Shown: piece by piece, positions 1 through 64,000 of the stretch | Position numbering within the stretch: position 1 is the first letter of the stretch | Layout of the letters: the number at the start of each line of letters is the position of its first letter | Assembly (NCBI GenBank): GCA_964016885.1 | Contig: OZ024743.1 | Location: forward strand, 176,514,001-176,578,000 | Reading direction: 5' to 3' | Origin: Eledone cirrhosa | Taxonomy: Eukaryota | DNA: 64,000 nucleotides | Made by a program: the position numbers and the translations under genes | Notes under the pieces: generated by a model | Databases searched by the model: none | What the model saw: only the letters and a program-made list of their open reading frames with translations | Told to the model about the DNA's origin: nothing

Positions 1-410
1 GTTATTTCTTCCGTGAATTATAATCCCGCCGAAGTTGGTAAGAAATGTACCTGTCCAGTACTGGGGTCGCTTCTTCCTCTATCTTCCTGTATTACTTTCC
101 TCCAATCTCTCTCTCTCTCTCTACCCTCTCTCACTCTCTCTATCTCTCCCTCTCTCACTCTCTCTATCTCTCCCTCTCTCTCTCTTTCTCTCGCTGTCTC
201 CCTAACCCTTTCTCTGTCTCTATAAATATATATTAAATTGTTTCTACTTTTGGCACAAGACAAGATATGTGCTATATTGCGTGATATGTTACATGGTTAT
301 CCTTGGGACTTCATCAGATGCTCATACAATGATGGGTGTAGTTATGCGACCATGGGGATATGTGCTGTACATGTAATACCATTCAGTAATGATACCAACA
401 ACTGACATAC

Positions 411-481
<71 letters not shown>

Positions 482-484
482 ATA

Positions 485-2169
485 TATATGAAATATAAGA
501 ATCAAAGAACTGTTCAAAACATTATTGTGCTTACAGCTGTTTCCTCCAAACCGAGGTTTGGATTCTTCGGAGCAATTTATTAATGCATGGACAGTTATAT
601 GACCTCCTTTTCAGCCAAGAGACATACCGACACATATGCAAATATTGTGGGTCAACATTCATTACAGAATTTAGAGTGGCAGTACACACTTCGAGATTAC
701 ATTCATATTAAGAGGTACAATCAAAAATCAAAAATACAGGTTAAAATACAACATGAAGATAAGCGGTTATATAGTGCAAATGTTATATGTGTGGCAAGCA
801 TGTGCGTCTTGTTTATATAGTGTGGCAGAGAGATATGTGTGGTAGAGGCACTTAGGTAGGTAAACAAGAGTGTTAGGTTGGTAGATCTGGTGGCAAATTC
901 TTTATATGATTGATATAGTCTGTGTGTGGAGAAATGTTATAAGCATTAAAAATAGTGCAAGTATTAAAAGTGTTAAAAGTATTGGACATGCACAGCGAAG
1001 GGATGTCAAGTATTTCATGTACTTCGACATTTTCATGGTCAGGGGAGTGTATTTTTCGATTATATGCCACTCACATAATCCACGAGAATTCGATATTGAG
1101 CGTTTGACAATCCAGTTAGAGAATCGTAGTCTGATGTTCTTTAGTTCAATACAGGAGGCTGTTACGTTTCGAAAAACGACATTGAATACCACCCGGAAGT
1201 GTGTGTGTGGCTAAGGGGAGTTAATGCATGCGGGGAGGTAACTCCGGGGTTTCTATACCTAGCTATTAAAATGTGTCACAATATAGACCCTAATTTCTAT
1301 GGTGATGCGCATCCTCCAAAAAATGTTTAAAGCATAAAGTGTATTAACTATAGAGTAGTTTAATTAAGTTATGCTGAAGGTGTTCATAATATTATGGTGG
1401 ATTAACCCCCATCGTAAGGTGCCACAAATGGATACTATAGATGAAGGGCGAGGATTCTAAATTAATGATCTCTGTGGTTGTAGTCTACTCATAGGACCAG
1501 GCACGGTGATTGCAGGTTTGCTTCAGGACCCAATGATCTCTGGTAAGTTCTGGGTCATCGCTTGCTACATTGGATGTCGAAAGATAATCATCTCCAGGCC
1601 GGCCAGAGGTCAATCCGCAGTCCTCACGACCCCTCACTGACCACCAGATCATCCATATATGTACAACCCGTACGCCAGTTGCAATGCATTCATTCTCTGC
1701 GCTCAGCATCCTGGTCCTACTGCTCAACAGCGTTACTAGATTAAATCGTTTTTCATCTAAGGAAGGTGCTTCCTCCGCACAACACTATCAAACCGATCAA
1801 TTCATGCTTAAATTACCTATAGAGCGGTGTAGTGCAGTTCAAGTGGGTGGATGTTGTCTCACCTGACGTAGAGGTATAAATGGGTATACTCCCTGCGAAG
1901 GGTTCCAGAGGGATGTCGTTGTTTGTGTTATATTAGATCAGTTAGTGTTGGGTATGTAGTATCAGGTGTGCCTCTGGTGTTTGATGCTAGATGTGGTGTT
2001 TGGTTCCAGTCCGACATTGCTATATATTGGGCTTAAAGTTTTGGAAGGAGGTCATATAACTGTCCATGCATTAATAAATTGCTCCGAAGAATCCAAACCT
2101 CGGTTTGGAGGAAACAGCTATAAGCACAATAATGTTTTGAACAGTTCTTTGATTCTTGTATTTCATATA
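485..2169 (-). mobile_element. Decayed Penelope-like element bounded by 125-bp inverted pseudo-LTRs
   Basis: 485-609 is the reverse complement of 2045-2169 with about 2 mismatches; each arm has a hammerhead-like motif; left end abuts a (TA)n tract. The interior shows only faint minus-strand resemblance to a GIY-YIG region (KNIRLRFSNW...EWHIIEKYTP). Confidence 0.5.
528..574 (-). ncRNA. Type I hammerhead motif, U4C core variant (mutated inverted copy at 2080-2126 +)
   Basis: Minus strand: TGCT-CCGAAGA-A-TCCAAACC tc GGTTTGGA-G-GAAAC AGCT GTA|AGCA; stem I TGCT/AGCA, palindromic stem III ACAGCTGT. Confidence 0.55.
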
Positions 2170-2331
2170 ACTGCTCTGTAAAACATCTGATGTTTTTACA
2201 TTGAGCTACTTAACTTACTGGTAATAAGGTAGTAATACATTACTGCCTACCACTATTTAGGGTGTGTATATAAAAAATACTTATAACTGCATAAGGTTTT
2301 GTATTTACATAACCATAAATAGTATAACTAA

Positions 2332-2435
<104 letters not shown>

Positions 2436-2469
2436 ATATATATATGTATATATATATATATATAATATA

Positions 2470-2574
<105 letters not shown>

Positions 2575-2750
2575 GTATATATGTATATATATATATATAT
2601 ATGTGTGTGTGTGAGTGTGAGTGTGTGTGTGTATATATATAGTTTAATAAATGAACAGAGAACAAAAAACACAGGCAGTACAAATGATATTTGTATTAGT
2701 ATATGTATTTTAATAAATATATATATAGTTATTTTAAAATATATATATAT

Positions 2751-3093
2751 ATAAATATACGATATTAACAAATGGAAACTATATTTATAAAACCATATTT
2801 ATTTCATTATACATATTTCAAGGATACCATGTTAAATTATGGTATGCCTTCATCAAACAAAAAAAAATATATACCAGTTTTATAAATAAACATTGACGTA
2901 CCCTTTCAATATGCAACCGTTACTTTTGGAAGACATCAGGAGGGTACGTCAATGTTTATTTATAAAACTGATATATATTGTATTTTGTCTGATGAAGGCA
3001 TACCATAATTTAACATGGTATCCTTGAAATATGTATAATGAAATAAATATGGTTTTATAAATATAGTTTCCATTTGTTAATATCGTATATTTA
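2751..3093. repeat. About 150-bp inverted repeat (fold-back of a PLE-type terminus) with a minimal hammerhead at 2989-3035 (+)
   Basis: 2751-2904 is approximately the reverse complement of 2941-3093; right arm reads CTGATGA-AGGcATACCAT...ATGGTATCCTT-GAAATATGTA. Confidence 0.65.
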
Positions 3094-3172
3094 CTCCAAA
3101 TACTTGTCGAGTGCTTTATATCAGTTATAAAAATATTTGCTTGTTGTATCCCAACAATTTAAATAGAACTTT

Positions 3173-3260
<88 letters not shown>

Positions 3261-3264
<4 letters not shown>

Positions 3265-3965
3265 AATAAAATTATCGAGAATCGATACTTCGGCCTACGA
3301 AATAACGAAAAACCATCTCCGAAATGTGCGGCAAAGTGCTCAATGGTTCGGATGAACCAGAGCTATAAGTAACGTTTAATACCAAACACACTGAGACGAT
3401 GTTTAAACAATCATTCGCACAGCCAAAAAATACGATCAAGTAATTGGGGTCAAACAAATAAAAATATACATGATTGAAAAATTTACCCGGACCCCCTGGA
3501 AAGATGGTAAAATACAGCATTTGGGTTTCTGCGACTCCGAAATCAGGTACCGTCCGCCTACATAAAAAATGTCCGGCTTCTGGTAAGATGATGAACAAGT
3601 TATTCGCTTTTTCAACAGGCTTTTAGTTCAGTAATACAGGGGAAGACTTTTACTGAATCCACGTGGGAAACAGCAAGGGAGGCAACCCCTATATTAGGCG
3701 AATGAATTCAGTTTTGTATATTATTGTAAGAATGCAAAATATCACAAATCGAATTAGAGTTCTCAACAGACGGGTTAAAGTTAACATAAGCTATTCATCA
3801 GTCAATAGAATCAACTAAAAAATCAATAAAATTAACTGATCAATAGCTAGAGTCTGGAGATAAATACAAATAAAATTATCGAGAATCGAAACTTCGACCC
3901 ACGAAATAACGAAAAACAATCTCCGAAATGTGCGGCAAAGTGCTCAATGGTTCAGATGAAGCAGA
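3261..3965 (-). mobile_element. Non-coding (TA)n-flanked element with about 100-bp terminal direct repeats (period about 604) and an internal hammerhead candidate
   Basis: TACAAATAAAATTATCGAGAATCGA...CAATGGTTC at 3261 and 3865; minus-strand 3485-3620 folds as GCCTG-TTGAAAA-aGCGA...TCGCa-GAAACCC...GGGTC|CGGGT. Confidence 0.55.
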
Positions 3966-4011
3966 TTAAAATATATATATATATGCATGCGTACATGTAT
4001 ATATATCTCTC

Positions 4012-4066
4012 TGAGATTCCTGATGATTTCTAATGAATGAAACAGTTCTAGTCCTGTAGAATCTCA
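4012..4066 (+). ncRNA. Compact type I hammerhead ribozyme motif
   Basis: TGAGATTC-CTGATGA-tTTC taat GAAt-GAAACAG ttctagtc CTGTA|GAATCTCA: 8-bp stem I, canonical core, 4-bp stem III, GUA triplet; U.U at 10.1-11.1. Confidence 0.8.
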
Positions 4067-4078
4067 TCTATATTAAAA

Positions 4079-4162
<84 letters not shown>

Positions 4163-4437
4163 AAATTAGCTGTATTCGAATATATAATGGGTTGCACCTC
4201 GCTCGCTATGATTAAAATGTTCAGGACGCAACGTGTGTCAGTATGACACATCGACACTCCATCGGGAGTTAACACCTCTTGCATTCTTTTTCCTTTTAAC
4301 TCGTTAACAAAGTAATATTATTGTAGTAGAGACGTATATGACGAAAGTAGAGACGGCATGAGATATTGTCTGGAATACAGCTGAATGTTATCGACTTCCA
4401 ACTAAGTTAGAATAGTTAAATTGACTTTCATTGTAAT

Positions 4438-4482
<45 letters not shown>

Positions 4483-4538
4483 TATGGCTGAGTGAAGACA
4501 CTGGTGGGGGGGGGGGGGGGGAGAAGAAGAAGAAGAAG

Positions 4539-4570
<32 letters not shown>

Positions 4571-4919
4571 GAAGAAGAAGAAGAAGATGATGATGATGAA
4601 GGCGAAGAAAACAAAGAAGAAGAAAATAAAGTAGAAGAAAAAGGATGAGGATGAGAAGGGGGTGGAAGAGAGAGGAGAATGGAATAAAGTAAAGAGAAAG
4701 GAAAGGAAAAATGTAAGGAAAAGATCAAGCATCGTTAAAGCAACAACAACAGTAACAACAATAACAAGGAATATTAGAAGCGATAAATCAACACCAACAG
4801 CAATTACGGGGGGTAAGAGATTTACATGAAAAAACAAGGACAGGTTTTTATACGATTATTTCTAGTCTTTACATATATATATATATATATATAAATGTAT
4901 ATATACATACATATATATG

Positions 4920-5015
<96 letters not shown>

Positions 5016-5382
5016 TATATACACATATAAATGCATGTATATGCATATATACATATATGCATATATATGTATATATATATATATACACATATAAATGCAT
5101 GTATATATGCATATATACATATATGCATATATATGTATATATATATATATATATGTATGACTCTCTAGGTATCTATATTTATGTGAGTGTATGTATATAT
5201 ACACACATATAAATGCATGTATATATGCATATGTACATATATGCATATAAATGTATATATATATATATGTATGACTCTCCAGGTATTTATATTTATATGA
5301 GTGTATGTATATATATATATAAGTATATATATATATATTTTTTTTTTTGACGCTATAGTCACTTCCAATAATCTCTATACTT

Positions 5383-5434
<52 letters not shown>

Positions 5435-5528
5435 TATATACTTATATATATATATATACACTCACATAAATATAAATACTAAATACCTACAGAGAGTTAG
5501 ACAGAGAGATAGATAGATAGAGAGAGAG

Positions 5529-5614
<86 letters not shown>

Positions 5615-5932
5615 CCTCTTATGATTTTCTCGTGGTGAATGTTCCTGTTTTCTTTTTGTTTCTTTTCTATTTGAAAGGCAACACAATGATTAGGTCTGAA
5701 AGAAGAAAAGTAGCTGAACATGTATGATGTATTATATATTGGTTGAATACGACTGATTTATGAAAGGTCTTCAGACTATTTTTACTTGCCTGGAGATAGG
5801 TTAAGAAGACAACGAGAAAGGAAACCCAAGAAAAAAAAGAGAAAGGAACAAAACGTGTCAAAAAATAACCAGTCTTACATTTTCTAGGATTAGCACGAAC
5901 AATTTACTAATGGCCATGACCACAGAGTATTC

Positions 5933-5998
<66 letters not shown>

Positions 5999-6044
5999 TT
6001 CTATATGTATATGTATTTCTAGATACATATATATTTCTATATAC

Positions 6045-6151
<107 letters not shown>

Positions 6152-7211
6152 TATATATATATACATATATATTTATATGCATATATATGTATATATATAT
6201 ATGTATCTGTCTCTCTGTATGTATATATATATGTGCGTATATATATATATATTTGAAACGAGATTCTTACATAAACTCTCCGTACCTGCATATTACCAGG
6301 CAAGACAATTAACAAGAGAACGCAATCTGTAAAACAACAGCCACCACCACCACCACCACCACAACAACAGCAACAACCACCACTACAACTACAACCACCA
6401 CCACATCAACCACAATAATAACCACAACAAAACTCTTTCTGCCCACATGCTAATGCATATATATTTCTCGCCCCCTTATATATATTCTTATAACGACAGA
6501 TGACAAGTATAAAACACAACAAAAGAACCAATACATGGAAGTCCATGCAAGCACATACGTATTTTTACTTTTGATGTTATATTTTAAATGGAATATTGAT
6601 TAATCCTTCCACATAAGATGTTCGTGCGTTTCTATCTTTTTATATATATTTTGGAAAGGGAAATAATAAAAAGCCTAGCCTGGTGTATTTAGGTCTATAT
6701 TCTATTCACTCGATTCTCGTACTTATTTTCTAATTCTAATACTCTTCTTATCGACGCATTGCTTGAAATTAATGTATAGATAGACGACAACGCCAGGATT
6801 TGAAAAACAACATTCGTGGTTGGTCATAAATATCATATCACATCATTTCATTCATATATATATATATAAATATATGTATGTATGTATATATATATATCTC
6901 ACAGGGCATATCGAATACTTCTTTATTTAATGTTTTCTTTTATGCTACCTTTTATTTATTTTATGGTGTGGAGCCGACTGTAAATATCTATTTTTGCCTC
7001 TAGAATAATAGCTGGCAGTTTAAGAAGAATATGAGGAGGAAGAAGATGGCTTGGAGAGAAGGAAGAGGAATGTGTAAAGTAGGGGAGGTCAGAGGAGAAG
7101 GGGTGGGGAAAGAAGTATATGAACACCAAATTTAACTTGTGAAGAAATGAAGCTGAAAGCTGAAAGAATAGATCGATGATGGAGAAGGAAAAGTAGAGAA
7201 AAAGAGTATAA

Positions 7212-7665
7212 TAATGATTTCTAATCTAGGCAGAAGAGCAGTAATTTGGGAGGAGGGGAATGTTGATTAAATCGAACCCAGTACGTTACTGATTCTTTAT
7301 TTTATCAACCCCTTAAGGATGAAAGGCAAAGTTAACCTCGGCGGGATTTGAACTCAAACCGCAAAAGGCCGTAACTCTATGCTACAAAACATAGTGTCCG
7401 ACTCTCTACCCATACTGCCAATCCACCGCTCTGAAAATGAGTATGAATAATTATTTCTAATCTAGGCAGAAGGGTAACAATCTATTGGAGGGGACAGATG
7501 ATTATATCGGCCCTAGTTCTTAACTAGTACTTTATTTTATTGACCCAGAGAGGATAAAATGCAAAGTGGACTCGCCAGGATTTAAACTCAGAAAATAAAG
7601 AGCTGAAACTAGATGCTCTAAAACTTTTTGTGTAATTCGCAAACGATTCTACCAATCCACTGCCC
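7212..7665 (-). mobile_element. Two tandem degenerate tRNA-derived SINE copies
   Basis: Reverse complement of the SINE at 53882 (GGATTTGAACTC B-box complement, AAGGATGAAAGGCAAAGTTAACCTCGGCGG core). Confidence 0.7.
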
Positions 7666-8419
7666 TTTAATAATGATAAAATTAATTGTGTCTACCATAA
7701 GCACAAGGCCAACAATTTGAAGGAGCATTACTGGTGCTCACATTTTTCAAGAAGAACTAGTGTCAATGGTCTTCTAGCCGTAGTTATCCCGTCTTTTTTC
7801 CCCAACAGTTTATTTAGGACTATTGTTATATTTAGTGAGGATCATCTCCTAATATTGCCAGAAAAAAAGATCCTCCGCAAAAAACAGTAAAATACACTCA
7901 CTGTTTCGTTTGGTTTTTGCCTCAGTAAATTTATATAAATAATTTAGCTGGTAATCAATATTTATCATTGCTAGGCCATTTAGGACTACAATATCTAAAA
8001 TGTTTTCCTTCATACTTTATTTGCTGTAGGGTGGGATTTGAAGGAGATTTAGCTATTTCTTGTTGGACGAGTCATCAGGTATCTGCTTCCTCGTAGAATT
8101 ATGAATATATTAAGTTGATATAGTATTACGGGCTTTCTTTTTACAGTATCAGACGGCGTTCGTCTTCGTTGAATCATTTCACAAAACATGATTTTATATC
8201 GGTGAGTTATTTATATTTAATAAATCTGCCCAATCTGCTGGCAATACTTTCTGTAAAGAGAGACTAATACATATCCAATATAAAACATAATGCTGCTAGC
8301 ATATTGATCATCGAATATTGTTAATATTATTAGGTTTACAAAAGTTCCCACATTTCCAATTATTAATGTTCTTATTCTCTAAGCCATTTATTTCCTATGT
8401 TATTATTTTTATTACGCGT

Positions 8420-8975
8420 GTAGGACGGATCCAGCTATCAGCTGAGTCCATCGTGAGGATTGCCCCGCCCTCTCCCTTCAGCCGGGAAAAGCAGGCAGTT
8501 TTTATCTGTCTGGTGGCCATGGCGAAAGAGATAGTATGGTGGACACGTTTGAAAGGGCTGAAGACGAGCACTTACCTCTTCGGTGATGCCCTGATTAACT
8601 TTTTCAAATTCCATTCGAAAAGGAAAATCAGGATAGAAAAGGAAGTGCTCTCTTCCCAGCATTTTGTTGAAAGATGGGTGAGAGAGGCAAGAATGGCTCG
8701 AGTGAATGGGCCTACTCTGAGTATGTGTCTGTAAATTAAAGGTGGAAAACTGGGAGAGGGCACTTGCCCTGGTGGTCAGGGTCACTGTGGCTTTTTAATA
8801 GGCTTTCTCCACGAATGTCCCTCGGAAGTCTCCCCCCTATTGGGGAATTTTTTCATCGTTCTATTATTACATCCTCTGTTTTTTTTGTTTTTTTTTACAC
8901 GCAGAAATGCCCTTTTGTACCGTCCTGTATTGTCCTGTACTGTCCTTAATGTCTACTTTATGGTTAATAAAGAAA
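8420..8975 (+). mobile_element. 3' fragment of a LINE, possibly Tx1/L1 clade
   Basis: Peptide VAMAKEIVWWTR...FFKF...FVERW resembles Tx1-type ORF2 C-termini, followed by a pyrimidine-rich UTR and AATAAAG; no RT motif present. Confidence 0.4.
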
Positions 8976-9004
8976 GCATTATTATTATTATTATTATCAT
9001 TATT

Positions 9005-12000
9005 GTTCTTTGAGTCTCAGTCATTGATGTTAGGTAACTGGAAAGTTTATTGAAATGAATATCAAGCCACTACCTGCAACCTCAGATATTCAGGACGTAT
9101 CGGAGGGTTCTTGCTGTTCCCAAAAAGCATGCTTTTGAAGTGTTCCAAAAAGCGAGGCGGGGCCAATTTTCTTTAACCATCCCCGGAATCCTTTTGAGAT
9201 AGTACCTAGTGCGCCTATGACAATCGGGACCACTTTGACTTCATGGCAGTTCCAAATCCTTTTTAACTCCCACTTTAAGTCCTGGTATCGGTTAATTTTC
9301 TCCCTCTCCTTCTCTTGCACTCTCGTGTCGAATGGGCAGGTCACATCCACAATCAGGCACGATATTTTTTCCTTGTCCAAAACCACCAGGTCAGGTCTAT
9401 TGTGTTCCAGTTTCTTGTCCGTCTGTATCCTAAAATCCCACAGCACCTTCACCTGATCGTTTTCTATCACCGACTCTGGCTTATGCTCATACCACTTCTC
9501 AGAATGTGGTAAATTGTTTACTTTGCATAGGTGCCAGTGGATCACCCTGCCCATCACATCATGTCTCCAGCCTTTATAATGAGTCTGGGCTAGGTGTTTA
9601 CACTCGGATACAATGTGAGCCACAGTCTCCTCTTTCTCTCTCCACAGATCCTGCACAGTGGGCTAGCTTCCTCCTTGTAAATATGGTGTTTCAACCACTT
9701 CGTTTTGAGGGCCTGATCTTGCGCAGCCATTAGCATTCCTTCTGTAGCCTTTTTAAGGTCTCATCTTTTCAACCAGTTCCATGTCTGTGGATCTCTGAAT
9801 TCAGTTTTCTCAAAGAAGGTACTATGAAGGGATTTTTCATGAAGGCTGCTCTTTCTCCTTGTTGTTATTTCCTCCTTGGACATCCCTGGTCTATTGTCCC
9901 CTCCTTCAGTACAATTCTGAGCATTGGCTCCTTACTATCAGTCACGTATTTGTGTAGGTTGTTTTTCTCCATCTGAACACAGTCCTCTATGCTGATAAGA
10001 CCTCTTCCACCTTCAGATCTCCTTAAGTAGAGTCTATCAACATCACTCCTCTTGTGGAACATGTTGTAGATAGTCAATAGCTTCCTAGTCTTCCTATCCA
10101 TTTTTTTTTTGTTCAGAAACATTCCATCTCAGAATTCCCGCACTGTACCTAACAATAGACACAGCTCGGGAATTTACTGCACTTATGACATTCCTACTGT
10201 TCAGATGTGACTTTAATACACTCCTTACTCTCCGAATGTATTCAGATCTTATCAATTCCTTCATTTTTTTGTTCTTGATGTCATCAGCCCCCAGAACACC
10301 CAAATACTTATATCCTTCTTCAGTGTCAATTTCCTTTATCATCTCATCTGGATTCCGCTGCTTCTGCTCAATTTACCCCTCTTCATCACAAGGACTCCAC
10401 ACTTACTAATACCAAATTGCATACATATATCATTGCTGAAAATACGGACAGTGTCAACAAGCACATCCAACTCCTTCTCACTCTTCCCGAAGAGCTTAAG
10501 ATCGTCCATGAAGAGGAGGTGATTGATGGTAAGCTCTCCCTTTCCCAACTTGTATCCTGCTCTCACCTTTCGCAGTATAATGGTCAGGGTCATCAGGGCA
10601 AGGACAAACAACAGAGGGGACAGACTATCTCCCTGGAAGATACTTCTCTTGATCTTCACGCCTCCCAAGGATTCTCCAGCTGATGTTAACTCTGTTTTCC
10701 AGGACTTCATACTTTTGCTCAACAACTGTCTGATGTTATCTGCCACCCTGAAGATCTCTAGGCTTTTGGTTATCCAAGAATGAGGTACCATGTCGAATGC
10801 CTTTTTGTAGTCTATCCATCCCATGGCAAGATCAGTGTGTCTCCTCTTGCAATTCCTCATTACCATCTTATCAATAAGTAACTGGTCCTTTGTACCACGT
10901 TACTTCTTTCGGCAGCCTTTCTGTTCGTCCGGTAACACGTTGTTTGTGTGGAGGTGATGGTTGATTTCCTCAGACACAATGTTTGTCAACAGTTTCCACA
11001 TTACGGACAGACATGTGATAGGTCTATAGTTGGTAACATCATTACCCTTGATTCGGTATTTCATTACCAGAACTGTGGTACCTTTTGTCAACCACTCTGC
11101 TACCTCACCCGACATCAAGCAGTCATTGAACATGTTTGTCAGTTTCGGGTGGAGGGATGTTATATTTTTAATCCAATACCCCATCTGGGCCTGGTGATTT
11201 CCAGTTGGTTAGTTTTTTGGCCTGCCCCTTAAGAGTTTCAACTGTGATACTTAAATCAGTTTGTTGGTGTGCCTGTTCACTGATCTCCTTTTGTACTGTC
11301 TCAATCCACACTGCCTGATCATTATGTTCAACATCCTGCTCCCATATTCCTCTCCAGAATGTCCTAGTTTGTTCCGCCTCATGGATCAAGTCGTTGCTTC
11401 TTTCTTTCCCTTCAAGCTGTCCAAACAACATATTCTGGTTGTTGTCAAACATGCGGTTCTGTCTATCCAGACTGACTCTGCTCTCGTATCGCCTAATTTT
11501 TGCACTCTTTGCTACAATGCGTTGCTTCAGTTCCTCTATGATAATATTTAGCTTTTTCCTCTTAGTTTTGTACTTTATTTCCAGTCTATTTTTAGTGTCT
11601 ATGTTTTTTAGTGTCCCATTCAATAGGGACTCAATCTTACCAATGTCATTTCTCATTTCCTTGATTTGACCATTCAGTCGTTTCTTCCAACAAGGTTCTG
11701 ATCTTTCTTGTTTGTTGTTTCCTCTCGCTTTTATACCAAGTAGTTTCCTCACCGCATTTACTGTTGCTTTGAGGATATTGTTGCACTGGTGAAGGCTACT
11801 CGCCTCAAGGTATGATATGACTTTGTTTACCTTAGCTGTTGTTTCTTTTAACTTTTTCCTGTCTACAAATCTTAGGTTCATAGGTTTCCCACTATCATTG
11901 TTCAATCCATCTACCAGTAAGTTTAGGATATCAACCAAATCTTGTCCTAGTCCGTCAGCATTCATCTCCTCAATGGCCGTATCTTTTTTCCAGGTATTAT

Positions 12001-12597
12001 TTATTTCAGCATTCAGATCATTGTCTGCTTCGGAGGGTTCCTCCGTTCTCTCAACCTCTTCACCTTCATTTCCCACTGGCTCGTTTGCCTGACATACTCC
12101 ACTCATCATTTCCAACCTAATCTCTCTGCTCAGTTCCTCCAGTTCCAGCTCGCTTATCCACCCATTAGTTCTTATTACATGAGCCTGCCCGGCTAATTTT
12201 TGTTCATCTAATTTAAATAGTCCAATCTCGTTCCAGATATTATGCATCCGTTTCCTATAGCCTTTCTCCTTGGGGTTACTCTTCAGGTAACATTGCATAA
12301 CAGTTCTATTAAATTCTTTCGTCCTGTTGGTTCTGGTCCCTTTCCTTCTTCTTCTTCTCCCTCCGACGCCAGCAGTATTTGGTTGACAGCCAGGTCCCTG
12401 CTGCTGAGCCAGGGAACACCTGCTGGGTGAGAGTCTGTCACATGACATTCCAGTCTCCACTTCATCGTTATTCGAACTGTTTAGGTTCGCCATTTAAACA
12501 CTCTTATCGAAGATTGGTGAATGTATGGTTACTTAACCACCAGTGATTTCATCACCCCCGGTGATTTTAGTGTGGCACTATCATGCTGTAGACGAAC
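9005..12597 (-). mobile_element. Near full-length, frameshifted R4/Dong-clade RLE non-LTR retrotransposon
   Basis: Successive minus ORFs: N-terminal [94 protein letters not shown] (PD-D/ExK); 3' end abuts (TTA)n at about 8977-9004. 5' boundary approximate. Confidence 0.9.
9090..12493 (-). pseudogene. Disrupted RT / zinc-knuckle / restriction-like endonuclease ORF
   Basis: One polyprotein split into at least 6 ORF pieces (11168-12493, 10900-11184, 10339-10866, 10094-10342, 9865-10122, 9090-9656). Confidence 0.9.
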
Positions 12598-13327
12598 ATA
12601 AACAAACAAACAAACAAATAGGTAAAAAACAAAACAAAAAAGAATAAGCATAAGTTTCATTGTAATGTAATGTTTGAATGTCTGACTTAGTTTCTTTTTT
12701 TTTCCTTCTCTGTCTGTTTGTTTTTCTTTTCTTTTTTTCTTTTCTTTACGTTTTTCGTTGCTGCTGTGCTGTTTTGATTTTGATTTTTGTTTTTTTGATT
12801 TTATGACCGGGTCATCAAATCAGTCTATTTATATATTTTGATGCCTTCCTCTTTTAGTGGGGACACTACGATGCATGTGTTAGCAGGAGGTAGTGGGGGA
12901 GAATAGCGGCGGTAGCGATAATGAGGCAGTGGTGGTGGTGATGTGATCGTAGTACTGTAGTGATGGTGTTGAAGTTGAAGTAGAAATAGAAGTTGAGGTA
13001 ACTTGACTAGAGTTTTTGGCGTTGTAGTGGTGATGGTGGCGGTGTCGGTGTTGGCGGTGAAATTATTTGCCTGTCTGTCCAATTAGCCATTTTGCCATTT
13101 TTCTCTTTTTCGACTATAACATTTCTGATCCAAAATTAAATATTAAATATTGGGGCCCTGTGCCGTAATATGATGCGTTGCGGCTTGCTGAGCGTAAACA
13201 ACTGTAATCTTATACTTCATTTGTAATAAGAATTATTCTATCACAGTTGTTTTAAATAAGTAAAAATCAAAATCTTACGGGAGCGATTCCATAACGATAT
13301 ATCCACCGTGTGCGTTTTCTTCTTCTT

Positions 13328-13394
<67 letters not shown>

Positions 13395-13395
<1 letters not shown>

Positions 13396-15142
13396 AGTTG
13401 CATTTATCTTGCTTTATGTTCATACGAGTTATCACCAAGTCACAACCAGTGACCTCAAGAGACAACAAGGTCCGCCATGTTCAAGGAAGAACATACATAC
13501 TCACACATGCATCTTTAGTGTTTAGACTTGTGATGTACTTATATTGACAGAATCTTCCTTAGTATATGGGCAGTTCCCATTAGTACTATCTTTTGTATTT
13601 CTCCTATACGCGGGTTTCCTGGGATCTGCGATAAGTAATCATTAGACCCATTAGGTATCATTCCCAGAGCGCCTACAACCACTGGTATTGTTTTAGTTCT
13701 CAATTTCCACATTTTTCCAATTTCTATCTCCAGGTCCTTATACTTGCTCAATTTTTCAAATGTTTTTATAGATACATTCTTGTCTATTGGAACGGACATA
13801 TCAATTAGCAGGCATACCCTCTTTTTAAAGTCCTTCAATATTATATCAGGTCTATTTGCATCTATTTTTCGGTCTGTTTGGATGCTAAAGTTCCACAAGA
13901 TTGAGATGCGATCTTTTTCAAGTATGGGAGGTGGTTGATGCTCCCACCAATTCTTTTGATGGGACAGGTCAAAATGCTTACACATTATCCAATGCATGTA
14001 TTGTGCAGCTCTGTCATGCCTGTTTAGGTATTCGGTTGGAGCTATAGGACTGCACATTGAAATTATATGGTCAATGGTCTCTGGTTGTTTTTTACATACA
14101 CGGCATAATGGGCTGCATCCATTTTTTATTATGTTGGCTTGGGATTTTTTGTTGGCAGACACTGATCTTGTGCCGATATAATCAGTCCTTCAGTCTCCGA
14201 TTTCAGTCCAGAGGATGCCAACCACTGATGGCTTAAAGTTTTGTCAACATCAGGATTGTTAGCTCGTTCTGGGTATTTTCCATACAGAGGCTTTTCTTGC
14301 CATTTCTTAGTCAGTTTCTGTAGCAGTTCTTTCTTTGCAGTTACTTTTACCTGCTTTGCTTTTTCTGTGTTTCCATTTCAGCAGTAAATGGGACTTCTGG
14401 AATGTGTAGTCCATTACTGTATCTTTGTGCATCTTTTGTAATGGAATATGATCTTTTGATGCTTTCGTGTTTCAAAACGAGTTTGATCATCCAATCATGT
14501 GATTCCCTTAGATATGTAGATAAGCCAATTGTTGCAGTTTTCAACGCAATGTCTAACTGGATTAACCCACGTCCCCCTTCTTTCCTAGGGAGATATATTC
14601 TATCTGTATCTGCCTTAGGGTGATGCATTCTGTGCATGGTTAAGAATTTTTGAATTTTTGTATCGAGCCTACGGATCTCTGTGCTTGACCAGTTGATGAC
14701 ATTGTAACTGTAGGTTACTACTGGTATGGCAAGCGTGTTTATGGCATCGATCCTATTCCTTGTATTCAATGCCGTTCTTAAGATTGCTCTTACTCTGCGG
14801 TAACATTCCTTCCTTATCCTTTCCCTCATTGTCGAGTGCTTGATTCCGTCTCCTTCACAAACACCTAGATATTTGTAAGTTTTTTCTTGATCAAGTTCTC
14901 TTATCACATTCCCCCCGATCAAGATTAATGTCTGAACTCTTCAGCAGCTTTCCTCTGGTGAACGTTGCTTTGGCGCATTTATCTAGTCCAAACTCCATTT
15001 TAATGTCATCACTGAACTGCTCCACAGTGGATAATAGCCCTTGCAATTGTTCATCATTTTTTGCAAATAGTTTCAGGTCATCCATGTAGAACAAGTGATT
15101 AATAGTTTTGTCATAGACTTTATATCCATGTTTTGTTTCATT
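13395..15142 (-). mobile_element. 5'-truncated R4/Dong-clade element, second family, copy A
   Basis: FYMDDLKLF, YKYLGV, CRVC..ETIDHIISMC, RHD, RPDI..IDMSVP..K..KY; (TTA)n on both sides. Confidence 0.92.
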
Positions 15143-15163
15143 TTATTATTATTATTATTATTA

Positions 15164-16919
15164 CAGTTGCATTTATCTTGCTTTATGTTCATACGAGTTA
15201 TCACCAAGTCACAACCAGTGACCTCAAGAGACAACAAGGTCCGCCATGTTCAAGAAAGAACATACATATTCACACATGCATCTTTAGTGTTTAGACTTGT
15301 GATGTACTTATATTGACAGAATCTTCCTTAGTATATGGGCAGTTCCCATTAGTACTATCTTTTGTATTTCTCCTATACGCGGGTTTCCTGGGATTTGCGA
15401 TAAGTAATCATTAGCCCCCTTAGGTATAATTCCCAGAGCGCCTACAACCACTGGTATTGATTTAGTTCTCAATTTCCACATTTTTCCAATTTCTATCTCC
15501 AGGTCCTTATACTTGCTCAATTTTTCAAATGTTTTTATATTTTATAGATACATTCTTGTCTATTGGAACAGACATATCAATTAGCAGGCATACCCTCTTT
15601 TGAAAGTCTTTCAATATTATATCAGGTCTGTTTGCATCTATTTTTTGGTCTGTTTGGATGCTAAAGTTCCACAAGATTGAGATGTGATCTTTTTCAAGTA
15701 TGGGAGGTGGTTGATGCTCCCACCAATTCTTTTGATGGGGCAGGTCAAAATGCTTACACATTATCCAATGTATGTATTGTGCAGCTCTGTCATGCCTGTT
15801 TAGGTATTCGGTTGGAGCTATAGGACTGCACATTGAAATTATATGGTCAATGGTCTCTGGTTGTTTTTTGCATACACGGCATAATGGGCTGCATCCATTT
15901 TTTATTATGTTGGCTTGGTAAATTTTGTTGGCAGACACTGATCTTGTGCCGATATAATCAGTCCTTCAGTCTCCGATTTCAGTCCAGAGGATGCCAACCA
16001 CTGATGGGTTAAAGTTTTGTCAACATCAGGATTGTTATCTCGCTCTGGGTATTTTCCATAGAGAGGCTTTTCTTGCCATTTCTTAGCCAGTTTCTGTAGC
16101 AGTTCTTTCTTTGCAGTTACTTTTACCTGCTTTGCTTTTTCTGTGTTTTCCATTTCAGCAGTAAATGGGACTTCTGAAATTTGTAGTCCATTACTGTATC
16201 TTTGTGCATCTTTTGTAATGGAATATGATCTTTTGATGCTTTCGTGTTTCAAAACGAGTTTGATCATCCAATCATGTGATTCCCTTAGATATGTAGATAA
16301 GCCAATTGTTGCAGTTTTCAACGCAATGTCTAACTGGATTAACCCACGTCCCCCTTCTTTCCTAGGGAGATATATTCTATCTGTATCTGCCTTAGGGTGA
16401 TGCATTCTGTGCATGGTTAAGAATTTTTGAATTTTTGTATCGAGCCTACGGATCTCTGTGCTTGACCAGTTGATGACATTGTAACTGTAGGTTACTACTG
16501 GTATGGCAAGCGTGTTTATGGCATCGATCCTATTCCTTGTATTCAATGCCGTTCTTAAGATTGCTCTTACTCTGCGGTAACATTCCTTCCTTATCCTTTC
16601 CCTCATTGTCGAGTGCTTGATTCCGTCTCCTTCACAAACACCTAGATATTTGTAAGTTTTTTCTTGATCAAGTTCTCTTATCACATTCCCCCCGATCAAG
16701 ATTAATGTCTGAACTCTTCAGCAGCTTTCCTCTGGTGAACGTTGCTTTGGCGCATTTATCTAGTCCAAACTCCATTTTAATGTCATCACTGAACTGCTCC
16801 ACAGTGGATAATAGCCCTTGCAATTGTTCATCATTTTTTGCAAATAGTTTCAGGTCATCCATGTAGAACAAGTGATTAATAGTTTTGTCATAGACTTTAT
16901 ATCCATGTTTTGTTTCATT
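15164..16919 (-). mobile_element. 5'-truncated R4/Dong-clade element, copy B (chimeric)
   Basis: Near-identical to A and C; same 5' truncation point as A; (TTA)n spacers. Confidence 0.92.
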
Positions 16920-16940
16920 TTATTATTATTATTATTATTA

Positions 16941-18968
16941 CAGTTGCATTTATCTTGCTTTATGTTCATACGAGTTATCACCAAGTCACAACCAGTGACC
17001 TCAAGAGACAACAAGGTCCGCCATGTTCAAGAAAGAACATACATACTCACACATGCATCTTTAGTGTTTAGACTTGTGATGTACTTATATTGACAGAATC
17101 TTCCTTAGTATATGGGCAGTTCCCATTAGTACTATCTTTTGTATTTCTCCTATACGCGGGTTTCCTGGGATTTGCGATAAGTAATCATTAGACCCCTTAG
17201 GTATCATTCCCAGCGCACCTACAACCACTGGTATTGATTTAGTTCTCAATTTCCACATTTTTCCAATTTCTATCTCCAGGTCCTTATACTTGCTCAATTT
17301 TTCAAATGTTTTTATATTTTATAGATACATTCTTGCCTATTGGAACAGACATATCAATTAGCAGGCATACCCTCTTTTGAAAGTCTTTCAATATTATATC
17401 AGGTCTGTTTGCATCTATTTTTCGGTCTGTTTGGATGCTAAAGTTCCACAAGATTAAGATGTGATCTTTTTCAAGTATGGGAGGTGGTTGATGCTCCCAC
17501 CAATTCTTTTGATGGGGCAGGTCAAAATGCTTACACATTATCCAATGTATGTATTGTGCAGCTCTGTCATGCCTGTTTAGGTATTCGGTTGGAGCTATAG
17601 GACTGCACATTGAAATTATATGGTCAATGGTCTCTGGTTGTTTTTTGCATACACGGCATAATGGGCTGCATCCATTTTTTATTATGTTGGCTTGGTAATT
17701 TTTTGTTGGCAGACACTGATCTTGTGCCGATATAATCAGTCCTTCAGTCTCCGATTTCAGTCCAGAGGATGCCAACCACTGATGGGTTAAAGTTTTGTCA
17801 ACATCAGGATTGTTATCTCGCTCTGGGTATTTTCCATAGAGAGGCTTTTCTTGCCATTTCTTAGCCAGTTTCTGTAGCAGTTCTTTCTTTGCAGTTACTT
17901 TTACCTGCTTTGCTTTTTCTGTGTTTTCCATTTCAGCAGTAAATGGGACTTCTGAAATTTGTAGTCCATTACTGTATCTTTGTGCATCTTTTGTAATGGA
18001 ATATGATCTTTTGATGCTTTCGTGTTTCAAACGAGTTTGATCATCCAATCATGTGATTCCCTTAGATATGTAGATAAGCCAATTGTTGCAGTTTTCAACG
18101 CAATGTCTAACTGGATTAACCCACGTCCTCCTTCTTTCCTAGGGAGATATATTCTATCTATATCTGCCTTAGGGTGATGCATTCTGTGCATGGTTAAGAA
18201 TTTTCGAATTTTTGTATCGAGCCTACGGATCTCTGTGCTTGACCAGTTGATGACATTGTTACTGTAGGTTACTACTGGTATGGCAAGCGTGTTTATGGCA
18301 TCGATCCTATTCCTTGCATTCAATTCCGTTCTTAAGATTGCTCTTACTCTGCGGTAACATTCCTTCCTTATCCTTTCCCTCATTGTCGAGTGCTTGATTC
18401 CGTCTCCTTCACAAACACCTAGATATTTGTAAGTTTTTTCTTGATCAAGTTCTCCTATCACGTTCCCCCGATCAAGATTAATGTCTGAACTCTTCAGCAG
18501 CTTTCCTCTGGTGAACGTTGCTTTGGCGCATTTATCTAGTCCAAACTCCATTTTAATGTCATCACTGAACTGCTTCACAGTGGATAATAGCCCTTGCAAT
18601 TGTTCATCATTTTTTGCAAATAGTTTCAGGTCATCCATGTAGAACAGGTGATTAATGGTTTTGACATAGACTTTATATCCATGTTTTGTTTCATTGAGCA
18701 TTTTACTTAATGGTATAAGTGCGATGCAGAATAAAAGCGGTGATAAAGAGTCACCCTGAAAAATTCCACAATTAATATTAACTTCTCCAGCTTCCAGTGA
18801 TTTTGTTTCACTATTCAAAAGGAGTGTCGTTTTCCATGTCTTCATACTGAATGACAAAAACCTCCTGACAACGGGGCATATTTTGAAAATATCTAACCAT
18901 TTTTCAATCCAACTGTGTGGCAAACTATCGAATGCTTTTTTATAATCTATCCAAGCAATCGATAGATC

Positions 18969-18970
<2 letters not shown>
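16941..18970 (-). mobile_element. 5'-truncated R4/Dong-clade element, copy C
   Basis: Extends further 5' ([28 protein letters not shown]); followed by (TTA)n at 18970-19010. Confidence 0.92.
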
Positions 18971-19010
<40 letters not shown>

Positions 19011-19857
19011 GTTGTTGTTGTTGTTTATTGGCTCCGACCTTACTATTTAATCATTAAACACAGTCAAAAATGACTTGCAAATGCTGGAAACACTTATCTT
19101 GTGGACTGCTATAAAAATGCTATTATACATCCTACATTGTATTATTAATAGGACCTTATCGCGAAATAATCTCAAAGCCTACATGATATTTTCTAGTTTA
19201 TATCGAATCTATATGTTCTCTATTATATTGGAAGTCTGCATGCTTCTTTATTGTAACGAAACTTATTAATCAGAATGTTTTTAATGCTCTTTTCAGCAGA
19301 TGCCCTACTCTTTGGTCAGTAGAATTTGCATCCAACATTTTTCAAGCTCCTCTTTCATATATTTTACTAGCGGATTTATATCGAATTGAAAACAAATAAA
19401 GCACAAATTATTTCCTTTTCTTTATTCATATAGCATACACATTTACCAATTACCTTAAGATTTTAGAACTTATTCTTCATAAGAAATTGTAAATTCTGAG
19501 TTGTTTTCAGTAGTGCTTCCTTACGTGAATTTTGTACGTGACCTGAAGCCATTTATAAATATCGGATTTAACTCCGAATACATATTTATACATAACCCAT
19601 GAGTTATTGTTACTGAAGTTATGTCTTTCTAGCCGTCAACATAATGAAAAGGAATTCTATTATTCACAATTTTGTTTATAATTTAATCAGTAGGTTTAAG
19701 AAACTAACTTTCCGTGGTTTAAAAAGAAGACCTAAGCAGATTATGATGAAACGTAAAGACAATGAAACAACACACAATGATCAACATTCGAAGTTGCCGA
19801 GCAAAAATCACCTGCCATGACTAAACATACGTGAATATGACTATATGTATATTTATA

Positions 19858-20165
19858 GTGAAGGCGCGTTGATTTAGGTGTTATGGTGTTTGGCTCAATC
19901 ATAAGGACCTGAGGTTGATTTCCAGGGGTGCATTGCAGTCTTGAGCAAGATATTGTATTTTAGGTTGCTCCAGCTGTACAACTAATTAAAAGAGCAAGCC
20001 TTGTTACTCTAAATCTCCACAAGAACTATTTCAAGAATGATCATGACTATGGAAGGCTCAGCCACTTACACGTAAGTTTCACGAATATGGTGTTATATTG
20101 GTCGAATCGATTGGAACATTTTGTTTTCGGAAACAATGAAGGTCACACACAATTCATATTTATCA
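19858..20165 (+). mobile_element. Old degenerate tRNA-derived SINE (second family)
   Basis: Decayed A/B-box head followed by TCTTGAGCAAGATATTGTATTTTAGGTTGCTCCAG, resembling a CORE-like SINE segment. Confidence 0.4.
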
Positions 20166-20225
20166 TAAACCACGTTGTATTGGTACTGCGATACACACGA
20201 TGTATTGACGAATTTTCAAAATCGA

Positions 20226-23200
20226 ATGGTATGGTATGGTATGTTATGGTGTGGTATGGTATGCTATGATATGCTATGGTGTGGTGTGGTATGGTATGGT
20301 ATGGTATGGTGTGGTATGGTATGCTATGATATGTTATGGTGTGGTGTCGTATGGTATGGTATGGTATGGTATGGTATGGTGTGGTATGGTATGCTATGAT
20401 ATGCTATGGTGTGCTGTGGTATGGTATGGTATGGTATGGTATGGTATGGTATGGTATGGTATGGTATGGTATGTTATGGTGTGGTATGGTATGCTATGAT
20501 ATACTATGGTGTGGTATGGTGTGGTATGGTATGGTGTGGTATGGTATGCTATGATATGCTATGGTGTGGTGTGGTATGGTATGGTATGGTATGTTATGGT
20601 GTGGTATGGTATGGTATGGTGTGGTATGGTATGCTATGATATGTTATGGTGTAGTGTGGTATGGTATGGTATGGTATGTTATGGTGTGGTATGGTATGCT
20701 ATGATATGCTATGGTGTGGTGTGGTATGGTATGGTATGGTATTATATGGTATGGTATGCTATGATATGTTATGGTGTGGTGTGGTATGGTATGGTATGGT
20801 ATTATGTGGTATGGTATGCTATGATATGTTATGGTGTGGTATGGTATGTTGTGGTATGGTATGGTATGTTGTGGTGTGGTATGGTATGTTGTGGTATGGT
20901 ATGTTGTGGTGTGGTATGGTATGATATGTTGTGGTGTGGTATGGTATGATATGCTGTGGTATGGTATGGTATGGTGTGGTGTGGTATGGATTGTTGTGGT
21001 GTGGTATGGTATGGTATGTTGTGGTATGGTATGATATGTTGTGGTGTGGTATGGCATGGTATGTTGTGGTGTGGTATGGTATGGTATGTTGTGGTGTGGT
21101 ATGATATGTTGTGGTGTGGTATGGTATGGTATGTTGTGGTGTGGTATGCTATGCTATGTTGTGGTATGGTATGGTATGTTGTGGTGTGGTATGGTATGAT
21201 ATGTTGTTGTGTGGTATGGTATGATATGTTGTTGTATGGTATGATATGTTGTGGTGTGGTATGGTATGGTATGTTGTGGTGTGGTATGGTATGGTATGTT
21301 GTGGTGTGGTATGGTATGGTATGTTGTGGTGTGGTATGGTATGGTATGTTGTGGTATGGTATGGTATGTTGTGGTGTGGTGTGGTATGGTATGGTATGTT
21401 GTGGTGTGGTGTGGTATGGTATGGTATGTTGTGGTGTGGTGTGGTGTGGTATGGTATGTTGTGGTGTGGTATGGTATGATATGTTGTGGTGTGGTATGGT
21501 ATGATATGCTGTGGTATGGTATGGTATGGTGTGGTGTGGTATGGATTGTTGTGGTGTGGTATGGTATGGTATGTTGTGGTATGGTATGATATGTTGTGGT
21601 GTGGTATGGCATGGTATGTTGTGGTGTGGTATGGTATGGTATGTTGTGGTATGGTATGGTATGTTGTGGTGTGGTATGGTATGTTGTGGTATGGTATGAT
21701 ATGTTGTGGTGTGGTATGTTGTGGTGTGGTATGGTATGGTATGTTGTGGTGTGGTATGGTATGATATGTTGTGGTATGGTATGGTATGATATGTTGTGGT
21801 ATGGTATGGTATGGTATGTTGTGGTGTGGTATGGTATGATATGTTGTGGTGTGGTATGGTATGATATGTTGTGGTATGGTATGGTATGATATGCTGTGGT
21901 ATGGTATGGTATGTTGTGGTGTGGTATGGTATGTTGTGGTGTGGTATGGTATGTTGTGGTATGGTATGGTATGATATGTTGTGGTGTGGTATGGTATGGT
22001 ATGTTGTGGTGTGGTATGGTATGGTATGTTGTGGTATGGTATGGTATGGTATGTTGTGGTGTGGTATGGTATGATATGTTGTGGTGTGGTATGGTATGGT
22101 ATGTTGTTGTATGGTATGATATGTTGTGGTGTGGTATGGTATGGTATGTTGTGGTGTGGTATGGTATGGTATGTTGTGGTGTGGTATGGTATGGTATGTT
22201 GTGGTGTGGTATGGTATGGTATGTTGTGGTATGGTATGGTATGATATGTTGTGGTGTGGTATGGTATGGTATGTTGTGGTGTGGTGTGGTATGGTATGAT
22301 ATGTTGTGGTGTGGTATGGTATGGTATCTTGTGGTATGGTATGGTATGGTATGTTGTGGTATGGTATGGTATGGTATGTTGTGGTATGGTATGGTATGGT
22401 ATGTTGTGGTGTGGTATGGTATGATATGTTGTGGTGTGGTATGGTATGGTATGTTGTTGTATGGTATGATATGTTGTGGTGTGGTATGGTATGGTATGTT
22501 GTGGTGTGGTATGGTATGGTATGTTGTGGTGTGGTATGGTATGGTATGTTGTGGTGTGGTATGGTATGGTATGTTGTGGTATGGTATGGTATGATATGTT
22601 GTGGTGTGGTATGGTATGGTATGTTGTGGTGTGGTGTGGTATGGTATGATATGTTGTGGTGTGGTATGGTATGGTATCTTGTGGTATGGTATGGTATGGT
22701 ATGTTGTGGTATGGTATGGTATGATATGTTGTGGTGTGGTATGTTTTGGTATGTTGTGGTGTGGTATGGTATGATATGCTGTAGTATGGTATGGTATGGT
22801 ATGGTATGGTATGGTATGGTATGTTGTGGTATGGTATGGTAAGGTATCTTGTGGTATGGTATGGTATGGTATGGTATATTGTGGTATGGTATGGTATGTT
22901 GTGGTATGGTATGGTATGATATGTTGTGGTGTGGTATGGTATGTTGTGGTGTGGTATAGTATGGTATGTTGTGGCATGGTATGGTATGATATGTTGTGGT
23001 GTGGTATGGTATGATATGTTGTGGTATGGTATGGTATGGTATGTTGTGGTGTGGTATGATATGTTGTGGTATGGTATGGTATGTTGTGGTGTGGTATGGT
23101 ATTTTGTGGTATGGTATGGTATGTTGTGGTGTGGTATGGTATGTTATGGTATGGTATAGTATGGTATAGAATGGTATGGTATGTTGTGTGTATGGTATGT

Positions 23201-24220
23201 TGTGGTGTGGTATGGTATGGTATGATATGTTATGGTGTTGTATGGTATGATATGTTGTGGTGTGGTATGATATGTTGTGGTGTGGTATGGTATGGTATGT
23301 TGTGGTATGGTATGGTATGTTGTGGTAGGGTATGGTATGGTATGGTATGTTGTGGTGTGGTATGGTATGGTATGTTGTGGTGTGGTATGGTATGATATGT
23401 TGTTGTGTGGTATGGTATGATATGTTGTGGTATGGTATGGTATGATATGTTGTGGTATGGTATGGTATGTTGTGGTGTGGTATGGTATGATATGTTGTGG
23501 TGTGGTATGGTATGATATGTTGTGGTGTGGCATGGTATGATATGTTGAGGTATGGTATGGTATGTTGTGTTGTGGTATGGTATGTTGTGGTGTGGTATGG
23601 TATGATATGTTGTGGTGTGGTGTGGTATGATATGTTGTGGTATGGTATGGTATGTTGTGGTGTGGTATGGTATGGTATGTTGTGGTGTGGTATGGTATGA
23701 TATGTTGTGGTGTGGTATGGTATGATATGCTGTGGTATGGTATGGTATGTTGTGGTGTGGTATGGTATGTTGTGGTATGGTATGGTATGTTGTGGTATGG
23801 TATGGTATGATATGTTGTGGTGTGGTATGGTATGGTATGTTGTGGTATGGTATGGTATGGTATGTTGTGGTGTGGTATGGTATGGTATGTTGTGGTGTGG
23901 TATGGTATGATATGTTGTGGTGTGGTATGGTATGATATGTTGTGGTATGGTATGGTATGATATGCTGTGGTATGGTATGGTATGTTGTGGTGTGGTATGG
24001 TATGGTATGTTGTGGTATGATATGTTGTGGTGTGGTATGGTATGGTATGGTATGTTGTAGTGTGGTATGGTATGGTATGTTGTGGTATGGTATGGTATGG
24101 TATGTTGTGGTGTGGTATGGTATGAGATGTTGTGGTGTGGTATGGTATGGTATGTTGTGGTATGGTATGATATGTTGTGGTATGGTATGGTATGGTATGT
24201 TGTGGTGTGGTATGGTATGA
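20226..24220. repeat. About 4-kb pentamer satellite (ATGGT/GTGGT/ATGTT/ATGAT variants)
   Basis: Directly visible 5-bp periodicity, one phase shift near 23186-23191; internal duplications of 555 and 350 bp. Confidence 0.97.
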
Positions 24221-24277
24221 TATTTGTGTGTTTGTGTGGTGTTTGTACGTGCATGTGTGTCTATTTGTGTGTCCGTA

Positions 24278-24344
<67 letters not shown>

Positions 24345-24651
24345 ATAACTCCAATATAAATATACTTAGCATTACTAAAAACGCAGATCATTTACATATT
24401 GAAATGTTTGTCAATGCTCTGATAGAGCCAGCCAATTTTTATACATTTTGTTTATTTTACTAGGTTCTTTATAAATCCTTTACACATGCAATACTGCTTG
24501 TTGCCCAGAGAAGATTTGATTCAACATTATACACAGACACACGCACACCCACACACTCACACACCCACACATATATATATATATATACACACTTATATGC
24601 ATATATATATGTGTGTATGTATACCTATATACATACATATATATATATACA

Positions 24652-24700
<49 letters not shown>

Positions 24701-24726
24701 ATATATATATATATATATATATATAT

Positions 24727-24763
<37 letters not shown>

Positions 24764-24829
24764 GAAGAGAGAAGAAACATTTAGATATAATTAGTAATAA
24801 AATGTATCATACCTAAACTGCTCCTAAAT

Positions 24830-24919
24830 TCCTCGACTACGTAGTTTCGTGGCATAAACAAAAACAATATATCATAAAGATATAGAGTCCTTGCGAGGTC
24901 TGCCGACTTATCAAGAGGA
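24830..24919 (-). ncRNA. Type I hammerhead ribozyme, U3-A8 variant (unit 1)
   Basis: TCCTC-TTGATAA-GTcGGCA...TGCCAC-GAAAC TACGTA GTC|GAGGA. Confidence 0.85.
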
Positions 24920-25424
24920 TACCTCATTTTACTAGTCTCAAGAACGCGTCTACACGACGTGAGAAAGAATCCCAAAAGGCGGAGGGGGAGATAGTCACGC
25001 GATATAACGGTCGAGAAACAGAGCTAAGCCTCTTATAACCCCGAAGAAAATACCACGGAGGCGGAGGGGGTATTTATATCGAGGCCGTAGAAGAGGTGGT
25101 GAAGAAGGCGAGAAGTATGAGTAATGGAAGCCTTCCAGCTGTCCCCACACTTCAAAGATTGCTCGACCAGAGGGAGTTATTAACAATATAATTAGAAACA
25201 CACAGATACATGCGGACACACACATATATACATGAATGCATCCGCACCCAACTGTGAGTTAAGGGTGCCAACTTCACCGATGTTGCTCAATGAATGACTG
25301 GGACAGACCAATTCAGTTGAACTAGACTGAACCAGTATCAGAGTTAAAAATACATTATGAAGAGAGAAGAAACATTTAGATATAATTAGTAATAAAATGT
25401 ATCATACCTAAACTGCTCCTAAAT

Positions 25425-25514
25425 TCCTCGACTACGTAGTTTCGTGGCATAAACAAAAACAATATATCATAAAGATATAGAGTCCTTGCGAGGTCTGCCG
25501 ACTTATCAAGAGGA
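25425..25514 (-). ncRNA. Type I hammerhead ribozyme, U3-A8 variant (unit 2)
   Basis: Same sequence as 24830-24919, offset 595. Confidence 0.85.
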
Positions 25515-26019
25515 TACCTCATTTTACTAGTCTCAAGAACGCGTCTACACGACGTGAGAAAGAATCCCAAAAGGCGGAGGGGGAGATAGTCACGCGATAT
25601 AACGGTCGAGAAACAGAGCTAAGCCTCTTATAACCCCGAAGAAAATACCACGGAGGCGGAGGGGGTATTTATATCGAGGCCGTAGAAGAGGTGGTGAAGA
25701 AGGCGAGAAGTATGAGTAATGGAAGCCTTCCAGCTGTCCCCACACTTCAAAGATTGCTCGACCAGAGGGAGTTATTAACAATATAATTAGAAACACACAG
25801 ATACATGCGGACACACACATATATACATGAATGCATCCGCACCCAACTGTGAGTTAAGGGTGCCAACTTCACCGATGTTGCTCAATGAATGACTGGGACA
25901 GACCAATTCAGTTGAACTAGACTGAACCAGTGTCAGAGTTAAAAATACATTATGAAGAGAGAAGAAACATTTAGATATAATTAGTAATAAAATTTATCAT
26001 ACCTAAACTGCTCCTAAAT

Positions 26020-26109
26020 TCCTCGACTACGTAGTTTCGTGGCATAAACAAAAACAATATATCATAAAGATATAGAGTCCTTGCGAGGTCTGCCGACTTA
26101 TCAAGAGGA
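26020..26109 (-). ncRNA. Type I hammerhead ribozyme, U3-A8 variant (unit 3)
   Basis: Same sequence as 24830-24919, offset 1190. Confidence 0.85.
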
Positions 26110-26345
26110 TACCTCATTTTACTAGTCTCAAGAACGCGTCTACACGACGTGAGAAAGAATCCCAAAAGGCGGAGGGGGAGATAGTCACGCGATATAACGG
26201 TCGAGAAACAGAGCTAAGCCTCTTATAACCCCGAAGAAAATACCACGGAGGCGGAGGGGGTATTTATATCGAGGCCGTAGAAGAGGTGGTGAAGAAGGCG
26301 AGAAGTATGAGTAATGGAAGCCTTCCAGCTGTATCTGTGTGTTTC

Positions 26346-26376
<31 letters not shown>

Positions 26377-26907
26377 GAAGAGGAGAGAGAGTGAGAATCT
26401 TTATTCTCATTTCACATTTTGAACGTTGTTTTCGGTCAATATATATGGTTGCTCTATTAGGCTCTCTATCTATGAATTTGGTATTTTTTCTGTATTGAAA
26501 ACTTGAAACTAGGCAATATCTAGGAAGGACTGAGTAAATATACCCCCAACAGTTTTTTATTTATACCTATTTTGAACAATTTTCTGCTTCAAATATATTT
26601 CTCAGGCACCAAATATTGAGAGTGATATATTTACAATGCTATCGTGTTCATTCCTAAAATAGTATAATATGATTAGAAGTGGCGATGCACGATCTTATTT
26701 ATGTCTGTAAATATTCTGAAATGGTCTTCCTGTATGTGAAGAAATGACTAGATTAGAATCATTATATAATATATAATCATTGTCATCGTCATTATCGCCG
26801 TCAGTCATCAACGTCGTCATTGACATCTACCTCACCTTCGTCATTGTTGTCGTTGTGGCTGATGTAATCACCATCATTTCAACAGTCATTGCCGCCATTA
26901 TCAACAG

Positions 26908-27100
26908 CATAATTGTTTCTATTTTAGGCACAAGGCCAGCAAATTACCTAGTACATTTCTGGTACTTTATTTTATCGACCCCGTAAGGATGAAAGGCAAA
27001 GTTAACCTCAGCGGGATTTGAACTCATATCATAAAGGGACGTAACTCTATGCTTCAAAGCATGGTGTCCAACTCTCTACCGATACTGCCACTCCACCGCC
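26908..27100 (-). mobile_element. tRNA-derived SINE
   Basis: Reverse complement of the 53882 family, with A and B boxes. Confidence 0.8.
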
Positions 27101-27424
27101 CTATCATCAACAGCATAATGACCTTCATTCTAGCTGTTATTGCTGTCGTTATACTCATCTTCATCATCTTCGTCACCCTAATCGTTATCGTCAACATCAT
27201 TCTCATCATCATCATCAATATCCAAATGATTATCATCGTCGTTAGATTCACCATCAGCATCATCATCATCCTCAACGGCAGCCCAGCTACTCAAGCAACC
27301 TAATGGCTCCCCATGTGTGGTGGAATCCAACCCTAAATCTTTCTATCCCTCTTTTATATCATTTCGTATCTTAAATATTTCTCTTTCATAAGGATTATAT
27401 TTTGCTACTTCTACAGACGCCACA

Positions 27425-28335
<911 letters not shown>

Positions 28336-28837
28336 GTAGCGTTTTCATTTTCACTAGTTTTGGGGTATTTTCAATTTCAAGGTTTGACTTATTAACAAAA
28401 AAATAATGAATAAATAAATGAGTAATCAATTACATAACAAGAATAAAAGTAAAGTAAAAATAAAATTTTGAAACAATTCTTCTTAAGACCGACCACAAAT
28501 TACAACGTCGTATCCATCTTGAAAAAAAAACGTCTTTAAAGAAAAAAGAAAACAGAAAACTAAACAAACCAAAGCAGACGATATTCGAAGCTATGACGTC
28601 ATTGGAATAAATATAAACAAATAGAGAAATGAAAGAAAATATTCTATGTTGATTTAGAATGAAAGATTTCTATTTTTTTTTTTTTTAAATTACTTCTCAT
28701 GATATTTCAGTAGTAGTATCAATTTCCTTTGATTACCAATTACAAATAAATAAATATATAATTAAATATATATATATATATAAAAGCTGAATGAGATATA
28801 ATTCCCGTCTTTCTAAATCACTTTGAATGATTTATTG

Positions 28838-28906
<69 letters not shown>

Positions 28907-29050
28907 TGTGTGTATGTGTGTGTGCGTGTGTGTGTGCGCGTGTGTGTGTGTTTAGATCCAACGATCATCTTTGTAGTTCAGAAAGGAACTAGATCTCGAA
29001 ATTGATAATAGAGTAAGTATATATATATACATACATACATATATATATAC

Positions 29051-29114
<64 letters not shown>

Positions 29115-29270
29115 CTGTTTAGATCCGACGATCATCTTTGTAGTTCAGAAAGGAACTAGAACTCGATATTGATAATAGAGTAAGTACATATATATATATA
29201 TATGTACATATACATGTACATATATATATTTATATGTGTGTGTGCATGAGTGTGTGTGTGTGCGTGTGTG

Positions 29271-29318
<48 letters not shown>

Positions 29319-29394
29319 CGTCTTCTACCTAAAAAGGGTAGAGTTTATACCCATTTTAGATTACGATATAGTTGATCTGAATATCCAATGGAAG

Positions 29395-29600
29395 CAGTGA
29401 GGTCTGTTTTTGTGAAGAATATAGTCAGGTCCCTTTACTTTCTACATTCAAATCCCGCCTAGGTTAGCTTTGACTTTCATCCTTACGAGGTCGCGACATG
29501 AAAGGTAAATCTAACGGTAACGTATTGGGTTTGATTTAATGGACCCCCCCCCCCCCTCCCAATTGGTGGCCTTGTGCCTAAATCAAAAACCATTATTAAC
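29395..29600 (+). mobile_element. Degenerate tRNA-derived SINE
   Basis: TTCAAATCCCGCCTAGGTTAGCTTTGACTTTCATCCTTACGAGGTCG core and GGCCTTGTGCC tail. Confidence 0.65.
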
Positions 29601-31005
29601 TATTAACGTCCTGACACAAGTGAAAAATTAGCAAAATATTCTTGAAAAGCGAAACACACCAATTCCACATTACACATTTAAGTATTTACTCTGTTTTGAA
29701 AATATTTTCACCAGTAAAGATATTATAAACATTTGAATTAACAAATCACATGAAACCACGTTAGCAAGACATTTTTTCAAATACAACACGCGTCTTTGAA
29801 AGTGCATCACATTAAAACTTAAAGACTACTCAAAGAGTGCAAATTTATACAAAAAAATACCATGTCTCGACCGACTGCTTCCTTTTCGTACCGGTTGCTG
29901 TCGAGACGTGAGGTGTCCTCGGTCCACGCATTGCTGTTTTCCTTCCTACATTCGGAAAGACACCAGCCCATCTGCAATAGTAGCCCCGTAATATGGAATA
30001 TCTGTTGCACCGGACGTCGCTGACCTTTCCTCGCGGCAATACCTTTCTCATTGTGACAGCGGCAGCTGGGCGCAGTCGAACCACCGCCCGACTGGTGTGT
30101 AGCAGACCTGTAAACTCTCCCCATCTGACAGGAAGATCTGCCACCCTGTTTGTGGTATCTGAGAGATGTCCTCTCTTGTGAAAATGGGTATAGCTTTCAT
30201 TATGTAAAACCTCCCCATTTTACCTCATTTCTCCTCGTTTTAGGGCACTTTTCTTCATGGCACTCCGCGTTTGGGTTTTTAAAGTTTGGCAGGTCTAGTG
30301 TAGAGTTTATCACTCCCTCACCCTCTCCTTTTCTTTCAGAGAGGCAATGAGCAAAATAGAGAGAACATCAATGCACACATGCACCTGATAAGACAATGAT
30401 AGATGTTATTTTAAGGTGGGGATTCTGGACACTTCAATAACTGCTCTATTATGCTTTTAGTTGAGATGAAATAACAAGAAATATTTGGCAAAACTATAGT
30501 TTTAATAGGCATTTTTTAATTAAATAATTTTAGAGTTGGTACACCCACGTAGCCAGTAACGGTACTTTTTTCTTATTTTCCTATTTTTTCCTTCCTTATT
30601 GTCATGTATAGTGTACAGTGTTTTATAACTGGATACTTTGAATTACAAATATTTGTCCAGCAGTAAAGATACTATAAACCATTGAATATACAAACACACG
30701 TTCAAATATATTCTTTTAAATTATTACAGAGTGCGAAGAGTTAAGAATCAACGTGAAAATGAGCATAGGATTGTTTGTGTATACCTAAACCACTAAAATA
30801 ACTCTTCTTGGTGGAATTATTTACAATTAGCTCACGTGAAAAATAAATATGATTCGCAAATATTTTTTTTATATTTCATAAATCCTTACATTTGTTTGTT
30901 TATATATATCGAAGCATCTAACTATATATCTACCTATCTAACTATAAGTCTCTCTCTCTATCTCTTTGCCTGTATATATATATATATATATATACATTTC
31001 CTTCG

Positions 31006-31127
<122 letters not shown>

Positions 31128-31150
31128 ATATATATATACATATATATATA

Positions 31151-31340
31151 TAACGAAGAAAATGTGGTAAGGAACCAGATGGACCATAACGCACCAAAGT
31201 ACTCAATACTTAGGCTAGTAGAGTGGGTAATAGGAACAAGTATGACCCCGACGGCAGAGCAGAAGCCGTTTCGACGGCTAATTCTGGACTCGGGAGTCGA
31301 AACGGCTTGAGCTTTGCCGTCGGGATCACACCTGTTCCTA
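31151..31340. mobile_element. Solo fold-back fragment of the pseudo-LTR of the 32.7-36.3 kb PLE
   Basis: 31151-31289 matches 36015-36153; 31296-31340 is an inversion of 31231-31275; embedded in (TA)n. Confidence 0.85.
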
Positions 31341-31713
31341 TATATATATATATATATATATAACTTTTCTAAAGAGATTACGCAATAGTAATTGCCTAAA
31401 CACGAGAAATGAATTTTTCACACGTTGTCCACACGTCGCCAAACACCTATTGAATAACTGCAAAACTCCAGACTGATTCTTTGTAATTTTATTTTCAACC
31501 TAAAAACTTTTCGGACTTTCGCAGTTATCTCCCTTACACCTCTCGCACGCATTCTAGTATTGCCTGTGTGAAGTGACCGGGTTTCTGCGCATGCGCGTTC
31601 GTACGGTTGTCCTCTTTCCTGTTCCTATAACCATCCCCATTCCCAGCTGAGGATCCGCTAAGGTGAAACAATTGTTCACGGTATGGTGAACCGACTGTTG
31701 TGTAACCACTTCT

Positions 31714-31800
<87 letters not shown>

Positions 31801-31805
<5 letters not shown>

Positions 31806-32595
31806 AAAATAAAAGAATCGCTGCTTTCACCCTTAACGGGATCTTCTGAAACTAACAAAGTCAATCTGTGAACGCAGAAGTAAATATTTCAAAAAACGTT
31901 GCTACCGGAGGAAGACAGGAAGACGATACTTTCGTTCGTGGAAACGTTCGCTGGCAAAGAACGGGAAAAAATGAATATAATACGTCATTATTTGGAGCGG
32001 TGAAAAACAATTACACGCAAAGACAAAACCACGTTTATGGTATAAAAGAAGTCGTAGACTAATATTCTATTAGGTGGTTCATAGAGACGTTCTCTGGCAA
32101 TGAACTTAAAAAATGAAGATAATACGTCATATGTGGAGCGGGGATAACAATTGCACGCGATGACAAAACCACGTAAATGGTATAACAGAAGTCGTAGAAT
32201 AAAATTCTAACCGAATGATTCTCGGCTTCAGAGTTAAGAATGAAGTAAATAAAATACAGAGGTAATTGAAATTAAATAAATGCATACACGCATCCATATA
32301 CGAACATACACAAGCATACGCGAAAACGCTCGCCATAGGTATACACATACACGCACGTACAGAAAAAACCAAAAAAAACCCGCACGCACATACAGAACCC
32401 ACGCAACGGCTGTACCCGCGCGCATACGAAAGTATCGAACCAAAGTATCGTCTTCCTGTCTTTCTCCGGTTGCAACGTTTTTTGAAATATTTTCTTCTGC
32501 GTTCACAGATTGACTTTGTTAGTTTCCGAAGATCCCGTTAAGGGTTAAAGCAGCGATTCTTTGCTTAAACTTTAATCTGTTATTTTAATAAATAT
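31801..32595. mobile_element. ORF-less PLE 3'-end copy with inverted terminal repeat (same family as 47858-49308)
   Basis: 31811-32330 matches about 47886-48420; 32435-32562 is an inversion of 31811-31938; hammerhead motif at 32521-32571 (+) with GAAA mutated to TAAA. Confidence 0.8.
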
Positions 32596-32678
32596 TTGCT
32601 CTATGGTTCTTATATATTTGATATATATTTATCCTTATCGAGCCCTCTTTGGATTTTAGCCTTCAAATTTAATATTAT

Positions 32679-32735
<57 letters not shown>

Positions 32736-32745
32736 AACAAGTATG

Positions 32746-32841
32746 ACCCCGACGGCAGAGCTCAAGCCGTTTCGACAGCTAATTCTGGACTAAATAAGAA
32801 TTTTTAGCCTGGTAAATAAATAGCCGAACTTCTCAGGGGGT
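32746..32841 (-). ncRNA. Type I hammerhead motif in pseudo-LTR, C3.A8 core (more decayed copy at 36108-36203)
   Basis: ACCCC-CTGAGAA-GttCGGCTA...TAGCTGtC-GAAACGGC ttgagctct GCCGTC|GGGGT. Confidence 0.7.
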
Positions 32842-33793
32842 AAATCCTTATATGGGAAGATAGTAATTGTCAAAAAGATTAGTCAAAAATGTGTTGTAAA
32901 GAGAGATGATTCTATCATGGTATTTAGTGGGAGGTAGGGGTCGCTGAAATTGCCGGTAGAACAAAGAGGGAGTGGAGGAAACACAGTCAAGTGTTGAAAG
33001 TGAAATCTATACCGCAGATTCTAAGGATAGTGTATAGAAGGTCGAAAAAAGTGTACTGGAGAAGGGGAGGGAGGGAGTTGAAAGAATAGGTAAATCGAAA
33101 GGGAGTAAACAAAAAAAACATTATAAAAATAAGGAAATAAATATATAAAAAAAATTTCTGGTTACTACTCCATCCCCACAATCACCAAATCTTTCATTGG
33201 TATTGCTAAGCTATAGAAAATTTAATAGGTGGAGAAAAATAGTAAATACGAGATTGTAGTGAAGGAATTTTATAAAGCCGGCTTTACAGGGGGGTCTAAC
33301 ACCACTGCTATAGTTAGTAGTAATTAGCCAATGCTATCTTAGAATGACAGGTTAATAAGTTGAGAACAAACATACTAAAATACTACTACAAAAATACTAA
33401 TACGAAATATTAATTCAGAATACTAATACATAAATACTAATACAAAAATACTAATACCAAAATACCACTAAGAAATTTAGAAATCACGGAAATGGAGCAG
33501 CAACCAGAAAGAAAACAATTTACTGCGGTCTAACACATCTGCTATAAAAAGCGTAATCGGCCAATTCTATCTTAAAATTAGTGGGGTGGGGGTACCGAGG
33601 CTACAGAGGACCGATTGGCTGCATCGGGGTGGGCGAAAAGGTGAAAACAAGACAAGGAAGGAGATTTGGGGTGGAAGGACTAGGAAGAGATGGGGGGAAG
33701 AAGGAATTATAGAGGAAAAGATAAAAAAAGTTACGTCTACCTTTGTAAGCAAGGGTTACTCCTTACAAAATCGGCAAGTGGGGTGTTTCAGCC

Positions 33794-35981
33794 CTAGACT
33801 ACCCCCCCCCCCCGGGTCATTATCTGTTTGCATGCAGTTACCAGTTCGTCTTTCTTCTTTAGGAGTTGGTCCTTCGAAAACACCATTTGTAATATTTCCT
33901 CCGAGTATAAGTTACACGGACGGCGTCCTCCCGTGTAAGAGTTAGCTCTGGACAGTAAGCTCCAAGTGAGATTGTAGGTTATATTATAATCTTTGAGGTC
34001 CCAGATGTGGCCCGAAAGTGTAGTGGCATGACGCCGGGCCGGGTTTCGGAAAGTATGTCTGTGTAGGTAGAGCCGGGTCTTGAAGTCACAAGCGGTTAAT
34101 CCTATATAAGCTTTGTTGGAGGTGTCCGTCCTCACGTTGCACTGGTAGATCACATTACGATCTCGGCATCTGTTGTTGAGGGGGCACAGGGATCTATCAG
34201 GACAGTTACACCTCCTGGTCGGCTCTCCACTGCTGTCTAGGTTATTTCTTCCATAGGAGTTGAGTTTTTTGTTCTTAGAGGAGACGATGTTTTGTGCGAA
34301 GTTAGGTGTGGTGCTGTAGGGGAGTTTGATGGTGTTTTTGTTGATTATGTTGTGGTAGCTGTGTTGTAGTGGGAAGTGTTTTTCGATGAGCCTAAAGAAG
34401 ATTTTCCCGATAGGTGTTGTCAACTCGGCATTGTGTGTGGGGGGGGGAGAAGGGGGTTGAACCACGTTATGGTGCGTGAGCGGCGGTGTCCCCTGCTGGT
34501 TCCGCTAATGGAAGCTGGATAATAGGATATTTCCTCCCGAAAGCCACCCCGCTTGTGGGCCTGGTTGTAATAAGGTGCATGTTCGTCGAATATCTGCTCA
34601 TTAGCGGACAAACGAGATATGCGGAGGGAGATGTTTTTAATCAGGTTATTGGTGATGTTTCTAGGATGGTTCGACCGGTGGTGGATGTAATGCAGGTTGT
34701 CGTTTGGTTTCCTGTATGGGTAGTACAGATCATTATCGAGGTTAAATGTAACGTCCAGGAAGTTTACTCGGGTTAGGGACGTTTGTAGGGTTATTTTAAA
34801 TCCCCAGTCGCGGAAGAAGCTGCTTAATTGTTTACGGACCTGGCCTGTACTACTGGGGTTGTACCCTTTGAGAGTGAGGAGCCCATCATTACGGTACAAT
34901 CCACCGCCGAATGCAGGAAACATTTCGGTGAGTTTAAATAGTAGGAATAATCCTATAAGATCTGTGACCTCAGCCGAATCCGTCGCGGCAATACTGACGT
35001 CGAAGGGGGAGTCAGGAGCTCTCTTTATCCATTTGGAGTTGTCGAAAAGTAGGACTGTCTTCCTGGCGTGGAGGATGATATTTCTTTCCAGGTCTTGGAT
35101 GGGCGTGAGTGTTTCGTCAAATTTCAAGGCGGCCGTAAGGAGCAGTAAGGTAATTGATGCATAGTAACTCTCTATGTCAAACTGGATGAATTTTGTGTCT
35201 CGTTTGTCCTCCATATTGCTGAACCATGAGATTACTTCCTGGCTAAGTCTCTCGTTTTGCTTAACTTTTGGTATAACGCGGTCTAGGATTTTTTTACTGA
35301 TTCTCCCTATGTCGGACTTCGTTGGGTTTATAAGCCTGATGGATGGTTTACGGTCGAAGTCGGATTTGTGGTCATTCATTTTGAAGTAGGGAGTCCGTGG
35401 GTCTAGGGGTTCAGTGCGGTCAGCGAACCCGAGGCTGGAGGTAATTTGTTGCCCATCTCGATTTATGTCCTCGATACTTGAATGGTTAGCCTTTTTATAG
35501 GTGGAGTTTAGGCTGCTCCTGATCAGTGTGTGGTATCTGTCGGGGTTGACGAAGTAGAGGTTTCCAGTTTTGTCCGAGTGCACCATGATATCGTTGGTGT
35601 TTTCATACTCTGTTAATTTGCTACGGAGTTTTTGTAGGAATCTGTTGTGTGTGGGTTTGAATTTAATGCTCTTGACCAGTTGGAAAAGGTCATTCTCGAA
35701 AAGTGAGAGCATAGGGTTCGGTGGGGGAGATTTGTAGGTATTAAATCCAAATCTCTCCTTGGTATCCAAGTCCTGATTGTCGCAACATCTGTCGTAGAAA
35801 AAAGTTCTCCATCTTAGTCTTTTAGCAAAGAGGTCGATTTTTGGCGTGAGCATCCGAAGGTAAAGTTTTCTCGGTGGAACTGGGATGTTCTTGGTGGAGA
35901 AGTCGATGTTGTGTTTTCGCATGGTGCGGGTGAAAGAACTTGAGCTTGGCGGAAAAGTCTGGATAAGGCGTGGTAGGGTTG
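33794..35981 (-). pseudogene. PLE reverse transcriptase plus GIY-YIG endonuclease, frameshifted
   Basis: SDKTGNLY, RLINP, FIQFDIESYY, GLYRNDGL (YRDD mutated), NFLDV, SNHP, WFNP; after a frameshift in a G-run near 34440: CNC-x5-CPL, VIYQC...AYIGLT...KTRLYLH, CNL..EE. Confidence 0.9.
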
Positions 35982-36419
35982 GGAAGTGCTCTAGTATGGA
36001 AATAGGAGCTAGATGACGAAGGAAATGTGGTAAGGAACCAGATGGACCATAACGCACCAAAGAACTCAATACTTAGGGTAGTAGAGTGGGTAATAGGAAC
36101 AGGTATGACACCGATGGCAGAGCTCAAGCCGTTTCGATGGCTAATTCTGGACTAAATAAGAATTTTTAGCCTGGTAAATAAATAGCCGAACTTTTCAGGG
36201 GGTAATTCCTTATATGGGAAGATACTAATTGTCAAAAGGATTGGTCAAACATTTGTTGTAAAGACAGATGATTCTATCATGGCATTTAGTGGGAGGTAGG
36301 AATTACCCCCTGAGAAGTTTAGCTTTGGCCTTTTAAGTTCTATTTCGCTGTCCTCTCTGATTTGCCTATCGGCTAGGTCATTTCTATGATTGGATATTAT
36401 TTTAATTTCTATGTTGTCT

Positions 36420-37008
36420 ATGTTACCGTCATGTTGTTGTCTGGCGTGTTCGTATTGTACTGAACAGTTTTTTCTTCCTTTTAGCTCCCCTCAGTGTTGG
36501 TCTATCCTTTCACCTATGTTACGAACTGTCTCGCCTATGTATTTTGTTGTCATGTTTCTGTAAGTACCCTCTGTACATCTTATGCTATAGACTACGTTTC
36601 TAGTTTTACAGGGGGTTTACTTTACATATAATACATTTCCTATTAGTACAGTGGGTTTTCTTAAAAGGGTATGTTTTGCTGATCAGGGATTTTATGGTGG
36701 TTCCTGGCTGTTCTACCACCTTAATCTTTAAGTGGGTCTTTCTCAGGGCCTTTCTACACTGGTTAGCTAATTTTGCTCCAGGGGTAGCGTCCACGAACAT
36801 GACACTCTGGTATCTCTGGTTGTCGTACCATGAGGTGGCTTTCCCTATCTTATGTTTAGTCCTATCTAAGCTATTCCATGATTTTCTCCTGTATAATGGG
36901 CAAATTCCTTTCATGTCCAGTTCTATGAGGGTCTTATACTTCTCCGTGGCTCCTTCATATACTCTGATTCTGTCTCTTTGGTTGTAGCCAGAGAACTGCA
37001 TGCGGTTG
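36420..37008 (-). pseudogene. 3' fragment of another PLE family (thumb/linker plus GIY-YIG)
   Basis: FVDATPG..LA..KVVEQPG..PF..C-x4-C-x2-C then, in a shifted frame, NVVYSIRC...KYIGETVRNIGERIDQH. Confidence 0.8.
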
Positions 37009-37036
37009 ATATATTTATATATATATATATATTTAA

Positions 37037-37140
<104 letters not shown>

Positions 37141-37572
37141 GTATGTATATATGTATATATATACATGATAAATTCAAGAGTAATATACCTAACGGATATT
37201 TCGATCCTAATCATAATAATAATCATTAGCTGGCTGAATGACTGGCTTTTTTGAGGAAGAAAATTACTTTTATTACGTGAAAGATATATAGGAGAAGATA
37301 TAAATAGATAACGATTATATTAATTTAGATGTTATTTGCATTCTCTATGATTGCTTTTATTAGCTTAGATTTGTTAGCTTAAGTTAAGAGTGCGGATATA
37401 TTCCTGTATCTGACATTCGAATGTTTGTATAACGAGGTAACATTAAAGGATATTTGAAATATAATAAATATATTGGTGTATTTTGTATCTGGAATAGAGA
37501 TAGACGAGCGAAGTGTGAGTGTGGGGAGAAGTATGTTTACATCATGATCTCATACACATTTACAAGTAGACT

Positions 37573-37689
<117 letters not shown>

Positions 37690-37770
37690 GGTAAACAGAA
37701 ATAACAACACAATCGGTACAGTATATGGAAAGAACATATTAGGTTAAAGCTTGAAATAGCAGGAAGAGAG

Positions 37771-37806
37771 TCTTAACGTTTCGGACGCTAGTCCTTCATC
37801 AGGAGA
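37771..37806 (-). ncRNA. Minimal PLE-type hammerhead motif
   Basis: CTGATGA-a-GGAC tagc GTCC-GAAACGTT; palindromic stem III AACGTT; stem I weak. Confidence 0.6.
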
Positions 37807-37907
37807 AAGAATGTGAAATAAGAAAGATTGAATGGACGGGCGGAGCAGAGTTGGAAAAAGATATCTTTAGATAAAAATAACAGGTCCATTCATGTTGACA
37901 TCTCTTG

Positions 37908-37911
<4 letters not shown>

Positions 37912-37981
<70 letters not shown>

Positions 37982-38242
37982 GTGTATATATAGTTATACT
38001 TGGGTAGGGTCATATTAGTGTAATAATATTGCCAGAATTAATAACAGAACAAACTCACTGTTTGGTTGGTTTTCGCTTCTGTGTCTTTTATATCGGTTAA
38101 TTTAAATCATTCGGTATAAAATTAACCGATATAAAAGACACAGAAGCGAAAACCAACCAAACAGTGAGTGTGTTCTGTTATTAATCCTGGATATATTATT
38201 ACACAAATATGACCCTCCCCAAGTATAACTATATATATACAC

Positions 38243-38320
<78 letters not shown>
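37912..38320. repeat. About 400-bp fold-back palindrome including mirrored microsatellite flanks
   Basis: 37991-38103 is the reverse complement of 38118-38231 around a short spacer, with (TA)n(TG)n mirrored by (CA)n(TA)n; single arm copies at 44193-44297 and, diverged, about 7850-7937. Confidence 0.9.
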
Positions 38321-38324
<4 letters not shown>

Positions 38325-38574
38325 GAAAGGTATAGAAATTGTTTTAGCGAGAAGCTAACAGTATTTCATAACATATATGCGACTATGTCGTCAAGATGGG
38401 AAAAATAGTCAACGTAAGATGTGGGAAAAATAACTCAAACCTATCTCAAAAGAGAATCAGGATATAAATTCATCCACAGAATTTAGTGAAATCCAGGGAA
38501 AAATCAATAGAGCCTTAACTCATGATAAGATAAAGTCTAAAATACTTATCCTTCAATTTCGAAAAACATCAAAT

Positions 38575-38653
38575 GCTCTGTATAGTCTTAAAGACTATTT
38601 CATGAAAACTTTCAGTGGAGATGGTTACGGTCGGAGTTCATCATCAGCAGAGC
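38575..38653 (-). ncRNA. Type I hammerhead ribozyme in a roughly 430-bp (TA)n-flanked insert (38321-38754)
   Basis: GCTCTG-CTGATGA-TGAA...TTCAt-GAAATAGTC tttaa GACTATA|CAGAGC: 6-bp stems I and III, canonical core, AUA triplet. Confidence 0.8.
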
Positions 38654-38752
38654 TCAACAGATAACCAGGGCTCTCACAGAATTATAAGCCAAAAAGGGAA
38701 TTCTAAAACTGGCTAGTTCACCATCATGCGTGATTATGAAAAACGCACATGA

Positions 38753-38815
<63 letters not shown>

Positions 38816-38939
38816 TGGGCCCTTAGATCGGTGTAGTCATAGAGGAGTCGTCGTGGAATACAGTGTGCATTTAAAACTACCGAGACCCATTTCCATGTCG
38901 GAACGCAGGCAATTTTTCAGGAGAGAGTGGAGAGAGTGA

Positions 38940-38981
<42 letters not shown>

Positions 38982-39144
38982 GAGAGAGGGGGAGGGAGAG
39001 GGGTGGAGAGAGTGTGTCTGAGAACATGAGAAAGAGAGATAAAACATTTTTATCTCTTTGGGATTTGAACTTAAATTGCAGAATGCCGCAACGATTGCCC
39101 GAAAGCATTGTGATCGACTTTCAAACAACTCTGTCATTTTTCCT

Positions 39145-39214
<70 letters not shown>

Positions 39215-39579
39215 ATTTATTTCCTTTTATTTATTTAAATTAGTTCATTTCTTTTTAGTTTCGTCTCCTCGACTATCATCATCCACTTTCATTTTGGGAT
39301 TTTAGATAATTATAAAAACTGTATTCACTAATGCTGCTCTTATCTTCAAATTACCTCCCTTAATAGGGTCCTCAACAACAAATTCTGCCGTCTCCTCAAT
39401 AATGTATAATTATCTCGGGAAAGAATTACATGTTGGTATGTGAAATAATAATATACATGGAGTGTGGTGAAGTAGATAGATTATACAGATAATAATCAAT
39501 ATGAATTTGTTGAGCTAAATTTATCTTTAAAAATGAAATCAGTTCATACACATATACACACACAATCCCCTCTCATATA

Positions 39580-39704
<125 letters not shown>

Positions 39705-39803
39705 GATATATGGATATAGGTGTAGATATATAAGTTGATATGCATATATACATATATGTACATATATAAAGAGAGCGAGAGAGAGAGATGGAGAGAGGGT
39801 GAA

Positions 39804-39840
<37 letters not shown>

Positions 39841-41255
39841 GAGGGAGAGAGATGTGTGTGTGTGTGAAAGTGTGTATGAAATATTTTAGTATTTCGATTA
39901 AACGGAAGTCAAAATGGCGGATGGACAGTAATGGCTGACAGAGGCGAGTAATTGAAAAAAAATTCTGTATATCGTATAAGAGTAGAAGGGGATCGATAAA
40001 ACAATAAAGTGGATATGGTGTTAGATGTGGTGGGGGAGATTATAACGAAATATGATCAAATATTCACTTCTATATTAGAACGTTTATGTTATTTTATATC
40101 GAATAAATTGTTTCAATTCAAAGTAATTTTTTACTTGCTACAGTTCAAATTTTTTTTTAGCGCGGCTCATCTCGAAGTGAGCAAAGGAATTCAAAAGCCC
40201 TCCAGTCATGATCATCCCATTTTTTTTCTTCTCTCAGTTGATTTCATATGGAATAAATATTTCCGTATTATTTTTTTTTACTTGCTATAGTTCACTGTGC
40301 TTTCTTCAAGCGCTTATTCTCGTCATTGTTCATGGTGTTGCTGTTGTTGTGGATGCAGCATGGTCGAATGGTTGTGTTGGTGGTGGTAGATATGGTCGTG
40401 GGGTGGCATTAGTAGTGGTGCTGGTGTTAGTGTTGGTGGTGATGGTGTTATTGTTTGTGTTGGTAATCGTGATGGTAGTATTGTTGTCAATGTTTAGCCC
40501 GAATCATCCCGAACCGATCAAAGAAGGATAAAGCACTTCCAACCGTGAGCATCCTATTCCATTCTTATTCTTCATGCAATTTATATGTCTTTTTCTAGAA
40601 TAGAACTGTCTTGTACAATAGAGGGATTAACGGGGATACAGCAGTTTACACACACCAGGTGTAATAGTAAACATACACTATATGCAAAATCATAGGGGAA
40701 CGAATTAATAGTGCGGTAAGCCTGCACATTCCTATTAATACTCGAGTCCAGAAATAAGGAATGCCTCCGAGAACTGTCCATACGACGAGTTAAATTCTGT
40801 TCTGCCAGATACCTAACCCTATATATTATTGAGACTGAGATGTTTCATCGTATTATATATATATATATTATATACAGTGGTACGACGAATAGAATTTATT
40901 AGACATATTACAATCGTTTCTCTGAGCATTTGTATGATTGAAACGCTCCCGCCCTGTCGCGGCCTTCCCGGCCTGTAGGCGCCCACACCCATGTCTATGT
41001 TTCGCGCAGGCGTGATACATATGGGCACTTATACACCCACAACAATCACATACACACCCGCAATTGTATTATATGCGACAATCACAGTAAATATTGAATG
41101 TGCAGCGAATACTAAGAAAGAATTTAAAAAAAATGGAAAAGCATTTTAAAAAAACGTTTCAGAAAAACACACCCTCAAAACATACTCTGCTCTGTAAGAG
41201 CATCGAGTGGTAAACGGCCTAGCGCATACGGACGCTTTAAGCATCCCACACCAAT

Positions 41256-41312
<57 letters not shown>

Positions 41313-41821
41313 CTATATGTATATATATATATATATATATATAGTGTAGGTGATTCAGTGAAATAATGATGTATCTCTCTCTCTCTATATATATATATAT
41401 ATCTAAGTATACGAGGTATCGTTTAAGGTTATCTAAGGTCAGGTTATGAATAATTTTTGTTAATCATCCTCTTAAATATATATATATATATATATATATA
41501 ATAGTGTTTTATTTTACGCCTATCACAGTGTGAATTGAACGGTAGATTTTAAAAATATTGTGATAACAAAGATGTTGCAGTTCTTTATAGGTCCATATAT
41601 TTCAGGATAAAATCTTTTATCAAACGATTAATAGAAGAAACTAGATTGGAGCTGTATATTTGTTGTCACTTTTATGTTAATTTATTTTGTTTTTTTCATG
41701 TTAGTGTGTGTGCATGTTTCAAATGTACTCACTGTCGATATTTAATCATTGAAAGCAATAGTTGAAAGCATGGTGTAGAATACCGCTGGAGCCGGAAAAA
41801 CGTGAACAAAGGCGCTTCAGT

Positions 41822-41892
<71 letters not shown>

Positions 41893-42711
41893 GTCTGTGT
41901 GTGGGTGTGTGCGCGCGTGCGTGTGTGTGTGTCTGTGTGTGCATTTGTGAGTGTGCGTGTGCATTATCTGTGTGTATGTGCGTGTATCAATGTGTATGTA
42001 TGAAGGATCATGTGCTTGTGTTTTGCTTCTAAAATTAATTTTACATGTCAACGGCAAAGAACAAAGAACACTAAAGATTAAAACTTTGATTGCATTTTAC
42101 GAAATAGAAACGCACTTCCACTCAGTACCTCATACACAAACCTTTTCTCGCTTAACACTTTATAGAATACACTAAAAACGATTAACTATTCCCCGTTAAC
42201 AAAATGTCAACCATGAAAATGAAACAAAACACAAATTACAGATAATATGTATTAGCTAACCCTTAAAACTCAATTGCGAATTACGCAAGATATAGAGCCA
42301 TTAATTTTGTGGATTCCTAAATTAAGTAAAAACATTGTGCAAAGTTAGAAAAATATACTTTAGTTAAATGTCTCTGTTGGTAATTATAGTTTACTTTCAT
42401 CTTTCTTTTAATCTTATTTTTATTTGTAGCATACTTCAATTTATAAATTTGTAAACAACGTTTTCTTCAGAAGATTTAAATTACCAACAAAGAAAAAACA
42501 AATTTGAGTTCAGTATTTGAAATAATAGAATATTCTGAAATCTGAACAAAGAATCTGATGAGAGAGCAAAACCTCTCGTTGTCTCTAAGGCTGATACTAT
42601 CTGCCATTCGCAACTTCTCACAGGAGGTGGCTGAATCTGAACTCCAAACATATTGAGCCAGATAAAGTACTACACACACACATATACATGTATATATATA
42701 TATATATACAT

Positions 42712-42839
<128 letters not shown>

Positions 42840-42842
42840 ATG

Positions 42843-42938
42843 TCGGTGTCATACATTTTCCTATTACCCACTCTACTACCCTAAGTATTGAGTACTCTGA
42901 TGCGTTATGGTCCATCTGGTTCCTTACCACAACACCTT

Positions 42939-42941
<3 letters not shown>
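42843..42941 (+). mobile_element. Short solo 3' pseudo-LTR fragment of the 32.7-36.3 kb PLE family
   Basis: Reverse complement of 36015-36115, lying between microsatellites. Confidence 0.8.
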
Positions 42942-42995
<54 letters not shown>

Positions 42996-43000
<5 letters not shown>

Positions 43001-43556
43001 AAATATAGAGAAAAATACTGCAGGTAGCACATGGATAACATGTAATAAAATGAGTCCCTCATCAGTGATTTACCGACGATCATAGATATTTCATTGCATT
43101 AAAAATCATATACCTTACGTCGGTGCAATAATAACCAAAATAAGTTATTAGGACAATTAAAACGCGTAAAGCGAGTGAGACAGGAGAACAACAAAGAGTA
43201 CGGCTAACCAGGGGAAAGAAACAAGCTTCAAAAATTATTCTGTTTAGCATAAGCTAGGTGAATATATGAGCGCTTTTAGGACAGACCCGACACGAGCGAA
43301 GGCTATGTGAGAGAGAAAAATAGCCTTCGTGGTGTAAAGGATGAAATGAGGAGAAGAGAGAGAAACAGTGAGTGAGTGAAAGTGTGAGGAAGAGTTAACT
43401 GACATGACGGAGGGGGAGAAACAGAGAGAATGGGGGAACAGTAAGAGAGAGAGAAAAAAACACAGAATCGCAGTGGTAAATATATGTAATAAAATATAGA
43501 GAAAAATACTGCAGGTAGCACATGGATAACATGTAATAAAATGAGTCCCTCATCAG
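42996..43556. repeat. 70-bp direct repeats 491 bp apart, (TA)n-flanked
   Basis: TAATAAAATATAGAGAAAAATACTGCAGG...GAGTCCCTCATCAG at 42996-43065 and 43487-43556. Confidence 0.85.
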
Positions 43557-43679
43557 ATATATATATATATATTTGAAAAGGACGTAAGGTACTATACAAA
43601 ACAGTCGTTATAGGTGGAATTGGAAATAGCACGGAAAATATATTTAAGACTCTGTTTTTCTTTTTTTCTTCTTTGATTC

Positions 43680-43851
43680 GTCAAGGTGACACTATTGCAA
43701 GAATGAGAGGGATAATTATGTCAAGGTGACATTATCTCAAGGTGACATTATTGCAAGAATGAGAGGATAATTATGTCAAGGTGACATTATTGCAAGAATG
43801 AGAAGGATAATTATGTCAAGGTGACATTATTGCAAGAATGAGAGGATAATT
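43680..43851. repeat. About 39-bp minisatellite, about 4 copies
   Basis: GTCAAGGTGACATTATTGCAAGAATGAGAGGATAATTAT repeated. Confidence 0.9.
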
Positions 43852-44014
43852 CTTTTTTAAAAAGAATTTTATAATGTATATAAAATATATAAAATATAAC
43901 CGGTTTTGATGTATCACTGAAATCCATCTTATCAAATGTTGAGTATTACAATTAAACAGAATTAAAAGGTATAAAAGGTATTAAGAGGAATGTTGCGAGG
44001 AAGACTGGATCTCT

Positions 44015-44136
<122 letters not shown>

Positions 44137-44295
44137 TTTGACCGTTGGTCAGTCAGTGGTAAACATTGATGGCCAAATGAATTAGCTATGGAGATATAAA
44201 AGATGCAGAAGCGAAAACCAACCAAACAGTGAGTGTGTTCTGTTATTATTTCTGGCAATATTATTACAACAATATCACCCTCCCCAAGTATAACA

Positions 44296-44399
<104 letters not shown>

Positions 44400-44440
44400 G
44401 TGTAGTTGAATGTTATTCTCTTAAAAACGAGGAAACATAA

Positions 44441-45909
44441 CACCGTGTAACATAATTTGTTCCCCGGTTCTAAGTGTCATTTACTGGTTTGTTATATCCC
44501 ATTATTATTAAAAAAACACTATCATTTAATCAGTCTCCAGATATAGTCCTCCTTCATTTTTTCATTGTAGTGGTCCTGGTACCTCCGCTCTATCTCTTTC
44601 ACATCTTCGTGGAATCGTTCGCCTTGTTCTTCTCAGTAGGCGACCATATTCTCCTTGAATTTTTCCAGGTGAGCGTCCAGCATATGGAGTTTAAGCGACA
44701 TCCTGCATCCCATGGCGCCAAGAGACTTTATCAGATCCTGCACCAGTTGCTGGTAGTTTTCACCTCTGTAGTTGCCCAGGAAGCCCTTAACAACTGCCTT
44801 GAAACAGTTCCATGCTGTTCTCTCAATCCTATTGAGCTTATTGGAGAACTCGGTAGACTCAAACACCTTCTTTATCTGAGGTTCAACAAAAATTCCACCT
44901 TTGATTTTGGCCTCAGATAACTTGGGGAAGAACTCAAGAAGGTACTTAAAAGCGGCTGATTCTTGATTGAGAGCCTTCACAAACTGCTTCATCAAACCCA
45001 ACTTAATGTGCAGTGGCGGCATGAGCACAATCCTGGTATCAACCAGTGGCTCGTACATGACGTTCCGGGTCCCAACTATAAATTCTGTTCACTGCTCCCA
45101 GTTCTTTCTTTTGTAGTGGTCAGAGGTGGCTCTGCTGTCCCAGAAGCAGAGGAAGCATTGGAATTTGATAAAGCCTCCTTAGAGTCCAAGCAGGAAAGCC
45201 ACCATCTTGAAGTCTCCAATGATTTCCCAATTGTACTTGTTGTATTGCAGAGCTTCCAAGAGGACTTTCACACTGTAGTAATCTTCCTTCGGGCAGACTG
45301 AATGAACTAGGGGCAGTGTCGGGAACTTGTTTCCATTGTGGAGGAGGACAGCCTTCAAACTTGTGGTGGAGCTGTCTATATTTAGACATCCAATAACGTC
45401 AAACAGTCCAGGCACGTAATGGCAGAAGCAGAGGCCATCCCTAAGACTGTAAAAGCCTGAGAAAGGTTCGTGTCGACTTCTCTGACTTGTCACCTGCACT
45501 TCCTCCTTGACCAAGTTCCACTGCTTCATCCTGGAGACGAATGCCTAAAACACAACTTACCCTTTATTCAGGGTGCGAAAATCCAGTATCAATAAATCTC
45601 TTTAATCCATTTTTTAACAATTTTATACTTTATTGCACTTTTATAATTTTCTTTAGGTATTACTCATTATTTTATAATTTTAATTTAACCTGAAACATAT
45701 ATAAAAAAAGATCATTTAACATAAGCAAATAAAACTTACATACAACGTAAAATCCAACATACAAATAATTCTAGTGAATAGCTTAGAATTTTTACAAACC
45801 CAAACTTTTACCTGTTTAATAGCACTTTTTTATTTATTTGAAACCTAAGCAACCCAAAAAGGTGATTACAAGCCAGGAACGGATAAAAAACTGTTTTTGT
45901 TACACGGTG
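44441..45909 (-). mobile_element. Internally deleted DNA transposon, Chapaev3/CMC-like
   Basis: 12-bp TIR CACCGTGTAACA (44441-44452) / TGTTACACGGTG (45898-45909); minus-strand transposase remnants IDSS..SLKAVLLHNGN, GDFKMVAFLLG, PPLHIKLGLMKQFVKAL, MSLKLH. Superfamily assigned from recalled motifs; no matching TSD seen. Confidence 0.8.
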
Positions 45910-46915
45910 AAGTATAGTGGATACGTAATTGTATTTAAGGATAAAACATACCACCCCATTTCGTTTTTCGTTTTTCTTTGTCTCTTTTTTTCCAGTTAAT
46001 AAATTGTTGGAAAATACTGTAATAGATTCCGTTCCTTATTGATATAGGCATCTAGACTTATTGGCTTTGGGAGATTTTGGAGCTGTTAAAGACCAGGTTT
46101 TGCCTACTCACTGAAATTACAGAAATCTTTATAAGGGCTCGCTTCAATATTACAAGGATACATTCGCTGAAACTGTTTTTAAATATAAAACAACTTACAT
46201 AATTACCCAACCTAGTATCTCTAGTCTAAACAGACGTAGAAACATCAGTTGGTTTAACCCAGGCTTTAATTTAGCAATGTCTACCCCAGTAGCTAGACGT
46301 TTCTTTAAATTATATAACCTTGGCTGGTCTCGCAAGGAGATCCATCGGGATCAATTGCTTCAGACAGAACTCACTGAAAGGCGTGCTTGACAGCTCTGCC
46401 TCAACGCCACTCTGAAGAAGAAGAAGAAGAAGAAGAAGAAGAAGAAGAAGAAGAAGAAGAAGAAGAAGAAGAAGAAGAAGAAGAAGAAGAAGAAGAAGAA
46501 GAAGAAGAAGAAGAAGAAGAAGAAGAAGAAGAAGAAGAACAACAACAACAACAACAACTTTTCTATACACAACAATTATCAAATTCTTAACAGAAACAAA
46601 ATTAGGTCTTCCTAAGCAATCACCCATAACTTCGCTAGAATCTCGTTTCCTTTAATATCTGTAACTATAAGAACTACACACCAAACAGTTCGAATGGTTT
46701 CCTATCTTTAATAAACTCCTCCCCAGTTAAGTTGTCCTTCCCTTGTATCCTGTCCAATTTCTTAATTAACCCCCAACCCCACACCCCGCCCCACCACCTC
46801 GCCCCCACCACCCCGCCCAGCCGATTAGCAACCCATAAAAGCTCTGAACGTATTTTCGTTTTCTCCAGTTAACAGAACTGTTCATGATATAGATATCGTT
46901 TCATATATTCATATG

Positions 46916-47051
<136 letters not shown>

Positions 47052-47289
47052 GTGTGTGTGTGTATGCGCACGGTGCCTGTGATTGTCTCCAGTGCTACAC
47101 CGGATATCTACATTCTATACGTTCGTTCAGGCGACAAATGATTTTCTTGCCTGAACGACCGCACACAAGCATATATGTATATGAATAGGAAGGTAATAAT
47201 GGAAACCACTTTAGCAGCGCAAGATTGGAGGAAACTACATAATCTTGAACTTAATCTTGTGTGTATGTGTGGATTTGTATGTGCGTGTG

Positions 47290-47382
<93 letters not shown>

Positions 47383-47857
47383 TATGCGGTGTGTGTACTT
47401 GTATGAGTGGTGTGTGTGTATGCGTGTATTTGTGAGCGAGCGCACGCATGAATGCCTGATGTAGTCACCAAAAAATTCATGACGAAGAAACATCGATATG
47501 GGGGACAACTACACAGCCAGGCAATGATTAATGTGTAGGTGTTCATATAAAACATGGCGTACATAAAATCGACTCCATATGTAATGCAACGGTCGCTAAC
47601 CTTTTCGAACATGTTGTTATATCATTTTTGCATGTGTATTACGTTATATTAATAATGTAATATATATAATATATATATTACAATATATTCCAAGGAATTG
47701 CTAATTACATCGATCCAATATCTGGGATAATTTTCATCTTATCCGACGTGACATGAGTTCCAAATATATTCAAAAATGTTGCTTCTGAATCTCTATATAA
47801 CACCATCCCAAATGACAGGCAAATGCGTGTTTATGTATATATATATATATATATATT

Positions 47858-49308
47858 TATTAAAATAACAGATTAAAGTTTAAGCAAAGAATCGCTGCTT
47901 TCACCCTTAACGGGATCTTCTGAAACTAACAAAGTCAATCTGTAAACGCAGAAGTGGATATTTCAAAAAACGTTGCAACCGGAGGAAGACAGGAAGACGA
48001 TACTTTGGTTCGTGGAAACGTTCGCTGGCAAAGAACGGGAAAAAACGAATATAATACGTCATTAATAGGAGCGGTGAAAAACAATTACGCGCAAAGACAG
48101 AACCACGTTTTTGGTATAAAAGAGGTCGTAGACTAATGTTTTCTTGGGTGGTTCATAGAGACGTTCTCTGGCAATGAACGAAAAAAACGAAGATAATACG
48201 TCATATGTGGACCGTGGAGAACAATAGCACGCAAAGACAAAACCACGTAAATGGTATAGCAGAAGTCGTAGACTAAAATTCTAACTAGGAGACCGAATGA
48301 ATCTCCGCTACAGAGTTAAGAACAAAGTAAATAAATACAATACAGAAGTAATAGAAATAAATAAATACATACACGCAAACAAATACGTACATACACAAGC
48401 ATACGCAGAACACTTACCATCGGTATACAAAACCACGCACATATAAATGTGTGTGTGTGTGTATGCGTGTATACAAATAAATAAATAATTATATAAACGT
48501 ATATAAATAAATAAATACGTATATAACAAGCGCACACACATACCTACATATAAATACACGAATGTTCGGAGACGTAAGTCAACCAAAACATGAAGTACAC
48601 ATATACACACACCCTACATACGTACGAACCTGCAGACTCACACAGACGCAAAACTCCCGTATACACATAGCCAAACCATATGTACCAGAATATATAAAAT
48701 TATACGCCATAACATAAACACTCAAATATACGTACGAGAATGTATACGTCCCTTCACAAAACATACGGGTAAAATATACTTACCTATGCAAATAAGTAAT
48801 GGTATAAACAAAACATACTTAGCTCCCACATCAAGACGTAAAATATCCACGTATAGATCGTGCTATCCGTTAGGGTATAACGTGGGGCTGTAATACAAGA
48901 AAGTTTTGTGCAATTTATGTTTACAAGCCGAAATTGCCTCAGATTTTTTGTTTAAGATGTGGTCTGTGGCGTAGAGTATTTCCAGGGCCTCAGCAGCGCA
49001 GAGGTCACATGGTCTTTTATTTCCGTTATACGATCTAGCCCTAGCTAGGATCTCCCAGTGTAACTTATATTGGGTGTGGCTGTCTTTTAGACTCCAGATA
49101 TAAGCTGAAAGTGACGTCATATTCCTTCTTAGAGGGTAACGAAAAGAATGGGTATGCATGTAAAGACGCTGCTTGAATCTATTGGCGGTTAACCCTATGT
49201 AGGCCCTACGGGACGTGGGTGTTACAACCTTACATTTGTAGACAATGTTACTAGAGAGGCATTTCCCGGATAGGGAGCAATCAACCCGATTCCTACAATT
49301 ACAGTAGT
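47858..49308 (-). mobile_element. 5'-truncated PLE (GIY-YIG end, 3' UTR and pseudo-LTR), related to the 33.8-kb ORF
   Basis: 48863-49308 reads CNCRNRVDCSLSGKCLSSNIVYKC...AYIGLTANRFKQRLYMH...LSAYIW...CDLC..E; left end at (TA)n. Confidence 0.85.
47877..47927 (-). ncRNA. Type I hammerhead motif, U4A variant
   Basis: AGTTT-CAGAAGA-tCCC gttaa GGGt-GAAAGCA gcgattctt TGCTT|AAACT. Confidence 0.6.
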
Positions 49309-49981
49309 ACTAACTACAGGGTTGCACGTGTTCCTACGGCCAGGTAGTTTAGTTAAATTTGAAGCTGTGATGTTATGTGCAAGGTTTGTCATGTTGAAGA
49401 ACTGCTTGTGACCAAATCATTAGGGGTTAGGGAGCCAAATGGTATGGACAATATGGTAGAAATGACTACCAATGAATCCATTGTGGTAGCTGTTATAGAA
49501 AATGTAATAATTTCTCTGGGTGTGGTAAATGAAGGGTTCACATCCGTTAGCAAAGTGACGCTGATAATAGTCAGGCTGTGATTATGCATCCTCGGAATGT
49601 ATTCTGTCAGCGTATAAGTCGTCATTTACAGATTACGATTAGTGTCAAAGCCATACGTCGAGTACCCTCGCTAATGGATGAAGCAGTGATAGAATACTGA
49701 AATAAAACATCGAAACATGGCGAAAGGAGATAGAAAGAACACAGAAGGGTAAACAAAACATACTTCTACATGGTGCTAATGACTTGAGAGTACAGGTAGA
49801 TTTGAGATAGTGCTCTCATTCCGAAGGTATTTTGCTATGACGAAGTAACGTTCTTATATTTTGGCATGATCTGATTTGACAAAAGATGTTTATGATTGTT
49901 GATTTAATGAAACCTTGTGGAAGAAAGAGAACTTAGAGAATCGTGGTAGGAATGACGATGACCGTCTACGGTGCTCCCAGG

Positions 49982-50289
49982 CAGGGTTGGATTAGACCTT
50001 GGATTTAGTGCCTGGGGCACTTCAGGTTTAAGGAGACCCTCATACACAAATAATTAGGATACACAGCAAACCTCCCACTTTTACATATCAAAGTTAGCTT
50101 AGCGCAAGTCATTGGAACTGAAGGGTTATCTATACAGGTATTAAATTCAAATATTCTAACCATCCTAAAATTAAAAAGCCCAGCTGAGGGCACAAATAAA
50201 ATACTACGGCCGTCGCTGGTGGCACCCCCACTGCCTGGGGCCTGGGGCAATTTTCATCTTTGCCTCACTTCCCATTAAATCTGTACCTG
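49982..50289. mobile_element. hAT-like MITE
   Basis: Imperfect TIR CAGGGTTGGATTA / TAAATCTGTACCTG with 8-bp flanking duplication CTCCCAGG / CTCCCAGT. Confidence 0.65.
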
Positions 50290-50692
50290 CTCCCAGTAGA
50301 CAGTTAAATGAAACTGAGCTGTGGCTAGTGCCACTCTACCATAAATTAATGAAATTAAGCACAGAAAAGACCGAGAATACCTAACAATGCTCCAATATAT
50401 GGTAGAAACATTTGAGAGAAATACCAAAGAAAAATCCCCGTAGACGTGTAAATATGATATAATATATATGTGTTAGGGAAGTTACAGCTGTGCCCAGTGT
50501 GACTACATGGAAAACGAAAAGCGAAAGTGTTCCGCAATTGGCGCCAAACAACTCGGATGTTACCAGCCAGACATATATACAAATATAATCCTCTCTCGTT
50601 CTCTCTTACCGTCGTATAGAGCTATACAAGAAATATAAGAGATAATTAAATATTTCTAGGCCAGCTTTTCAAATTCTTCGAGGGTGTATATA

Positions 50693-50908
<216 letters not shown>

Positions 50909-50909
50909 T

Positions 50910-50959
<50 letters not shown>

Positions 50960-50963
<4 letters not shown>

Positions 50964-51568
50964 TCGCTGCCAACTCGTTTTCGAGTACGGCCACTATTTT
51001 ATATCCATATAGGAGAACCCCTACCGATGCGCTGAACGAGTGTGACTTTTTAGTCCAGCCAGCGACTTGAAAACTCTGGTACAAACACTACACCTGTGTC
51101 AATTATTGACACATAGTGCTGGGCCCATGGTACCATGTGACGACAAGTGCAGAGAGATCTCCAGATATAAAGCAGTGCCTGTGCCGTGAAGCTTTTATAG
51201 TGAGCAAAGGCACTGCACAAAGCCAGTCCCACTCTCTTAACCAAGATGATATTTACCAAAAAGAAGAACAAGTCAACATCATTGGATACCATCAGGGTTG
51301 CAGGTGTTATATCAGAGTTTTCCTTCTCCTAGAATTCTGCCTTGACAAAGGCTAAGGGGTCATCTCTCCCAGTGATTTTGGATGGCCATTGACTCTTAAG
51401 AGCTCTTTGCCCTTTGACAGGTTTTGTTTTTAGTCCTGCAGGATGTCCAAAGTCACCCTCCTCACCAAGGAACTTTGGTGGGGTTGCCAGTTTAGTCGCC
51501 AACGACCCGACCATGAGTCAGGTTGTACTGGGATACATGTTACCAGTAGCACCAACTGGTGACCTGAC
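50960..51568 (-). mobile_element. Interspersed repeat resembling an RTE-type LINE 5' UTR; shorter copy at 52566-53020
   Basis: 50960-51412 closely matches 52566-53020; contains TTTCCTTCTCCTAG...TGCC...AAGGCT typical of RTE-related leaders (recalled). Confidence 0.55.
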
Positions 51569-51590
51569 ATATATATATATACATACATAC

Positions 51591-51622
<32 letters not shown>

Positions 51623-51779
51623 GTACATTCTTATATATGACGCATGTAATATGAGATACGAAGAGGGAAAGAGAGAAAGAGGGGGGAGAGAACGAGAGAG
51701 AGAGAGAGAGAAAGAGAGAATGAGAGTGATATAGAAAGAAATGTGTGTAAACGTGTAAGAGATTAGCACACTTGCATAT

Positions 51780-51853
<74 letters not shown>

Positions 51854-52099
51854 GTCTATGCACGTGTGCGTACGTATGCACGCGTGAGAGCATGTGTAGA
51901 AATGAAGTATAAACTAGAATCTCTGGGTGTTACGTTTACGACCCAGATATGCCAAAATATTAAATATTATGAAAGGAGGGACATTAATAGAATCTTGTTC
52001 ATGTTTGTTTATAAGTGACTACTAAATCAGCTTCCACTTTTTTACTATTTTAGTCTGTGAATACACCTATTTACTATATATTGACAGACTAATATTATA

Positions 52100-52240
52100 T
52101 CAGCATAGAGTTATGGCCCTTTATGATCTGAGTTCAAATCCCGCCGAGGTTAACTTTGCCTGTCATCCTTACGCAGTCGATAAAATAAAGTACCAGTAAT
52201 ACACTGAGATAATTGCTGACCTTGTGCCAAAAGTACAAAC

Positions 52241-52282
<42 letters not shown>

Positions 52283-52477
52283 GGCAGTGAATTGGCAGCA
52301 TCGGTAGAGCGTCAGACATCGGTAGAGCGTCAGACACCATGCTTTACAGCATAGAGTTATGGCTCTGAGTTCAAATCCCGCCGAGTTTAACCTTGCCTTT
52401 CATCCTAACGGGGTCGATAAAATAAAGTACCAGTAATACACTGGGATAATTGCTGGCCTTGTGCCAAAAGTAGAAAC

Positions 52478-52482
<5 letters not shown>
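52100..52482 (+). mobile_element. Two tandem tRNA-derived SINE copies
   Basis: GAGTTCAAATCCCGCCGAG B box plus core, tail GCCTTGTGCCAAAAGTAGAAACAATTA. Confidence 0.85.
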
Positions 52483-52539
<57 letters not shown>

Positions 52540-53189
52540 CTGTGTGTGTGTACATATATACATACATGGTGGCTGCCAACTCGTTTTTGAGTACGGCCAC
52601 TACTTTATATCCCTGTAGGAGAACCCCTACCGATGCGCTGAACGAGTGTGACATTTTAGTCCAGCCAGCGACTTGAAAACTCTGGTACAAACACTACACT
52701 TGCGACAATTATTGACACATAGTGCTGGGCCCATGGTACCATGTGACGACAAGTGCAGAGAGATCTCCAGATATAAAGCAATGCCTGTGCCGTGAAGCTT
52801 TTATAGTGAGCAAAGGCTCTGCACAAAGCCAGTCCCACTCTCTTAACCAAGATGATATTTACCAAAAAGAAGAACAAGTCAACATCATTGGATACCATCA
52901 GGGTTGCAGGTTTTATATCAGAGTTTTCCTCCTCCTAGAATTCTGCCTTGACAAAGGCTAAGGGGTCATCTCTCCCGGTGATTTTGGATGGCTATTGACT
53001 CTTAAGAGCTCCTTTGCCCTCTGATATACATACATACATATATAAATACATACATACATATATACATACGTACATATTTACATCCATACGCGTGCACTCA
53101 CACACGCACTCACACTCACATACACACACATATATATATAAGGTTTGTCCCTTCTTTTACTTCCTTCATATATATATTTATATATAGCA

Positions 53190-53345
53190 TGAGGAAGACC
53201 AAGGTTAACATATGTTGATGCCCTAAGGACAGACACTGGTCTGTTGGAGATGCAGGATATGGCAGCGATAATGAGGGACAAAGACCGCTGGAGAGAACTC
53301 GTCCATGGATCTTGGGAATTTTACCCGCCTTAGATAGATAGATAG
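53190..53345 (+). mobile_element. 3' tip of an RTE-X-like LINE
   Basis: Reads [37 protein letters not shown] and ends in a (TAGA)n tail. Confidence 0.65.
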
Positions 53346-53497
53346 ATATATATGTATGTATGTATATATGTATATATGTATATATATATATACATATATA
53401 TATATACATATATATATATATGTATACATATGTGTATATATATATACATATATACATATATATATAATATATACATATATATATAATATATACATAT

Positions 53498-53544
<47 letters not shown>

Positions 53545-53565
53545 TATATAGATATATAGATATAT

Positions 53566-53632
<67 letters not shown>

Positions 53633-53641
53633 GATAAATAG

Positions 53642-53687
<46 letters not shown>

Positions 53688-53881
53688 ACGTTATCTTCTT
53701 TTTTTTCAAGTAGGAAAAAGCAAATCGCTTTTGACGTCTCTAGATAATGCCTGATCAAACTAAAAGTAAACACTGAGTTGAACAGGGAAGCACTAAAGCA
53801 TCTCTTTGTTATCAATATTAGACTATTACTATTATTATATTACTGTTTCATGTTTTATGAAATATTATTTCTCTATTCTAT

Positions 53882-54068
53882 AGGCGGTGGATTGGCAGTA
53901 TCGGTAGAGGGTCGGACGCCATGCTTTCCAGCATAGTTACGTCCCTTTATGATCTGAGTTCAAATCCCGCCGAGGTTAACTTTGCCTTTCATCCTTACGG
54001 GATCGATAAAATAAAGTACCAGTAATGCATTGGTAAATTGCTGGCCTTGTGCCATAGAAACAATTATT
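53882..54068 (+). mobile_element. tRNA-derived SINE, best-preserved copy
   Basis: A box TGGCAGTATCGG, B box GAGTTCAAATCC, conserved core GCCTTTCATCCTTACGGGATCGATAAAATAAAGTACCAG. Confidence 0.88.
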
Positions 54069-54604
54069 TCTCTATTCTATCCAATTGTCGCTCCAGCCCT
54101 CCTTTTATATAACTACATTGGCCAGCAACATGTATTTTAACCCTTCTCTTTAGAAGTTGTTTTTTTTACTATTCTATGTGTAAGCCATTTTAACTAATAT
54201 AGAAATCATAATCATCATCATCATCATCTTCATCGTCATTATCCTCCTTGTCACATTCATCATCATCTTCAAAATCCACTTCATCATCTTCATCATCATC
54301 ACTATCACCATCATCATCGTCGTCATCATCATTAATATCACCATCACCATCATCATCACCTTCATAATCATCAACCTCATCATCATCTCCATCTCCATCA
54401 CCATCATTATCAACAACATCCTCAACAACATAAGATGACTTCATCACTAGATCATTGGATAATGTCCAAACCCCATCAAATCCACTTTGCTTCCATTTTC
54501 CCGCGTCGGTAAAATTAAATATGAGGTAATTACAAAGATCGATATAATCGACTTTTTCTCCTTACCCCAAATTTCTGGCTTTGTTAGAAAGAACGATTAT
54601 AATT

Positions 54605-55008
54605 ATTGCTGGATCAGCAGAATCGTTAGAGCGTCGGACAAAATGTCATTTAATTTCTTTAGTTTCTGCGTTCAAATCCCGCAGAAGTTAACTTTACCTT
54701 TCATTGGTGGATTGGCAGTATCGGTAGAGGGTCGGACACAATGCTTTGCAATATAGAGTTACGGCCCTTTTCGGTCTGAGTTCAAATCCCATCGAGGTTA
54801 ACTTTGCCTTTTATCCTTACAGGAGTCGATAAAATAAGAAGTATCAGTAACGCACTGGGATAATTGCTGGCCTTGTGCCAAAAAGTAAAAGCAATTATTA
54901 CGAGATCGATAAAATAAAGTACCAGTAGCATAGTGGAATCGAAATGATCGGCTTTCTCCCCTCCCCCATCAAATTGCTGGCTTTGTGCCAAAAGTAGAAA
55001 CAATTATT
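54605..55008 (+). mobile_element. Cluster of nested SINE copies
   Basis: A complete copy (about 54705-54900) interrupts an older copy whose head (54605-54704) and tail (54905-55008) flank it. Confidence 0.7.
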
Positions 55009-56386
55009 TTGGATAGTTTGCACAGTAAATATAATAATTACTGGGTCTTGTACTGCTTGTCTCTTTTCAACATGAACCTTAAACATTATCTAACACGTCA
55101 GACTTTAGCACGAGAGCAATTTGTGATACGAGGGCTTGTTACTTAAGATACAATCTCAGCTTTAATGGTATGGAACCCCAAACTGAAGACAACTGAAATT
55201 ATCTTGATGTTGTTAAGTTGTATTGACTACACACGTTTAAAATCTACGCACTCACATACATAGAAACAAACACACTCACTCACACACAGGCATACACATA
55301 TACATACACACTCACATACTCGCTGACACAAATACACACTTACACACGCATATACACACACACACGCACTCACGCACTCACGCACATATACACACATAAA
55401 TTATTAAAGAAGAAGTCTAAAGAAATTCGCAGAGCTGAAAAAATAGCTGCTGTTACAAGTTCTTTTAATGGTGTACTTTTCCTCTCATTTTACGGGTTCA
55501 ACAGAAAGGGAACTCCTGTCCGGCATCAAGAGTGCATATCGTCAAATATTACTCAGAGTCAACTAAAGCATTACGTATTCTTTCTTTTTGTGGCCACACG
55601 TGTGAGTGAAAGGAATGTTGGGGCCGAGATGTAAACCCACTTTTCTTGGTTCATTCACAAAGCCCATTCAGAGGGAGACAGAGAGAGGGGGGGGGGAGAC
55701 AGAGCGTGATAAAGACAGGCAAGGAGAGAGTGTGTGTAAATGAGAGAGGAATCTAGACCAGTGCTTCTCTTGTACTACGTATATCGACCTAGGAATGATG
55801 AAAAGCAATGTCGACCTCGACGGTATTTGGATTCAGAACGTAAAGAACCAGAAAGTATGCTATTGCAAATCATTCTATCCGACACCTCAATCTTGTAGAC
55901 GGAAACTATGCTGAATCCCTCCGGATGGTCTATACTCATAGCTGAAATAGTTCAGCCCTACTATACAGCATGTAATACTGTTTCTAACTGTATGTTTGTA
56001 CATATATTTCTATAGCGTAAGAAGAAATTTCTATAAAACATTCGGCCATATAATAATCCAATAAGTTTATAGTTCGGTAAATGAACAACTGGTATACCGT
56101 TCGTTGAATCCGATACAAGATTCATTTATAGTTCGCAACGTTGCATTGGTCACATTATATTAGAATTTCAGAATTGTGCATGCATATTCATAATAATGAA
56201 AGACACAGATATCAATACAAGTATATTCAGCTACTATATATGCATACACACACACACATACACACACATACACGCACATATATCTATATCTACATATTTA
56301 GTACATATATATAAACATATATGCATATTATATATATATATATATATATACATATATACTTATATATAAATGCATATGTATATATA

Positions 56387-56443
<57 letters not shown>

Positions 56444-56556
56444 GAAAATATATACGATATATATACGAAAATTGTCATGACCCCGATAGCTGAGCTCTGG
56501 CCGTTTCGACAGCTAGATCTGGACTGAGTACTCTGGCACGTCAGAGTCCACATCCT

Positions 56557-56626
<70 letters not shown>

Positions 56627-57082
56627 AGTGTAATTTTCTACACAAAACGAAGGTTATAGAGAAAATTGAGGTTGGTAATGGCACATGGAATATATAAGAG
56701 ACAGAATACTTTTTTGTGAAAAAACATAATTTTATAAGGTAAGGAAATAATAAAGGGTATAAAAAATGACCGGTTTCGATGGGTCTGCAAAAGCCATCTT
56801 TTCAAATGTTGATTAATATTAAGAAAAATTAATAATACGAAGAGTTAAAATTTGAGACTTGAAAATTCAAGTATAAAATTCATTGTGGGATTTCATAGCA
56901 GTTTTCATCTAGGTAGCAACAACAGGTTGACTGCTGTGTCCCTTTCTGGTAGTGAATGAGAAGTTATTTGGGGTGTGGGTTATTTTATAAAGGTCAGATT
57001 TAGCAATAGCCAGCTGCTGGTCAGTGAGGGGGTGGAAGCAATATACACACACATACCTTCATCCACACATACATACACATAC

Positions 57083-57123
<41 letters not shown>

Positions 57124-57184
57124 CACACATACATACACACACACATACATATACATACACACACACACACACATATATACACAT

Positions 57185-57243
<59 letters not shown>

Positions 57244-57274
57244 TATATATACATACACATACATCCAGATACAC

Positions 57275-57381
<107 letters not shown>

Positions 57382-57934
57382 CCCACACATACATACACAC
57401 ACACATATATATATATACATACACACATACAAACATACACACACACACACACACACACATATATACACACATACACACACATATATATACACACACACAC
57501 ACACACACATGCATATATATATATATATACACATACGCATACATCCAGATACCCACATACATACACACACACACACACACACACGCACACACAATACATA
57601 CATCCACATGCACACACATACTCACACACACACACACACACACATACATACACCCACACACAGAGAAATGGCCTTCAAATATATATATATATATATACAT
57701 ACAGACACATATATTTTTTCCATAATATAAGAAGTTGGGGCAGTGAAATTAAAATAATTCTGTGTGCGCATATATATATAGATATACGTGTGTGCACGTG
57801 CAGGGTTTAACATGGATGTGTTGGTCACACAAAGGCATGGTCTGTCAATGAATAAACCTGATTCTACAGAATTGGTCTCTGGTCTTTAATAGTAGTGATT
57901 CCGTGCGTATGTGTGTTTATATTTTATGACAATT

Positions 57935-59788
57935 CTATTGGGGTGATAACCCGTTTAGTTTTGGTTTAAATTTGTTAAGGAATAGATTTTCTTTGTTTAT
58001 TCTTTGTTGTTGTGTGAACGAATCTGAGCACTTGTAGAAGGGGAAGATTTTAAAGTTGGGTAGTGTCATTCCTGCGCAGTTCGCAATATGGCTGCTCAAG
58101 GGGATTTTTCTTGTGTTAGCGTCCCGGATTTGTTGGCGGTGGATGGTCATTCTTTTGCGTAATGAGGTGCCCGTCTGTCCTATGTAGTTGTGTTTGCACC
58201 CACCGCAAGTTATTGCGTAAATCAAGTTCTCCGAGTTGCAGGTGAAATTGTTTTTTACTGTAAATGTTTGGCCATCTTTGAATGTAAATGTTTGTCCTTC
58301 AGTGAGGTAGAGGCACGTTCCACAGTTTGTTCTACCACATTTGGTAACTGTAGGGTTGAGGATTGGTTTGGGTATATTTGGTCCAGTGAGAATGCGTTTA
58401 AGTGATTTGGGTTGTCTTTTACTTTTAAGGATCTTGTGTGTTTCAAGAATAGACTTCATTTTTACATCTTTAAGTAGGATGGGGAGGTTTTTGTGTAGGT
58501 GATCAAACATTTCGGTATTTCTGGGGTTGAAAGTGGATACATATGGCAGGGTGTTGAGTGTGGTTTTCTGTTTTGGATTGTTAAGTTGATGGGGATTTAG
58601 GTGTTTTGCCCTGTCTATTCCATTGTTGATTATTTCAAGTGGAAAGGCTCTTAAGATAAGGGTGTCTTTTAGTTCCTTTAGTCTTTGCTCCCGTTTAGGT
58701 GGATCTGATACTATGGTACATATACGTTTGGCCAAATTGTAAGGAATGTTAAGTTTTGTATGTTTTGGGTGACTTGATGTGAAAAAGAGGTATTGCTTGG
58801 AATCTGTGGGTTTATAGAATATATCTGTATCTAATTTCCCGTCTATTACAGAGATGAGAATATCCAAGAAGGCTAATTCCTTAGGATTGGATTCCATTGT
58901 GAATTGTATGTTATTATCTATGTTGTTTATCATGTTTTTAAATGTAGTAAGTGAGTTCATGTCTTCTTGCCATAGGATAAAGCAGTCGTCTAGATATCTT
59001 TTCCAATTGGCTTTGAGGTGTGTGTGGAAAGAGTCTCCAAATAAGAGAAGGGACTGACTGTATATTTGTTGTTCATGGAATCCCATGACTAGGTTGGCAT
59101 ATGTGGGTGCTACTTTCGTGCCCATTGCCGTACCTGATACTTGTCTGTATGTTGAACCATTGAATGTGAAGTAGTTATTTTGTAGGATAAAGCGGAGTCC
59201 GTCAGTGATAAAATCTGTGTTGATGCGTGTCGGTATTTCTGATGGGTGTGTGTTAAGCCAGTATTGGACTGCTGTTATTCCATAGTTGTGAGGTATGTTT
59301 GTGTAGAGGTTTATTACGTCAAAGGAGACAAGAATTGTATTTGCACTTACTGTTTTAGGGAGGTGTTTCAGCATGTCAAGGTCATCTCGTATGTAGCTCT
59401 GTATATGTTGTAGAAAGGGTTTCAGTAGGATGTCCAGAAAGTTGCTAAGTCTGTGGGTTTCACATGTAGGGCCTGCTATAATTGGCCTGAGTTTTAGGTC
59501 TTCTGGTGGTGTTAGTTCAATGTAATTGTTGGTTGAGGTGTCACATGCATCGTTTATGGGTTTACATTTGTGAAGTTTCGGTAAGCCGTAAAAAGAGCTT
59601 GTATTGCATTTGAAGTGGCTTATATAGTTAAACTCTTTTGTGGTTAAGCTGTTGCGGTATTTATTCAGTAAGGTCAAAAGGTTCCCCATTGTTTTGGTGT
59701 GTTTGTAGTTTTCTGTTTTTTCATAGTATGTGTTGTTTTCTAAAATGTTAAGTGCGAGGGTCCTATAGTAGTCCGTATTCATAATCAC
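57935..59788 (-). CDS. PLE reverse transcriptase - GIY-YIG endonuclease (N-terminally truncated, open)
   Basis: Upstream ADKG, FYGLPKLHK, LRPII, SFDVINLYTNIP, GTAMGTKVAPTYANL, RYLDD, FLDI, C-x4-C-x2-C linker, LIYAITCGGC..YIGQT..RKRMTIH, HIANC, KE; the frame stays open up to the inversion breakpoint near 59885. Confidence 0.95.
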   Translation of the reverse strand: MIMNTDYYRTLALNILENNTYYEKTENYKHTKTMGNLLTLLNKYRNSLTTKEFNYISHFKCNTSSFYGLPKLHKCKPINDACDTSTNNYIELTPPEDLKLRPIIAGPTCETHRLSNFLDILLKPFLQHIQSYIRDDLDMLKHLPKTVSANTILVSFDVINLYTNIPHNYGITAVQYWLNTHPSEIPTRINTDFITDGLRFILQNNYFTFNGSTYRQVSGTAMGTKVAPTYANLVMGFHEQQIYSQSLLLFGDSFHTHLKANWKRYLDDCFILWQEDMNSLTTFKNMINNIDNNIQFTMESNPKELAFLDILISVIDGKLDTDIFYKPTDSKQYLFFTSSHPKHTKLNIPYNLAKRICTIVSDPPKREQRLKELKDTLILRAFPLEIINNGIDRAKHLNPHQLNNPKQKTTLNTLPYVSTFNPRNTEMFDHLHKNLPILLKDVKMKSILETHKILKSKRQPKSLKRILTGPNIPKPILNPTVTKCGRTNCGTCLYLTEGQTFTFKDGQTFTVKNNFTCNSENLIYAITCGGCKHNYIGQTGTSLRKRMTIHRQQIRDANTRKIPLSSHIANCAGMTLPNFKIFPFYKCSDSFTQQQRINKENLFLNKFKPKLNGLSPQ

Positions 59789-60080
59789 AACAGTACTGCC
59801 TTTATCGGCTTCTTTGATAGTTATCTCAGGGTTGTTTCTAAGTGTGAATAATTCTTCCCATTCGTGTGTAGATAGGTTTGATTTCTGCTAAATCTGACCT
59901 TTATAAAATAACCCACACCCCAAATAACTTCTCATTCACTACCAGAAAGGGACACAGCAGTCAACCTGTTGTTGCTACCTAGATGAAAACTGCTATGAAA
60001 TCCCACAATGAATTTTATACTTGAATTTTCAAGTCTCAAATTTTAACTCTTCGTATTATTAATTTTTCTTAATATTAATC

Positions 60081-60128
60081 AACATTTGAAAAGATGGCTT
60101 TTGCAGACCCATCGAAACCGGTCATTTT
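60081..60128 (+). ncRNA. Minimal hammerhead motif, U3-A8 variant (sense copy at 56763-56810 -)
   Basis: TTGAAAA-GATGG cttttgcagac CCATC-GAAACCGGTC; palindromic stem III ACCGGT; stem I weak. Confidence 0.7.
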
Positions 60129-60228
60129 TTATACCCTTTATTATTTCCTTACCTTATAAAATTATGTTTTTTCACAAAAAAGTATTCTGTCTCTTATATA
60201 TTCCATGTGCCATTACCAACCTCAATTT

Positions 60229-60282
<54 letters not shown>

Positions 60283-60468
60283 GTGTGTGCGTGCGTATTT
60301 ATTTATATGTATGTATATATACATACATATATGTATGCATATATACATATATATATATAGATATAATTTTTATAACTGCACATATATGAGTATGTGGGTG
60401 TATACTCTTTTACTCTTTTACCTGTTTCAGCCATCCGGCTGAGGCCATGCTGGGGCACCGCCCTTGGG

Positions 60469-60508
<40 letters not shown>

Positions 60509-60525
60509 CAATTATATATACATAG

Positions 60526-60621
<96 letters not shown>

Positions 60622-61782
60622 CTAACTACATAACCGTTACACATGTATATATATATTAGTACACGGAATCTAGCAGTTCTGCATGGGTACACAAATAGTG
60701 AAATGATATAGCAGTTTCCTGTGTCTATTATAACACAGACAATGTTAGCCTTAAGATAAGGAAAAATATCACCAATTTGTAATGATGAAATATATTCAGC
60801 CAATATATATAAGCGAACGGTACCATTACGAAGAAGGATATATAAATGGTAAATGAGGGAAAAGATAGGCAGAGTGGTGATTTATGAAATGGCAGAATTA
60901 ATTATATGTAGTGAGAACTTATTTATATGGTATTTGTCTCTATATTTGTATGTATGTATGTATGTATGTATGTATGTATGTATGTATGTATGTATGTATG
61001 TATGTATGTATGTATCTCTGTATGCATGTATGTATGTATGTTCTTCTGGTTTTATAACTTCATAAATGTTTATGTATGTATATATTTATGTACGTATGTA
61101 TGTATGTATTTATGTATGTATGTATGTATGTGTGTATGTTATGTATTTATGTATGCATGTATGTGTGTATGTATCTATTATTTGCGTGTTTGACTCTGTG
61201 CGCGTATACATACGGGTATATTAACCGAACGAGTGAAACTGACTCATACATATGCACATACACACATATGTATATATACATACATATATATATATATTAT
61301 ACATACATATATGTAAGCATACATATAGATACGCAAACACACACACATATATATATATATGCCTGTGTGAGTGTGTGCGTATGTGTGTGTATGTGTGTGT
61401 GTGTATTACAGTGGTAAATGAATGGTTGGTTGTGATGGTACATCACAACAATGACAAGAGAGAAAGACAATTTGGACTGAAGGAGGAGAAAATATACAAA
61501 ACTCGTAGATGGAAAAGAGCTATTCGTTTTTGTTCAATATCACTTTGACTCCTGTTTATGCCGCATATCAGTCAATCCGTCAATGGTCAATAAATGAGAA
61601 AAATAGAAATCAGAATATGGTGGCTAGCTAAAGAGGAATCGATACATTACTAACTAGGTAATTTAATTTATTACTTTGTGCTGCTTCTGTAAATAGAATA
61701 AATAGAATGATCAGAGTAGCATTCCGGCTTATCATTTGACGCACACATTGCACATACAGATGAATTTATATATAAGAATATA

Positions 61783-61818
<36 letters not shown>

Positions 61819-61871
61819 GAATTGGTCTACATATATATATATATAACATATTATATATATATATATATATA

Positions 61872-61931
61872 TTGGTGTAAATGGTAGCACAGTGGTCCGG
61901 ATAACCAAAGATGTGGGTTCGACTCCCATAT
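61872..61931 (+). pseudogene. tRNA-like head (SINE or tRNA pseudogene)
   Basis: A box TGGTGTAAATGG, T arm GTGGG-TTCGACT-CCCAT; acceptor stem missing, 5' side replaced by (TA)n. Confidence 0.55.
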
Positions 61932-62986
61932 ACGTCAGTACTCATCTTTTTCCATTTCTCCGAGGGTTCTTAACAGGCTAAATAATTTCTTTAATTTCTT
62001 TAGTCAAAATTCGGCGATAGCTTACATTTCTAATAATTTCAAACCCACTCGCTCTTTCCAAAATATTCTTACTTGATATATATATATATATATATATAAT
62101 ATGTATATATGTATGTAACTCTGAAGAAGTCATGATTGTAGTGCTGGTGGCGGCGGCGGTGACGCCGTTGACATCTCACCGCTACCATGATTAATAATGA
62201 TATTTTTCCAAATTCAAGAAAGCGTTTAAATATAATTTTGAAAGAAGAGACAATGGAGAAATCTCCATATGGTTTAAATACACAACATGTCTCCAATATC
62301 TAAATGGCTAAATGTCAGCAGAAGGGCACCCAGGTGTCATGATCTGCATGCGGCCTGGACGCCTTAGAGTCTATAACGTTAAAGGCCGTATGCATGCATG
62401 CGATGGACCTCCGTCGGTTTCGACGACGAGTGTTCCAGATGTTCGAACAACGTGTAATCTTAATATAAATTTAAACGTGTTTTAGCGTGACGCATGTATG
62501 ACAAAGCAGGTACAATTATTTCGATGGGCTTCCAAATAGTTTCAGTCTGCCCAATTTCACTTAAAATGTCTGGTCTATCTAAGGCATGAAATTTACCCAA
62601 GATGACACGCAGTGGAATAGAAATTGCGAAGTCAATTCCTTAACTATTCGGCACATGCATGCATACATACATACATGCATGCATGCATACATACATGCAT
62701 GCACGCATGCATACATACATACATACATACATACATACATACATACATACATACATACATACATACATACATACATACGTACGTACGTACATACACGCAT
62801 ACACATATACACACATACATACGTACATACATACACACACATACGTGCGTACATACATCCACAAAGATATATACATATATATATATATATATATACATAC
62901 ACATATATACTTACATACTTATGTACTTACACACACATACATGCATACAGACATACACACACATACGTGCTTACATACATGCACAA

Positions 62987-63061
<75 letters not shown>

Positions 63062-63091
63062 TATATTCTTACATACTTATATGCATACACA

Positions 63092-63457
63092 TGATGGCTG
63101 CAATCTCGTGTTCGAGCATTGCCATCGCCTGATAAAATGCTAAAAAAATGTGAGGCATGAATGTGGCTCATTAAACAGGCCAAAGACTTGCACCCTCTGG
63201 CAATTATATGACAGCTGTAGGCTCCTCCTGAACTTTCCATTGCTTTGTCTGGCTCTGCGTTCTCATGTGTCTTTTGAGACCTCCATGCTAGCACATTCCT
63301 TTGTCACATTCCTTACACCGTTTCAGATCATAATCTACATGAGGTCTACTGATAAGACTTTGTTCGCGTCTTGTCAAACCAGCTTTATTCAGGCAGATTC
63401 GACCACACTGCTGGCAAACCAGATGATGTTCAACAGTAGGCAGTTCAGAACAGTCTC
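63092..63457 (-). mobile_element. 3' end of an RTE/BovB-like LINE with degenerate C2H2 motifs
   Basis: CQQCGRICLNKAGLTR, CKECDK and CH..ARGCKSLACLMSH, followed by a terminal stem-loop GATGGC...GCCATC. Confidence 0.55.
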
Positions 63458-64000
63458 CTATACATATACATACATACATACATACATACAGACATACAAA
63501 CATACAGACATACACACATACACACATATATACATACACATACATACAAACATACATACATACAGACATACCAACATACAGATATACACACATACACACA
63601 TATATACATATACATACATACATACATACAAACATACATACAGACATACAGACATACAAACATACAGACATATACACATACACACATATATACATATACA
63701 TACATACAAACATAAATACATACAAACATAGACATACACACATACACGCATATATACATATACATACATGATGAGAGAGCAGACAGAAGTCAGTAAACCC
63801 AGAAGCCATTTTAACTATGGCCACCATTTTTCTTCCAATAACTTTCCTTTAGTTATTTCCGGTCTTCTTTCATATTCATTTTTTTATTTCTGTTTAATTC
63901 ACTTATATTTTATTGCAGCGATTGCTTATATATCCTTTGATTTACGGTGGCTTTTTTATGGATTTTGATGTGCTAAATATATATCGCTTGTGTATGAATG

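Follow-up and report, generated by a model that had tools for sequence, protein, structure and literature searches.

A dispersed tandem hammerhead repeat of Eledone cirrhosa with a two-site insertion footprint likely left by a Penelope-type RT

Introduction

PLE insertions show inverted, 5'-truncated arms and a tail of 30-40 bp that is often present on one side only, and the origin of their tandem and inverted structures has been stated to be open (PMC8557442). A purified PLE protein, Poseidon of Anolis, cuts and extends both target strands, and its RT initiates at two internal positions, between which the tail lies; the protein is a predicted dimer, and the hammerhead proved dispensable for insertion in vitro (PMC11167929).

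For retrozymes, circles have been shown in coral, mussel and axolotl (PMC7229834), and just 1 of 9 predicted retrozyme dimers was found to cleave (10.64898/2026.07.22.740005). Their mobilisation by PLEs has so far rested on co-occurrence and pseudo-LTR homology (PMC7229834; 10.64898/2026.07.22.740005). Among hammerheads, U3-A8 is a known natural core, with about 1,300 matches around the Cercyon PLEs of Schistosoma mansoni (PMC4209133). Hammerheads with this core are stated to be active in vitro, and pseudoknot-stabilised hammerheads have also been described (PMC3088659).

Here we analyse a stretch of 64,000 nt from Eledone cirrhosa (GCA_964016885.1, contig OZ024743.1, positions 176,514,001 to 176,578,000), referred to as the window, together with the genome-wide family to which one of its insertions belongs.

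Results

A tandem 595-nt repeat set in a (TA)n tract

The insertion consists of 2.65 near-identical 595-nt units on the minus strand, set in a (TA)n target that extends over 24571-24760 on its left side and 26350-26376 on its right side, much as an earlier note on this DNA had described it (2.6 non-coding units of 595 bp in (TA)n). Numbering the unit from the first base 3' of the predicted cleavage site, the main arm (24759-26332, 1,574 nt, minus strand) runs from a truncated 5' end at unit 288 to a 3' end at unit 76, which we call site A, and its successive units differ at just 2 positions (25337 and 25399). A second, inverted arm of 25 nt (26330-26354, plus strand, unit 220-244) overlaps the main arm by 3 nt and ends at site B. 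A random inversion at 26330-26354 can be dismissed, since this piece is a second arm that stops at the second fixed 3' end of the family (unit 244).

Site A as used by this insertion lies at 24759-24763 (minus strand; family range unit 76-81), with unit 72-80 recurring internally at 25350-25358 and 25945-25953, while site B (unit 238-249) has internal copies at 25181-25192 and 25776-25787, also on the minus strand. The 165-nt stretch between the two sites (25185-25349, minus strand) is the putative equivalent of the PLE tail and contains hairpins with compensatory changes, in an alignment that takes in one contaminated row (L219). The longest stop-free stretch in six frames of the repeat is only 87 aa, and a 2-nt deletion falls inside it in 39 of 135 copies, which together rule out a protein-coding unit. 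A GGTAT-type array based on a 5-nt repeat occupies 4 kb of the window (20228-24228), 530 nt from the insertion.

A variant type I hammerhead predicted to act as a dimer

One type I hammerhead is found per unit, on the minus strand; it combines stem I TCCTC/GAGGA with the core TTGATAA (U3-A8), a 59-nt stem II, GAAA and a palindromic stem III (ACTACGTAGT). The three copies, which the earlier note had also recognised, span 26020-26109, 25425-25514 and 24830-24919, with cuts predicted 3' of C17 at 26025, 25430 and 24835, respectively. Via the published U3-A8 covariation, the sequence agrees with the type I core at positions 3-9, 12-14, 15.1/16.1, H17 and the G10.1-C11.1 pair. Rfam hammerhead models gave no match at E<=5 across window positions 22000-29000, bearing out the expectation that standard searches overlook this ribozyme, and such a miss would be expected from the variant core and the 59-nt stem II.

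Stem II had been proposed to be long and branched. Its length holds, but the branching is ruled out by predicted folds, in which the unbranched form reaches -17.4 kcal/mol versus -8.0 kcal/mol for the branched one and an unbranched hairpin appears in 8/8 folded loci from other subfamilies. At the corresponding place, the older subfamily is predicted to form an uninterrupted 15-bp distal helix. The dimer-type character suggested for stem III is reproduced by the predictions: the two-copy duplex has -14.3 kcal/mol, whereas the monomer hairpin is unfavourable, and in a linear dimer stem III pairs across units with a predicted probability of about 0.9, calculated with a nested folding model in which the dimeric active fold cannot be represented.

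The core, stem and pseudoknot positions of the young unit are identical to the majority letters of the older subfamily (30 loci) at 53/53 positions, 19 of which belonged to the search pattern, compared with 354/468 elsewhere, a background slightly lowered by TA flank within the alignment. Stems are thus conserved among copies, contrary to what would have refuted the earlier note, and the difference argues that the hammerhead is under constraint between subfamilies. The pseudoknot is a predicted 5-bp pairing within 24895-24925 (minus strand) between GAGGU in a bulge of stem I (24921-24925) and ACCUC in an internal loop of stem II (24895-24899); since both segments, although complementary, are invariant between subfamilies and show no covariation, it stays a prediction.

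The cut-to-cut monomer (24835-25429, and another at 25430-26024, minus strand) has 42% GC and a predicted energy of -187 kcal/mol, much stronger than that of shuffles (z -8.0), and several of its hairpins carry compensatory changes. In the predicted fold of the consensus circle the stem I strands pair elsewhere, so the ribozyme would be off in the circle. Self-cleavage of the family's transcript is put forward as a prediction, with the step in 5' ends reported below as indirect support.

A dispersed family of thousands of copies

Searching the 3.0-Gb genome with the 19-nt 3' half of the motif returned 7,634 exact matches and none with the reversed control, which excludes both chance and a single-locus repeat. 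The first 100 of these matches correspond to 48 loci, giving by extrapolation roughly 3,700 loci in the genome; these 48 were not picked by likeness to the window and represent an unbiased sample. Cut-to-cut monomers measure 585-607 nt (n=78, duplicates included), and 595 nt is the length of one subfamily. An older subfamily, ~76-80% identical, has a layout matching that of the young units, and arrays of 4-5 units are present at two loci (L058 and L232). These data support a young, non-coding family of dispersed hammerhead tandems that bears a PLE-type insertion signature.

Contigs from 4 of 6 sequencing runs, whose kind is unrecorded, were compared with the repeat and with the ORF of the PLE found in the window (see below). 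One run (X1) contained many repeat variants, while two others (X4 and X6, from organisms B and C) each yielded one contig of ~620 nt at a depth of ~8, and these could represent trace DNA or a relative. In run X5, minor contigs on the PLE ORF differed by A>G or T>C at 38 of 39 differences, a pattern that alleles can mimic and that was left out of account.

Arms end at two fixed sites, one of each per insertion

Nearly all arms have their 3' end at site A (unit 76-81) or at site B (unit 244-250), followed by (TA)n, and are variably truncated at the 5' end. Among the 48 unbiased loci, the 23 single-arm insertions divide into 11 ending at A and 12 at B, while the clean head-to-head insertions combine A with B in 22/22 cases, with no A+A and no B+B; this tally leaves aside 3 irregular pairs with a non-standard end (L039, L055, L058) and an older inverted fragment next to L037, enters L043 once and includes L232, added by hand. 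Independent choice of ends would give A+B in half of the pairs (0.5^22 = 2.4e-7). The best-hit set (28 loci) contains 11 A+B pairs and 1 A+A pair (L018), and the older subfamily has one end of each kind in 11/11 loci with both ends detected, among 30.

Two other origins of this rule were considered. Fold-back of a single cDNA fails for 15/22 scored pairs, in a count where L043, a marginal case, was entered twice. Loss of palindromes is ruled out because the A+B pairs are themselves also long inverted repeats, with arms of 1,304 and 1,172 nt at L033.

The insertions thus display partial tandems, 5' truncation, inverted arms and a microsatellite target, and the two alternative 3' ends with a one-sided tail are seen in the 22/22 clean two-arm loci, in keeping with the PLE-type signature claimed from the window alone. 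The exception is tail length, which is 165 nt in this family instead of 30-40 bp; the two autonomous families described below have tails measuring 36 and ~70 nt. As the PLE tail is bounded by RT start sites in the Anolis system (PMC11167929), sites A and B are most simply two RT start sites enclosing a tail of 165 nt. The two fixed ends are therefore likely the footprint of a Penelope-type RT copying the repeat, and their spacing fits the known tail stretched to 165 nt; the pattern also agrees with a dimeric RT that primes the two DNA ends from a single RNA.

These ends also bear on the idea that the repeat spreads at the DNA level like a satellite, through rolling circle, conversion or unequal crossover, with the hammerhead as a relic. 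The homogeneity of units within a locus would agree with it, and local amplification of pseudo-LTRs has been proposed (10.64898/2026.07.22.740005), but the 3' ends are fixed, 5' truncation varies, arms can be inverted and the short arrays are scattered over (TA)n sites, all of which marks retroposition, and the RNA-strand fold is held by compensatory changes. We give this idea hardly any credence. That the family is a hammerhead repeat mobilised by a PLE through two-site priming is, in our view, very likely.

Autonomous PLEs of the same genome follow the same rule

The window also contains a young autonomous PLE (56622-60232, minus strand; ORF 57935-59887, RT and GIY-YIG), which we take to be Neptune-like from its cysteine-rich linker. 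It has a U3-A8 hammerhead at about 56770-56806 and an inverted copy at 60085, and 68 scored matches have 100% identity, many of them in a 777-aa frame. Its family inserts in (TA)n and has two ends separated by 36 nt, each arm taking a different one in 5/5 two-arm loci among 30. A second Neptune-like family (L180, L236-L265) shares the GIY-YIG ORF, the U3-A8 hammerhead and the (TA)n targets, and its ends, one per arm in 8/8 cases among 30, lie ~70 nt apart, more than the published 30-40 bp. The first of these ends is located ~76 nt past the cleavage site, like site A, which is only a hint of a partner. The long 3' UTR of the window PLE, rich in (TG)n/(TA)n, is carried along in the copies seen, and spread of microsatellites by this route is possible.

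Autonomous PLEs hence co-occur with the retrozyme-type family, and the unit could in principle be the pseudo-LTR or UTR of one of them, the loci being its truncated copies. The unit has all PLE end features, and published retrozymes often match PLE pseudo-LTRs: 24/57 Xenopus families matched known TEs, and 21 of the 22 TEs matched were PLEs. Furthermore, the set searched for a partner, comprising the two Neptune families (that of the window PLE and the second one) and 30 of the 150 listed GIY-YIG loci, leaves room for such an element. Against this, the search returned simple-repeat matches only, with no non-repetitive homology between the unit and either Neptune-like family tested, pseudo-LTRs included, and across 60 PLE loci the unit match among those listed is a retrozyme insertion in L191. 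In the 48 unbiased and 28 best-hit loci, arms lead head to tail into more units, or they end at TA, at the other arm or at unrelated flank; no arm extends into common upstream sequence, and none of these 76 mapped loci has an RT and GIY-YIG ORF collinear with the unit. The adjacent PLE ORF that would have reduced the repeat to a PLE UTR was not seen in the loci sampled, and we judge this origin very improbable. Shared end motifs (TTCATA/TTCTAA) were discarded as a partner signal, being weak and missing from the older subfamily.

A pattern combining the long stem II and the U3-A8 core with other stem III sequences produced 5 matches and no clear relative. Other U3-A8 hammerhead families were seen at L071-L100 (118 matches); in the most frequent of them the unit measures ~320 nt (L075/L076), stem II occurs in covarying variants and the two ends are ~35 nt apart, with one end of each kind in the two inverted pairs observed (L079/L080, L092/L093). 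Among the TA-targeting families sampled, U3-A8 is the prevailing core, and CUGANGA searches would miss such cores.

The window holds further repeats. Head-to-head fragments of another type I hammerhead repeat lie between (TA)n tracts at 2790-3090, with a C3-G8 core at ~2990 (plus strand) and a U3-G8 copy at ~2856 (minus strand). Three pieces of an additional TA-inserted repeat with a long hairpin are found at 31150-31330, 36030-36140 and 42830-42940, and similar sequence adjoins long-stem-II U3-A8 motifs in L101 and L104. Degenerate PLE-like RT/endonuclease fragments occur on the minus strand at 33794-36072, 36604-37319 and 48863-49309, the three having been scanned with no Pfam match, and several broken, partly tandem fragments of non-LTR retrotransposons cover 9090-19046 (minus strand), with an RVT_1 match at 18030-19046.

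One haplotype per insertion and the nature of the template

Divergence amounts to 0.7% within arms, 0.8% between the arms of a locus and 4.1% between loci. Locus-private variants are found in both arms at L034, L035, L036, L064 and L070, and a private 3-nt deletion is present in 4/4 units of L058. In total, 24 locus-private variant calls appear in every unit covering the site and 156 in some units only; counts of variants shared in some units are inflated by the composite locus L037 and by gap placement. Four loci (L001, L004, L035, L040) are mosaic at shared variants. The private variants present in all units favour a monomer bottleneck.

A genome-wide pattern search for TA-joined 5' ends gave, among the matches listed, at least 34 distinct ends, 29 after and 5 before the cleavage site (windows of 16 and 15 nt, respectively; p = 4e-5); they come from contig C1 and most of C2, in 100 of 517 rows. 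Among them, 7 lie at unit 1-3 and 8 at the TA of unit 9-10, while the TAs at 587-592 are unused. Another 31-nt window contains 32 junctions versus the 34 around the cleavage site, and these similar totals imply that the 29:5 step is partly an upstream deficit; a first control window (9 loci) was weak, its anchor being exact in only 7/67 units. The pile-up just after the predicted cut lends cleavage indirect support, as RT run-off from a cleaved end would leave the same pattern, but an RT stalling where the hammerhead folds is another possible cause of the step. Within the second window, 9/32 of the TA-joined ends fall at unit 374-375 (window 25055-25056 and 25650-25651), lacking TA microhomology, 22 nt 3' of a TATAAATA and adjoining a CCCCCTCCGCC box, and this position is possibly a transcript start or an RT stop.

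Arms read through the cleavage junction, so their template must have been longer than a cut linear monomer, which cannot be the sole template. Of the 29 arms that stop just 3' of the cleavage site, 16 do so at first pass and 13 with at least one junction already crossed. Stopping there after crossing one or more junctions (13/29) is not simply explained by a single closed circle, and favours some templates being linear, partly cut multimers.

This observation supports an account with linear templates only, in which the same two-site PLE insertion would act on multimeric transcripts partly cut by the hammerheads, circles would have no regular part, and tandems would be inherited from source arrays or rebuilt through RT template jumps. 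Besides the 13/29 arms that reach the cleavage-site stop after crossing an intact one, it would accommodate the cluster at unit 374-375 as the start of a linear transcript, and RNA that has not been processed is the main substrate in vitro (PMC11167929). Homogeneous arrays of one haplotype, moreover, are also expected from a homogeneous multimeric transcript, which counts against an explanation based on circles, as do the loci that are mosaic at shared variants. The 24 private calls found in all covering units, however, require that each haplotype either passed through a monomer bottleneck or had a separate homogeneous source array of its own; some arrays reach 4-5 units (L058, L232), and circles have been demonstrated for other metazoan retrozymes (PMC7229834). 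On balance, we consider an exclusively linear route unlikely, if a serious competitor, and circles as a regular template fairly probable.

Discussion

The reading that we prefer, and hold to be reasonably probable, is that a Neptune-type PLE RT-endonuclease copies the RNA of this family into (TA)n, with predicted circular monomers as a regular template. A tandem copy would be transcribed, and two hammerheads, joined by their palindromic stem III, would cleave incompletely after GUC. The monomers released could then be ligated into circles. There the predicted fold would switch the ribozyme off, and tandem arrays would be regenerated from these circles. A dimer of the PLE protein would cut both strands of (TA)n and prime one DNA end at site A and the other at site B of one RNA, and the two cDNAs, stopping variably, would be joined head to head, or one of them directly to the TA tract. 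Weighing against this reading are the A+A insertion at L018, the dispensability of the hammerhead in vitro (PMC11167929), the single cleaving dimer out of 9 (10.64898/2026.07.22.740005) and the lack of non-repetitive homology to either Neptune-like family tested.

More tentatively, a single circular RNA might account for the whole insertion, with the PLE dimer priming both (TA)n ends at obligatorily different sites and rolling round the circle, the 165-nt tail acting as a folded spacer that joins the sites and a GAGG/CCUC register switch silencing the ribozyme; an 8-bp A:B helix is possible according to predicted folds. If this were true, the family would document in the genome both the origin of tandem and inverted PLE structures and the use of retrozyme circles as templates. 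The family's young insertions number in the thousands, and the PLE footprint that they record on a retrozyme can be counted. The rule that emerges is sharp (each start site is used by one arm, and each insertion has one haplotype) and lends itself to tests with purified protein and the 595-nt RNA.

Comparison with known systems

In the literature searched, which lay outside Repbase, Dfam, subscription papers and supplements, we found neither a description of this family nor a count of one end of each kind per insertion. The closest systems are metazoan non-LTR retrozymes (PMC7229834; 10.64898/2026.07.22.740005), with which the family shares tandem units that are non-coding and each contain a type I hammerhead, a GC content below 45%, a dimer-type stem III, thousands of copies, co-occurring PLEs and a strongly folded monomer. 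It thus agrees with non-LTR retrozymes in every genomic feature compared, with cleavage and circular RNA as predictions; for published retrozymes both have been shown. It differs in its U3-A8 core, its 59-nt stem II and a unit exceeding the ~170-400 nt reported in 2020 (PMC7229834), although published units of 51-972 bp (10.64898/2026.07.22.740005) make 595 nt unremarkable. Nor do those two papers, in the parts consulted, describe short dispersed insertions in which a two-site PLE footprint can be read.

As regards the PLE tail (PMC8557442; PMC11167929), the family departs from the published accounts in having no ORF and a spacing of 165 nt versus 30-40, and in that the one-of-each rule has been counted across four families. 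Its hammerhead resembles the Cercyon and other natural U3-A8 hammerheads (PMC4209133; PMC3088659) in the core covariation, the G10.1-C11.1 pair and the palindromic 15.2-16.2 region; those are mostly single minimal motifs, while the one in the window has full stems, a long stem II and tandem units. Compared with the pseudoknot-stabilised hammerheads (PMC3088659), the candidate pairing here joins a stem I bulge to a stem II internal loop, with no covariation.

The class of the family, its U3-A8 core and its unit size all have precedent, which makes it a non-LTR retrozyme-type element and not a new system. The earlier note was right about a real element and approximately right about its class, did not notice the two-site priming rule, and overstated the element's novelty, given that U3-A8 cores in PLEs (PMC4209133) and units of up to 972 bp (10.64898/2026.07.22.740005) were already in print. 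What is added is the counted two-site, one-haplotype footprint that the family has in common with autonomous PLEs of the same genome, an advance that is mechanistic and not categorical.
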